Source: Neoechinorhynchus agilis
Taxonomy: Eukaryota > Animalia > Acanthocephala
Direction of reading: 5' to 3'
Length of the DNA stretch: 64,000 nucleotides
Assembly (NCBI GenBank): GCA_051530055.1
Contig: CM121343.1
Location: 7,318,044-7,382,043, forward strand
Shown: piece after piece, positions 1-64,000 of the stretch
Numbering within the stretch: the stretch's first letter is position 1
Layout of the letters: every line of letters begins with the position of its first letter
Position numbers and translations under genes: made by a program
The notes under the pieces: model-generated
The model's input: the letters and a program-made list of their open reading frames with translations, nothing else
Databases searched by the model: none
Told to the model about the DNA's origin: nothing

Positions 1-165
1 GGTCCACTCCAGAATCAACCGTCACATTCATTTATAGTGACAAAACTCGAGTCTTCATGAGGACCCAAATGTTCATGGTTCCTCTTCCTTGTTTATCAAT
101 AAAACGCGTTATTATTAATCTAATTTCTCCTGAAAGGGATGTTTGACGAAAAACCTTGTTTTTTC
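1..165 (+). mobile_element. 3' terminal segment of the window's main LINE family (3' UTR end)
   Basis: Near-identical to 2416-2535 (ggtccactccagaatcaac...aataaaacgcgttattattaatc...gaaaaaccttgttt), which directly follows an RT C-terminal fragment. Confidence 0.7.
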
Positions 166-357
166 CCAATTCTAAAGTTTAAACTCTTATGGCATAACCG
201 TGGTTTTATGTTTAAATTGAACGTTCATCTGCAATTAGGAACTTTTGCCGGAAAAGTAGTATTGGTTTTAAGAGTAACGTCAAATATGATTTAAAATGTT
301 CTAAGCTTTAGTTGCACAATTTAAGTTGACCTTTGAATTTTTAGATTTGTGGCGACA

Positions 358-1347
358 ATGGCTGACAAAGAAAAAAATCCTTCGGACGTTCTCGGTACCC
401 ACTACTTTAAAGAACGAGCCAGCATCTATTCAGAACTGGAATCATTACTTCCTGCACTGTTGACTGATTCGACGATATTGGACGATATGGATCGTATCGA
501 AGAAAAAGTTTATCGATTGCAGAGTTCATTGAGGAATCAGAGTGTTTCACTTGAGCTCCAACTAAGTAAGCTGAAAAAGCCGGCGCGAACTGAGAAAGTG
601 GTTGAAACTCAGCAACTTGCAAGTACGATTGGGAGCCGTCCTCAAAACCTTGGTCTGACATCTTTGTTCGATTGTACGACTGGTATGCCCAATAGGGATG
701 AGATGCGAGTCTTCGAAACGCCACAGTCGCGTCTTTGGCGCAAACGGCGTGTAACCGAAGCAGCGGCCTCGAAATGCCTTCGACTGCCCGAATCGAACGC
801 AGCTCTACCAATCGACAAATTCTGGCCTGCTCTACGAGCGCATTGGATTACTTCGTATTGCCACGTTCTTGCAGCAATCGAGCAACGTAGAGCACGTAAA
901 TCGCTCGCTCTTGATCCGTTAATTCAATCGGTCGCATTGAAAGAGATACGAAGGTTGCAAGACATTCCTGACCTTTTTGATTCCTCAAGGTCTGAAAAAA
1001 TCACAATGACCATGTTTAGGGAACACACCTTGAACCTATTCGACCGACGTTTTCAGAGCTCCACTTATGCGAAAAACCACCCTAAGACAATCCATAAGAT
1101 GTCTACTACGAGTGACGAATGCGAAAACAATGAACGCACCAACGAACTGATATGCGAAGTTGACCGTTTGACTTCTAAACAGACCCTGATCGAACTAAGG
1201 ATGTTTGAGCGGATAGAGAGGCCCAAGTCAAGACGGTCCGATTTCACGAGAGATCGAAAGCATCTCATCGAACAACTAATCAATCTCAGTTTTCGTAACA
1301 TTTCCTCGTTCCCGAAAAAACAGCCTGACTCACCGATGAACAAGTAA
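358..1347 (+). CDS. Hypothetical protein (~329 aa, N-terminal coiled-coil-like segment); may be one exon of a larger gene
   Basis: Uninterrupted 332-codon frame with protein-like composition. First ATG at 358, preceded by a possible acceptor (tttttag). No family recognised. Confidence 0.6.
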   Translation: MADKEKNPSDVLGTHYFKERASIYSELESLLPALLTDSTILDDMDRIEEKVYRLQSSLRNQSVSLELQLSKLKKPARTEKVVETQQLASTIGSRPQNLGLTSLFDCTTGMPNRDEMRVFETPQSRLWRKRRVTEAAASKCLRLPESNAALPIDKFWPALRAHWITSYCHVLAAIEQRRARKSLALDPLIQSVALKEIRRLQDIPDLFDSSRSEKITMTMFREHTLNLFDRRFQSSTYAKNHPKTIHKMSTTSDECENNERTNELICEVDRLTSKQTLIELRMFERIERPKSRRSDFTRDRKHLIEQLINLSFRNISSFPKKQPDSPMNK

Positions 1348-2109
1348 ACCGGTTTGTTCGTCTCCGTACAAATATCCATACTCAAAATGGCGAAACTATG
1401 CACAGATAAAAAAAAGGTTACTCATTTTACGTTTGTTATTAAATTATGTTTCTCATAATCGAAATATGTAAATTTAAGGAATCAATATAGTGACGGGTGA
1501 CCTTTGGTCATAGCCAATTTATAAAATAGTTATGACTTTTCTCCAAGAATGAGCACCGTCACAAACTCGGACGGAAGTCACTATAGTCGATTCCGATTGA
1601 TCGAACCACATCGGGACGCGATCGCTTTGGTTCGATTAACCGAAATGGACTGTATTTTGGATTTATAGTCATATTAGAACATTCTAAAAATATCACATTT
1701 GAGAGTTCTACTTTAATTCACAAGTAAATGATTGAAGGTATTTACAAAGAATATCCGACCTTTTTCCTGGGGTGTCAATAAAACTAACCTGCAGTTGTAC
1801 TATTGGCGGTTTTCCAGAGCACATCGCTTCATGGCGCTTTATTATAAACAATGCTGTAAAGTATAAAGATTCATCAGTGCTTGACCTGAATCGCATCAAT
1901 TCAACTCCATTTCCCATTAGTTGGAAATGTTAAAGTAAAGGAACGGTTTCCAGGCATATCTTTTTGGCACTCTTAACATTAGGAGATAAATGGGAATCTG
2001 GTGGAAGTTCTCATAGATGATCCAGAATCAACGGAGATTACAATACGACGGATTCCAACAGACTGGGAGTCCGGGGACCGCTGCAACCGTCAATTCTCAC
2101 CGTCGTCTC

Positions 2110-2535
2110 AGCCTCTAAAATTTTGTACAATTGATTTCTTCCCCACTGAATACCTTTATAAGATTTTCATCAAACAATCAACACGCCTCTCAACCCTATC
2201 GCCACCACAATATTTCTCACTTTTCACACGAGCACAACATTCGTAATCCCCATTCATTTCATTTTCTTATACCTCGCACCTCTCTTTACCTCCGCTCCTT
2301 TTTCCATACTGCTCAATCGTCTTGGATATCATAAACCGAGGAAAGACCCACCCTCACAAAGTCCCCTCCAAACAATAACCACAAACTTCCCCACTTGACC
2401 GGATATTCCAACTCGGTCCACTCCAGAATCAACAGTCACATTCATTTATCCTGCCTTGTTTATTAATAAAACGCGTTATTATTAATCTCATTTCTCCTGA
2501 AAGGGATGTTTTGACGAAAAACCTTGTTTTTGCCC
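2110..2535 (+). mobile_element. 5'-truncated LINE copy (ORF2 C-terminus plus 3' UTR)
   Basis: Encodes HEHNIRNPHSFH...PRTSLYLRSFF, matching the C-terminus of the minus-strand copy (3074-3349), followed by the shared 3' UTR. Confidence 0.75.
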
Positions 2536-2548
2536 ATAGATTGGCTGA

Positions 2549-2738
2549 AATTATTGTTTAGGCCTTTATCCGGTAAATAATTTTTTTATTAAAGATATTC
2601 TGTGAACCTCGTCGGGTTAATCATCAGTTTGTTAATTATTAGCGTCTTTTAATAATTAACAAACTGATGATGAATCAGACGAGGTTCACAGAACGTCTTC
2701 AATATACTCTTCATCGGGTGAAGGCCTAAACAAAAATT
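2549..2738. mobile_element. Foldback/MITE-like hairpin element
   Basis: Inner arms ttctgtgaacctcgtc..atcatcagtttgttaattatta / taataattaacaaactgatgat..gacgaggttcacagaa. Outer arms ttgtttaggcctt / aaggcctaaacaa. Confidence 0.65.
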
Positions 2739-2809
2739 ATACTTATCGACACTTAAATTGGCGTCCGTCCCATTTAATACGTCCACTTTAGAATTTTCAT
2801 ACGAATCCG

Positions 2810-5800
2810 AAAAAGATGAATCAGGGTTTCATTATAATAATAACACGTTTTATTTGTTGATGCATAAAGAACACGACCCATGTATCTTTGGGTCGTCATG
2901 AACACTCGAGTTTTGATTGGAAAATGAAACTGGCTATTGATTTTGGAGTGGATTACGAGTCCGGGCGGGTAGCAATATCCGGTCGGGTTGGAAGGTCCGT
3001 TCTGGTAGTAATTGGTGTTTATTGTTTGCAGGAACGCTTGTGAAGTTGGTTTTTCCTCCGGTTCATTTCGGGATTATGATATCCGAGAAGATTTGGCAGC
3101 AAGGAAAAAGGAGCGGAGGTAGAGGGAGGTGCGAGGTAGAGGAGGATGAAATGAATTAGGATTACGAGTGTTGTGCTCGTATGAAAAGAGGGCGATATGT
3201 GAAAGAAATCGTGGTGGTAGGGTTGATAGGCGTTTTGTTTGTTTTAAGAAAATAGTATCAAGGCATTCGGTGAGAGAGGGAAAGTCAGTTGTGCAATTTT
3301 TAGATGCTCTTTTATGAAGAATTTCAAGACGACGGAGGATAGGTTGCAAAATACGGGGTAATCGTAGGTAAGGGATGGTAAGTTAAAGAAGAAGTAAAAT
3401 TTGTAAAGGTCGAGTGTAGAAATTCCTAAATATTGGAGGCGTTTGAGGTGATAAATTTTAAAGGTGTTGTGCTCGACGGAGAGAATGATGTGCGATTCCC
3501 AGTTCAAATTTGATTGAAATTGGATACCCAGAATTCTTAGGGAGGTTACTCGTAGGATGTCATTTAGAAGCTCAGGGGATGATGTGGGGTTGCGGGAGAG
3601 AGGGGATCATTTCAAAGCATTTAGAGAAATTGAGATGGAGTTTGTAATTGGTGCAGAAATCTTTTATGCGTGTGATTTTGTTAGAGGTTAAGGAGTGAGA
3701 GAGGTGGGGTGGTGAATGGGTGATGAGGGTGAGATCGTCGGCATATAAGAAGAGTGAGAGGAGAGAGGTCTGAGGTTGTTTAGAAAAACATTAAAGAGAA
3801 GTGGTAACAGTACAGCACTTTGAGGTACGCCTTTGGTGAGATATAGGTTGATAGAAAAATTAGAACGGCAGTGAATGTATTGTTTGCGATTGTGAAGATA
3901 AGATTCGAGCCATTGGATCTGCCACAAGTTGAGACCAAAATCGGAGCAGGCCCAGAGAAGGAGTGAGTGGTCCACTTAGTCGAAAGCTTTAGATAAATCA
4001 AGTTGAATGAGATGGGTGGCATGGGAGGGATTATTGTAGAGGTTACGCAGAATCGTGTCATAAATGCAAAGTAAGGCAGCGGTTGCAGAAAATCTGAGTC
4101 GGAAGCCAAATTGTAGGGGCGATAACTTTTCGTGGGGAAGTGAAAGGCAAGATTTAAAACATTTTTCGATGATTTTTGAAAGAGCGGGTAGAATGGAAAT
4201 TGGACGGACAGTTTTCAGGCAAGAGGGGTAGATATCATATAAAAAGCTAAGGTTTATAATGCGGGTAAGAGAGTCGATTAGTTCAGGGATGATGCAGCGA
4301 AGAGCCCAGTTTGGGATTTCGGATTGAGAGGACAAATTTTTAGGTAATTTCATGAGATACTTTAGTACTTCATATGATGAAACTGAGGGGAGTATTATCG
4401 AGTTGACAGAAGCTTCAGTTGTGGGCGTAAAAGATTGTGTGGTGACTGAAGTTGATCAGTGATTGTAAACTGAGTCAGGGCAGAGGTTCTGATTCATGGA
4501 ATCTAGAACTTGTTTTAATTCAGTGGAGGTCAAATTAGCGAAGGGATCCGGGTGGTGTATACCAAGAGCGTTTTTGACGGCCCGCCACCATGTTGAGTTG
4601 CCACCTGATCAAATTTTAGAGGAAAGGAAATTTTTGCGGGCGAGAAGTATTTCATTCGTAAATGCCTTTTGTAAACGGGGAGAGTGGGAGTTATTGCGAT
4701 GGGACCTAGAAGCTTGCCTTTGTAAAAGTTTCAGAATGTGGGTTATCCATAGAGGGTCGCGGTTGGAGATTCTAATGAATTTCTTGGGAATTGCCGAAGC
4801 TAGGGAATTCTCTATGATTGAGGTTAGGGAGGACATGTCCAAGGAAGGGCCATTTGTGTTGTTAGAGTGGAATGTGCGAATATTATAGTTGAACAATTTT
4901 ATAAAATTTTGGATATGATGATCACGTTTATCCCAGACGGGTAAACGGAGAGATTTCATACGCTGAGGTGGGGTGGACGGAGTGATGAGGGCAGAGGAAT
5001 GGCCAGAGTTCGCGAGGAGAGGGAGTTTAGAGGCGGATGAGTAGGCGTCGATATTTGTGAACACTTTGTCGAGGTGAGCGTCAAAACGAGTTGGGAAGTC
5101 AATAAATTGAAGCAACTCGGAGAACGGTAGAAGAGGAAATAGATTATTGAAGTCCCCTGCAATTAAGAAATGGTGCGAATTTGTGGAGTTTATGAGCTCC
5201 ATCATAGAGTCAATTTGGAGCAAAGAGGATTCAGGACGAGAGGCCGGAGGGCGATAGACGCCAGCAATGGTGAATTCTCAAAGGCCGTTTCTCAGAGGAG
5301 TTATGAAATGGACTGTGATTAATTCTAGATCGGCGTTTTGTAGAGAGCAGTAAAGTAGCGATTGTCGTACGTAAATTGAGACCCCTGGGCGGTCATCGCG
5401 CTATGTATGGAAGGAAGAGTACCCGGGAAGGATGGCTGAATCGTTGTTGAAGGGGGTAATCCACGTTTCTGTTAAGATGACTACGTCTACTTTTGAGGTA
5501 AATGAAATGAGTGAAATTTCATCTAGTTAAGGAAGGAGGCTACGAGTATTGGAGTAGAAAACGGTGGGAAAGGGAGTTTTGGATTTCGGGAAATGGGGGA
5601 GGGCGGAAGTGAGGGAGATTGGGGTTGCATTGTTCGTTGCGGGTGGTGGGTTAAGGGAGGAATCGTTACGGGATGCCGACAAAGAACGATTGATTAGCCC
5701 AAAGAGAGAAGTTCGGGGGCGACTCCAAAATTTGAGTTGGAATGAGTGAATGGTAATGATAGAAATGAGTTTAGGGTTGGGACTTTGCATGGATCAGCTA

Positions 5801-6040
5801 CGTTTGGTGATTTTGAGTAGGGGTAGAGAGATAATTATTTACTTGATTCGGGAAAAAGAGAGTATTTAATGTGGAAGGGCTGGGTATCTAAAAATGAAAC
5901 GCATTCTCGATATTGTTGGCCATTCCGAACCGATTTTGAATTTAGGCTTAAGACGGTGGCGACCACGTCAAGAGCCTTGGTACCGAGAAGAGTTGCGTGG
6001 ATACGTTGAGTTTGAATACAATTTATACGGCGCATTTTTC
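2810..6040 (-). mobile_element. Degenerate near-full-length L2/CR1-group non-LTR retrotransposon (APE endonuclease + RT, frameshifted)
   Basis: APE motifs (YSNTRSLLP..., LIAGDFN, FPTR..AHLDKVFTN) and RT motifs (RPISILPALSKIIEK, LQFGFR, LDLSKAFD, KGVPQ..L.PLLFNVFLN) split over several frames. Probable ORF1 remnant at 5835-6035; 3' UTR at ~2810-3070. Confidence 0.85.
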
Positions 6041-6699
6041 CATTTATCAGATCAACGAAAACTAGTCTAAGCTTATGAGAATGTTATTTCTCATTAATTT
6101 CGATTTTATGGATTATCACAGTAAACAATTGTTATTGAGAATGTCGGGTTAGGTTTCGAATAGCCAGTAATTGAAGACAATAATAGCAACTTAAACTTGC
6201 TCTGTACAGCCTTTGGCTAGCATTTGAAGATGCTTTTCCATGGACAAAACCTTCATTGCAAGAGAACGATCTTAATCACTCAAAAATCCAACGACTTCGA
6301 GTAATACCTTCCTGTTCCTATGGAAGAGATTAAGGATGAAAATTCAGTCATCTATGGTCCTTGGTGCATTTTTAAGATCTTTATATCTTTAAATCCTACG
6401 ACAACGGTAAATAAGCTAAAATTAAGTACAGCTTTTTTTGTGGTCATATGAAAAAGTCAAAAACAATTAACTTGCGTCTTCTATTAACCTGGGTTCTTTT
6501 TCAAAGGTGAATGCGGTATCTCTTTTGTCAATTTCGATTTCATTTGAGAGGACACTTTTTTCCTATACGAAACACTACTATCTTAAAGTTCTAAAAGCAC
6601 TCAGCGTTAAATTAGCGAGTGGCTTTAAAAATCCAAGAAGGCAGTTTCCATAGGCGGTTACATTTATTCTGTGTCGACGAAAGGCCATTTCCGCGGCTG

Positions 6700-9600
6700 A
6701 TAATTTTTCCTTTTAGGCACACAGGCAACCGATATCTCGGATCAGAGAAGTGATTCAATACTTAAACTCTCCAAAACATACGGTCATGAGTTTTACATGA
6801 ATCCCTCCAGATATTTGGATACCTCCTGAGGAGACGGACTCGTCATTTTGTTTCCTTCCCCTTTCGTTATGAGTCATCGACGCTAATGGATTTTGAGTAC
6901 TTTGACTCTGAAACACAGATTCGGAGCTCAAGTCCACTTCGACACAGCTACGGAATGTACAAACTCTGCCAGTTTTATACCTCGGGGCAAGTACTGAATT
7001 TTCTTATGTCTCCTGGCAAGCCGGTTCAGTTAATTAAGTGAACATCCCTTGCTCGCCATTTTTCCTTTTAGGCATACAGGCAACCGATATTTTGGATCAG
7101 AAAAGTGATTGAATCACTTAAACTCTCCAAAACATACGGTCATGAGTTTTGCATGAATCCCTCCAGACATTTGGATACCTCCTGAGGAGACGAACTCGTC
7201 ATTTTGTTTCCTTCCCCATTCGTTATGAGTCATCGACGCTAATGGATTTTGAACACTTTGACTCTGAAACACAGATTCGGGACTCAAGTCCACTTCGACA
7301 CAGCTACGGAATGTACAAACTCTGCCAGTTTTATACCTCGGGGCAAGTACTGAATTTTCTTATGTCTCCTGGTAAGCCGGTTCAGTTAATTAAGTGAACA
7401 TCCCTTGCTCGGCTTTTTTCCTTTTAGGCATACAGGCAACTGATATTTTGGATCGGAGAAGTGATTGAATCACTTAAACTCTCCAAAACATACGGTCATG
7501 AGTTTTACATGAATCCCTTCAGATATTTGGATACCTCCTGAGGAGACGGACTCGTCATTTTGTTTCCTTCCCCATTCGTTATGAGTCATCGACGCTAATA
7601 GATTTTGAGTACTTTGACTCTGAAACACAGATTCGGGACTCAAGTCCACTTCGACACAGCTACGGAATGTACAAACTCTGCCAGTTTTATACCTTGGCTC
7701 AAAAATTGAATTATCTTTAAGTTTGGCTAAGCCGGTTCAGTTAATTAAGTGAACATCCCTTGCTCGCCTTTTTTCCTTTTAGGCATACAGGCAACTGATA
7801 TTTTGGATCGGAGAAGTGATTGAATCACTTAAACTCTCCAAAACATACGGTCATGAGTTTTACATGAATCCCTCCAGATATTTGGATACCTCCTGAGGAG
7901 ATGGACTCGTCAATTTTGTTTCCTTCCCCATTCGTTATGAGTCATCGACGCTAATGGATTTTGAACACTTTGACTCTGAAACACAGATTCGGGACTCAAG
8001 TCCACTTCGACACAGCTACGGAATGTACAAACTCTGCCAGTTTTATACCTCGGGGCAAGTACTGAATTTTCTTATGTCTCCTGGTAAGCCGGTTCAGTTA
8101 ATTAAGTGAACATCCCTTGCTCGCCTTTTTTCCTTTTAGGCATACAGGCAACCGATATTTTGGATCGGAGAAGTGATTGAATCACTTAAACTCTCCAAAA
8201 CATACGGTCATGAGTTTTACATGAATCCCTCCAGACATTTGGATACCTCCTGAGGAGACGGACTCGTCATTTTGTTTCCTTCCCCATTCGTTATGAGTCA
8301 TCGACGCTAATGGATTTTGAACACTTTGACTCTGAAACACAGATTCGGGACTCAAGTCCACTTCGACACAGCTACGGAATGTACAAACTCTGCCAGTTTT
8401 ATACCTCGGGGCAAGTACTGAATTTTCTTATGTCTCCTGGTAAGCCGGTTCAGTTAATTAAGTGAACATCCCTTGCTCGCCTTTTTCCTTTTAGGCATAC
8501 AGGCAACCGATATTTTGGATCGGAGAAGTGATTGAATCACTTAAACTCTCCAAAACATACGGTCATGAGTTTTACATGAATCCCTCCAGATATTTGGATA
8601 CCTCCTGAGGAGACGGACTCGTCATTTTGTTTCCTTCCCCATTCGTTATGAGTCATCGACGCTAATGGATTTTGAACACTTTGACTCTGAAACACAGATT
8701 CGGGACTCAAGTCCACTTCGACACAGCTACGGAATGTACAAACTCTGCCAGTTTTATACCTCGGGGCAAGTACTGAATTTTCTTATGTCTCCTGGTAAGC
8801 CGGTTCAGTTAATTAAGTGAACATCCCTTGCTCGCCTTTTTCCTTTTAGGCATACAGGCAACCGATATTTTGGATCGGAGAAGTGATTGAATCACTTAAA
8901 CTCTCCAAAACATACGGTCATGAGTTTTACATGAATCCCTCCAGATATTTGGATACCTCCTGAGGAGACGGACTCGTCATTTTGTTTCCTTCCCCTTTCG
9001 TTATGAGTCATCGACGCTAATGGATTTTGAGTACTTTGACTCTGAAACACAGATTCGGGGCTCAAGTCCACTTCGACACAGCTACGGAATGTACAAACTC
9101 TGCCAGTTTTATACCTCGGGGCAAGTACTGAATTTTCTTATGTCTCCTGGCAAGCCGGTTCAGTTAATTAAGTGAACATCCCTTGCTCGGCTTTTTTCCT
9201 TTTAGGCATACAGGCAACCGATATTTTGGATCGGAGAAGTGATTGAATCACTTAAACTCTCCAAAACATACGGTCATGAGTTTTACATGAATCCCTCCAG
9301 ATATTTGGATACCTCCTGAGGAGACGGACTCGTCATTTTGTTTCCTTCCCCATTCGTTATGAGTCATCGACGCTAATGGATTTTGAGTACTTTGACTCTG
9401 AAACACAGATTCGGGACTCAAGTCCACTTCGACACAGCTACGGAATGTACAAACTCTGCCAGTTTTATACCTCGGGGCAAGTACTGAATTTTCTTATGTC
9501 TCCTGGCAAGCCGGTTCAGTTAATTAAGTGAACATCCCTTGCTCGCCTTTTTCCTTTTAGGCATACAGGCAACCGATATTTTGGATCGGAGAAGTGATTG

Positions 9601-10047
9601 AATCACTTAAACTCTCCAAAACATACGGTCATGAGTTTTACATGAATCCCTCCAGACATTTGGATACCTCCTGAGGAGACGGACTCGTCATTTTGTTTCC
9701 TTCCCCATTCGTTATGAGTCATCGACGCTAATGGATTTTGAACACTTTGACTCTGAAACACAGATTCGGGACTCAAGTCCACTTCGACACAGCTACGGAA
9801 TGTACAAACTCTGCCAGTTTTATACCTCGGGGCAAGTACTGAATTTTCTTATGTCTCCTGGTAAGCCGGTTCAGTTAATTAAGTGAACATCCCTTGCTCG
9901 GCTTTTTTCCTTTTAGGCATACAGGCAACTGATATTTTGGATCGGAGAAGTGATTGAATCACTTAAACTCTCCAAAACATACGGTCATGAGTTTTACATG
10001 AATCCCTCCAGATATTTGGATACCTCCTGAGGAGACGGACTCGTCAT
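6700..10047 (+). repeat. Tandem array of a ~356-bp unit, ~9.4 copies
   Basis: The motif ccaaaacatacggtcatgag recurs at 6771, 7127, 7483, 7838, 8195, 8550, 8905, 9261, 9616 and 9972. Units are highly similar. Confidence 0.95.
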
Positions 10048-10249
10048 GATCTTCACCTCTTTTAGCGGTACTGAACATACGAAACGTCTTAAATTCCACA
10101 TCATTCGATCCATTCCGAAATACCGAATGGATTCTCCCAAGCTACGTCGATCAAGCACGGAAGAATCTCTTTTGCGAAGATTGTACGTCGATGATACGAA
10201 AGAAATGTTGACAAACAATAATGCTGATATTTCCAATGTATCGTAAACA

Positions 10250-10591
10250 ATGCAGCCGGCGGCATTTGCTTATCTGGTCGGTCACGTTCATCGAAAATAC
10301 GCGGAGAGCGCTCGTCAATTGCTTGTTAAATGCCTCTACATGAAACTGGATCCAGATCTGATAATGTATTTTAACCAGGCCGAATACATTAAGGTTTTTC
10401 ATGACCGATCGAAAAAAAATGAACCCGAACTGATCGTTGGAGATGTTGTGCTCTTGAGACAAATACCAAGGCTTCAATGTCGTCAGCCAGATGAACGATT
10501 TGAAGTTATTGAAACTTTGTTCAGTGCAGGTCGACATTTGGATCCATTAAGCGGTCTAAAGTACACTTCAACGGTACCAGGCAAGAATTGA
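10250..10591 (+). CDS. MRPS17: Mitochondrial ribosomal protein S17 (uS17m)
   Basis: YLVGHV...MKLDPDLIMYFNQ...VGDVVLLRQIP...EVIETLFSAGRHLDPLSG parallels metazoan MRPS17 (IVGKV...LDPYLLKYFNK...VGDIVLLRALP...GKVIDPVTG), as recalled. Confidence 0.85.
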   Translation: MQPAAFAYLVGHVHRKYAESARQLLVKCLYMKLDPDLIMYFNQAEYIKVFHDRSKKNEPELIVGDVVLLRQIPRLQCRQPDERFEVIETLFSAGRHLDPLSGLKYTSTVPGKN

Positions 10592-10849
10592 TGATGGAAC
10601 ATATTGAAACCTAATATCTCAGATGTTGATTTTTTAATATTATGCGTCCATGGGAAACTTCACAAATTATTATGGCGTGAAACGGAAGCTATTTTCCGTT
10701 ATGTAGGCAAAATTATTAGTTCCTCGGCTCGAACGTTCCGCGGATTGAAATTTCGATTTCGCGAGCCCGTTCCCGCTCGATAGGGTTTCCTTTTGGTAGG
10801 ATTTTACTCGTACAAAGCGATTATCGATACTAATCTATGTCTAGATCGT

Positions 10850-12690
10850 TAAACCTCCTCCTCAATTCAAAACCTCTGCACTGACTCAAATTACAGCCAT
10901 TACCCCATCTCAGACTATAAACAAAACTATAACTCCACAACTGACACTTCTGTCATCTCTTCAATACTCTTAGTTGCGTCATATGAAGTCCTCCAATCAA
11001 CAAATTATCCCGAAATTCGTATCCCAAACTAGTAACTTTTGATGAATTATCCCCGAACTCATCGACCTTCTTAATCTCATTGTAAATCACAGCTTTTTAT
11101 ATGGCATCCACCCCTCATACCTGAGAACTGCTAAAATGATCCATCTTCCGAAAAATGGATATCCGGTTTCCACCGATTCATTTGGTCCAATATCCATTCT
11201 GCACGCTCTTTAAAAAATCATATCGAAAACTTATTAAATCTCGCATTCGTCCACTTCTGAACAACAAATTATCGCACCTACAATTTGGCTTCCGGCCCAA
11301 ATACTCTGCAATAAATGCCCTACTTTGCATTATTGACTCGCTCCTACGAACCCTCGACAATAATCCTTCTCGCGTAATCCGTCTCATCCAAGTGGACTTG
11401 TTGAAAGCAATCGACCTCGTGGACCACTCACTCCTTTTTCCGGGCCTGTTCCAATCTCGATGTAAACTCATGGCAGATCCACTGGCTCGCCTCCTATCTT
11501 CACAATCGCCAACGAAACATTCATTGCAGTGCTACCTCCTCGATTATCGCCCTATCCATTTTCCTAAACGATCTTAAACCTCCATCCTCTCACTCCAATC
11601 TTTTCTTATACGCCGACGACCTCACCCTCATCACCCATTCACCATCCCACCTCTCCTTAACATCTAACGAAATCGCACATATCAAAGATTTCTGCACCAA
11701 TCATAAACTCTACCTGAACTTCTCTAACTACTTCGAGTTGATCCTCTCACTCCCGCAACCCCACATCATCCCCTGAGCTTCCATCCTCCAACATCTCAAC
11801 AAATCATAACTTAATAAAGTACAAAACGTGCAATCACCACCGTCCGCAAAATTGGAGCTTCTCTCCTTCCTCGGCTGTCGCTATCACGTTAGCAGCATTG
11901 CCTCGTTGTACTGCGAGCGAGATATTTTGTCGCAGGAATACACCGTCGTTTCTCTCAATTTCTTCAAGAGATCCTGGAGCAGAGTGCCGAGCTGCCAAGC
12001 ACTCCATACGCCTCTATTCCGAAGGGGACAAAATAGTGAGCCCTCGCTAAATCCCTGCATTTTCGTACCTTCCTCCCTTCCGCTGCACTGGCTGCACCTC
12101 CAGGGATTCCCGAAATTCTTATCCCAAACTAGTAACTTTTGATGAATTATCCCCGAACTCATCGACCTTCTTAATCTCATTGTAAATCACAGCTTTTTAT
12201 ATTGCATCCACCCCTCATACCTGAGAACTGCTGAAATGATCCTTCATGTCGCCTCCCTCTGAATTCTGGGTCTCCAATTTCAATCAAATCTGAAACGGGA
12301 ATCACACATTGCACTTTACCTCAGACGAAATACCTTTAAAATTTACCCCCTAAAACGCAACCGCCATTTGGGAATCTAACCCGCATCTGCCGTTATCCCG
12401 TCTTTTGCAACCTATCACAATCATAAATCCGTCGGCTTGAAGCGTTTCATAAAAGAGCCTCTAAAATTTGCACATTTGATTCTCCCCCTCGCGCTACCAC
12501 CACAATTTTTATCACATTTTATTCCACTTTTAACATGAGCACAACACTCGTAATCCTAATTCATTTCATCCTCCTTTGACCTCGCACCACCCTATACCTT
12601 CGCTCCTTATTCCTTACTACCCAATCCTCCCGGATATCAAGACCTGAAATGAACCTGAGGAAAGACCCAACCTCACAAATTCTCCTGCAA
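10850..12690 (+). mobile_element. Rearranged LINE copy of the same L2/CR1-group family (RT fragments, C-terminus, start of 3' UTR)
   Basis: HLQFGFRPKYSAINALLCIIDSLL...IQVDLLKAIDLVDHSLL and a YADD (tacgccgacgac) motif near 11608. A ~130-bp internal duplication (11010-11140 vs 12110-12243). The 3' UTR motif gaacctgaggaaagaccc lies at ~12650. Confidence 0.8.
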
Positions 12691-15600
12691 ACTGTATCCG
12701 ACCCACTGTATAAACCAACTCGAACGGATAATCCCCTACTGGATAATTCCGCCAGAACGGACCTCCCCGTGCTGTATAAACCAACCCTAACGGATAATCC
12801 CCCGCTGTATAAACCAACCCTAACAGATAATCCCCTTCTGGATAATTCCATCCGAACGGACATACGTCCACTGTATAAACCACCCCAACTGATAATCCCT
12901 TACTGGATAATTCCACCCGGACGGACATCCCCCTGCTGTATACCAACCCGAACATAATCCCCTGCTGTATAAACCAACCCTAACGGATAATCCCCTGCTG
13001 TATAAACCAACCCGAACTTATAATCCCCTGCTGTATAAACCAACCCTAACGGATAATCCCCTGCTGTATAAACCAACCCGAACAGATAATCCCCTTCTGG
13101 ATAATTCCATCCGAACGGACATACGTCCACTGTATAAACCACCCCAACTGATAATCCCTTACTGGATAATTCCACCCGGACGGACATCCCCTTTATAAAC
13201 CAACCCGAACATAATCCCCTTTATAAACCAACCCTAACGATAATCCCCTGCTGTATAAACCAACCCGAACTTAAATCCCCTCTGAAAACCAACCCTAACG
13301 GATAATCCCCTGCTGTATAAACCAACCCGAACGGACAATCCCCCGCTGTATAAACCAACCCGAACTTATAATCCCCTGCTGTATAAACCAACCCTAACGG
13401 ATAATCCCCTGCTGTATAAACAGACCCGAACGGATAATCCCCTTCTGGATAATTCCATCCGAACGGACATACGTCCACTGTATAAACCACCCCAACTGAT
13501 AATCCCTTACTGGATAATTCCACCCGGACAGACATCCCCCTGCTGTATAAACCAACCCGAACTTATAATCCCCTGCTGTATAAACCAACTCGAACGGATA
13601 ATCCCCTGCTGTATAAACCAACCCGAACGGATAATCCCCCGCTGTATAAACCAACCCGAACGGATAATCCACCGCTGTATAAACCAACCTGAACAGATAA
13701 TCCCCTACTGGATAATTCCCCCAGAACGGACATCATCCTGCTGTATTAACCAACCCGAACGGATAATGTGGATAATTCCACCAGAACGGACATCCCCCTA
13801 CTGTATAAAGCAACCCTAACAGATAATCCCCTTCTGGATAATTCCGCCCGAACGGCTAGTCTCCTGCTGTATAAACCAACCCCAACGGACTTCCCCCGCT
13901 GTATAAACCAACCCGAACGGATCATCCCCTACTGGATAATTCCACCCGGACGGACTCCCCCTGCTGTATAAACCAACCCTAACAGATAATCCCCTTCTGA
14001 ATAATTCCGCCAGAACGGACATCCCCCTGCTGTATAAACCAACCCGAACGGATAATCCCCTTCTGGATAAATCCGCAAGAACGGACATCCGCCCACTGTA
14101 TAAACCAACCCGAACGGATAATCCCCCGCTGTATAAACCAACCCGGACGGATAATCCCCTACTGGATAATTTCGCCAGAATGGACATCCGTCCACTGTAT
14201 AAACCAACCCGAACGGATAATCCCCTTCTGGATAGTTCCGCAAGAACGGACATCCCCTGCTGTATAAACCAACCTTACAGATGATCCCCTTCTGGATAAT
14301 TTCGCATGAACGGACATCCGCCCGCTGTATAAACCAACCCTAACAGATAATCCCCTACCGGATAATTCCACCCGGACGGACTTCCTCTGCTATATAAACC
14401 AACCCGAACGGATAATCCCCTTCTGGACTATTCCGCCAGAACGGACATCTCCCTCCTGTATTAACCAACCCGAACAGATAATCCCCTGCTGGATAATTCC
14501 GCCCGAGCGGACTTCCCCCTGCTGTATGAACCAACCCTAACAGATAATCCCCTTCTGGATAATTCCACCCGAACGGCTAGTCTCCTGCTGTATAAACCAC
14601 AAGAACCCTAACCCCCGAACGGCTATCTCCTGCTGTATAACCAACCCGAACGATAATCCCCTGCTGGATAATTCCCCCGACGGCTTCCCTGCTGTATAAC
14701 CAACCCAACGTAATCCCCTCTGGATAATTCCGACGCTCCCCTGCTGTATAAACCAACCCGAACGGATAATCCCCTTCTGGATAATTCCGCCCGAACGGCT
14801 ATCTCCCGCTGTATAAACCAACCCGAACCGATAATCCCCTGCTGGATAATTCCACCCGGACGGACTTCCCCCTGCTTTATAAACCAACCCGAACGGATAA
14901 TCTCTGGATAATCCGCCCGACGGACTCCCAAAACCAACCCCCTGTATAAACCAACCTAACAGATAATCCCCTTCTGGATAATTCCTCCGAAGGACATACG
15001 CCACTGTATAAACCCCCAACGATAATCCCTTACTGGATAATTCCACCCGGACGGACATCCCCCTGCTGTATAAACCAACCCGAACGGATAATCCCTCGCT
15101 GGATAATTCCGCCCGAGCGGGCCTCCCCCTGCTGTATAAACTAACCCGAACGGATAATCCCCTGCTGGATAATTCCGCCCGAGCGGGCCTCCCCCTGCTG
15201 TATAAACCAACCTACAGATAATCCCCTTCTTGATAATTTCGCCAGAACGGACATCCGCCCACTGCATAAACCAACCCGACGGATAATCCTTCTGGATAAT
15301 TCGCCAGACGGACATCTTAACCCGAACGGATAATCCCCTACTGGATAATTCCGCCCGAGCGGGCCTCCCCCTGCTGTATAAACCAACCCGAACGGATAAT
15401 CCCCTTCTGGACTATTCCGCCAGAACGGACATCTCCCTCCTGTATTAACCAACCCGAACAGATAATCCCCTGCTGGATAATTCCGCCCGAGCGGACCTCC
15501 CCCTGCTGTATGAACCAACCCTAACAGATAATCCCCTTCTGGATAATTCCACCCGAACGGCTAGTCTCCTGCTGTATAAACCAACCCGAACCGATAATCC

Positions 15601-17030
15601 CCTGCTGGATAATTCCGCCAGAACGGCTATCTCCCGCTGTATTAACCAACCCGAACCGATAATCCCCTGCTTGATAATTCCACCCGAACGGCTAGTCTCC
15701 TGCTGTATAAACCAACCCGAACCGTTAATCCCCTGCTGGATAATTTCGCATGAGCGGGCCTCCCCTGCTGTATAAACCAACCCGAACGGATAATCCCCTA
15801 CTGGATAATTCCGCCCGAACGGCTAGTCTCCCGCTGTATAAACCAACCCGAACCGATAATCCCCTGCTGGATAATTCCACCCGGACGGACTTCCCCCTGC
15901 TTTATAAACCAACCCGAACGGATAATCCCCTGCTGGATAATTCCGCCCGGACGGACTTCCCCCTGCTGTATAAACCAACCCTAACGGATAATCCCCTGCT
16001 GTATAAACCAACCCTAACAGATAATCCCCTTCTGGATAATTCCATCCGAACGGACATACGTCCACTGTATAAACCACCCCAACTGATAATCCCTTACTGG
16101 ATAATTCCACCCGGACGGACATCCCCCTGCTGTATAAACCAACCCGAACGGATAATCCCTCGCTGTATAATTCCGCCCGAGCGGGCCTCCCCCTGCTGTA
16201 TAAACTAACCCGAAGGGATAATCCCCTGCTGGATAATTCCGCCCGAGCGGGCCTCCCCCTGCTGTATAAACCAATCCTAACAGATAATCCCCTTCTTGAT
16301 AATTTCGCCAGAACGGACATCCGCCCACTGCATAAACCAACCCGGACGGATAATTTCCTTCTGGATAATTTCGCCAGATCGGACATCTTAACCCGAACGG
16401 ATAATCCCCTGCTGGATAATTCCGCCCGAGCGGGCCTCCCCTGATAATCTCCCGCTGTATAAACTAACCCGAACGGATAATCTCCTACTGGATAATTCCG
16501 CCCGAGCGGGCCTCCCCCTGCTGTATAAACCAATCCTAACAGATAATCCCCTTCTTGATAATTTCACCAGAAGGGACATCCGCCCACTGCATAAACCAAC
16601 CCGGACGGATAATTTCCTTCTGGATAATTTCGCCAGATCGGACATCTTAACCCGAACGGATAATCCCCTGCTGGATAATTCCGCCCGAGCGGGCCTCCTG
16701 ATAATCTCCCGCTGTATAAACTAACCCGAACGGATAATCTCCTACTGGATAATTCCGCCCGAGCGGGCCTCCCCCTGCTGTATAAACCAACTCGAACGGA
16801 TAATCCCCTGCTGGATAATTCCGCCCGAGCGGGCCTCCCCCTGCTGTATAAACCAATCCTAACAGATAATCCCCTTCTTGATAATTTCGCCAGAACGGAC
16901 ATCCGCCCACTGCATAAACCAACCCGGACGGATAATTTCCTTCTGGATAATTTCGCCAGATCGGACATCTTAACCCGAACGGATAATCCCCTGCTGGATA
17001 ATTCCGCCCGAACGGACTTATCCCTGCTGT
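12690..17030 (+). repeat. Satellite array A: ~31-32-bp monomers and ~63-bp dimers with irregular higher-order blocks
   Basis: Recurrent ctgtataaaccaacccgaacggataatcccc and ctggataattccgcccgaacggacatcccc. Starts immediately after the LINE 3' UTR motif. Confidence 0.95.
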
Positions 17031-17429
17031 ATAATAACAATTTTATTTGATCATACGTACGAACAGGAGTGTCAGAGGGCCATAACATAAGTTGTGCAAT
17101 CATTCATTTCGAACATCCATCCATCCATCTGCATAGATTATGTTTCAAGTAGTCAATATCTGGCTGCTTGATGAATAGTGCATTTTTTAGCAGAACCTCT
17201 CCAAAAATAAGACGTTGATCCGGAGGTCCACCGCGACTAAAAACGTGAGGCCAGAGATGGCCCATGTTTTCCAAATTTGAACGCGTTTTTTCCGTTAGTT
17301 TCAGCTTACTTGTTCTAACATAAAAACCTTTTGTTATTTGAGAATTTTATTAAAATGTGTCAGGTCAAATTTCTGATTCAACCTTGCATTAAAATTATAT
17401 CCTAAAATCTTAATTCGGTTGAATTTTTT

Positions 17430-20340
17430 GTTAATTGGATCTTAGTCTACAATTGGTAGGATTTGTTCCCTGATTATCCTTCTTAACTTTTTGGTAAGAT
17501 GAGGGCTACCAGCCACGGCCATAATGTTTGTTTTATTGCAATTCAAGCTTAGGCCCATTAAGTTTGACTGCCGATTAATAAAAGATACGAGGTCTCTCAT
17601 TAACACCGGGAGTTCCCAGGAGTTATCGGTAAAAAGAACCGCGCTAATATCTTCTGCGTAGATAATCGTTTTCACCCCATTTATTGAATAGCCCGAGATG
17701 AATTGCATCGCAACCAGGAATAGTATTGGCGATAGCGGTGAACCCTGAGGGAGACCTTCAGTTGGGAAGAAAACTTTGCCGTCCGTGCCGTCCTCGAAGT
17801 AAAAGGATTTTGAGCCAAGTATATCCCTCAGACGGGCAAGAATATCGTTAGGAAAATTGTGGTGTAGGTTGATATTGTCATAGGCCGCTGAGAAATCAAA
17901 AGAAACTAGGCATTTGCATGGGTTGTGGGAAAGATCAGAATAGATATCCCTAACGGCCGAAATGACCGACCTACCCTCGAAGAAACCATGACAGTTTGAG
18001 GATGTGAACGTGGGAAGAAAATTATATATCCAAGATGACTTTTATTGAAATATTTCGTCCAATCACGCTGGACTTCTTCAGTCAATTATTGCTTGTAGGT
18101 TTTTAAATATGTGAGTTCGGACGAAATATTTCAATAAAAGTCATCTTGGATATATAATTTTTTCCCCACGTTCACATACTCATGGATTTTATCCTTAACA
18201 GTTTCAGGAGATTATGTCCTTCTCCACACAAAATTCCATGAGGTAGTCAGCGAGTGCCTTCTCATATAACGGTACTAGAGAATTTTGTATTGAGATAAGC
18301 CTCGGGTCAGATGGGGAAGTAACTGTATGTTTTTTGCCTTTAACCAGGAGTGTTAATTTTTCCCACTCGTCCCTAGATGCCATTAGAATGCAGGAAATAA
18401 TTGCTGGTTTTATTGATTGATCAATAAATTTAAGGCATTTCGAGGGCGCCGAGAAATTATTCGTAGACATCTTGACGGATTTATCCCAAGCCCTTAGCAA
18501 ATCATTCGAAGTCAAGTCTCCATTATTTAGGGATCGCAGCAGAGGCAACTTCAGCCAGTTACCATTAGGCACTAAGCCAGCACCAAACGATAATTTCTCA
18601 ATAATCTCTCTCGAATCCAACGAGCCGCTCTGACTCTCCACCGAACATATTTGGAGTTTTTTAGAATGCGCCAGAAAGATTTATATAATTGCAAGCCCAG
18701 CATTTTCGCGTCTAATTACGACTTAGACGTGTCGTCCTGTAAAAGATCGCAAATTATTCAAGATTACCCTACCAGTTACAGAATAATTAGGCACTGATAA
18801 AAATATATTGGACATTTTAGAAATTAGATGATTCCACGCCGGAAGGGTACTATAATTCGGCATTGTACACTTGATTGCGAAATTGAAGAAGGTTACATTA
18901 AGGAGAGAGAAGCGATATTTTCGGGATAACGACAGGTCGTCCGTAATATTCCATGTCGACATATCATGGAAGCAAATTTCCGCAATCGACGTCTGTTTGG
19001 CGAGGGATATTGTCACGCGTCGATCCAATCGGGCGAAACAACCATCCAAGAAGGAATGAGAATTGTTATGGAGCCTGTCAAAAGTAGGCTGAATAGGACA
19101 GATGAATTCGTGTGTGCCATCACGATTGGCCACAGCCCGGGTCCATTTTCTGGACAGATCATTAAAATCCCCGAACAAGGGAACGTTCCTGTCCTTGGTT
19201 GTGGATTTATGGATAAAATTAGGGCGAACATACACATTTCCTATTAAAATTTTCCTCCAGCTTTTCCTTTCATCTCGAATAGAGCGAAAGATAAGTTCTC
19301 ATTTACGTAACTTTGAACAAGAGAGACGCATAACTCTTTCTTGAATAGAGACAATAGGCCAGAGGAATGAGGGTTTAACGGAGAAGAAGGGAAAACGTCG
19401 TATTTCATCAAAACTGAAGTAGGTAATAAATTATTAAATTCGAAGGCTGCTTTCTTTACTTCTTGGACGCAAATAAAATCCCGGTTAATGTGATTAAAAA
19501 AATTAAGTTTATTAAAAGCCGCGGCTCCTCCAGAGTTCCACTGAAGGCAGTGAAGATTTAGGGGTGCTGGAGAGGTCCCACTGGGCATCATTCGATGGAG
19601 ATGGGCTCCATGAGTGCATCAGAATCGCTAGTAATGATTCTACTGGCTGAGGCATCATTAGCAGCACTGCGTGGAGCTTTCTTGTTCACTTTGTCACGGC
19701 CTTTGACAAACCCCGCTTACCTTTAGGTTGTGCAGAGACCATATTGACACCATTGTTCGGGTTGCAATCCGAGACTGAAGCGAACTGGTTGTGTCAAGGT
19801 AAGTAGCTTGTGAATATGTTCAGATAGTTGGTTCTGCATATTATTGAAGAGCATTGTTATTCGGTGTGACACTTCCTCTAATACTTTCTCAAAGATTCTC
19901 TGACATATTATATTCTCATTCAAGATGCTTCGACCGTTATCAGCAGCGGCCTTATGAGTCTCCTGGACCACGGTTTTAGATACCATCGTAGGAATCTAGT
20001 TTTTGTTACTAGCAGCGACATTCTTTAAAATAACACCACAATTTCCGCACTTGACAATCTTGTTGTTGCGGACTGACGTATGATGGAGTTCTGAGCAGCT
20101 CCCCTACTGGATAATTTCGCCCGAAAAGGGACTTCCTCCGACGTGTGAACAACCGCATTCTTTGAATAACTCTGATCTTGAATGTTTCTGAGGGTGAAAT
20201 TCTTGTTAAAACGTGCCAATATTCCATCTAAATGCCATCTTTGCGACGCAAATGCGAACAAAGGTAACGAAAGGCGTCCAATAGCAACCAAATCACGCAT
20301 AGAATCCCACCTAACCAAGGATAAAATTTGATTCATTCCA
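17430..20340 (-). mobile_element. Degenerate non-LTR retrotransposon, second family (ORF1 remnant, APE, RT)
   Basis: LQWNSGG...FICVQEVK, LFGDFN, PTF..SFLDGCF (APE). DPRLISIQNSL..LYEK, HGFFEGRS, QGLPQGSPLSPILF, IIYAEDI (RT). Many stops and frameshifts. Confidence 0.8.
17991..18180. mobile_element. 190-bp MITE inserted in the RT of the second LINE family, CATG target-site duplication
   Basis: ~58-bp inverted arms (18002-18060 vs 18119-18177). CATG at 17987-17990 and 18181-18184. Removing it restores the RT motif HGFFEGRS on the minus strand. Confidence 0.8.
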
Positions 20341-20976
20341 CTATTGTTTGTTTCTCATGACGGTGAAAAATTCAAGGTACTTTTGTTAAATCCGATATTT
20401 GGGCACGATATCGTGCATTTATCAAGGTTGTCAGTTATCTAAAGATTATACTATTTAATCATGATTAAGTTACCCAGATTTGACTCAATGGTCCTTACGC
20501 TAATCTGTAAGTCACATATCCTTCTGGATAAAAAAATCCTGAACTACGATCAGCAAATCTGAAACTGTTCTGCCAAAAGACCAAAATAATAGAAGGAGCC
20601 TTACAAGTTGGGAACCTTAATTTATAAAGATGCCGTTCCCAACTCGTGGTCCTTGGATCGAAACCACCATGAAATAATCGCGTGGACTTCTTCGAAAGCC
20701 TAATCTTAGGTTTCCCATCGATATGTTTGTGAATCGATGTTAGTGCATTTTACCGATACCATTTGATCATTATGATACCAAAGTGATTTTAGCTTTTTAG
20801 GACTCGCGAGAAATGGTTGGCCATTCACAAACCTGTTTTAAATAATTTGACTCTCGTCTCAAAGTAAGAATCTTTCAATGGTTGTATCGTGGAATTTTCA
20901 AACTACTTTTTGAGTGAGTTTGTTTCGTTTCAAAAAAGTGGTGCATTGACGCCACAGGTTATACAAAACGCCGGAC

Positions 20977-22167
20977 ATGGGCCCTAAAAGTGCTGAATTC
21001 GAAGCTGCGACTCGGATGAGAATATCCTCAATTCAAAGGAAGAAATGCGCTACCGTCGGAATTACTGGGAGTGTGCTTGGAGGCATGATTGAAGGGTTTG
21101 AGTTGGAAGGTCAAGAGTTTCCGTCCACGATACAGAGCAGATCTCTGTGGGTCAGTGAAACGAATGGATCCGATGATCCAACATTATTAAAGGAGAATAA
21201 AAGAGATGAAGATTTTGGAGAAGAAGGTATTTCTAAATCACAGAAACGAAGAATGAGAAAGCAAAAAAAGAAGGAAGTGTCATTATTGGCTAAAAACGAT
21301 TCTCCGCCGACACAAAGGAAAAAGAATAAAACGGTGAAGAAGTTTTTCAGAAGTTTAATCGATAATGATGGCATTTTGAACATGGAAGCAACACTACAAC
21401 AAATGAATAGAAAGCAAAGAGTGCGAAGGTTAGCAAGTGCTGCGACCCACTATACCCGTTGGAAAAGGAATCCGTTTCCGCTAGCTGAATCGTTTGTTTC
21501 GACGATTTCAAAGAAACTTGATGAATTAATGGATGGTGGCGCTTCCATCGACTTTGCATCTCTCGCAAAGGATGAAGTGCGAAAAGTCGTAAAAAGTGAA
21601 AAGGGCGTCGTCGTAAAAACACCCAGCAGACGGCAACCGCTTTCGACCAAATTTAAAGGTCATTCAAAAGATATTTCTTCTAAAAAGTTTGAAGTAAAAA
21701 CCACAAAAGTGCCGCACATTGAGGTTTTAAAAGGTTGTGGTTCGTTCGTTCGTTCGAGTGTGAAATCGGTTGAAATAGCAAATGTAAGCAGCTCAGTGAG
21801 TCAAAACTGCAAGGAGGGTTTAACGGACGATCACGATGATACTGAGGCTAATCATGGATCACAAAATATTATTGAACGAGAAGCTGTGAATGTAAATATA
21901 GCGGAAATAAACACACGGAAACACGAAACATCATCAGTAGAAAGTGGGAAATGTTGCGCAGTGGAGAATCCCATCGACGTTTCTGTTTTAAATGAAGATC
22001 ACGCAAGTGGTCCCAGCACTCCGAAACATTCTTCAATGCCTTCAAAGGCGCAAGACACATTTAGAACCCATAACGAACTTGACAAAATGGTTGCTATTGT
22101 GGATTTAATGAAGAATATGTGGCATGACATCACTGATGATTCTAAAGAGAACATTTGGTACGTATAA
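20977..22167 (+). CDS. Hypothetical Lys/Ser-rich protein (396 aa) with basic NLS-like tracts
   Basis: Uninterrupted ATG-to-TAA frame of 396 codons with KRRMRKQKKK and RKKNKTVKK tracts. No family recognised. Confidence 0.6.
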   Translation: MGPKSAEFEAATRMRISSIQRKKCATVGITGSVLGGMIEGFELEGQEFPSTIQSRSLWVSETNGSDDPTLLKENKRDEDFGEEGISKSQKRRMRKQKKKEVSLLAKNDSPPTQRKKNKTVKKFFRSLIDNDGILNMEATLQQMNRKQRVRRLASAATHYTRWKRNPFPLAESFVSTISKKLDELMDGGASIDFASLAKDEVRKVVKSEKGVVVKTPSRRQPLSTKFKGHSKDISSKKFEVKTTKVPHIEVLKGCGSFVRSSVKSVEIANVSSSVSQNCKEGLTDDHDDTEANHGSQNIIEREAVNVNIAEINTRKHETSSVESGKCCAVENPIDVSVLNEDHASGPSTPKHSSMPSKAQDTFRTHNELDKMVAIVDLMKNMWHDITDDSKENIWYV

Positions 22168-22589
22168 TGTGATCTCTAATCCGCTTTGTTTTTCAAGAGC
22201 GATTAGTTCTTTCTTAAGGAAACATGTTTTTTAAATTAGCTAATCTCCGATGGTTCATTTAAGAAATGGTTCTTATCGTTGGACTTAGGAAATTAATTGG
22301 ATTGACATCTCACTTTTCAAAGAGTTGTCCAATTTTAAACACCTTTCGCACATCTATCCGAGTCTTCAGTGCGTTCAGAGTAAACGCATTGAAAACATAA
22401 ATTGTTCACCTAAACGGAAATGAGTCTAAATATTGGTCATTAACGGTATTAACCTCGCCAATCTGCCTAAGCGCATTCCAGTAAAAACATAAAACGTTTT
22501 ATCCTGAAATCTGACTATCCTCTTACATACTTTTTTAAGTGTTATGAACATCTCTGTGCCCAAGGAAACTTATTGGCCCAGTAAGCGAT

Positions 22590-23655
22590 GTTCACTTCAC
22601 CACTTAATTAACTGAACCGGCTTGCCAGGAGACATAAGAAAATTCAGTACTTGCCCCGAGGTATAAAACTGGCAGAGTTTGTACATTCCGTAGCTGTGTC
22701 GAAGTGGACTTGAGTCCCGAATCTGTGTTTCAGAGTCAAAGTGTTCAAAATCCATTAGCGTCGATGACTCATAACGAATGGGGAAGGAAACAAAATGACG
22801 AGTTCGTCTCCTCAGGAGGTATCCAAATATCTGGAGGGATTCATGAAAACTCATGACCGTATGTTTTGGAGAGTTTAAGTGATTCAATCACTTCTCCGAT
22901 CCAAAATATCGGTTGCCTGTATGCCTAAAAGAAAAAAGGCGAGCAAGGGATGTTCACTTAATTAACTGAACCGGCTTGCCAGGAGACATAAGAAAATTCA
23001 GTACTTGCCCCGAGGTATAAAACTGGCAGAGTTTGTACATTCCGTAGCTGTGTCGAAGTGGACTTGAGTCCCGAATCTGTGTTTCAGAGTCAAAGTGTTC
23101 AAAATCCATTAGCGTCGATGACTCATAACGAATGGGGAAGGAAACAAAATGACGAGTCCGTCTCCTCAGGAGGTATCCAAATATCTGGAGGGATTCATGT
23201 AAAACTCATGACCGTATGTTTTGGAGAGTTTAAGTGATTCAATCACTTCTCCGATCCAAAATATCAGTTGCCTGTATGCCTAAAAGGAAAAAAGCCGAGC
23301 AAGGGATGTTCACTTAATTAACTGAACCGGCTTGCCAGGAGACATAAGAAAATTCAGTACTTGCCCCGAGGTATAAAACTGGCAGAGTTTGTACATTCCG
23401 TGGCTGTGTTGAAGTGGACTTGAGTCCCGAATCTGTGTTTCAGAGTCAAAGTACTCAAAATCTATTAGCGTCGATGACTCATAACGAAAGGGGAAGGAAA
23501 CAAAATGACGAGTTCGTCTCCTCAGGAGGTATCCAAATATCCGGAGGGATTCATGTAAAACTCATGACCGTATGTTTTGGAGAGTTTAAGTGATTCAATC
23601 ACTTCTCCGATCCGAGATATCGGTTGTCTGTGTGCCTAAAAGGAAAAAAGGCGAG
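22590..23655 (-). repeat. Second array (~3 copies) of the 356-bp unit, inverted relative to 6700-10047
   Basis: Reverse complement of the unit (cacttaattaactgaaccggc...gcctaaaaggaaaaaaggcgag) repeated three times. Confidence 0.95.
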
Positions 23656-24624
23656 AATATTAATTATTAATGTGCGGCCTTTTTCCACGTCTGATAATTT
23701 TCCTTGGACATACAGCCCACCGAACCACGGAAAGGACTTTTATCTAAACGCAGAATAAATGCACCCGGTTAGCCAGACTTAAAATATATCAAAATGTTTT
23801 AAGGCTCTTCTAGGAAAGAAAGTTCTGTTGTCTAAAAACTGAACCGCCGCATCAAAATAAAATCGATGTTGATGCTCACGATAAGGGCGATTTCAGTAAA
23901 GTTGATTGAAAGTGCGATGTATTGGCGAATCAGCAAAACGGATTTAAGTAGCAGGATTCTAAAAAACGCTAAGAACAAATTATTATTTTATCGGCTTCCC
24001 CACGATTGAACAGCGTTTTGACGCAACTATAAACATTTGCTTCAAACTCATTTAAAGTGGATTTAAGTCAAAGATCAAGGATTTCTCAATCGCGTAATAC
24101 CAAACGGTAGATTCGATTAAGAATACTGGCAGAATGCGGTAAAATGAGATCTTATAGACGAACAATGCCCGGTTATTTCGATCGGGCGACAAAAAAATCA
24201 TGAGCCCAAAGTTATGGCGAACCATTTTTTCTATTTTTGAGGCAATAGTGATACTCGAATGAACTAAACCAGAAGTTTCAGTCTAATTTTTTGAAAGCTA
24301 CATACTGGACAAGGTTCCCAGTCGATTTTGATTTGGGAATGGAAAAATCGCATGTAAACTGATTTACGGATTGTGACCTTTTTACTAAGCCCGCACTCGC
24401 AACCAATCACGTCCTATTCACACAGGCATATCAGTCGCGCATTTTGAGGTTGGCAAGATCATATCGTACCCGTCGATCTATCATATCACTCACACGTAGT
24501 CATGGTCTGGACTAGTTCCGGAATAATGTTTAACAGGCCATAAGGAGGAGTATTTGTCGCTTATTTATATATGTTTGCATATATATAGAAAACGGTATGC
24601 AGTCGTTCCATCGAGTTCAATATT

Positions 24625-27600
24625 TTATCCGCTTGCAACTGTGTCGTTAAGATCCGTTCTTAACTTTTTACTCGACAGCTCGTCCAAATCGGTTGATGGA
24701 ATCTTCTGATTTGAATGTAGATTACTCTTTAGGGCCGGTGGCAGCGACAGCGGATTACACGGCTTAGCAGCAGCAGCAGCAGTACTTGAAACTGAATCAT
24801 AGCTGGGTTCGAATTTGTGATTAGATCTAAGGTGAGAGAACCAATCTCTCGTCTGTTCAAATGTTTCATTGCAAAGTGTACAACGGTGAGGTCGTTCACC
24901 CGTATCGTGGGTTTTTACATGAGAATTGAAGTTTCCGATTGTTCTGTACGATTTTCCGCATAGCGGACACCCGTATGGTTTTTCGCCAGTATGAATGCGG
25001 GTATGAATCTGAAGATCGCCAGAATTTGTGAACCGTTTTGAACAGTACTCACAACAATATGGCTTATCGTTTGTGTGACGACGAACGTGTATCTGAATAT
25101 TGGTTACGATCTTACCGCAGTATCCGCATTCATATCGCTTAAAGTTTCCGGATTGTCTTGAATGGAACGGTGGATGCGGAGGTGAGGTGTTGTTGTTACC
25201 CGTATTCGTTGTTGTTGTTGTTGTGCTGTTATTGTTGGTTCCAGCACAGTGTTCACTTTTATTATTACTACTAAGACAGGCCTTTGAAGACGTTGGTATG
25301 AACGAATTGGTGGCTGTTTTGATTGGTTTGTTTACGTCCGGATTAGCTAAAATCGCATTTTCTAAGATCTTAAATATCAGAAGCGGGCGATCACACAAAG
25401 AACCAAAAAATCGCGGTCCATTGTGGGATGGAAGGCGTATTCAAGAAGAGAAAAGGTTAGTCCGATATCAAATGAGCGCAAAGATCCACACGCAGTTCAG
25501 CTCCTATCGTCGACTAAGCTCTCACGTGCAAAGCGTTCCACGCACACCCACGACACATCTACACTGTCGCATTCTCACTCTCATATACACTCTCATTTAT
25601 TGCATGTGTGTGTGCGCGTGAGCATTTCTATATGATTGCCCAAAGTCAACTCTCAAAACTACGACGTCGTTGCAGCCACCGCATTAGAATCTTTTGCGTC
25701 ACTACCACCACCACCGCCTTCTCCTCCTCCTCCTCCTCCGCTACCACCACCACCACCGCCGCCGCCGCCACCACCCCCCGCAGATCCACCACCACCACCA
25801 CCGCCACCACCAGTGGTCCTGACGGGATGCGGGGGAAGAGGATCTACCACTCCGGCTGCAGCAGCCGCCGCTGCCGCTGCCTTGTTTGCCGCGTGATGAC
25901 TCATGTTCTTTTTACCGTGCTCACGGATATGAGCCAACCAACTAGAGAAATTTTCGAACTTGATCTGACATATTGAACATATATTATCGCTGTTTGCGTG
26001 AGTCCGCAAATGAGTGTTCCAATTACTACAATCGGTGTATGCACTCGCACAAATCGGACACAAATACGGCTTGTCTTCCTCGTGTATCCGAATATGCTTC
26101 TGAAGGTCACCACTGTCCGCAAACGCCTTTGGGCAGTATTTGCAGGTGAACGGCTTGTGATTAAAGTGTCGTCTCAAGTGAATCTTCAAGTAATTTACAT
26201 TCACGTCTTTTGAACATACTGGACATTCTCTTTTTCGTTTTAACACTCGCGAGTCACCCATTATGCTACCTCCAATTAAGGCAGCACCCGGTGAAGAGAC
26301 ACTCGCAGAGGCTGTAGTCGCGGTCGATAACTGTCTGCTTGCGTACAATTGGGGGCTACACTTTTTTACTCCGGACGATCTTGGACCACCGTTAGGACTA
26401 TCGTGATGCAGGTCAGCAAATGGTTTAACGTCAGGTTGGGAACCCGATATAGATAATTGAAATCCATGTTGAGATGAAGTGATTGTTGGACTTGTAATTT
26501 GGCTTTGTTGTTGATGTTGTTGACGCATAATGGCGATCTGTTGTTGGAAGGTGGCTAGTGTGGGATCGAAAACGGCGGTGCCTAGGACTGAATCACGCGT
26601 CTTTGATGATCCAACATCAGTAGGAACCGCAGCTGCTGTGATTGCGGAACCGTTGAACATTGTCGAGTTGTAGAAATGTGACGCCCCATTTTGGAGGGAA
26701 GATAAATACGGCAGCAACTGGATAGGGAGGGCGGAGCTAGTGTCCGTAACAGCACTTACGCTACCGCGAATATACGACGGAGTGCTCATGAGATACTCTA
26801 AACGAGTAGATCGTTCTTTGTGTGTTTTTCAGGTTTTAATTTCTTGAGATACACATGATATGGGCAGGGTATCCGCCGCCGACGCCACCAAAGTGAATAA
26901 TCCACGTCCTTGATTTCCATGCTTGTGAGTGAGAGCGAGTGAGAGACGACGAATCGTCTCCGGATCCAAGTGACCAGTGCTGTCGGTGATGGTGGTAGTA
27001 GTGCATAAGTGTGTGAGCGAGTGAGTGATCCTGCGGAGACGGACAGAGTCTGTGAGTGCATGAGTGCAGGTGCAAAGTAGTGAGTGTTCAATCTCTGTCG
27101 CCGATCTCCAATTTCCATTGTGAGCTTCATTGGATTGTGCGCCCCTATAGGTGCTGCTATGGTGGTGGTGGTGGTCTTGTGATCGAATCTTTTTATGACC
27201 GATGCACCATGTAAATGCACGTGTGTGTGTTCAAAGCAAATAATCGCACACACACACACAAACAAACAAATGAGCAAAAACATCATGCAGTTAACGTAGT
27301 TGTTGTTGTTGTTGTTGTTGGTTACGTGAGTGGTTTCATGCGTACGCGCTATTTTAATATTTTCATGCAAACGGCATGCAACTATTAAAGTGCGCCCATT
27401 AAAGCATGTCCCTAACGACCACCCAATTCTGAAAATGGCGAAGGACTTACGTGAGTTGTTAAAGCGATCTTGCGCTTCGGACATTGACGGGTCAACGAGA
27501 ATATTGGTCGCATTCGTACTCGTGACCGGTATCAAAGGAGACGATGCAACTTGGAATTGTTGTGAGGGTGGTGGAGATAGATTTGACGCGATTATTGATG

Positions 27601-28738
27601 ATGATCCCATGCAGACACCGTGACTTGAAACAGGCGAACGATTGACTGGACGGGCCACCGTCTTTGAGCACGAAGATGACTTGAACCGACTATCACTAAT
27701 ATTGGTACTCGATGAATCATCTATATCCATCGCAACTGTTTGTTCCTACCTCTTCAAGTTACACTTTTACCCGTAAACAAAAAAACACTTACTTGGTCGT
27801 TCATTAATGAGGCTGCTATTCGATTGAGGTTGTTCGCCTTCGCCGCCCGTGTATCGGTTGAAGGATCCACAATTCCATGGAAGTTAACTCGATCCAGCTG
27901 ATGCTCAACGTTTAATGTACTCGCTGTGTGTCCACAAGTGCGAAACTGTCACACGTCAAGAACGCATAATTTTTTGTTTGTACGAAAACGAACTTACGTT
28001 CGGACGACATAGTTCTTCTACACCGTTCAATTCAAGATCCGTACATAGTTTGATCCTTGAGAATTCGTCGCTATCTAAGCATGTCGAACGAAATCTTTTC
28101 TTGTTCAAGTACGACTGTGCTTGACAACGTTTAACGCTATGGTGACTCCGAGTAACGGATGAGATATGATGGCGAGGCTCTCCTTTCCTCCTCGAGAAAG
28201 GTCCTCCGCCTAATGTGGCTGTCATAGAATTCAGAGAGTCGTTTTCACAGTTTGCAGTTGAAGCATTACTCATTGAATTTGGCAGATGACATTCGCCGCT
28301 GGTTCGTTTCCGTTTTTTTGCGGATAAATTGGACAAATGGACGGCATGTTGTTGGCAACAGGACGAGGGAGAAGAGCTGCCAATAATCCGAAGAGTGCGT
28401 CGATATTTTTCTTTTAGTGTTCGAAGTAGTCTTTGAAAGATTGAATGAAAAGTGAACATTTTGGACAGCATTTCTGAGCAGTTTAAGCATACGATTTCCG
28501 AGTGAACTGACTGATCATGTGAGCATTGCATTTGCTGCTCCTTCGGATCATGTTCAACGGACGGCATGAATTTTTCCATGACGTCATGATAGCTAATAAG
28601 ATCAGCGACACAACCGCCAGTGATAGCGATTCGTCTCAGGGTGTGGATGTTGTAATATTCGGACAGTTTTCCATGACTTGGATCTTTAAGAACGGTGAAG
28701 CATATCCGACACCTATTTTTGACATTGGCGAGTGTCAT
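24625..28738 (-). CDS. Multi-exon zinc-finger transcription factor: N-terminal ZAD(zf-AD)-like domain plus two clusters of C2H2 fingers
   Basis: Exon 1 has CRIC...CLNC..L..MFTF. In-frame GT-AG joins can be built (RPN|gtaagt..gacag|FRT; NDQ|gtaagt..gtag|EQT; tca c|gtaagt..tttag|ag tat). Fingers with HTNDKPYCC and HTGEKPYGC linkers lie in 25659-26789 and 24625-25398. The join to the last cluster is uncertain. Confidence 0.75.
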
Positions 28739-28949
28739 GATGTCTAAAGAGGGGCTGTGAGTTTTCGGTGTAAAAGAAGGACGTATGGCAGTTCAGAGAG
28801 AGAGAGTTGGAAAGGCCGGATATATTTTTAAGGAGTAAATGTATATATGAACAAGTCATGTTCAAGAAAGTGAGATGCGTTTCTAGGAGATTGTCGTCAT
28901 TTTTGAAGTAAGGTGTTCGGGTTGCTTTTCTTTTGATACTGTTTCTAAG

Positions 28950-31200
28950 AAGGACAGTTTAGGCAAATAGGCGTGCGTGCATGCGCGAGGAGGGGATTTG
29001 GACGTGGAGGGGTCGCAGCAGTGAATCCGTGGGCGGGCCGATGGGCGGACGGAGGGTCGCACACCGGTGATATGGGGAGCGGGAGCAGCGGCGACGGCAG
29101 TTGTTGTAAGGTTGTTTGCACTTAATCAACATGAGGAGGAGAAGAAGGGAATAAAAAGGAGACATGGCTACATGTTATGCAACTCTCGTGGCTGCAAACG
29201 TGACTTTTGGGTTGATGGTGGAAGCGGCAACTATACAACACACAAACTGGCAGCCAAAGGAGACATAGAGCGCGAGTTATATGTGCCGCTCTGGTGTACA
29301 AGCGCGTACTCCGGAAGGAAGAACCCGTTCGAACGCTGAGTGGAGATCGGGGAGGAGGTGACTACACGGCTGCTACTACTGGGGGGGGCGCATATGACAG
29401 AATGCTACTCTGATGCATAAACAGCAGACCCTTAAACCACTGCGCGCTGCTAACTCGCTCGCTCTGTATGTGCTCCTGTCGGTTACACCAACACAGAACT
29501 ACTACTGATCTACACCATGTACATTCGCTCCTTTGTTGGAGTTGTGGATCACCCCCAGCATCGACGACGGGAGTCGACAGTGACATTTCCCAGCAGCAGC
29601 AGCCGCAGAGGAGGAGACTGCACGCCATCCGCGCGCGCGCGCGTGTGTGTGTGGTCATCAACCCAGCAGTCCGGGGCGGCGCGGAGATGGCGCGGCTTAA
29701 TGAGTGATGTGCGGCGATCGGGGTCACAACCAGGGTGCCATCGGCTGATTGAGCTCGGGAAGATCTCATGCGATTCGTTCGTTTGTGCATAAATATTCGG
29801 CGCTGGTTGCGCGGTGGTACTGGTGCGCGTGTGTGTGTACCTCAGCAGCAGCAGCAGCAGCAGCAATGGCAGCAGCACAGACTGTAGAAAAGAGACATAT
29901 AATTGATTTACGCAGGATTTGAGCGTTATGTGCGTGGGGAGGGGGCGATGGCAGCAAGCACATTGTAAAGCCATCTCCTGACAACGCATGAAACTACTGG
30001 TATCACCATCGAGCTGCTGCTGCTGTTGCTGTTGCTGCTGCTGCTGCTGCTGCACAACCGCAGCAGCACATATGCGCGCGCGCCTTTACTACCCCAGTGT
30101 GCAGCAACCCTTTCTGTGGCTGCTGGTACCACCCCGTGGCATCCTGCGAGTGTATTCTGCACATGTGTACACGCACAACAAACCATCGATAGAGTACACT
30201 GCCGCTTCCATTCCCCATCAAGTACTACCCACTGCATCGAAATCTTCTTATTAGTCGCTGTCTAGGGTCGTCGACGTCGTGCAGTTCGGTGGTGGTGGTG
30301 GTGGTGCAAGAGTACAGAAACCAGGGCGTTTTTATCCATAGGACCATCTCTAATGACGCATTCAACCGAAATCCAACACCCGTGTTGTCACAATGACCCA
30401 ATCCATTTCAAATTCAAAAAACAGACTAAAATGACTCGAGCTATAGAACCACTCGCGGCGTGCTAGCTCTACCTGTAATCCCATTGGCTGAGTGCTTATT
30501 AGCCCCCGCCCGTTAAAGTAGCGAATGAGAACACAGAGGCGCGCGCGCGTGCGCGTTGATCGTTGTTAGTAGTGGAGCAGTACGCTTAGTGGCTTTATCC
30601 AAAAACCATTTCGCGATAATTTGACACCGGCATTAAAACCAAGAGAACTACACATACTTACGACTGCACAAACCGTTGAACACATGCGCGTAAGCAATGT
30701 GAAATTGAGCGTGCGGAGTTGAGCAGTGCAGTTGTTATGAGCGACAAAATGTCAGACAGGAGAGGCGGGCGGAATCACGATGTTTTAAAGAAATACTTCA
30801 AGGGCTTTTGCCATTCACCTGCTCCTATATGGAGGGGGAACATTGCTGCCGCTGCTGCGTCATACGACAGACAGTTTTTGTAATACATGAGCACTACTGC
30901 GGCGATGTATGGCCCATTTAGTCTCAGTCACTCACTGTGTGTGTGTATGGGGTTGTGTGACAGATTGAACATCGCGCAAATATTGTCGAAACAAAGGTTC
31001 TCCTGGTGTGAATAGAATTAGTCATTTCGATGCGACTGTGAGTACTGCATCCCACCAGCCAATGTACACGGATCAGGCCATCTAGTAAACCAAGCCCACA
31101 AGAGAGAGAGTAGCATTCAATCATAAATAATAAGCTGTTTAAAAAATCCGAGGCTATCATCAAGAGAAACAAACGGCATAACTGAATGACGATCCACATG
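28950..31200. repeat. Microsatellite-rich, GC-richer region upstream of the zinc-finger gene (CAG/CTG, GTG, CA, GC tracts); possible promoter/5' UTR
   Basis: Tracts at ~29840-29875, 30010-30065, 30288-30305 and 30538-30555. CCAAT-like (ccattggctg, 30481) and GC-box-like (gcccccgccc, ~30502) motifs. An acceptor (tctttag) directly precedes the ATG exon at 28744. Confidence 0.5.
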
Positions 31201-33259
31201 AGTCTTTTATTTTCCGCATGTCCTACGACCCGCGCGTGTTATCCACAAATAAGTGTATCAAGACGAAACAATGCAGTTAGTGTGCGAAAATGATGACTAC
31301 ACACTGAACAGAATATCAGTCTTTAAATGTAGGTTTGCGTATTTTAAATAAAAAAGTCCGAATGATTAAGGTAACTTTGAAAAGTTCCACATACCTCATT
31401 GTCTTAATACCAGTTCTTGTAGTTTCCTTTCGTAAAAATCGAGTTTGCAAATAATGTTATCTTATAGCTAAAACAGTAACTGAGATACTTCATACTTACA
31501 AAACATTGCGAAGAAAAATATGTTCTCGCTTATAAGGTTGAGTCGAAATGTGATATTTGCCTTTTAATAAAAGTCCATGTTGTAGATGCAATATCTAAAT
31601 TGTTTACTTTATTATTGATAGAATACATGTCTCAAAAAATGCCTGCAATTTAAATGGACCTTAAAGTACTAACGACGCCATCATAGGTTTATGGAGTGAA
31701 GTAACCAATATATAATAAATCTCATCACCCTATTGTTCTTGAGTTAAACATAATGGCGAAGAACTGTTCACTTTTTGATAAAACAAGTTCAATGAGGTTT
31801 TCGGTCTAGGGACTTGACGTAATCCTTTTAGAGCGAATAAAAGCTTACCGAACATTACGTATACTCCTTCAAAGATCCTTGATCTGCTCCTAATAGAAAA
31901 CTTGTCTTTTAACAGCGTTCAACAATTTAGTGAACATTTGTAAAGAAACCATCATGCTTGTAAGATACGCAGGACCTTTAGGTTACAGTTTAAACAAGTG
32001 AAATCAATCTCCATAGATGCACCTTTTCGTCGATAATTCTATTGTCGTAGCTTTTCCTCTGAGTAGTCCGAATCGTTATACCGGTTTGTTTTTGATAATA
32101 TTTTAAGCACCAAAATCCAAAAGTATCAGTCGCCCAAATGAACTAAAGGTTGTTAATATAAAAATATAGTGAGATATTGTAGCGACATTGCGTCCAGACA
32201 ACAACTCAAATGACCGACAAGGATTAAGTTCCGATATTTTAATGCTAGTTTAATCTAAAAAATACAAGCTTTAACGAGCACGATGCAACAGAGGATATTT
32301 AAGACGAATCCAGTGACTCAGGATTAGTGTTCATGAGGACCCAAAAGTACATGGGTTCTATTCTTTTGGCTTTAATAAAATGTGAGATCGGCACGAGTTA
32401 TACTGCTGAAGTGAAAACAGCAAGTAGGAAAACGGACAGTGTAAAAAGGAATTATCAAGATTACTTGTTTAATCTCGTAGTTGAATTTGCCTATCATTGT
32501 ATAAACATTGCAGTGTAATTAACAAAAAACTTTATAAATAAAGTGGGACTATCAAGTCTGTTACTTGTAATCATGTGGACATTGTCAAAATCAATTTTAA
32601 ACAACTTTTTTTGACGAAAAGTTCAGTGAGACATTTTTTCATAATTGAGTACAAACCATCTCTTTCATTAATAACTTCGTCTTTTATTAAATGCCGCATT
32701 TTCAAAAATAAAATGCGCAAAGTTGCAGAAAAACAAGAAATTCACTCCTACCAATAATAAACTTGATGAAACGCATTAGCTATGCATTTTAAAAATTCTC
32801 CAAATCCAGAAAGACAGTAGAAACTCCACCTTTACAGCACCGCATCAGCTTAGCTTTAAAAAAATATAATTGGCGCATATTCATATCGCCTTTTCACGAC
32901 CGCAAACTAATCTTTGGAAATTTTATTGTGGTCTCTTCGACGCCCCTTAGATTATGCTGAAATATTTTAGCTAGAGGATACAAGGAACGAAAAGGATCTT
33001 CAATACTTGAATCACTTGTCGTTTACGATCTCAACTAAGGATTAACCGTAGCTTTTCTGAAAAAGATGCCGTAGTTTAGAATCCCATTATTTGTAAAATA
33101 CATTTTAATCTATTGATTTCATTATTTTATTTGAAACAAAAATCCCCCTTTATCCATTGTCTTAAATGATTGAGGAGAAATAAATTAATATTAGAAATTT
33201 GAATATGAACCTGAAATGATTCTGAGGCGCTCCTGCAAGCAAAAAACTCCAATTCGCCC

Positions 33260-33450
33260 ACTAGAACGGACCTTCCAACCTAACCGGATATTCTCAATCG
33301 AACGGACACATCCTCACCCGAACGAACCGTCCCCGACTGGATAGTTCCCGTCCGAATAGGAATCCCTCCGACCAGATAGATGAGGACCCAAAGATACATG
33401 GGCCATCCTAAACCTTTCTTTGTATTATCAATAAACGTGTTATTATTGTT
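33260..33450 (+). mobile_element. LINE 3' UTR fragment carrying ~3 satellite-type monomers followed by the terminal segment
   Basis: agaacggaccttccaacc..ccggatatt..cccgaacg..ccccgactggatagttccc..., then gaggacccaaagatacatggg..aataaacgtgttattatt. Confidence 0.7.
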
Positions 33451-34959
33451 ATGTGGTGATTAAAATGGGGACTTTATTATCCGGACCGAATTCCCCTTGA
33501 AGGGCAGTTTAAAAAATATGAAAGCCGTAAAAGTTCACAGGCTCATTTAATTCAAATGGACTATGATTATTGGGGTTATAGGAAGGAATGTTTTTGTGGT
33601 TAAAAATAATAGTGCTCAAAAGCCGAAGGTATTGTTGAGCCGGTATTCGTCCGTGCACTGAAGAACGAAGAGGTTAAACTGTTACTTCATTTCGATGCGG
33701 TATGTTGCAGTTTAGGTTAGCATAACGCACCTTTCTCGAGCATTTCCCTTACGCAAGGAAGCACTTTTACGAAAATTGTCTTTCAAAAAGAGACAATTTT
33801 CTGGACTAAAATGACATTTAAAAGAATCAGCTAGGAGAAAATTGCGACAGCGTTTATCACTGACCTCTTGAGCATTTCTATGTACGGTTCAGACGAATGA
33901 CTGTTCACATTAAAACTAACCGAGTTATCATTGCTGTGGACCTTTTTTGGGGGGCAGAGTCAATTGATGTCCAGAAAAACTATATTTGGAATTGAACCAC
34001 GCTCCTTGGACTAGTCCGTCATGTGATAACGGCTTCAAAACTATCGAATGATGCATTGCAATATCCAAAATTCTTTTTGATGATTAACGCCATTTGATAG
34101 AATGAAGCGATCTTCTTGTACTACTTCAACGGTTATTGGCTTTATAATTTATTCCCGATCGATGTAGTCAAGAGAAAATTCCTCAGGATGATGATTCTTA
34201 GGTGACTGACGAAGTTTCCACCTTCGAAATATCCTCAATAAAACGTGTTTTATCCGGGGGAGGACTTCACGTTCAATTTTGATGATCCTTGAAACGGGTT
34301 AGCGTGGATGAGGTCGGAAGGCGCCGTTAAAGAAGTCACATTTTACATTGCAACACAAAAGCACGAACTTCAAAATGAGAACTTTGGAAAACGTTTGGAG
34401 ATGTTGTCTAGGTTCATTTAGAATTTAATTATCAGGCATACGGAAGAATCAAAGAAGAACTTACGTTAAAAGTGTACACGAAAGCAGAGTTTGCAACCTT
34501 AATTGGCACTGGAAACTTAGTTAATTTTTCTATGCATCTCTAAATTTATCCGATAATTCAATTTTTACTTGTCTATAGCGGTTTTGAGGAACAATCTTGT
34601 ACGCCTTTATCCACTTTCACACAATTCCGTTTTCATTGTGTGACGTCGTAGAAATTTATTCTTCGGCGCCGAGCTAAGAAATTAGTCAATTCAAGTCCGG
34701 AATTTAAAGAAAGTCGATCAATTTCCGTTGGGTTTATTTTCAAGATTTAGCTTGGCTGGCAGCGATGCGACATTTAGTCACTTAGATTAAATGATGAGCT
34801 CAGCGTTTTTTAAATGACTTCTGAGAATTTAGGATTCCCAACCGCATTTCCGGTATTTTAGCTAACGTTCCACGATTAAAGTTTTTATTTTTCCGTGAAT
34901 ATTCGCTTTCTCGTAGAATATAGATTTAATGATATCGAGAAAATCCATCGAGATGGTAA

Positions 34960-35109
34960 ATTTTGACTTGTGGAAATATATTCACCCGGTATTGTTCTGA
35001 AATATTTCGAAAGAGGAAACCTTGCCTAATCATTTATTGCTTGCGAGGTTTCCTCTTTCGAAATATTTCAGAACAGTACCGGGCGAATATATTTTCCACA
35101 AGTCAAAAT
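34960..35109. mobile_element. ~150-bp hairpin MITE just upstream of PFDN4
   Basis: ~65-bp arms attttgacttgtggaaatatattc..gaaagaggaaaccttgc / gcgaggtttcctctttc..tattttccacaagtcaaaat, with TA dinucleotides near both ends. Confidence 0.75.
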
Positions 35110-35179
35110 ATAGGTTTAATTCGTGCAAATAAGGGTCAATGGATTCTTTGTCATTGGAATATAAAGATATTCTTTAGAT

Positions 35180-35584
35180 ATGAATTGCATCGATATTAGT
35201 GAAGAAGATCAGGAAAAGATCAGCGCTTTTGCACAAAAACACGTTCGATTGGGCGAGATCGAAGCCAAAATTTACGAACTTGAGTTACTTTATAAAGATC
35301 AATGTAATTCCATTTCCGAACTTGAAGAACTTGAACTGTGTGATGACGTAAAAAACGTTTGGTACCGAATAGGAATGATGCATATAATGATAACGCCGGA
35401 TCGCGCAAGGGAAATCATCGTCGATCGAAAGAAATCAACTGCCGATTCGATTGCAAATCTACAGAGTACTATTGATTCCCTCAAGGACGACATGAACGTT
35501 CTAAAGAAACACTTGTATGAGCGTTTTGGTGGAGATATCAATCTCGAAGGAGGCAATGAAAGCAGTCCACGTTATAGACAATAA
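35180..35584 (+). CDS. PFDN4: Prefoldin subunit 4
   Basis: ISEEDQEKISAFAQ...WYRIG...LKKHLYERFGGDINLE matches the PFDN4 pattern (VTFEDQQKINKFAR...PYQIG...LKVQLYAKFGSNINLE), as recalled. Confidence 0.92.
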   Translation: MNCIDISEEDQEKISAFAQKHVRLGEIEAKIYELELLYKDQCNSISELEELELCDDVKNVWYRIGMMHIMITPDRAREIIVDRKKSTADSIANLQSTIDSLKDDMNVLKKHLYERFGGDINLEGGNESSPRYRQ

Positions 35585-35837
35585 ATTCATGCAAGAAATC
35601 CGCGACTGTCTTCATCTTAATCAATAGCTTGGATGTGCCCCTTGAATACAGAAGTGGAACACGATATTTCCTGTTGCATTTTCAGTACACTTGCCCTTTA
35701 TTTTACAGTTAAACTCTTTTGTCATTTGAAATGCACTCAGGCAGCTCAATTTCGCTAAAAGAGCACAAAAATCGTTTATTTGCAAATAACAACGAGGCTT
35801 ATCAGTTAAATTGGTTACTGACAAGGATTTATATATC

Positions 35838-38800
35838 GAGTTCGCGTGGGAATATCCAGCCGAGCGATGTCCGTTCGGGTGGGAATTGTCGGAGAGATGT
35901 CTATTCGGGCGGCACTATCAAGTCAGGTGATGTCCGTTCGAATGGGAACTATCCAGTCGGAGGATGTCAGTACGGGTGGAAATGGTTGGCGCGATGTCTA
36001 TTCGGCTATGACTTTCCAGTCGGGGGATGTCCATTCGGGTGAGAACTATCAAGTCAGGTGATTTCCGTTCGGGTTGGAACTATCCAGTCGGAGGATGTCA
36101 GTACGGGTGGCAATCGTTGGCGCGATGTCTATTCGGCTATGACTATCCAGTCGGGGGATGTACGTTCGGGTGGGAATGGTAAAAGGGATCTCCGTTCGGG
36201 TTTGACTTTCCAGTCGGGGGATGTCCATTCGGGTGGGAACTATCAAGTCAGGTGATGTCCGTTCGGGTGGGAACTATCCAGTCGGAGGATGTCAGTACGG
36301 GTGGAAATGGTTGGCGCGATGTCTATTCGGCTATGACTATTCAGTCGGGGGATGTACGTTCGGGTGGGAATGGTAAAAGGGATCTCCGTTCGGGTTTGAC
36401 TTTCCAGTCGGGGGATGTCCATTCGGGTGGGAACTATCAAGTCAGGTGTCCGTTCGGTGGGAACTATCCAGTCGGAGGATGTCAGTACGGGTGGAAATGG
36501 TTGGCGCGATGTCTATTCGGCTATGACTATTCAGTCGGGATGTACGTTCGGGTGGGAATGGTAAAAGGGATCTCCGTTCGGGTTTGACTTTCCAGTCGGG
36601 GGATGTCCATTCGGGTGGGAACTATCAAGTCAGGTGATGTCCGCTCGGGTGGGAACTATCCAGTCGGAGGATGTCAGTACGGGTGGTAATCGTTGGCGCG
36701 ATGTCTATTCGGCTATGACTATCCAGTCGGGGATGTACGTTCGGGTGGGAATGGTAAAAGGGATCTCCGTTCGGGTTTGACTTTCCAGTCGGGGGATGTC
36801 CATTCGGGTGGGAACTATCAAGTCAGGTGATGTCCGTTCGGGTGGGAACTATCCAGTCGGAGGATGTCAGTACGGGTGGAAATGGTTGGCGCGATGTCTA
36901 TTCGGCTATGACTATTCAGTCGGGGGATGTACGTTCGGGTGGGAATGGTAAAAGGGATCTCCGTTCGGGTTTGACTTTCCAGTCGGGGGATGTCCATTCG
37001 GGTGGGAACTATCAAGTCAGGTGATGTCCGCTCGGGTGGGAACTATCCAGTCGGAGGATGTCAGTACGGGTGGTAATCGTTGGCGCGATGTCTATTCGGC
37101 TATGACTATCCAGTCGGGGGATGTACGTTCGGGTGGGAATGGTAAAAGGGATCTCCGTTCGGGTTTGACTTTCCAGTCGGGGGATGTCCATTCGGGTGGG
37201 AACTATCAAGTCAGGTGATGTCCGCTCGGGTGGGAACTATCCAGTCGGAGGATGTCAGTACGGGTGGAAATCGTTGGCGCGATGTCTATTCGGCTATGAC
37301 TATTCAGTCGGGGGATGTACGTTCGGGTGGGAATGGTAAAAGGGATCTCCGTTCGAGTTTGACTTTCCAGTCGGGGGATGTCCATTCGGGTGGGAACTAT
37401 CAAGTCAGGTGATGTCCGCTCGGGTGGGAACTATCCAGTCGGAGGATGTCAGTACGGGTGGAAATGGTTGGCGCGATGTCTATTCGGCTATGACTATTCA
37501 GTCGGGGGATGTACGTTCGGGTGGGAATGGTAAAAGGGATCTCCGTTCGGGTTTGACTTTCCAGTCGGGGGATGTCCATTCGGGTGGGACTATCAAGTCA
37601 GGTGATGTCCGCTCGGGTGGGAACTATCCAGTCGGAGGATGTCAGTACGGGTGGAAATGGTTGGCGCGATGTCTATTCGGCTATGACTATCCAGTCGGGG
37701 GATGTACGTTCGGGTGGGAATGGTAAAAGGGATCTCCGTTCGAGTTTGACTTTCCAGTCGGGGGATGTCCATTCGGGTGGGAACTATCAAGTCAGGTGAT
37801 GTCCGTTCGGGTGGGAACTATCCAGTCGGAGGATGTCAGTACGGGTGGTAATCGTTGGCGCGATGTCTATTCGGCTATGACTATTCAGTCGGGGGATGTA
37901 CGTTCGGGTGGGAATGGTAAAAGGGATCTCCGTTCGGGTTTGACTTTCCAGTCGGGGGATGTCCATTCGGGTGGGACTATCAAGTCAGGTGATGTCCGCT
38001 CGGGTGGGAACTATCCAGTCGGAGGATGTCAGTACGGGTGGAAATGGTTGGCGCGATGTCTATTCGGCTATGACTATTCAGTCGGGGGATGTACGTTCGG
38101 GTGGGAATGGTAAAAGGGATCTCCGTTCGGGTTTGACTTTCCAGTCGGGGGATGTCAATTCGGGTGGGACTATCAAGTCAGGTGATGTCCGTTCGGGTGG
38201 GAACTATCCAGTCGGAGGATGTCAGTACGGGTGGAAATGGTTGGCGCGATGTCTATTCGGCTATGACTATTCAGTCGGGGGATGTACGTTCGGGTGGGAA
38301 TGGTAAAAGGGATCTCCGTTCGGGTTTGACTTTCCAGTCGGGGGATGTCCATTCGGGTGGGACTATCAAGTCAGGTGATGTCCGTTCGGGTGGGAACTAT
38401 CCAGTCGGAGGATGTCAGTACGGGTGGAAATGGTTGGCGCGATGTCTATTCGGCTATGACTATTCAGTCGGGGGATGTACGTTCGGGTGGGAATGGTAAA
38501 AGGGATCTCCGTTCGAGTTTGACTTTCCAGTCGGGGGATGTCCATTCGGGTGGGACTATCAAGTCAGGTGATGTCCGTTCGGGTGGGAACTATCCAGTCG
38601 GAGGATGTCAGTACGGGTGGAAATGGTTGGCGCGATGTCTATTCGGCTATGACTATTCAGTCGGGGGATGTACGTTCGGGTGGGAATGGTAAAAGGGATC
38701 TCCGTTCGAGTTTGACTTTCCAGTCGGGGGATGATAATTCGGGTGGGACTATCAAGTCAGGTGATGTCCGTTCGGGTGGGAACTATCCAGTCGGAGGATG

Positions 38801-41800
38801 TCAGTACGGGTGGAAATGGTTGGCGCGATGTCTATTCGGCTATGACTATTCAGTCGGGGGATGTACGTTCGGGTGGGAATGGTAAAAGGGATCTCCGTTC
38901 GAGTTTGACTTTCCAGTCGGGGGATGTCCATTCGGGTGGGACTATCAAGTCGGTGATGTCCGTTCGGGTGGGAACTATCCAGTCGGAGGATGTCAGTACG
39001 GGTGGTAATCGTTGGCGCGATGTCTATTTGGCTATGACTATCCAGTCGGGGGATGTACGTTCGGGTGGGAATGGTAAAAGGGATCTCCGTTCGAGTTTGA
39101 CTTTCCAGTCGGGGGATGTCAATTCGGGTGGGACTATCAAGTCAGGTGATGTCCGTTCGGGTGGGAACTATCCAGTCGGAGGATGTCAGTACGGGTGGAA
39201 ATGGTTGGCGCGATGTCTATTCGGCTATGACTATTCAGTCGGGGGATGTACGTTCGGGTGGGAATGGTAAAAGGGATCTCCGTTCGAGTTTGACTTTCCA
39301 GTCGGGGGATGTCCATTCGGGTGGGACTATCAAGTCAGGTGATGTCCGTTCGGGTGGGAACTATCCAGTCGGAGGATGTCAGTACGGGTGGTAATCGTTG
39401 GCGCGATGTCTATTCGGCTATGACTATCCAGTCGGGGGATGTACGTTCGGGTGGGAATGGTAAAAGGGATCTCCGTTCGAGTTTGACTTTCCAGTCGGGG
39501 GATGTCCATTCGGGTGGGACTATCAAGTCAGGTGATGTCCGCTCGGGTGGGAACTATCCAGTCGGAGGATGTCAGTACGGGTGGAAATGGTTGGCGCGAT
39601 GTCTATTCGGCTATGACTATTCAGTCGGGGGATGTACGTTCGGGTGGGAACTATCAACAGGGATGTCCGTTCGGGATAGTACGGTGGAATGTTGGCGCGA
39701 TGTCTATTCGGCTATGACTATTAAGTCGGATGTTTCGAGTTTGACTTTCCAGTCGGGGGATGTCCATTCGGGTGGGACTATCAAGTCAGGTGATGTCCGT
39801 TCGGGTGGGAACTATCCAGTCGGAGGATGTCAGTACGGGTGGTAATCGTTGGCGCGATGTCTATTCGGCTATGACTATCCAGTCGGGGGATGTACGTTCG
39901 GGTGGGAATGGTAAAAGGGATCTCCGTTCGAGTTTGACTTTCCAGTCGGGGGATGTCCATTCGGGTGGGAACTATCAAGTCAGGTGATGTCCGCTCGGGT
40001 GGGAACTATCCAGTCGGAGGATGTCAGTACGGGTGGAAATGGTTGGCGCGATGTCTATTCGGCTATGACTATTCAGTCGGGGGATGTACGTTCGGGTGGG
40101 AATGGTAAAAGGGATCTCCGTTCGGGTTTGACTTTCCAGTCGGGGGATGTCCATTCGGGTGGGACTATCAAGTCAGGTGATGTCCGCTCGGGTGGGAACT
40201 ATCCAGTCGGAGGATGTCAGTACGGGTGGAAATGGTTGGCGCGATGTCTATTCGGCTATGACTATTCAGTCGGGGGATGTACGTTCGGGTGGGAATGGTA
40301 AAAGGGATCTCCGTTCGGGTTTGACTTTCCAGTCGGGGGATGTCCATTCGGGTGGGACTATCAAGTCAGGTGATTTCCGCTCGGGTGGGAACTATCCAGT
40401 CGGAGGATGTCAGTACGGGTGGAAATGGTTGGCGCGATGTCTATTCGGCTATGACTATTCAGTCGGGGGATGTACGTTCGGGTGGGAATGGTAAAAGGGA
40501 TCTCCGTTCGGGTTTGACTTTCCAGTCGGGGGATGTCCATTCGGGTGGGAACTATCAAGTCAGGTGATGTCCGTTCGGGTGGGAACTATCCAGTCGGAAG
40601 ATGTCAGTACGGGTGGAAATGGTTGGCGCGATGTCTATTCGGCTATGACTATTAAGTCGGGGGATGTACGTTCGGGTGGGAATGGTAAAAGGGATCTCCG
40701 TTCGAGTTTGACTTTCCAGTCAGGGGATGTCCATTCGGATGGGAACTATCAAGTCAGGTGATGTCCGTTCGGGTGGGAACTATCCAGTCGGAAGATGTCA
40801 GTACGGGTGGAAATGGTTGGCGCGATGTCTATTCGGCTATGACTATTAAGTCGGGGGATGTACGTTCGGGTGGAAATGGTAAAAGGGATCTCCGTTCGAG
40901 TTTGACTTTCCAGTCGGGGGATGTCCATTCGGATGGGAACTATCAAGTCAGGTGATGTCCGTTCGGGTGGGAACTATCCAGTCGGAGGATGTCAGTACGG
41001 GTGGAAATGGTTGGCGCGATGTCTATTCGGCTATGACTATTAAGTCGGGGGATGTACGTTCGGGTGGAAATGGTAAAAGGGATCTCCGTTCGAGTTTGAC
41101 TTTCCAGTCAGGGGATGTCCATTCGGATGGGAACTATCAAGTCAGGTGATGTCCGTTCGGGTGGGAACTATCCAGTCGGAGGATGTCAGTACGGGTGGTA
41201 ATCGTTGGCGCGATGTCTATTTGGCTATGACTATTCAGTCGGGGGATGTACGTTCGGGTGGAAATGGTAAAAGGGATCTCCGTTCGGGTTTGACTTTCCA
41301 GTCGGGGGATGTCCATTCGGATGGGACTATCAAGCCAGGTGATGTCCGTTCGGGTGGGAACTATCCAGTCGGAGGATGTCAGTACGGGTGGTAATCGTTG
41401 GCGCGATGTCTATTCGGCTATGACTACCCAGTCGGTGGATGTACGTTCGGGTGGGAATGGTAAAAGGGATCTCCGTTCGGGTTTGACTTTCCAGTCAGTT
41501 GATGTCCGCTCGGGTGGAAACTATACAGTCGGAGGATGTCAGTACGGATGGTAATCGTTGGCGCGATGTCTATTCGGCTATGTCTATCCAGTCGGGGGAT
41601 GTACGTTCGGGTGGGAATGTTAAAAGGCATCTCCGTTCGAGTTTGACTTTCCAGTCTAGGGATGTCAATTCGGGTGCGACTATCAAGTCAGGTGATGTCC
41701 GCTCGGGTGGGAACTATCCAGTCGGAGGATGTCAGTACGGGTGGTAATCGTTGGCGCGATGTCTATTCGGCTACGACTATCCAGTCGGGGGATGTACGTT

Positions 41801-44200
41801 CGGGTGGGAATGGTAAAAGGGATCTCCGTTCGAGTTTGACTTTCCAGTAGGGGGATGTCCATTCGGGTGGGAACTATCAAGTCAGGTGATGTCCGTTCGG
41901 GTGGGAACTATCCAGTCGGAGGATGTCAGTACGGGTGGAAATGGTTGGCGCGATGTCTATTCGGCTATGACTATCCAGTCTGGGGATGTACGTTCGGGTG
42001 GGAATGGCAAAAGGGATCCCCGTTCGGGTTTGACTTTCCAGTCGAAGGATGCCCATTCGGGTGGGACGATCAAGTCAGCTGATGTCCGTTCGGGTTGGAA
42101 CTATCCAGTCGGAGGATGTCAGTACGGGTGGTAATCGTTGGCGCGATGTCTATTCGGCTATGACTATCCAGTCGGGGGATGTACGTTCGGGTGGGAATGG
42201 TAAAAGGGTTCTCCGTTCGGGTTTGACTTTCCAGTCGAAGGATGTCCATTCGGGTGGGACTATCAAGTCAGGTGACGTTCGCTCGGGTGGGAACTATCCA
42301 GTCGGAGGATGTCAGTACGGGTGGAAATGGTTGGCGCGATGTCTGTTCGAGTTGGACTATCTTGTCGGGGGATGTCCGTTCGGGTGGCAGTTGTCGAAGA
42401 AATGTCCATTCGGGTGATACTATCCAGTCGGGGGATGTCTGGACGGGTGGGAATTGTCGGAGGGATGTCTATTCGGTTTGCACTATCCAGTCGGGGGATA
42501 TCCGTTCGGGTGGGAATCGTCGGCGGGATGTCCGTTCGGGAAGGGCTTTCCAGTTGGGGGATGTCCGTTCGGGTGGGAATCGTAGGAGGATTGTCTATTC
42601 GGACGGGACTACCCAGTCGGGGGATGTCCGTCCCGATTCCAATGGTCGGCGTTGGGCTCTGATTATCCAGTTGGGGAATGTACGTTGGGGTAGGAATAGT
42701 CGAAGACATGTCCGTTCGGATATGACTTTCCAGTCGGGGGATTTCCGTTCGTGTTCGAAAGGTCGGAGAATGCCCATTCGGGTAGGAACTATCCAGTCGG
42801 GTGTTGTCCATTAAGGTTTTAATGGTCGGAGGGATGTCCGTTCGGGTTTGACTATCCAGTCGGGGGATATCCGTTCGGGTGGGAATCTTCGGCGGGATGT
42901 AGATTCGGATTAGATTATGCAGTAGGGGGATGTCCGTTCGGGCATGAATGGTCGAAGGAATGCCATTTGGGTGGCAACTATCCAGTCGGAGGATGGCCGT
43001 TCGGGTTGGAATGGTCGGAGTGATGTCTATTTGACTATGACTATCCACTCGGGGGATGTGCGTTCGGGTGTCAGTGGTCGAAGGGATGTCCGTTCGGGTT
43101 CTACTTTGCAGTCGAGGGATGTCCGTTCGGTTGGGAATGTAGTCGGGGAATGTCCGTTAAGGTTTGAATGGACCCAGGGATGTCCTTTCGGGTTGGACTA
43201 TCCAGTCGGGGGATGTCTGTAAGGTTATAATGGAACGAGGGATGTCCGTTTGGATTGGACTATCCAGTCGGCGGATGTCCGTTAGGATGGGAATGGTGGA
43301 AGGGATGTCCGTTCGGGTTTTACTTTTAAGTCGGGGATGTCCGTTCGGAAAGGAATGGTCGGAAGGATGTATATTCGGGTGGGAATATCAATTCGAGGGA
43401 CGTCCGTTCAGGTGGGAATGGTCGGAGGGATGCCAATTCTAGTGGGACTATCCAGTCGGGGTATGTAAGTACGGGTGGGATTGGTCGGAGCGATGTCCGT
43501 TCGGCTATAACTTTCCAGTCGGGGATGTCCGTTCGGGCGGGAATGGTCGGAGATATGTCTATTCGGGTTGGACTTTCCAGTCGGGGGATGTCCTTTCAAG
43601 TAGGAATGGTCGGAAGGATGTCTATTCGGGTTGGACTTTCCAGTCGGGGGATGTCGGTTCAAGTAGGAATGGTCGGAAGGATGTCTATTCGGGTGGCCGT
43701 ATCGAATCGAGGGATGGCCGTTCGGGTTGGAATGGTCAGACTATCCAGTCAAGGGGTGCTCGTTCGGATGGGAATGGCCGGAGAGGGTTCATTCGGAAGG
43801 GATTATCATGTAGGGGGATGTCATTTCGGGGTGGGAATGGTCGGAGCAATTCCCATTCGGGTGGGAACTATCAATTGGGGGGTGTCCGTTCGGGTTGAAA
43901 TGGTCGAGGGGATACCCATTCGGGTGGGACTATCCATTCCGGGTATGTCCGTTCGGGTAGGAATGGTGGGGGATACCCATTCGTGTGGGACTATACAGTC
44001 GGGGGATGCCCGGACGCGTGGGAATGGTCGGAGGGATGTCTATTCTGGTTGAACTTTCCAGTCGATGGATGTCCGTTCGGGTGGGGGCTATCCAGTCGGG
44101 AGATGTCCGGACGCGTGGGAATGGTCGGAGGGATGTCTATTCTGGTTGAACTTTTCAGTCGTTGGATGTCCGTTCGGGTGGGACTATCCAGTCGGGGATG
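35838..44200 (-). repeat. Satellite array B: ~32-bp monomers; homogeneous 193/194-bp six-monomer higher-order repeat (~35930-42350), diverged monomers to 44200
   Basis: Identical ORF calls recur every 194 bp (36827, 37021, 37215, 37409) or 193 bp (37959, 38152, 38345, 38538). Each unit has six gatgtc/gatct-initiated monomers. Confidence 0.95.
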
Positions 44201-44640
44201 TGAGCTCGGTTGCGAAATGGTGGTTATTTTTTGAAGGGGAGTTTGTAAGGTTTGCTTTTAATCAGGCTCATTTTAAGTTATGATATCCAAAAGGATTTAG
44301 CAGCGGTAGGGGAGGATGAAACGAATTAGGATTACAAGTGTTGTGCTCGTGTGAAGGGGGGATACAATGTAGTTGTAGGGTTGATAGGCGTTTTGTTTGT
44401 TTTAAGAAAATAGTATCAAGGCTTTCGGTGAGAGGATGAAAGTCAGCTGTGCAAATTTTAGATGCTCTTTTATGAAACATTTTACGGCGACGGAGTTGAG
44501 GTTTTGAAATGTTGCAAAATACGGAATAACCGTAGATGATGGAAAGTAAAATAAAGCTGAAATTTGTAGAGATGGGGTGAAGGGATTCTTTAATGTTGGC
44601 CCAGAATTCTTTGGGAGGTTACTCGTAGGATATCATTTAG
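44200..44640 (-). mobile_element. 5'-truncated LINE copy (ORF2 C-terminus) abutting array B
   Basis: ESLDTIFLKQTKRLSTL...HEHNTCNPNSFHPPLP...GYHNLK, homologous to 3074-3349. Confidence 0.8.
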
Positions 44641-45239
44641 GACCGAGTGACGGAGTCAACTCGAAGCATTTTGTTTCGAAGCGTTTGAAATATAATACTC
44701 ATTGATTTTTCGTCGATGAATATGATTAGAAGTCTAATATTTAAATTTTTAAATACGTTATGCCAGTCGGGTTCAATCATCGATTTGTTTGTTACTAAAA
44801 GAACCTTATAAAACTCTTTGCCTGGAAGATTTCTTTTTATTTCATGTTTTGCAAAAGTGCCATCAAATAAATGCAACCGGCAATGTGAAATGAACGTAAG
44901 TTGATTTTGGATTTAATGTTTGTCATTTGAAATTGCTTATCGAAATCATGGATTCCATTGATATATCACAGTTGAAGATTTGCGCTACATTTGTTACAAT
45001 TTCCCTAGCAAGACTAATAGAATTATTGGCGTTTCAAGATTCCTCTTCCATTATAAGTTTTGTTCTTTTGGTAGTTTTGCCACCCCAAATTTCAATTTGC
45101 TAATTTATTTCCAAGTCGCCTACCATCCCAACAAATGATAAAGAAGCGTGTTGAGGATTAGACACATTCCGGCGTCATATAAAATATCTGCAAAAGTTTC
45201 CCTGTTTCTGGGAGTCCATAAAATATGCTCAAGTTACAG

Positions 45240-45450
45240 GTTACGACAGGTCTAAATACGTTTGATTACTGCAGCTCTGAGGGCAATTAGCTATCCTGAA
45301 TCGGCGATAAGAAGAATTTTCCACAAAGCCAAGAACATTGCAAATAGACACGAGAAAATAATCATGACATGCACTGAGAATAACGAAATTCAATCGAACC
45401 TAAGACGGGATTTGCGAAGCCAAAATATGAGCAGCTTCAAGTAGTATATG
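45240..45450 (+). mobile_element. Possible Penelope-like element remnant (post-RT linker)
   Basis: LRAISYPESAIRRIFHKAK resembles the GYP.S.I.R motif after PLE reverse transcriptases. Short match only. Confidence 0.3.
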
Positions 45451-46859
45451 AGATCCACTGCAAAGACTGCTCAGCCAAATATGTGGGGCGGACCAAACAG
45501 GGACTCAATAAAAGGATCTTACAGCCTAGATATTCATGTAGGCGTTATGACTCTTCCTCAGCTCTTTAAAATCACGTGGTGAATTGCGGACATCAAATTG
45601 ATCTGGATGGCGCGAATGTGTGATAAGCGTACAACCATATTTACGAAATCGGTTGATAATGGAAGTCATCGAAATGGGCTGCTCAGTCCAACCGATGGAA
45701 GATAATAAAGTCAGCATCAGTTTAAAACTGCCGTTGGAAACAAAATGGTGCTCTAGCTCAGAGGTTCTAGTGGACAATGAGTCCAGGAAGAGGTATTTGA
45801 CCCACCCGTTGCCCGACAATATCCAGTCTACGGGATAACAGTATAATGTTTGTATTTTAGATGACAAACCTTGAGGAGATTTCGGAATTATCCAGCGAAA
45901 TTTCTTCAATAAATCTATTAATTTAAATCCGGGGTGTTATAACTTCCAATAAAAAATACCTTTTCCCCCGAAGACAACAATCCAAGACATTTAAGTTTTG
46001 TCTACGATTCCCACCAAATTCCAATAGGATCAACGTTTGTAAAGATGCGCTCGATCGACTGGATTTACGGCAAAATTCTAGAATATCCGAGTGTTTTTGT
46101 CGTTTTTAACGAAGTTAACATGGGTCGTTGCACGCTTGAGAAACGCTGACTCACGACAGCAGTTGGGCGTCTTCTTATGTAGCTCACTTTATAATCCGTA
46201 ATTTCGTATGAGTGTGTTTCTCATTTGATCGGAATTAATCATCTTGTAAAGTTTTTAGTTGTGAATCTGATATTCAGCCACGAAATCTTTTGAAGCCTTG
46301 CCATATATTTTGTAGTGTAGAATTAAGAAAAAGAACGATGTGCGGCGGGATGTGTAATCCACCCTCCATTCGGAGGTAAGAGCACATACAAACTCTAAGA
46401 GCGGAAAAACGAGTTGTAAGCGTACAGGTCATTTTCGACACACTCACACACTCACACATTATCCTTTATTTGTTCGTCTAACAGTGAGCAGTTTTCGACT
46501 AATAGAAACCACTTCACTCGCAAATAGAAGGTCACATACTTAAAACTAGGTGAAATGCTTTTCAATTTTGGCTTCTTCAGCCCGGTTCTCCGATCAGACG
46601 ACTGCGCGGGACGAGGATAATGGCGCCGGATAATGTTTGTGGGTGAAACATCACATTTACTGGCAAGCAACAAATCAAACACTGATAGATACGTCCGAGC
46701 CGAGTGGATATTCTCAATTGTACTTATAATCGGATTTATTTGCTTCTCATCCGCAATTGTATATCTAAAAACGCAAAAAACATTTGTTCACGGTATGAGA
46801 AACCGATAGAAAATCTGCCTTACCTTTCACTTAAAATGCCTGTCTTAGCTTAGATAAAG

Positions 46860-49217
46860 ACTGCTTGGAATCAGTGGATAAAACGTCTTTTGAAAGCAAA
46901 CAGGCTGATGTGTTTACACGCGAAGCAGTGGTCACCGAAAACGATCATTGCTCAAAAATCGGAAAGTACTGATTTGCAGCTTCGTAAAAATTCTTTATAT
47001 TTCGCTCTACTGTACCAATAGTCGTTTCGTGGGACTAGCATCTCATCTAGTAGCTGGATTTTTATTTTCTGTGCTTTGGGTAGCCGTTTAAGCCTTCTCG
47101 TCAAATATCTGAATATTGATTAACAATAAAAAAAAGTGATTTGTATTTGCACCATTCTTTTACACTTACCATCAAAATGATATTTCTTTACATGTCTGAA
47201 ATATGATAATTCGTCGCAAATCTCAACTACAAATAGTTTGTTTCATTTTCTCTCTCGTGAAAATAGTTTGATTTTATCCAAAGGCGGGTCCGCAGTTGAT
47301 GCAGCAATAGCCGCATCCCTTTGTCTGGGGGTTGTTTCCATGCACGGAGCTGGCATCGGAGGAGGATCATTTATGTTGGTTCATGACAGGTATGACCGTT
47401 CAGCGAGGATTGTCCTTACTTTGGTTTGTAGGGAAAATAAAAAGAATGTGGTCATCGACTCACGTGAAACAGCACCACTGTTATCGAACACTCGAATGTT
47501 TGATCACGGTTACAAGCATTCTATTATGGGTGGTTTATCGATCGCTGTTCCTGGAGAAATAGCTGGATATTGGGATGCACATCAACAATTCGGAGTATTA
47601 CCATGGAGGGAACTTTTTCAGCCAACGATTGACTTATGCTTGAACGGATTTGAAGTGTCCAGAACATTAGCCGTCAATGTAAAATTGGAGAAAAATAATA
47701 TCCTCAAGAACGACGAATTAAAGTTCGCATTATAAGCTACTGGAGATTTCGAAAAAAATGACACTTTAGACGTCTATTTGCGTGCAATCGTACGAATTTT
47801 GACTTAATTGGCGAAGGCGATTACATGAAAAATGATAAGTTAGCGAAAACATTGAAGATAATAGCCCGGGAAGGACCGAGTGCGTTTTATAATGGAAGTT
47901 TGAGCGATCACATTGTAAGCGAGATACAATTAGCAGGTATATTCGAATGCATTGGTTCACCACCCTAAAGTTTTTCAATCAGGCGGCGTTATCACACAGG
48001 AAGATTTATTGACTTATAGAGTGAGGCGACGATCCCCGCTGGTTTTTAAACTAAGGGGAAATCTTACTTTGATCACTGTTCCACCTCCAGCAGGTGGATC
48101 TATTCTTGGATTTGTACTTAAGGCTATGCAAGGTAAGCTGTCTGAAATGTGGGTGAAAGTTTATATTTGAAGATATTTCAGATTACACTTTAACGGAAGA
48201 GGAGCTTTCGTTGCCTTACGCAGTTGGAACATTTTATCATCGATTAGCAGAGTCAATGAAATTCGCATTCTCGAGAAAGGAAAGATTGGCTGATCCCGAT
48301 TTTAGTGCACAAACAACGGTTAGATTATTTTTCTTCTTTTAAAAACGTTTTATATTATTAGGATTGTCGGGATATATTATCAGAGTTGTTCTTAAGTTAT
48401 GCAGTGGCAAAGATTGATGAGGAGCAAACTTATCCCATTCATTATTACGGCCTGCTTCCTTGGTCAGATGAACATGTAACCTTAGAAGGCGGTACGGCCC
48501 ATCTAAACATTCTAACGGATTCTTATGCGGTTTCAATGACCACTTCAATCAACAATGGGTAAGCTCCTCCTGTTATAATCGGAATTATATTGTAGTTGGA
48601 CATGGTTTAGATTCGGTTCGAAGGTAGTTGGCAAGCGTACTGGAATTATTTATAACAATCATATGCACGAATTCTGGACTGACTTCAAGACATGCTCTTC
48701 CAATCTCATTCACCCCCAACGCAGACCGATATCTTTTATTAGCCCCGCAATTGTACTCAGCCCCGAATCCGAAGTTGAACTTATCATTGGAGGCGCGGGC
48801 GGTGCATTTATACCGGCCGCAATAGCACAGGTAATCGCATTTATCGAAGAAACACTTTAATTAGCGATGATTTTGGTGACAGGTAGTAATAAGGCTACTT
48901 TGGTTCAAGGATTCATTGAAGCATGCAATCGACAGCCGAAGATTTGCTCATTTGTTGATGCCAGATATGCTCATGTGTGAGCGTGGATACGATCAGGTCA
49001 GTGATTCGTGAACACTAAAGTTCCGTTTATCCACAAGGATCCTTAGAAACTGCTCGCAGTACTGGCCGAGAAAGGGCATCGTATATATTGCTTTGATTCT
49101 TACCTGAGTGGAGTGTATACTGCTGTACAGGCGATTCAGGTGACTCGGGATAACAATGATCAAAAAGTGATTGCCTATAGCGATCCAAGGAAAGGTGGAA
49201 GCTGTAGGGGCACCTGA
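46860..49217 (+). CDS. GGT: Gamma-glutamyltranspeptidase family protein, multi-exon; 5' exons not resolved
   Basis: KGGSAVDAAIAASLCLGVVSMHGAGIGGGSF, IDSRETAP, SIAVPGEIAG, GGTAHL (nucleophile Thr), GGAGG, SDPRKGG. About nine GT-AG introns, mostly 40-55 nt. Confidence 0.9.
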
Positions 49218-49354
49218 AGAAGGAATCACTCGTTTAGAATTCCTTGTAAGATTCTGTAAATAAATCACACTAGAAGCAAAGTTCGACCTTGCAGAAACAC
49301 ACTTTTAGATATACATGTTTCAGATTTGAATTTCAAAAAATAGTGATCTAAAAT

Positions 49355-49590
49355 TTGTGCAGTCGAGAATACCTTTATAAGATTTTCATCAAAGAATCCA
49401 AACGCCTCTTAAGCCTACAACCACAATATTTCCCACTTTTCACACCTCCGCTCCTTATTCCTTGCGTCCCATATCTTCTCGGATATCATAATCCCGAAAT
49501 GAACCTGAGGAAAGACCCGACCTCACAAACTCTCCTTCACCCGAACGGACATACCGAACTCGTAATCCACTCCAAAATCAACAGCCACTT
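49355..49590 (+). mobile_element. 5'-truncated LINE 3' fragment with a single monomer-like motif
   Basis: gaatacctttataagattttcatcaaa...gaacctgaggaaagacccgacctcacaaact..cacccgaacggacat..cgtaatccactccaaaatc. Confidence 0.7.
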
Positions 49591-49820
49591 TCGTTTACCG
49601 CTATCATTTGCTTCTTTGAACGGATTTTTTTGGTGGTGAGTGACTCAATGGTGCCATAAAAACCGGTAATGTGATACAGATTTTTATAGCTACCACCAAA
49701 TAAGCGATAGTCAAATGAACATCAATTGATTATGATTCGTTTAGTTGTAAGATGACCGTTTTGAGAAAATTAGCAGAATTTTCAAAGTTTTGTACATGAT
49801 TTTCCTAGTTTTATTTCTAT

Positions 49821-50894
49821 TTACGTTTCCACATTTCGATCCATCAGATATTCATTCAATTGATCGACTTTTACAATAACAGATTTCAATATCATCGGAT
49901 CGATGACGTTTGATGTTTGGTTATGTAGAGCGATTAGTAGACGTTGGATAAACTTTGGTCGAAGAACGCATTTCTTCACGATGTTTCGATCGATTGAAAT
50001 CAATCCAACGGCTGCACCAAATATTTGACCTAGAAACATTATTGGTCTCTGAAGAACGGTCGTATAGACAATGGCGAGGTTTGTGTGAATCTCAATCGGC
50101 GCTGAGGCGTAATGCGCACAACGAATCCTCTCAATTATCTTTACTGCATACTCTCTGATTGAAAGATCCAGCCTTTGAGAAGCAGAGTTAAGTCCTCGAA
50201 GACGAATATAAGAGCTCTCGCCGACGGTTATGTTAGCTAATTCTTTTATTAAAGGAACGCATGCACTTGTAAAATCACAATGCTCGTTGTAACAAAAATG
50301 AGTGAGTGCGCGCAATAGCACCATTAGATTTTTGAACATTCCTTTTGCCCATTGAACTCTTATTTGAACGCAAAACCACATACTCAACTCGTACTCCATT
50401 TCGGACATATTTTGGTCCTGTAAAAGGTACCTAAAGGCAAGATCTTTGGATCGTTGGTCGCTCGAAGACTCCATAAGTACTTTAGTGATGAAATGATATC
50501 TACTTGCTGAACTTAAATTGAGTTCACAAGATGGACTTGTAAAGCAAGTTGTTTTCACTTTAATTTCGTACAGACCGCATGATTCACGGACCGTACTGCA
50601 TTCTACTTCAAGTTTTCTTTTCTTTTTCATCTCCCGCAACTCTCTTATTGAACGTGGAACCGAATCATTGAGTGTTAGCTTCGGAACACGATTTACAATC
50701 CTGTTATTGAAATCTTTTCCAAACACAGATCGACTGCGTTGTTCGTCAACAGGACGATTTAATGGCACAGCGGCGTTGGGACTATCCAGCATGAGCTGAG
50801 ACCTCGCCAAGGAAACAATTCGCTTTTTCACCAAATCAAGGATCGAAGCGTCCTGTTCAGCAGCAGCATCAGGACGAAGCGAAGAATCCTTCAT
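49821..50894 (-). CDS. TAF6/TAF6L-like protein (C-terminal HEAT domain), strongly diverged
   Basis: ELNLSSASRYHFITKVLM~ELSVEQQLYYKEIT; IREYAVKIIERI~LRDFAARLVAQI; FGAAVGLISIDRNIVKKCVLRP~[21 protein letters not shown] (TAF6 sequence recalled). Confidence 0.65.
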   Translation of the reverse strand: MKDSSLRPDAAAEQDASILDLVKKRIVSLARSQLMLDSPNAAVPLNRPVDEQRSRSVFGKDFNNRIVNRVPKLTLNDSVPRSIRELREMKKKRKLEVECSTVRESCGLYEIKVKTTCFTSPSCELNLSSASRYHFITKVLMESSSDQRSKDLAFRYLLQDQNMSEMEYELSMWFCVQIRVQWAKGMFKNLMVLLRALTHFCYNEHCDFTSACVPLIKELANITVGESSYIRLRGLNSASQRLDLSIREYAVKIIERIRCAHYASAPIEIHTNLAIVYTTVLQRPIMFLGQIFGAAVGLISIDRNIVKKCVLRPKFIQRLLIALHNQTSNVIDPMILKSVIVKVDQLNEYLMDRNVET

Positions 50895-51280
50895 CTAAAA
50901 ATATTGAGAAAATAGTAACGAACAATATTTGTCTAGCGCCTTTTACGAACTTCATAACACAAAGATTTTGTCATGTAAACTCGATTAAAGGATAACATTG
51001 CCGAATCCCACATTGAGTCAGGCAGCGTTCAGGAAAAATTACCAATTGAACACAATTTCACAAGCAATTTTATTTGTTTATTGGTAGCATTACCTTCTCA
51101 AGAATTTGCTTTTGTACAAAAAATCTGCGCCATTACCCGATCAACCATTTATCGAATATTGAACAATTCATCAACATCTTCGTGGAATATCATCATGCAG
51201 TTATTTTAGTAAGACATTTAGAATTACCCACTATCACGTTAAGAAGTCACTTAGGCTTCCTCATCGGGATCCAAAAGTTC

Positions 51281-52003
51281 CCGTAAGTCGAACATTACGA
51301 AGCTCGATTATCTCAGATCTCTCAAAGAAAAACGAAATCTTTAAAGATGCGTTTTATTAACCCCATCAAAAGTCATTTTATATAAAATGCCGTTTAGATA
51401 ACTCGAGAGAGTCAATCGGAAGCTACAAAAATTAAGCAAAACGTCTAACAATCTTTGCCGTAGTCAAAAGCGTAAAGAAAACTTAAAAATTCGAAATAAA
51501 GACTGATATAAATTGTTTTTCCGTAAGTCGCACATTACGAAGCTCGATTATCTCAGATCTCTCAAAGAAAAACGAAATCCTTAAAGATGCGTTTTATTAA
51601 CCCCATCAAAAGTCATTTTATATAAAATGCCGTTTAGATAACTCGAGGGGGTCAATCGGAAGCTACAAAAATTAAGCAAAACGCCTAACAATCTTTGCCG
51701 TAGTCAAAAGCTTAAAGAAAACCTAAAAATTCGAAATAAAGACTGATATAAATTGTTTTTCCGTAAGTCGCACATTACGAAGCTCGATTATCTCAGATCT
51801 CTCAAAGAAAAACGAAATCCTTAAAGATGCGTTTTATTAACCCCATCAAAAGTCATTTTATATAAATTGCCGTTTAGATAACTCGAGGGAGTCAATCTGA
51901 AGCTACAAAAATTAAGTAAAACGTCTAACAATCTTTGCCGTAGTCAAAAGCGTAAAGAAAACCTAAAAATTCGAAATAAAGACTGATATAAATTGTTTTT
52001 CCG
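51281..52003. repeat. Three tandem copies of a 240-bp unit
   Basis: ccgtaagtcg starts at 51281, 51521 and 51761. Copies are near-identical. Confidence 0.95.
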
Positions 52004-52006
52004 CCA

Positions 52007-52710
52007 GAAGGAGAACTTTTCCTTGGGTTTATAGAATATTATGCAAAATTTTCATTTAATTCCAGGATAGTATCGGTCCGCACGGGGAATGTACACGATT
52101 TTGATAGCCTTGATGAATTTGTATCAAAACAGGACCTATTCATGCCCGTACAAATGAATGTTGAAGAACCATTTGAACACTTGAACGTTACCAAAGGAAT
52201 TACTCAAGATAAATATCGTAAAATTATTATGACATTTAAATCGACCGCACACTTTATCAGATCACATCGAAGTATAGAGGAACTCGTCGGCTTAGAATGA
52301 AGATTATTAGAGTGAGGATGCCAATAAATTAAGCTGGAATTGAGTTTGTGTTCAGAAAAGTCGATATCGGCAATAGAATTATTTCGTTTATGTAACAAGA
52401 CTTAATAAGCTCATAGATTTATGAGCGGCGCTTTTTCGGAGATGAAATCATTCACACCACCGCCTTTCTGGATCCCTCAGCTGCCGTCCGGGTGTAACGG
52501 TCGAAAGGACGGATGCAGCGTCCCCCCCGTGCTGCAGAATTATGTTTTGTGGGAGGAATGCTTCAGATCTCGGATTGCCGGTGATTCGTCTCAATCTCTT
52601 AGACAATTGACGACGCCAAAGGGAACGAAATAATGATTTCGACTCTGGTCCCTGTATTTGGTGCGCTTCCCCTGGTTTAATAGTGGCGAATTTTATGTTG
52701 CTTGCTGCGA
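52007..52710 (+). pseudogene. Near-identical duplicate of the 3' end of the GLD-2-like gene and its downstream CRE-like fragment (source 60274-60983)
   Basis: Base-for-base match with a few substitutions and one small deletion. No 5' part of the gene. Confidence 0.9.
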
Positions 52711-53049
52711 GCGTGTCGACGCACGTTTTAATCCTTATAACGAACGGTCATTTAATTGTTGAACATTGGACATCTCCTTCCAAGAAAAGCTTCAATTTGC
52801 ATCGTGAATTAATCAATATCGATCAAACTGTAGCCAATTTCCGGCATTCGGACCGATAACACCAAATTCGACATTGCGAGCGGTGAATGTGTTTCATGTG
52901 GCTTTGATGGCGTTGTATCTACGGAAGACATGCAGAGAACCAGCGCGAATTCGTCCAACTACCAATTTATCCAGTTTTAAAATCCGATTGGTTTCGGAGC
53001 CACGTGGCCTTGTACGCCGTTTGATCAGAATCTAAAATTTACACGTGTG

Positions 53050-53400
53050 GGGAAATGGATCGATATTCACTGTCCTAGGATTAAGCCCAAAGTCCGCTTT
53101 ATTCCCCCATCGTCTACTATTTCCACTTGGCGGATGAATATTGCCTCCATAATCACCCGATCACATTTTGTTTCACTACGTGCCAAAATAATAACGTTGT
53201 CAATGTCCATTAAGTTGTTCTGTTGGGCGAAATGGTTGAGTATTGCGGAACTGACATCGGGTTGGTTTGACGGCCCACTACACGATAGATTGAACGAGCT
53301 TCGTTCAAATGTTCATGATTGTTGATTCATTGATGTTCGATAATTTTTCCGGCCGCACGATTGATCAATTTTTTGTTTTCGAAAATGGACACTTGGACGA
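53050..53400 (-). mobile_element. Penelope-like element remnant (GIY-YIG endonuclease C-terminal half)
   Basis: SAILNHFAQQNNLMDIDNVIILARSETKCDRVIMEAIFIRQ fits the SA..H...H..D.....ILA.E....R...EAI.I pattern of PLE endonucleases. Confidence 0.6.
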
Positions 53401-54273
53401 GCCGTTGTAATAATAAAGAAAATTCTTCATTTTGAAGCTTTCGCTGTCTTAAAGCTTCCTCAGGAATCTACAAAGGCGTGTTGAGATGTGAAGGGTGCGT
53501 TAAGGCAGCGACATCGAGGCGGATGGTTTGTTTCGCCGGTTGAGCAATTCTGGAGCTTTGTCGATCTTATTTCCAGAGTCGGTGCCACAAACCTAACTCG
53601 CGTGGAGAGTTTTATTTCTCCGTCACTGTTGCCCTTTGAGTGGTTCGCTGCTCATGGTGTGACCATGGTTTTGCGTCCGGGTTCAGTGCTTTCTGAACGT
53701 GTTGCTGTTCATTTTTCCTTGATTTAGATGACCTAACGATTGTCACCGGCCAAACATCGTTCGCTGATCATCTCCCCTACACTTAGTCGAATCCTGACAA
53801 GAATCTGGACATCCAGAAAACGTTCGTGCTTGTGTGTGACGATTTTTACTCGAAGAATCGTGGTCTACGAGATAACCCCGAGTTAGGATCTAGTGTTCAA
53901 GCGGGCCCTTAATGGAACGATGGAACTATCTATTTCCCCGTCACTGCTTATATCTTGGGTGGTTGGAAGGGAGGTTGTTTTCCGCAGACAATGCAAAGGA
54001 GAGTTCGACACATTTACTCGGCAAAGCTCCATGAATCTCAAAATGCGTCCACTTATTCTTTAAGGATGAAATTAGGGATTTAAGTATACCGATCACTACT
54101 TGCGAATATTTTGTCTAAAAGGAAGTTCTCGAGGATAGATTTGGTGTAAGAATAATATTTTGTGTTGATTGAAGGACGGATTTCTTTGAAGTGAGGGAGA
54201 GTAATAGAGCCTTGTACAATTGACCAATCATTTCCCCCGGGTCGTTTTGCGGGAAAGTTCTTGTTATTTTGAG

Positions 54274-54522
54274 TTTCAATTACCATTTTATTTAAGCAAT
54301 TTCCGCGATTAAGAATAAAAATGTTTTCGTTTTGGACCGATATTTCGGAGTTTTACTCCTTCTTTAGGGTCCAACAAGACACAATCTATGAGGAACTTTA
54401 TTCCTTTAGAACCATGATTACCTGTCTCAAATAATCCGTCTCCTCTCCCTGACCACTTCGCTCAGTAGCATTTTTCGCCTCTTGCCAGAGATGATGCTTC
54501 TACAAGCGAAAGTTCCAATGGG
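54274..54522 (-). repeat. Left arm of a ~250-bp inverted repeat pair (partner 58681-58933)
   Basis: The reverse complement matches 58681-58933 with scattered substitutions. Confidence 0.85.
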
Positions 54523-54590
54523 CTTACTGCCATACGGCATGGCCCAAGGTCGCATAAATCCGGAGTCGTTTCCCTTTGATGTGCATCATC

Positions 54591-54659
54591 GGTGGTAACG
54601 GATTCGAACCCGTCGACCCTTAACTGGGTCTGGGAGGAAACTCACTGATGAGCCCCACC
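54591..54659 (-). ncRNA. tRNA-like/SINE-head-like structure
   Basis: GGTGG..CCACC closing stem, small hairpins ctca/tgag and gaccc/gggtc, B-box GGTTCGAATCC. Not a canonical cloverleaf. Confidence 0.3.
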
Positions 54660-54791
54660 TCCCCGGGAGGTATCTGAGAATCCGTAGGGATTCATACAAA
54701 CTTATAACGGTACGGTCTTGGGGCATTGAGCGCAGACCAGCGCTAGGTCGTGTACATTGGGACGACGGAGTGGCCCCTCCATGTACATATG

Positions 54792-57700
54792 TGTAAACAC
54801 GTCCGCAACGCATTGAACTCAAACGCTTCAACTATTTTATGGGTCCACCAACAAATAAAAAAGCTAAAACCCACGCACGCTCGCATATTAGCGTTGCACA
54901 AGGTAACCGTTTCGGCTCTGTCCTTATGTCTAGTGACCATACAAAGATATTGAAACAATGTGGTTCTGAAGAAACCCGCAAAAACAGCGATAGGGTTATT
55001 TATGAACCGCAGATGGGCAATAATCCGGGTCAAAAGGCGGATATTCCGGTTCGTGTTTCCTTGTTTTCCGATTGCTCTTTTTCTTATGTGGTCGGCATGG
55101 ATTCTCTTCTCACCCACATGAGATAGTGGCCCATTGTCCCTGGTCCGTACCTTATCATCCATATTTTACTCTGTTAGTTTCGCACAATTCTTATCATGGA
55201 ACTGCTAGATGTCTCAGTAGCTCACGGTTTTATATTATCCCATAGGGACTTTATTCGTCTCCCGAACATCATCTCCGCTGGGCATTTCTGCGTTATCCTA
55301 TGTGGCGTTTTCCTGTACGACATCAGGAAGTTTTGAAGGCTGAGGTGTTCTGGTTTCGCCCTTCTTTTAAGGATGGCCACAAACCTCGCCACTAGGCCAT
55401 TCGTCCTCGGATGGCATATCGAACTCTTACAATGTGTGATTCCGTTTTCGTCACAAAATGTTTTGAATTCATTTGATATGAATTGCGGCCCGTTATCGGA
55501 TACGATTCGCTCCGGAATTCCGAATCTTGCGAATGCCTCTCGTTTGACCGTCGTTTGTGCTGTTCGAATAAGCATCTACTCCTACGAGAAAATACAATCC
55601 ATTCATCGGGCCTGCGAAATCTAGATGAATTCTTCTCCATGGTCCCGTGGGGATATCCCATGGGAACAATGGTTGTTCGAGAGAACTTGGGCGCTGTCTC
55701 CGGCATTCAATGCAGTATGCCACAGGTTTTTGGATATCCCTATCCATCCTCGGTCACCAACAGTAATATCTGGCCAGGACAATCATTCCTTTTTCTTCTG
55801 GATGTCCTTCATGTAGCTTTTGCATTATCGCCTTTCTTTCTGAAGACGGAATCACCATCCAATCCAACCATAATAGCACGTCGTTCTCCGCAGATAGCTC
55901 GTCCTTACGTTTTTTAAAATCGATACCTTCAGTTCTAGCTTTTCCAGGCCATCCCGATATCAGATAACGCTTAATTCGAGCTATTTGGGTATCTTTGATT
56001 CGCTTCTTAGATTTGACAGTGATAAATTAAGAATTGTCGATGTTTCTTCTCTTATGTGTGCTATATCCGTGTCCGGCATATTCGGGAGGTCAAGGTCTTG
56101 AGTGCTAGGCATTCGGGACAGTACATTAGCGTAACAGTTATCGACACCGGCTACATGTTTGAATTCATAATCATATTCCGATAACTGAATCGCCCATCTT
56201 ATTAATCGAGAGTTCCCCACCTTTCCAAGATTTCGTTGGCGTCCAAAGATGTATTCCAGAGGCTTGTGGTCCGTATATAATTGAAATTTTCGTCCAAACA
56301 CAATATCGTGGAATCGTTTCACACCATATACCAGTGCCAGAGCTTCTTTTTCAATTTGCGAGAAATTCTCTTCTGCGGCTTTCAGCACTTGAGAAGCAAA
56401 GCACACTGGTTGGAGATCGTTTTCTTCAGTGATGTGGAATAGCACTGTGCCAAGTCCTGACTCACTAGCATCACAGGTTAAGGCTATGTTCCTTTTTGAT
56501 CGTAAGGAGGTCTCCTCAGCGTTTCGTTAAACTTTTCAAACGCGTTCTGGTGTTCCTGGTTCCATTGCCAATTTTTACCTTTTTGTGTCAATTCGCAAAG
56601 CGCGTTGCAAAATCGATGAAATTCGGCGCAGAATCGTGCATGAAAATTAGCTAGGCCCTAGAATGCTCTCAGGTCTTTTGCATTCTTCGGTTCAGAAGCC
56701 TCTTTCAGCTCCATTGCTCTATCTTCCGAAGGTTTTATCTGCCGTTGTTTGATGATATGACCAAGATATTGCACTTCATCCCTTGAAAACTGACATTTTT
56801 CTTCTTTTACTTTAATTCCTGCTTTGTTCGGCTTTCCGATAGCCTTCCAAAGTCGCTCTATGTGTTCTTCTTCCGACCTTACCGAGATTATGATATCGTC
56901 CAAAGAAGCTCCTACCCCATCTATTCCTTGCAGCATCTCTGAAATGTAATTTTGAAAAATTGCTGATGCCGGTGAAATTTCAAATGGCAGTCGATTGTAC
57001 TTAAAGAAACTATATTGTGTAGCAATCGTTAGTAGTCTACTTATTTGATCATCCACAGGAATCTGTGGATATGCGTCCCTCAGATCAATGGCGCTATATT
57101 GTGTGGCACCCGCCAGTTTGCGCGTTAGTTCTTCGAATGTGGGCATGAAGTACGAATCAACTTGGAGTTGCTGATTAAGAGTTACACGGAAATCTTCACA
57201 AATTAGTACCTTCCCTCTGGTCTTCCAAACTACTACAATTGGCGTGACCCATTCTATTTCGTCTTGATTCGCATCTACTGATCTACTTCCGCTTTTAATG
57301 GATCCTGTAGTGCAAGCGGAATCCTTCTCGCACCACATACGCATTGTTCGGCGTCCTCCTTCAGAACCAAGCTTGCTTCGAAATTCTTTATCGGATCTGA
57401 TTCATTGTTGAACACTGAAAGGATCGATTTCTTCAATTTTGCGCATAATGCTTCGCTTTTATCACTTCCTTCCGTATTGATCCTGTGAACCTCTACGAGC
57501 TCCGCTGGAATTTTTAATCCAAACTGCAAAATCCATGGTAGTCCAAACAATGATTTACCTTATTCTGGTACTACAACGGCTTTAACTCTTCTCCATTTCT
57601 TGCCTAGCTTCACATTCATTGAACATCTTCTAAGGCTCTTGATCTCTGTTCCTCCAAAAGCTCTTGGCGTATTTGTTGGTCTTAATTTAGGTTTTCCGAT

Positions 57701-58588
57701 TTGATGCCACAACGCTCTTGTTTGAACTTGTTTTGATAAATCTTCTGCACAAAGGAATCCCCGCTGTCCATTTTTGGTGCTATCTCCAATGCTTACTTTG
57801 AGACTTCGTTACTGTTGATGATGGTTCGCAGCTTTTCGAGTGTCAGGTTCTTATGCTGGAAGGCAGATCTTCGTATTTCCTCATGTGGACTATTTAATAT
57901 CACCGTGTCTCGAATCTGGATTTCTATAGCTTTTTGTTCACCTTGCACTTCTGATTTGAAGAAGTTGCAACCTTTCGAAACGTCCGATAACTCCGCTATC
58001 CAATCATCGTAGCTTTGCCCTGGTTTCATTCGGGCATTACAGAAACGGTATCGTGCCGCTACTTCGTGTATTTCTTGGGTGTATAATTTCGACATGGCAT
58101 CTTTCAATTCCGCAAAAGAGCAGTCACTGGGTTTCTTCGTACCCTAGCTTTTCCGGACTTTTGCGTAAATCTGCGGGCTTATCCACGCCAGCAAACAAGC
58201 TTGCATCAATTCTTGAGTCTCTACTCGACAATACTCCAAATGTTTTTCCAACTGAGCCTTATAATCTTCCCACGTCTCGCTACCATGACCCAAAGATCGA
58301 AAAACTTGGATATCACCATGATTCTGTTGCCGTTTGTTCCATTTGCTTTATCATTAGTTCCAATAACTCCTGTTGCTTCTCGATGAGAGACTGCGTCATT
58401 AAAATCCCTCGTCGCCAAATGTCGTGCTCATATCGTTTGATTCTTCAACTATTTTATGGGTCAACCAACAAATCAAAAAACTAAAACCCACGCACACTCG
58501 CATATTAGCGTCGCACAAGTGTGCTTCACATGTTATGCAGTCATGTAACTACAGTAAACACATCCGTAACGCTTTGAACTCAAACGCA
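54792..58588 (-). mobile_element. Decayed Ty3/gypsy LTR retrotransposon (Mag-like): gag-PR-RT-RH-INT
   Basis: Gag (ARYRFCNARMKPGQSYDDWIAEL), RT (PIVVVWK..ICEDFRVTLN, IDLRDAYPQI, YNRLPFEI, LDDIII), RNase H (YSQIEKEAL-like, FQLYTDHKPL) and integrase (PWRRIHLDFAGP, FGIPERIVSDNGPQF) in gypsy order. Shared terminal blocks at 54792-54901 and 58443-58588. Confidence 0.9.
58407..58417 (-). promoter_or_regulatory. Primer binding site TGGCGACGAGG of the gypsy element
   Basis: Two nt downstream of the LTR end ...gcacgaca. Complementary to the CCUCGUCGCCA 3' end typical of tRNA-Ser(GCU), as recalled. Confidence 0.75.
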
Positions 58589-58680
58589 ACCTCCTACGGG
58601 TCGATACGATGGGTCAAACAGCACCTTTCGAGTTCGATCCAGGAGATCAAGAAGACGGCAGTGAGGTACCAAGCGAAAGA

Positions 58681-58933
58681 CCCATTAGAACTTTCGTTAG
58701 CGGAAGCACTGCTCATCCCTGGCAAGAGGCGAAAAATGCTACTGAGCGAAGTGATCGGGGAGAGGAGACGGATTATTTGAGACAGGTAATCATGGTTCTA
58801 AAGGAATAAAGTTCTTCATAGATTGTGTCTTGTTGGACCCTAAAGAAGGGGTAAAACTCCGAAATATCGGTCCAAAACGAAAACATTTTCATTCTTAATC
58901 GCGGAAATTGCTTAAATAAAATGATAATTGAAA
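58681..58933 (+). repeat. Right arm of the ~250-bp inverted repeat pair
   Basis: See 54274-54522. Confidence 0.85.
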
Positions 58934-59011
58934 TGACAACATGCGGTTGAGAAATCAGTCGACAATCCACGAACTAGTTGTTTTGAGTGAAAATATCACC
59001 ATCAAGAATTT

Positions 59012-59180
59012 AGAAAAGTGATAAACTGTCTGACAATTCATCCTTCCGATTGAGTGACCCATCAGTTGGTTGATGGGTCACTCAATCGGAAGGATGAATT
59101 GTCAGACAGTAGGTCGGGGGCACCAACTGATGGGTCACTCAATCGGAAGGATGAATTGTCAGACAGTTTATCACTTTTCT
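59012..59180. repeat. Three-armed perfect inverted repeat
   Basis: 59012-59069 is the exact reverse complement of 59123-59180 (58 bp). 59025-59064 is also the exact reverse complement of 59071-59110 (40 bp, 6-nt loop). Confidence 0.95.
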
Positions 59181-59403
59181 GACCTTTTCAGAGCGAGGGA
59201 GAGTCCCCGAAGAAGCCGTGAAGCGGCGAAAATTCGGACAAAATAAAACATCGTACTCGGGAACATTTTGGGAAAATCTATCTGTAGTAAACAATGCAAA
59301 TACGCAACAAAGATGCCTTCCATCAATTATTTTCAAAAATTTATTCCACCGAAATTTGACGTTAATTCCTCCCGCATTACAGATACCACATAAGAAGATT
59401 GAG

Positions 59404-60567
59404 ATGCCTCAATTACCAAAACTAGCGAATCTACCCGACTGTAATAAGCGCGCCATAAGATATTTCAATGAAGGGGAAGATGATGGTACCCAAAAAAGTT
59501 CAAAAATAGTGCATTTGGTTCCTAGTGGAAGTGCACCGATTGATTTTCATGACATTAGTGCCGTCATTATGATCCACTATCAATCTAGACAGCAATCTTC
59601 TGAAGTCTTTGCAAAGAAGCTTTTAATTCGGGACATAATTGGAATATTGATAGTATCGAGCTTTCCAACTACAAGTCTATACATCAGTGGATCAACGCTC
59701 ACGGATCTGGCTACTAACGATAGCGACGTGGATATGAGTGCACTTGAGGATTCAAATTGTACACTTGATCGTGATTCAGTGATCAGAGCTCTTTATGACA
59801 TAAAGAGTATCTTACTTTTCTTACCTCAAATAAGTAATGCGTTTGTGATTAGAGCCCGAGTTCCGATCGTTCGGTTTACATGGACTAATCAAACACCGGT
59901 CGATGGAGTTGACCGTTTAATATGTGACTTAAATTTTGGAAATGAGGCTTGTGTTCGAAATACTCATCTAGTACATGCCTATACCGTTTTGGATTGGCGA
60001 GTCGCCCCGCTGATTTTTTTTATTAAAAAATGGGCAAAACACAATGGAATCAATGATGCCCCCGAAGGCACATTTTCGAGCTACGCATTGTGTTTGTTAA
60101 CGATCAGTTTCCTTCAAGTAAAATGCGTGCCTCCCGTGTTACCAAGTCTTCAGAAAATCCTACCTTCGATCTTTAATGCAACGAGGGACTTAAGAGAACT
60201 TGACGCTGAGCATGAACAAATGGGCCAGATTCTTATGCAGGAGCATAAATGGAAATCAAAAAACGTCCAATCGGAAGGAGAACTTTTCCTTGGGTTTATA
60301 GAATATTATGCAGAATTTTCATTTAATTCCAGGATAGTATCGGTCCGCACGGGGAATGTACACGATTTTGATAGCCTTGATGAATTTGTATCAAAACAGG
60401 ACCTATTCATGCCCGTACAAATGAATGTTGAAGAACCATTTGAACACTTGAACGTTACCAAAGGAATTACTCAAGATAAATATCGTAAAATTATTATGAC
60501 ATTTAAATCGACCGCACACTTTATCAGATCACATCGAAGTATAGAGGAACTCGTCGGCTTAGAATGA
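59404..60567 (+). CDS. GLD-2/TENT2-type non-canonical poly(A) polymerase / terminal nucleotidyltransferase, intronless (frame open from 59218)
   Basis: GS....SDVD catalytic motif, RARVPIVRF, CDLNFGN...RNTHL, IKKWAK..GINDA..GTFSSY, PPVLPSLQK, and PAP-associated EEPF. Confidence 0.85.
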   Translation: MPQLPKLANLPDCNKRAIRYFNEGEDDGTQKSSKIVHLVPSGSAPIDFHDISAVIMIHYQSRQQSSEVFAKKLLIRDIIGILIVSSFPTTSLYISGSTLTDLATNDSDVDMSALEDSNCTLDRDSVIRALYDIKSILLFLPQISNAFVIRARVPIVRFTWTNQTPVDGVDRLICDLNFGNEACVRNTHLVHAYTVLDWRVAPLIFFIKKWAKHNGINDAPEGTFSSYALCLLTISFLQVKCVPPVLPSLQKILPSIFNATRDLRELDAEHEQMGQILMQEHKWKSKNVQSEGELFLGFIEYYAEFSFNSRIVSVRTGNVHDFDSLDEFVSKQDLFMPVQMNVEEPFEHLNVTKGITQDKYRKIIMTFKSTAHFIRSHRSIEELVGLE

Positions 60568-60699
60568 AGATTATTAGAGTGAGGATGCCAATAAATTAAG
60601 CTGGAATTGAGTTTGTGTTCAGAAAAGTCGATATCGGCAATAAAATTATTTCGTTTATGTAACAAGACTTAATAAGCTCATAGATTTATGAGCGGCGCT

Positions 60700-61290
60700 T
60701 TTTCGGAGATGAAATCATTCACACCACCGCCTTTCTGGATCCCTCAGCTGCCGTCCGGGTGTAACGGTCGAAAGGACGGATGCAGCGTCCCCCCCGTGCT
60801 GCAGAATTATGTTTTGTGGGAGGAATGCTTCAGATCTCGGATTGCCGGTGATTCGTCTCAATCTCTTAGACAATTGACGACGCCAAAGGGAACGAAATAA
60901 TGATTTCGACTCTGGTCCCTGTATTTGGTCTTTTTGCGCTTCCTCTGGTTTAATAGTGGCGAATTTTATGTTGCTGGCTGCGAATGGCGTCCCAGAAAAG
61001 GCATTTTCCATCTCGATACCGGAATACTGTTACATTGTCAGCTCTACGGCCATCGAGTCGGCAAAGATTGCTCGGCTCTCAGATGTTGGGCGCATTCACA
61101 GTATTCAGGGCACTGTTAAGGGAATTGCGTTCACTTGGGTGTGGCCGACAGACGGGACCATGGCGTCCCGACGGATCCACGGTCGCTTCTCAACGGCAGC
61201 GATGGCAGGGACACTGCGACCCTTACTGTTTCGTCGGAGAGAGGCGATTGTGAGAACGTTTAGCCGAGAACCCGATTTTCGATTACGAGA
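60700..61290 (-). mobile_element. 3' remnant of a CRE-like (restriction-like endonuclease) non-LTR retrotransposon
   Basis: LSDETVRVAVSL, PWSR, RKRKKTKYRD and GPESKSLF...LSKRLRRITGNPRSEAFL...GDAASVLST across frames match the RLE C-terminus (GDPR...QRGNAASVLGT) of CRE-clade elements. Confidence 0.65.
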
Positions 61291-61694
61291 ATCTGAAATG
61301 AAAGAGTTATAAATTCTCGCTATCAGGAGTGAATCCCGAGCTGGTTGTTAAATTAGATAATTTTCTCCTTGGAGGAGCGAAATAAGTTATTCGAAGGTTT
61401 TGATGAGTGAACGTGATATTTTATTAGACATTTAAGGCAAAAAGGGACGTCTTGTAAGAAATGCATGAAGTTTAAGGACGACTTAATTAGGTTACTCAGC
61501 GCCAGGTTTGTTTTATCGCCAATTAATTTTGTATTTTGAAGGTTCCCTTGAGAGAAGCGACTGAACGTGGATTTCACTGTTCAAGTTTCTTTTTTTGAAT
61601 TAGCGCGCGAAAGCATCACGATCGACAATTCTTTCGCGTGAAAAAGATTATCATTTGGTGCATTGCTTGCTGCTGGAGATCCGCTTGTTCCAAA

Positions 61695-63436
61695 ATGATG
61701 ATTCCGATGAAGCCTAATTTGATTATGAAGGCTGGTGCCCAACAAGAGAAGGATGATGTTTCTCGGGATTCTTGTTTTATTGGAGCATTGGCGATTGGTG
61801 ACATTGTTCGAACAACTTTAGGACCTAAAGGAATGGACAAAGTTCTTCAAACTCGTGGTCAAGAAGATGCGATCCAAATCACGAACGACGGAGCAACTAT
61901 TTTGAAATCCATTGGCGTTGACAATCCTGTTGCTAAGATATTGGTGGACCTTGCCCGAGTCCAGGATGATGAGGTTGGCGATGGGACTACTTCAGTAACT
62001 GTTCTTGCTTGTGAGTTGCTTCGTGTTGGCAGTGTGTTGATTGGACGAGGAATACATCCACAAACGATTATCAGCGGTTGGCGTCTATCGCTCGAGGTTG
62101 CTTTAGATGCCCTCGAGAAGGCAGCTGAAGCTATTCCGGATTCTGAGGAAGGATTAAAACGTAAGCTTTTGAATATTGCATCGACAACATTGAGTTCGAA
62201 ATTGCTCGGGCAATATAAAGCTCATTTTGCTGCTCTCTGTGTGGAGGCGGCATTTAGAATTCGATCTCATTGCAATTTAAGAGCGATAAAGATAATAAAA
62301 GTGAGTGGAAAGACCATGTCCGAGTCGTATGTGGACGATGGCTTCCTTCTTGAGAAGAAAGTCGGATTGAATCAACCGGAAAAGGTAGAGGAAGCGCGTG
62401 TTTTGATCGCCAATACTCCGATGGATACTGATAAGATAAAAGTGTTTGGAGGTAAAGTTAAAGTTGATAGTATTTCGAAAGTTGCTGAGATTGAGAGCGC
62501 AGAACGAGCCAAAATGGAAGCGAAAGTTAAGGCGATATGCGATACCGGATGCAACGTTTTCATTAATCGTCAACTTATTTACAATTATCCACAACAGTTG
62601 TTCGCGGACGCCGGTGTTATGGCAATCGAACATGCTGACTTTGACGGGGTTGAACGATTGGCGCTTGTGTTGGGCGGCGATATCGTTTCGGTATTTGGAG
62701 ATAAAAGCGATAATTTAAAGTTAGGACATTGTAAGAAAATCGAACAGGTTATGATGGGGCAGAAGCAAGTCTTGAAATTTAGTGGATTACAGCTTAAAGG
62801 TGCATGCACAATGGTACTATTTGGTTCCAATGATACTGTTTTGGATGAAGCTGAACGATGTGTACACGACGCTTTGTGCGTATTAACAAGAATGCTCTCG
62901 AAAAATAGTGGTGACTTAAGAGTCGTCTATGGTGGAGGATGTTCTGAGATTTTGATGGCTAGAGCCGTATAATGCGACCTTTCAATATCATGGTCGGCTC
63001 GTCTTTTAACGAAAAATGATTCCTACCCCCAGGGGGCGGCTAATTTCCGAACTTTTTTCTTCTTAGTTCAAAATTGATTTGGTCGCCAATAGAATCAAGG
63101 GCCGAGTTAGTGGCTGGGAAACAAGCATTAGCTATGGAAGGATTCTCGACTGCTTTAAAGCAAATTCCAGTCATTATTGCGCAAAATGCAGGTTATGATA
63201 GTCAGCAACTTGTCACAGAGCTACGAGCTGCTCATGCTCATGGACAAACCTGTTTTGGACTCGATATGATCAATGGTACTATTGGTGACATGAAACAGTT
63301 AAATATTGACGAAAGCTATCTACTTAAAAGACAAATCGTCCGGAGTGCCGCAGAAGCAGCTGAAATGATCCTCAGAGTAGATCAAACAATTAAGGCTGCG
63401 CCTAGAAAGAGACCAAAGGATAAAAGGCACCATTAA
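61695..63436 (+). CDS. CCT2: T-complex protein 1 subunit beta, interrupted by a 122-nt insertion at 62970-63091
   Basis: KAGA, TLGPKGMDK, ITNDGATILK, VGDGTTSV, VVYGGGCSE, IIAQNAGYDS, AAEMILRVD..IKAAPRKR are CCT-beta signatures. The two parts abut exactly once the insertion is removed. Confidence 0.9.
62970..63091. mobile_element. 122-nt insertion with TA duplication and weak terminal inverted repeats
   Basis: gccgTA[taatgcgacc...ggtcgccaa]TAgaatca, with gcgacc..tcaat / attga..ggtcgc ends. Confidence 0.6.
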
Positions 63437-63529
63437 TTGTTTGGTTAGGCGAAAAAATAAACCTAAATCGAATCGAGTATAGATTATTTCTTATATCTCT
63501 AACCAGCTAAGATTTCAGCATCACATGCT

Positions 63530-64000
63530 AGTGCTATGCTTCTTTTTTTAATCGTAAGGAACCAATCCTCGTGGTCTCAGTGTTTCTTTAAACTTTTCAA
63601 AGGCGTTCTGGTGTTCCTGGTTCCATTGCCAATTTTTACCTTTCTGTGTCAATTTTCAAAGCGCGTTGCAAAATCGATGAAATTCGGCGCAGAATCGTGC
63701 ATGAAAATTAGCTAGGCCCTAGAATGCTCTCAGGTCTTTTGCATTCTTCGGTTCAGAAGCCTCTGTCAGCTCCATTGCTCTATCTTCCGAAGGTTTTATC
63801 TGCCGTTGTTTGATGATATGACCAAGATATTGCACTTCATCCCTTGAAAACTGACATTTTTCTTCTTTTACTTTAATTCCTGCTTTGTTCGGCTTTCCGA
63901 TAGCCTTCCAAAGTCGCTCTATGTGTTCTTCTTCCGACCTTACCGAGATTATGATATCGTCCAAAGAAGCTCCTACCCCATCTATTCCTTGCAGCATCTC
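63530..64000 (-). mobile_element. Second copy of the gypsy RT segment (matches ~56465-56940), running off the window
   Basis: Near-identical peptide MLQGIDGVGASLDDIIISVRSEEEHIERL...KDLRAF. Confidence 0.9.

Follow-up and report, generated by a model that had tools for sequence, protein, structure and literature searches.

How does a kilobase-scale tandem array come to begin directly behind the coding end of a LINE? Such an array, array A, lies in a 64,000-nt window of the Neoechinorhynchus agilis genome (contig CM121343.1, here C3, positions 7,318,044 to 7,382,043, forward strand; coordinates given without a contig or locus name are those of the window). It occupies 12706–17030 on the + strand (4325 bp, ~131 units of 33 bp); TRF called a 33/66/99-bp tandem repeat at 12706–17017, and direct reading placed the last unit at ~17030. 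The measured count is 131 monomers, in place of the roughly 140 first estimated. Its units are of two types in alternation and are C-rich on the + strand, its GC content is 0.50 versus 0.44 for the window, and higher-order periods of 197, 259, and 323 bp overlie the basic repeat.

Upstream of array A lies a decayed LINE body with its ORF2 end (10868–12647, + strand), which contains an internal 138-bp duplication (11008–11145 = 12108–12245), a very high-copy insert at ~11810–12110, and a reverse transcriptase (RT) fragment at 11155–11577(+) matching RVT_1 with E 4e-6 and 27.1 bits, under the Pfam cut-off (29.6). The homologous RVT_1 region at 3976–4353(−) scored 33.1 bits, above that cut-off. 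The TGA stop codon of the array A flank (12645–12647) is homologous to the ORF2 end of better-kept copies; in L036, L028, and L024 the open ORF2 frame stops 9 nt ahead of the UTR motif. The 3′ UTR start at array A (12657–12705, + strand) consists of the conserved motif (12657–12678) and a remnant of the pre-repeat anchor (12679–12705). The array sets in 59 bp past the stop codon, immediately beyond the UTR motif, confirming the prediction that it begins just after the LINE end and this motif. The distal LINE tail is missing at the other end of the array.

ONT and Illumina data from ~50 pooled worms were combined in the assembly (PMC12690905), which raises the question whether arrays or junctions are mis-assemblies of noisy long reads. 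A few array A bins (e.g., 13224–13324) had almost no WGS reads at ≥95% identity, so the exact sequence and length of the array are not fully trustworthy. Against mis-assembly, raw WGS reads covered all bins over the LINE-to-array A junction and most of the array bins, and the same architecture recurred at independent loci; we consider an assembly artifact very improbable. In two runs guessed to be RNA, the LINE remnant and array were covered by no more than short contigs of low depth, indistinguishable from DNA carry-over.

The 3′ UTR of this LINE family has a constant order: the ORF2 stop codon, a conserved 22-nt motif, an anchor of ~33 nt, and a variable number of 33-bp units, each built of two similar 16–17-bp halves and C-rich on the sense strand. 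Past the units come an optional ~60-nt tail, a conserved 9-bp inverted repeat, and AATAAA..GTTATTATT(ATT)n. The UTR motif had 344 genome matches at ≤3 mismatches, and the reversed control had 0. Divergent copies, distributed over all three large contigs, carry their units at one and the same place inside the UTR, and family copies are typically 70–85% identical to one another. Ordinary copies carried a UTR segment of ~95–253 bp, or roughly 1–6 units, in 16 sampled copies and 32 anchor-perfect genome copies. The motif-to-hairpin distance was 103–253 bp in the sampled set, and the anchor-perfect copies fell into gap bins of 95–125 bp (14 copies), 126–156 bp (8), 157–187 bp (7), and 188–248 bp (3), with all controls at 0. 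As originally proposed, repeat number in this family varies at a fixed place in the 3′ UTR; the unit is 33 bp, and an ordinary copy has about 1–6 of them. The original prediction had named failure of the monomer to align to the unexpanded UTR as evidence against it; the A and B monomers did align, at +32 to +98 past the motif, with z values versus shuffled monomers of up to 11 (A) and 18 (B).

The family includes 5′-truncated copies (33200–33447, L003, and L006), and the truncated copies have a common 3′ end, AATAAA..GTTATTATT, which runs into a long (ATT)n in L031. No target-site duplication, sought as a common word of ≥7 bp, was detected at three truncated copies, a weak negative for copies of this age. 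Across 20 copies, 80% of cells in the 9-bp inverted repeat paired, which did not exceed the shuffled controls; covariation likewise was not above shuffles, and RNAalifold predicted no consensus structure there. Pfam gave no match for the C-terminal part of ORF2, and no intact RT of the family was present among the fetched loci.

The low-copy sites of the original prediction all proved real. The copy at 2832–5223(−), with an endonuclease-like ORF, the RT (RVT_1, 33 bits), and the UTR, bears ~2 half-units at 3037–2898 and keeps its tail, inverted repeat (~2897–2874), and end; its ORF at 4609–5223(−) was judged endonuclease-like from an 'AGDFN'-type motif recognized by eye and had no Pfam match at E 0.01. 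The short 5′-truncated copy at 33200–33447(+) has ~4.5 units (33228–33381) followed by the inverted repeat and a AATAAACGTGTTATTATT end, and the 3′ end fragment at 49444–49597(+) retains the motif, ~1 unit (copy 49529–49597), and the start of the tail. Another 3′ end fragment, at 2218–2451(+), has ~1 unit with the hairpin portion deleted, and positions 1–119(+) hold the distal tail and inverted repeat of a copy starting upstream of the window (L001 9689–10000).

A second large array, array B (35845–44205, − strand), lies in the orientation opposite to A and holds ~253 units, close to the roughly 260 of the original estimate. It is flanked by a LINE ORF2-end and UTR remnant (44206–44640, − strand) with a degenerate motif and an anchor at ~44233, and it starts at the same UTR position as A in a second LINE copy. 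The two flanks are 78–85% identical, and arrays A and B have no 16-mers in common. The LINE-proximal 2.7 kb of B is heterogeneous, the distal 5.7 kb forms a 193/194-bp higher-order repeat at 97% identity, and the distal LINE tail is again missing at the array end. We rejected an origin of B by simple inverted duplication of a ‘satellite-LINE-array’ block, as the order of the parts did not fit and no 16-mers were common to A and B. The third array, A′, located 15 kb upstream of A just outside the window, had a different relationship to A. The flank common to A and A′ (221 bp) is 99.5% identical, compared with the 70–85% typical of family copies, the duplication junctions lie at microhomologies, and 16-mer sharing between the two arrays is 0.52–0.76. 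A and A′ thus belong to a single array lineage that underwent local DNA-level duplication with microhomology-mediated rearrangement; they are not independent expansions, and A′ also lacks the distal LINE end.

Expanded arrays of 0.45 to 8.4 kb were found at the UTR repeat site in a dozen or more places; arrays elsewhere on C3 include those at 1.06, 2.72, 3.385, and 7.08 Mb. An exact triple-core pattern was too strict for an array census, and the array searches used queries taken from C3 arrays, which biased detection toward C3. A co-oriented LINE UTR flank was present on at least one side in 7 of the 12 arrays inspected, a share that comes from sequence sampled at 39 loci and is not a genome-wide figure. 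The prediction had named as refuting evidence a majority of arrays without an adjacent co-oriented LINE end, and the 7/12 count therefore does not refute it. A proximal LINE flank is present at A, B, L003, L004, and L006 and a distal one at L003–L006; the distal flank is absent from A, A′, and B. The onset falls directly past the same anchor, within a few bases, at A, B, L003, L004, and L006. Arrays L003, L004, L005, and L006 are followed by the LINE inverted repeat and, except at L004, by the (ATT)n-type end as well. Intermediate arrays that still have the LINE's own 3′ end measure 0.45, 0.74, 1.5, and ≥3.5 kb; the arrays still inside the element have 13, 22, 45, and >100 units, and the motif-to-hairpin distances of expanded copies are 533, ~790, 1563, and ≥3600 bp. 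No LINE flank was seen at arrays L002 and L009; the flanks of L007 and L008 were ambiguous, the L008 array lying upstream of a LINE motif. Tandem arrays with other periods also derive from the same LINE 3′ region: 192 bp (L011–L014 and L019), 180 bp (L018), and 72 bp (L015). Some of these finish in a normal LINE end.

These observations bear on whether the satellite preceded the LINE, in that a 33-bp repeat (e.g., a C3 subterminal repeat) came first and the LINE captured units once, or LINE copies recombined with or inserted into existing arrays. Most of the arrays found are on C3, where the final 750 kb holds the cluster and one array caps the contig end. The flankless L002 and L009 and the L008 array, upstream of its motif, fit such an origin, and so does the missing distal UTR of A, A′, and B; at these a LINE copy may have joined a pre-existing array by recombination. 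However, the C3 excess is biased by the C3-derived queries, and divergent copies on the three large contigs hold units at one internal UTR site. Four arrays have the expected UTR parts, correctly ordered, on both sides or at their end, and in five the first unit sets in within a few bases of the anchor. We judge a satellite-first origin distinctly unlikely.

We propose that small seeds spread by the LINE probably grew after insertion, at the DNA level, into separate arrays, with A and A′ related by local duplication. Retrotransposition scatters copies bearing about 1–6 units, a step that we regard as demonstrated, and unequal exchange or replication slippage would then lengthen some seeds after insertion, from 0.45 to >8 kb. 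Arrays A and B would represent two expansions out of two different LINE copies; from A, A′, and B the distal UTR segment of the LINE has since disappeared. Sharing of 16-mers between arrays at different loci was ≤0.21 and mostly <0.10, and these private sequence variants indicate that the arrays were separately amplified, although they could equally come from one old array family with local homogenization. L003, L004, L005, and B have a homogeneous interior and less homogeneous edges. Such a pattern, homogeneous inside and older at the edges, together with the 193-bp higher-order repeats (97% identity), speaks for arrays that grew where they now lie.

The original prediction had a LINE with a hyper-expandable seed dispersing satellite arrays by retrotransposition. 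The seed itself stood, with expansions of 0.45–8.4 kb from the UTR site at many loci; dispersal of the arrays was not supported. If arrays were made during reverse transcription, by RT slippage or template switching on the repeated UTR, and inserted complete, one could account for the variation of unit number among complete copies with both UTR flanks and the 3′ end, and for the LINE's own 3′ end being kept by arrays of 0.45 to ≥3.5 kb; the 192-, 180-, and 72-bp arrays from the same 3′ region likewise hint at a property of the element. A remoter possibility is that the family RT itself makes tandem 3′-end duplications, which would explain the 33-, 72-, 180-, and 192-bp arrays from one region. 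Yet no two distant loci have array variants in common, the frozen, older edges, homogeneous interiors, and higher-order repeats fit post-insertion exchange, and the 3′ end, obligatory in any new insertion, is missing from A, A′, and B, of which A and A′ arose by local DNA duplication. Target-site duplications were not found at the three truncated copies, so even the intermediate arrays are not datable relative to insertion. Array formation during reverse transcription is, in our assessment, unlikely, and growth from inserted seeds is the reading we adopt.

Repeated independent expansion from one fixed UTR site had been singled out as the notable part of the prediction; the private variants are compatible with it, but A and A′ are not independent and a close precedent exists. 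The Ty3/gypsy element Ogre has hypervariable 3′ UTR tandem repeats that gave rise to the PisTR-A satellite of pea (Macas et al. 2009, via review PMC9659126). Both systems have tandem repeats at a fixed 3′ UTR site, varying in number by copy and amplified into satellite arrays. Unlike Ogre, a plant LTR retrotransposon, the acanthocephalan element is a non-LTR element with a 33-bp unit, and its arrays are short (≤~8 kb), with many separate small expansions visible. Monomers from the 3′ part of a LINE are also known from the cetacean common satellite (L1 3′ end), the chicken HinfI/SCR1 repeat (CR1 3′ UTR and ORF2 end), and the Drosophila 18HT satellite (HeT-A/TART 3′ UTR) (PMC9659126 Table 1). 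There the repeat unit was formed from a piece of the element itself, whereas here a repeat pre-existing in the UTR expands, and the whole range from 1 to ~250 units survives. The 192-bp arrays are closer to the chicken CR1 case. Hominid SVA elements carry a VNTR. VNTRs also occur inside the telomere-associated non-LTR elements FoTeR and MoTeR of fungi (PMC12857005). These, SVA, and the present family are alike in having a variable-number tandem repeat within a non-LTR-type retroelement. In FoTeR the VNTRs are located mainly 5′ of the ORF, and kilobase-scale arrays at multiple loci are not reported (PMC12857005). The central tandem repeats of DINE-1/Helentron elements expand into satellite-like arrays (in Drosophila; in oyster, PMC7492417), and the foldback element Tetris undergoes comparable internal-repeat expansion (PMC4079207). 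There too, a short tandem repeat inside a mobile element is dispersed with it and expands at many of the insertion sites, but those elements are DNA transposons or Helitrons and the present repeat lies in a retrotransposon UTR. The array family is a clear new example, in an understudied phylum, of the known birth of satellites from mobile elements.

The finding bears on acanthocephalan chromosome ends, as a related array (67–68% identity) caps one contig end. It lies at C3:7814367–7816131, ≤20 bp from the contig end, and its G-rich strand points outward in the 5′ to 3′ sense; no end-capping array of the LINE-UTR repeat was seen at the other large-contig ends, and A and B both have internal positions. 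Probes for TTAGGG fail in Pomphorhynchus, and Acanthocephalus chromosome ends stain GC-rich (PMC10592040). That the G-rich strand of the LINE-UTR repeat is the acanthocephalan chromosome-end repeat or its substitute is a long shot. Were it true, the end-capping array would have subterminal relatives in A and B, and recombination or end-primed reverse transcription of the LINE 3′ UTR would maintain it. Nearly all stages of satellite birth are kept in one small genome, from the 1–6-unit seed through arrays inside the element to, as the last stage, kilobase arrays with higher-order repeats and the element end lost. Because this series is preserved, long reads from individual worms would allow the rate and mechanism of expansion to be measured directly.

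The element upstream of array A, the plus-strand 33-bp unit array of the window, is a LINE. The 1.8 kb preceding the array were homologous to a minus-strand element at 4492−3024 and to fragments at 2218−2373, 44538−44311 and 49444−49539, and reverse-transcriptase fragments were detected at 3976−4353 (minus strand; 33 bits, over the Pfam cut-off) and at 11155−11577 (plus strand; 27 bits, slightly under it). At the better-preserved loci L036, L028 and L024, a long open frame stopped 9 nt short of the conserved 3′ UTR motif GAGGAAAGACCCAACCTCACAA, which had 344 genome matches at ≤3 mismatches (0 for the reversed control). At the array A locus, the equivalent TGA was located at 12645−12647 and the motif at 12657−12678, with the array starting at 12706, confirming its predicted placement directly after the LINE C-terminus and UTR motif. 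Within the LINE remnant, the 11810−12110 segment, which showed WGS depth of ~200−800 per strand compared to ~10−20 close by, represents a short element or satellite of very high copy number. The remnant is abutted upstream by a 356-bp satellite (6704−10047, plus strand; 9.4 copies, 97% identity), and three further inverted copies of this satellite lie 12.5 kb off at 22601−23655. Elsewhere in the window, a near-perfect ~40-bp inverted repeat at 2595−2700 (arms ~2601−2640 and 2655−2695), placed between two tail-to-tail LINE copies, could represent a foldback or MITE-like element of small size, and a 240-bp tandem repeat (3 copies, 97% identity) occupies 51281−52003.

Comparison of ~60 UTR ends from 39 fetched loci showed that the stop codon is followed by the motif, a ~33-nt anchor ending in ..caattcccac, and a variable number of 33-bp units, each consisting of two similar halves of the ..CGAACGGACATCCCC and ..CGACCGGATATTCCCAC types. 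A ~60-nt tail after the units was present in one subfamily, and a 9-bp inverted repeat, GAGGACCCA..TGGGTCCTC, was found distal to the units or tail. The LINE ended with AATAAA..GTTATTATT, which continued into a long (ATT)n at one locus (L031). This order makes the 33-bp repeat internal to the UTR, away from its extreme end. Among 20 copies, the inverted repeat paired in 80% of cells with no covariation above shuffles. Two copies 250 kb apart, L035 and L039 (at 3.78 and 3.53 Mb of contig C1), carried an identical rearranged UTR with the motif directly before the inverted-repeat region, followed by an inverted second copy, suggesting a segmental duplication.

The distance from the motif to the inverted repeat ranged from 103 to 253 bp in 16 sampled copies retaining both. 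Genome-wide, among copies with perfect short anchors, 14 gaps measured 95−125 bp, 8 measured 126−156 bp, 7 measured 157−187 bp and 3 measured 188−248 bp, with every control at 0. Four longer arrays, all on C3, the contig whose positions 7318044−7382043 form the window, were still embedded within the LINE UTR: 0.45 kb at 1.06 Mb (L006; 533 bp from motif to hairpin, ~13 units; anchor, tail, inverted repeat and end retained), 0.74 kb (~790 bp) at 3.385 Mb (L003; ~22 units; degenerate motif, anchor and complete 3′ end retained), 1.5 kb (1563 bp) at 7.08 Mb (L004; ~45 units; motif, anchor and inverted repeat retained) and at least 3.5 kb at 2.72 Mb (L005; >100 units; tail, inverted repeat and complete end retained). 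The series was continued by array A′ (2.3 kb), located just upstream of the window in locus L001, array A (4.3 kb) and array B, the minus-strand array of the window (8.4 kb). The three low-copy sites reported in the window by the original prediction were all real. The +32 to +98 stretch of the unexpanded UTR, counted from the motif, aligned with monomers of array B (z up to 18) and, less strongly, with those of array A (z up to 11). The proposed LINE-UTR origin held on both points where it could have failed: among 12 inspected arrays, 7 had a co-oriented LINE UTR flank on one side or both, and monomers did align to the unexpanded UTR.

TRF detected array A as a 33/66/99-bp tandem period at 12706−17017 and array B, on the opposite strand, at 35840−44201; read directly from the sequence, array A extended to a final unit at ~17030, and array B ran from 35845 to 44205. 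The arrays contained 131 and 253 33-bp units, respectively, with GC content of 0.50 and 0.54 compared to 0.44 for the window, and the C-rich strand of both was the LINE-sense strand. Host-gene exons adjoin repeats in the window, encoding a Cid1/MTPAP-type nucleotidyltransferase (59218−60567), a TCP-1/CCT chaperonin subunit (61638−62972), a TAF6 C-terminal domain (49821−50894, minus strand) and a C2H2 zinc-finger protein (25659−26789, minus strand), which places the arrays in gene-bearing DNA rather than in a gene desert.

Arrays A and A′ shared 52−76% of 16-mers, whereas A and B shared 0, and all other locus pairs shared ≤21%, mostly <10%, indicating separate amplification histories. Arrays A and A′ are not independent: their 221-bp flank was 99.5% identical, compared to the usual 70−85% among family copies. 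At A′, the array met the LINE farther upstream at short microhomologies, and an array piece lay inside the LINE remnant.

Arrays retaining the LINE end had homogeneous interiors and less homogeneous edges. In array B, the LINE-proximal 2.7 kb were heterogeneous and the distal 5.7-kb block consisted of 193/194-bp higher-order repeats with 97% identity. This pattern is as expected for unequal exchange or slippage in place, by which the arrays would have grown with the original units frozen at their edges. Neither the LINE tail nor the inverted repeat was found after array A or B, where the nearest such sequences belonged to other copies; the two arrays have therefore either lost their distal ends or never had them. 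The suggestion that the long arrays themselves were dispersed by retrotransposition was left unsupported, since we found no target-site duplications at three truncated copies and no array variants common to two distant loci. What retrotransposition demonstrably spreads is the 1−6-unit seed.

The assembly (46.2 Mb, 94.26% of it in three large contigs) combines ONT and Illumina data of pooled worms in a hybrid build (PMC12690905), which calls for caution with array lengths. Raw WGS reads covered every bin of the LINE-to-array junction. A few array bins had almost no reads at ≥95% identity, suggesting errors in the consensus there. From two runs presumed to be RNA, only short contigs of low depth were obtained. 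WGS depth at the motif was ~tenfold over the flanks, with loose ends leading into a 192-bp satellite variant; the read ends suggest that this variant is ~tenfold commoner than single-copy DNA.

Fetched loci and genome search showed that the LINE 3′ end also forms tandem arrays of other unit sizes, some terminating in a normal LINE end: 192-bp units comprising the ORF2 end and UTR as far as ..cattcatttat (L011−L014, L019 and several small contigs; 3609−4753 in L011), 180-bp units (L018), 72-bp units (L015, 3705−4014) and a repeat with ~395-bp spacing on contig C9. Tandem arrays of the last ~192 bp of the LINE had 2−9 units at many loci with 96−97% identity within a locus, and their unit junction was located at a short microhomology. 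More 33-bp unit arrays were located at 7.445, 7.645, 5.42 and 2.25 Mb of C3 and at 6.38, 9.43 and 13.34 Mb of the large contig C2. A terminal array at C3:7814367−7816131, stopping no more than 20 bp short of where the contig ends (7816151), had 67−68% identity to array B, with its G-rich strand running 5′ to 3′ outward. No (TTAGGG)4 was found in the assembly, even with one mismatch allowed; according to PMC10592040, the telomeric DNA of acanthocephalans is unknown, and another species shows GC-rich staining at its chromosome ends. Most 33-bp arrays found were on C3, the smallest large contig, ~7 of them in its last 750 kb, an excess that may reflect bias from C3-derived queries, as the census came from searches seeded with C3 arrays rather than genome-wide counts.

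Satellites from LINE 3′ ends include cetacean L1-derived repeats, the chicken CR1 HinfI repeat and the HeT-A/TART-derived 18HT (PMC9659126). The closest analogue is provided by Ogre LTR elements, whose hypervariable 3′ UTR repeats gave rise to the PisTR-A satellite (PMC9659126). Expansion of internal repeats is also seen in DINE-1/Helentron and Tetris (PMC7492417, PMC4079207), and fungal telomere-linked non-LTR elements contain VNTRs (PMC12857005). With these precedents, the present case belongs to an already known kind; what sets it apart is the completeness of the preserved size series, the many expansions that started separately at a single UTR site, and the host phylum, Acanthocephala.

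What the first reader, a model, noticed from the sequence alone, without database searches (positions are those of the whole stretch)
35838..44640. Satellite B: independent expansion from the same LINE site, with a polar age gradient and its own 194-bp higher-order repeat
The array abuts a minus-strand LINE C-terminus (44200-44640) in the same relative orientation as array A. Monomers nearest the LINE (42350-44200) are heterogeneous. Distal ones are locked into a near-identical six-monomer 193/194-bp repeat that differs from the organisation of array A. The far end returns to a ggatattcc..aactcg-like UTR motif, so the array looks like an expansion inside the UTR. Inference: directional growth away from the LINE, either by unequal exchange or by repeated RT template slippage or jumping.
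Basis: partly seen in the sequence, partly recalled or inferred. Interest (0 to 1): 0.75.

Follow-up and report, generated by a model that had tools for sequence, protein, structure and literature searches.

The report
LINE-tail satellite with two age layers
An 8.4-kb block of 30-33-base repeats in a thorny-headed worm grew out of the short repeat in the tail of a jumping gene (a LINE); the part next to the LINE is old and scrambled and the far part is a young 193-base higher-order repeat, which is a clear example of an already known way of making satellite DNA.

Summary
Window 35841-44204 is a real array of 261 monomers of two kinds, a (30 bp) and b (33/34 bp). It starts about 60 nt after the stop codon of a 5'-truncated, minus-strand LINE remnant (44205-44632). 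Array A sits at the same position and orientation relative to its own LINE.

The 58 monomers next to the LINE (42350-44204) are diverged a-b dimers. The rest (about 35900-42350) is about 31 copies of a six-monomer 193/194-bp higher-order repeat (abbbab), up to 100% alike in its centre. In this assembly that repeat occurs at 95% identity or more only here. A and B monomers separate almost completely on a tree.

The old/young asymmetry is real, but it is a step between two domains, not a smooth gradient. Both original array borders are kept, so growth was internal. Common variants are reshuffled among repeat copies, which points to exchange and conversion at the locus rather than one reverse-transcriptase slippage event. 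The usual LINE 3' terminus is missing after B. The same polarity in sister arrays fades once the few ancestral 5' units are excluded.

The scan had already followed up the same phenomenon on array A (s1-280774). This is an ordinary member of a known kind. The organism is Neoechinorhynchus agilis, not human.

The parts
44271..44632 (-). 5'-truncated remnant of LINE ORF2 C-terminus. The frame is open for 116 codons (44271-44618). Homology to other copies ends near 44632. There is a 90-bp in-frame deletion at 44599/44600 relative to copy 1 in the window.
   Evidence: BLASTP gives 64% identity, E 2e-34, to residues 343-432 of the RVT_1-bearing ORF of L003. DNA matches window 3135-3436 and 3527-3567. 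There are 638 first-look candidates for this tail in the genome, 66 matches listed.
44205..44270 (-). Stop codon (44268-44270) and the unique start of the LINE 3' UTR. It runs into a degenerate first repeat unit (44205-44230).
   Evidence: The same junction sequence precedes array A and the 1-6 units of ordinary LINE copies.
42350..44204 (-). Old domain: 58 monomers in strict a-b alternation (63-bp dimer). Nearest-neighbour monomer identity is about 0.86. It includes a recent 97-bp local duplication at 43980-44201.
   Evidence: It is no more than 72% identical to anything else in the genome.
41446..42349 (-). Transition zone: older copies of the higher-order repeat, with 5-15 differences per 193 bp from the repeat majority. 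One copy is cut to 160 bp.
36165..41445 (-). Young core: about 26 copies of the six-monomer repeat (a b b b a b, 193/194 bp), mostly 0-8 differences from the majority. An irregular, partly deleted stretch lies at about 39640-39896, between a mainly 193-bp block and a mainly 194-bp block.
   Evidence: Found at 95% or more only at this locus. Variants are mosaic: 24/28 four-gamete pairs.
35841..36164 (-). Distal edge: two non-repeat monomers plus partial, roughly 85-95% repeat copies. The terminal unit carries the GGATATTCC..ACGCGAACTCG motif (35837-35873), which marks the end of the repeat block in ordinary LINE tails.
   Evidence: The flank 35590-35845 is single copy and shows no significant similarity to the LINE 3' terminus.
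12706..17046 (+). Array A, for comparison: 135 monomers of a different subfamily, 3' of plus-strand LINE copy 10867-12692.
3024..5223 (-). Reference LINE copy in the window. It has reverse transcriptase (3976-4353), an endonuclease-like part (4609-5223), and a tail with only 2-3 repeat units followed by the canonical 3' terminus (about 2815-3010).
   Evidence: RVT_1 at 33 bits, above the cut-off. Sequence read. Alignments.

Best explanation
Array B is satellite (minisatellite-type) DNA born from the short internal tandem repeat in the 3' UTR of an endonuclease-type non-LTR retrotransposon (LINE) of Neoechinorhynchus agilis.

Shown:
- A 5'-truncated LINE copy sits here on the minus strand.
- Its UTR repeat block normally has 1-6 units of about 30-33 bp. 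Here it has 261 units.
- The block keeps its original proximal junction and its original terminal unit.

Inferred:
- Growth happened at the locus, in at least two waves, by unequal sister-chromatid or homologue exchange and/or replication slippage, with gene conversion among copies.
- The first wave built an a-b (63-bp) dimer array, which has since diverged to about 76-86% identity.
- Later a six-monomer unit arose near the distal side. It corresponds to four dimers minus two a units (193 bp).
- That unit was amplified to about 31 copies and is still being homogenised. Its centre is youngest and both of its edges are older.
- The result is an asymmetric layout with old DNA near the LINE and young DNA far from it.

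No function is implied. The G-rich strand is dense in G-quadruplex motifs, which may favour replication errors.
For: - LINE identity: RVT_1 hits and the C-terminus match.
- Same junction as in other copies and in array A.
- Ordinary copies carry only 1-6 units.
- Other arrays are bracketed by tail and terminus.
- LINE tails lie 5' in the right orientation at 6 of 12 arrays by BLAST, two more by eye, and none in the wrong orientation.
- Monomers are array-specific: 0.86-0.95 within an array against 0.65-0.89 between arrays. The A/B label changes 3 times on the monomer tree against about 69 when shuffled.
- The higher-order repeat is unique to the locus, and so is the proximal part.
- Two-domain profile.
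- Diverged edges of the repeat domain and 193/194/387-bp sub-blocks.
- Mosaic variants, 24/28 four-gamete pairs.
- G4 motifs: 36 on the G-rich strand against 7.2 +/- 2.4 in shuffles.
Against: - No target-site duplication could be identified.
- The canonical LINE 3' terminus is absent after B, so a later deletion or a non-canonical origin of this copy must be assumed.
- Array length and fine structure rest on one assembly, and no reads were available.
- The four-gamete pattern could partly reflect recurrent mutation.
- Why the young domain lies on the distal side is not explained.
Confidence: 0.75

Rival explanations
1. The array, or at least its homogeneous domain, was made by the LINE reverse transcriptase. 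In this view repeated template slippage or jumping on the UTR repeats during the target-primed reverse transcription that created this copy meant the repeat copies were born together at insertion.
For: The number of UTR units varies from about 1 to 6 among ordinary copies, as expected if the enzyme slips on them. Several arrays lie neatly between LINE tail and LINE terminus. The young part is at the 3' side, where reverse transcription starts. The repeat is locus-specific, which a one-off event would also give.
Against: Common variants are shared by subsets of repeat copies in mosaic combinations, 24/28 four-gamete pairs. There are 193, 194 and 387-bp sub-blocks and diverged copies at both edges of the domain. 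A single copying event predicts a star-like pattern instead. The LINE 3' terminus, where priming should begin, is missing after B.
Confidence: 0.12
2. B is a secondary copy of an array that arose elsewhere. It was moved by segmental duplication, ectopic recombination or a circular intermediate, and lies beside a LINE fragment for that reason rather than by growth at this site.
For: A precedent exists. The 67-bp-dimer array at C3:7.445 Mb (L052) recurs at 97-99% identity at the end of the contig (L053), with a different 3' flank and no LINE terminus. B also lacks the terminus.
Against: No twin of B's higher-order repeat or of its proximal domain exists in this assembly. The proximal junction is at the same nucleotide position as in ordinary LINE copies.
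Confidence: 0.06
3. The long homogeneous domain is wholly or partly an assembly artefact, that is, a mis-expanded or mis-joined repeat.
For: Near-identical tandem copies are hard to assemble. There is an irregular, partly deleted stretch at about 39640-39896 between two blocks. Two related arrays end contigs.
Against: Copies differ by a structured set of variants rather than being identical or random. The array is joined to unique DNA on both sides. The public annotation of the same contig also contains it, though that is the same assembly.
Confidence: 0.05

Closest known systems
Satellite DNA born from tandem repeats in the 3' UTR of retrotransposons, such as PisTR-A from Ogre elements of pea. 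Macas et al. 2009 as cited in PMC9659126 and PMC5615363; Vondrak et al., PMC7004042.
   Same: A short, variable tandem repeat inside the element's 3' UTR is amplified into long arrays at some loci. The arrays keep the element's flanks.
   Different: Here the element is a LINE and not an LTR retrotransposon. The units are only 30-33 bp, and the host is an acanthocephalan.
LINE-derived satellites: the cetacean common satellite (L1 3' part), Drosophila 18HT from the HeT-A 3' non-coding region, and chicken HinfI from the CR1 3' UTR/ORF2. Listed in the review PMC9659126.
   Same: Satellite monomers are homologous to the 3' part of a non-LTR retrotransposon.
   Different: As far as the review describes them, those satellites were recognised by sequence similarity of the monomer to the 3' part of the element. 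Here the founder state (1-6 units), the junctions and many independent arrays are all visible in one genome.
Array A of the same window and its sister arrays
   Same: Same LINE family, same UTR site, same orientation.
   Different: B uses other monomer subtypes (a 30-bp type is present). It has a 193/194-bp six-monomer repeat, is twice as long and has a much sharper old/young split.
Layered alpha-satellite arrays and polar GC-rich minisatellites of humans (own knowledge; not tested here).
   Same: Higher-order repeats with a young core and older flanks. G-rich strand asymmetry and an end-biased pattern.
   Different: There is no evidence here for centromere function or for a flanking hotspot. 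Polarity across alleles cannot be examined.

Membership tests
Transposon-UTR-derived satellite DNA | Monomer is homologous to a short tandem repeat present in dispersed copies of the element | tested here: met
   Ordinary LINE tails carry 1-6 monomer-like units at the same place.
Transposon-UTR-derived satellite DNA | Array occupies the same position and orientation within the element as the founder repeat | tested here: met
   The junction lies about 60 nt after the ORF2 stop in B, A and other copies. There are 6-8 arrays with the tail 5' and none reversed.
Transposon-UTR-derived satellite DNA | Element sequence on both sides of the array (expansion inside the UTR) | tested here: inconclusive
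   Met at L052, L054, L056, L060 and L063. For B only the terminal monomer-like motif is kept. The 65-130-bp LINE terminus is not detectable.
Transposon-UTR-derived satellite DNA | Copy number far above the founder state, with locus-specific homogenisation | tested here: met
   261 units against 1-6. Identity is 0.90 within the array against 0.71-0.79 to other arrays. The higher-order repeat is unique to the locus.
Non-LTR retrotransposon (LINE) | Reverse transcriptase domain | tested here: met
   RVT_1 at 33 bits in window copy 1 and 68 bits in L003. Relatives carry RVT_1 with Exo_endo_phos domains.
Non-LTR retrotransposon (LINE) | Apurinic-type endonuclease domain | tested here: inconclusive
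   Exo_endo_phos_2 reaches only 13 bits, below the cut-off, in the degraded window copy. The clade was not determined.
Non-LTR retrotransposon (LINE) | 5' truncation and target-site duplication of the copy at B | tested here: inconclusive
   Homology stops near 44632, which is a 5' truncation. No convincing duplication was found at 35840/44633 by inspection.
Centromeric or subtelomeric satellite | CENP-A or H3K9me3 enrichment, or a chromosome-end position | not testable with these tools
   B lies about 454 kb from the end of a 7.82-Mb contig. Related arrays cluster in the last 0.74 Mb, but no chromatin or cytological data are at hand.

The most novel reading that the evidence does not exclude
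Arrays born from this LINE tail turn over preferentially at the side that is 3' in LINE sense. This would be an intrinsic polarity set by the repeat itself (G-quadruplex-prone antisense strand) or by a flanking LINE element, like the polar mutation of human minisatellites. In that case the old-proximal/young-distal layout of B would be a rule and not an accident. In 10 of 11 arrays the 3' third is the more homogeneous (p 0.012). The signal weakens to non-significance when the ancestral 5' units are left out.
Probability: 0.15. Interest if true: 0.55.

Novelty: new member of a known kind. Interest (0 to 1): 0.3.

Why it matters
The locus shows, in one place, the steps by which satellite DNA arises from a transposon tail:
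- the founder units;
- an old dimeric array;
- a young higher-order repeat that is still being homogenised.

It is useful as a worked example and for repeat annotation of this genome. The public annotation places a 'hypothetical protein' inside the array. It does not change what is known about how satellites arise. Only the possible intrinsic polarity would be new, and that is not established.

Tried and rejected
- Rfam scans of the window and of six LINE-tail loci found nothing. The conserved stem-loop-like stretch in the LINE 3' terminus therefore matches no described RNA family.
- Local alignment of B's distal flank against six canonical LINE termini scored at chance level, and the flank is single copy.
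- Inspection for a target-site duplication at 35840/44633 found only 4 bp.
- A protein search with an array ORF, run to look for independent assemblies or transcripts, returned only the annotated protein of the same contig.
- A protein search with the LINE RT ORF gave unnamed RVT_1 relatives at 33% identity or less, so no clade name was obtained.
- A general 5'-to-3' polarity rule across arrays was significant at first but not after removing the ancestral 5' units. It is not claimed.
- A first fuzzy-regex segmentation failed and was replaced by wrap-around alignment.

Full report
**Source and context.** The window is G000:C3:7318044-7382043 of a 46-Mb assembly. Earlier notes of this scan named the animal as the acanthocephalan Neoechinorhynchus agilis. 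I confirmed this: an ORF from the array matches an NCBI protein named for that species on a contig of 7,816,151 bp, which is the length of C3. The sequence is not human. The window holds ordinary animal genes, including CCT2, zinc-finger genes and a gamma-glutamyl-transferase-like ORF.

**Is the array there?** Yes. TRF reports one continuous repeat block at 35840-44201:
- basic period about 33 bp, with a 63/66-bp dimer;
- a 193-bp repeat at 35948-39675 (19 copies, 97% matches);
- a 194-bp repeat at 39734-41524 (97%), also seen as 387 bp;
- a 193-bp repeat at 41465-42584 (87%);
- only 59-76% matches between neighbouring units from about 42500 to 44200.

The block is G-rich on the plus strand, with GC skew +0.33 to +0.36. 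A wrap-around alignment to one monomer cuts it into 261 units of two kinds, a (30 bp) and b (33/34 bp). Typing every unit against the six positions of the higher-order repeat gives a regular 1-2-3-4-5-6 order (a b b b a b) from about 35900 to 42350. From 42350 to 44204 the order is strict a-b alternation.

**Is the flank a LINE C-terminus?** Yes.
- The stretch 44205-44640 recurs in the window at 3010-3567 (same strand) and, inverted, at 2110-2415 and 12384-12692.
- The copy at about 3024-5223(-) carries RVT_1 above Pfam's cut-off at 3976-4353 and a weak endonuclease-like match upstream.
- The open 116-codon frame 44271-44618(-) is 64% identical (E 2e-34) to residues 343-432 of a 439-aa ORF at locus L003. 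That ORF has RVT_1 at 68 bits in residues 90-300.
- So 44271-44632 is the C-terminal end of ORF2, and the stop codon is 44268-44270.
- Homology to other copies ends near 44632, which is a 5' truncation. Relative to copy 1 there is a 90-bp in-frame deletion at 44599/44600.
- The family is abundant: 638 first-look candidates for this tail, 66 matches listed, and the best other copies are 73-84% identical to B's flank.
- Relatives in the protein database are unnamed RVT_1 proteins at 33% identity or less, some with Exo_endo_phos domains. I could not name the clade.

**Where do the monomers come from?** In ordinary copies of this LINE, the unique UTR sequence is followed by only 1-6 monomer-like units. 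In many copies a shared 3' terminus of 65-130 bp comes next. It has a short GC stem and ends in AATAAACGTGTTATTATTA. Array A begins at exactly this point after plus-strand LINE copy 10867-12692. Array B begins there on the other strand. Among 12 related arrays fetched from the genome:
- six have a BLAST-detectable LINE tail directly 5' in the expected orientation;
- two more have a diverged tail visible by eye;
- none has a tail in the wrong orientation.

At L052, L054, L056, L060 and L063 the array is followed by the LINE 3' terminus. The expansion there is literally inside the UTR.

**The far end of B.** The last unit (35841-35873) and the four bases after it read, in LINE sense, GGATATTCCCACGCGAA|CTCG. 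This matches the unit that closes the repeat block in ordinary tails (GGATATTCCAACTCG, or GGATATTGCCACCCGCCCGGACTCG). What normally follows is not there. The next 134 nt align to six canonical termini no better than shuffled sequence, and 35590-35845 is single copy in the genome. B keeps both original borders of the repeat block but has lost, or never had, the LINE terminus.

**Independent expansion.**
- A two-unit probe of the higher-order repeat finds matches at 95% or more only inside B. The best match elsewhere is 74%.
- The diverged proximal 1.7 kb is also without a close relative, at 72% or less, and its best matches lie within B itself.
- Unique monomers of each of 11 arrays find their best partner within their own array (mean 0.86-0.95), not in another (0.65-0.89). 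B against A is 0.74-0.75.
- On a tree of 207 unique A and B monomers the A/B label changes only 3 times, against about 69 (minimum 56) for shuffled labels.
- Within B, dimer-domain and repeat-domain monomers change 13 times, against about 37 for shuffled labels.
- A has no 30-bp type, and its own periodicities are 66, 99, 197, 259 and 323 bp.

**The 'polar age gradient'.** The asymmetry is real. Best intra-array identity of 132-bp windows is as follows:

| Window coordinates | Best intra-array identity |
|---|---|
| 42405-44204 | 0.76-0.79 |
| 41205-42404 | 0.96 |
| 36405-41204 | 0.99-1.00, with a dip at an irregular stretch near 39.7 kb |
| 35841-36404 (distal edge) | 0.96 |

Spearman rho along the array is 0.72. 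The shape is a step between two domains plus a transition, not a smooth gradient. The higher-order domain has the usual form of a homogenised array. Its central copies differ from the majority at 0-2 positions. Proximal copies differ at 5-15 positions, and the distal end carries partial copies of about 85-95% identity. The six-monomer unit can be read as four a-b dimers that lost two a units (252 - 60 = 192/193 bp). This makes the dimer domain the older state; that step is inference.

**How did it grow?** Eight variant positions are each shared by four or more repeat copies. Of the 28 pairs of these positions, 24 show all four combinations, and the variant 'haplotypes' are interleaved along the array. 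Together with the 193, 194 and 387-bp sub-blocks and the 160- and 188-bp deletion copies, this is what repeated unequal exchange, slippage and conversion at the locus produce. A single burst of reverse-transcriptase slippage or template jumping would give copies that were identical at birth and now differ only by private changes. I therefore favour growth at the locus in at least two waves (confidence 0.75). I keep enzyme-made growth as a minor rival (0.12). It remains plausible for the small 1-6 unit variation among ordinary copies.

**G-quadruplex motifs.** The G-rich strand, antisense to the LINE, carries 36 non-overlapping G-quadruplex motifs, against 7.2 +/- 2.4 in shuffles and none on the other strand. 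This may promote replication errors, but I did not test it.

**Is the polarity a rule?** I oriented 11 complete arrays by monomer strand.
- The 3' third is more homogeneous than the 5' third in 10 (binomial p 0.012, Wilcoxon p 0.003). A twelfth, partly fetched 9-kb array on C34 shows the same.
- Ordinary tails begin with a few degenerate ancestral units, which alone would lower the 5' value.
- After dropping the first 200 or 330 bp the counts are 8/10 and 7/8, and the tests are no longer significant.
- Only B shows a large effect, and A a modest one. I report this as an open lead, not a finding.

**A caution on 'each array is its own expansion'.** The 67-bp-dimer array at C3:7.445 Mb recurs at 97-99% identity at the very end of contig C3. 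There it has a different 3' flank and no LINE terminus. Arrays can therefore also be copied to new places. No such twin exists for B in this assembly.

**Comparison with what is known.** Birth of satellites from tandem repeats in retrotransposon 3' UTRs is established for plant Ogre elements. Similarity of satellites to the 3' parts of LINEs is reported for L1 in cetaceans, HeT-A in Drosophila and CR1 in chicken (review PMC9659126; PMC7004042; reference list of PMC5615363). The scan's own follow-up of array A (s1-280774) already described this LINE-tail repeat as grown into arrays at a dozen or more places. My checks agree with it. B is thus a further, particularly well-layered member of a known kind.

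**Limits.**
- No reads were available, so assembly error in array length cannot be excluded.
- No second individual and no chromatin data were available.
- The clade of the LINE is not named.
- No target-site duplication was found.

Noticed in passing
window 41502-42131 (+): The public annotation has a 170-aa 'hypothetical protein ACOME3_010249'. Its best tblastn match in the window is inside array B (81% over a gapped alignment), so it is very likely a spurious gene model made of satellite repeats.
   Followed up: partly
L052 (C3:7445-7448 kb) and L053 (C3:7814-7816 kb, contig end): The same 67-bp-dimer array occurs at two loci 370 kb apart, in opposite orientation, at 97-99% identity. The first has the LINE tail and terminus. 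The second runs into the contig end and has a different 3' flank without a LINE terminus.
   Followed up: partly
contig C3, 7.08-7.82 Mb: Of seven related arrays found on C3, five (including A and B) lie in the last 0.74 Mb of the 7.82-Mb contig and one ends the contig. Two small contigs (C34, C37) also consist largely of such arrays. This may be a chromosome-end enrichment, or a search bias.
   Followed up: no
G000:C2:8608798-8610473 (L029): A piece of the LINE ORF2 C-terminal region (query positions 78-170 of B's flank) is itself repeated four times at a spacing of about 528 bp. This is a second, different tandem repeat made from the same LINE.
   Followed up: no
window 6704-10047 and 22601-23655: A 356-bp satellite has 9.4 copies at 97% identity. 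A three-copy block of the same unit lies inverted 12.5 kb away.
   Followed up: no
window 2549-2738, 17997-18182, 34957-35112, 59012-59180: Four fold-back (palindromic) stretches of 156-194 bp at 77-93% arm identity. One lies 0.7 kb left of array B. Earlier notes on this genome describe hairpin-shaped inserts and fold-back transposons.
   Followed up: no
window 2110-2415 (+) and 2984-3308 (-): Two LINE tails point at each other, 570 bp apart, each with only 1-3 repeat units. The plus-strand one belongs to a subfamily whose 3' terminus lacks the GC stem.
   Followed up: partly
window 51281-52003; 52007-52710 vs 60274-60983; 55981-57344 (-): A 240-bp tandem repeat (3 copies, 97%), a 0.7-kb dispersed duplicate (98.6%), and ORF fragments on the minus strand that look like a retroelement polymerase (read from the ORF translations only; not run against Pfam).
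   Followed up: no
window about 39640-39896: An irregular stretch with several small deletions lies inside otherwise regular repeat copies, at the border between the mainly 193-bp and mainly 194-bp blocks. It may be a scar of an unequal exchange or a local assembly error.
   Followed up: no
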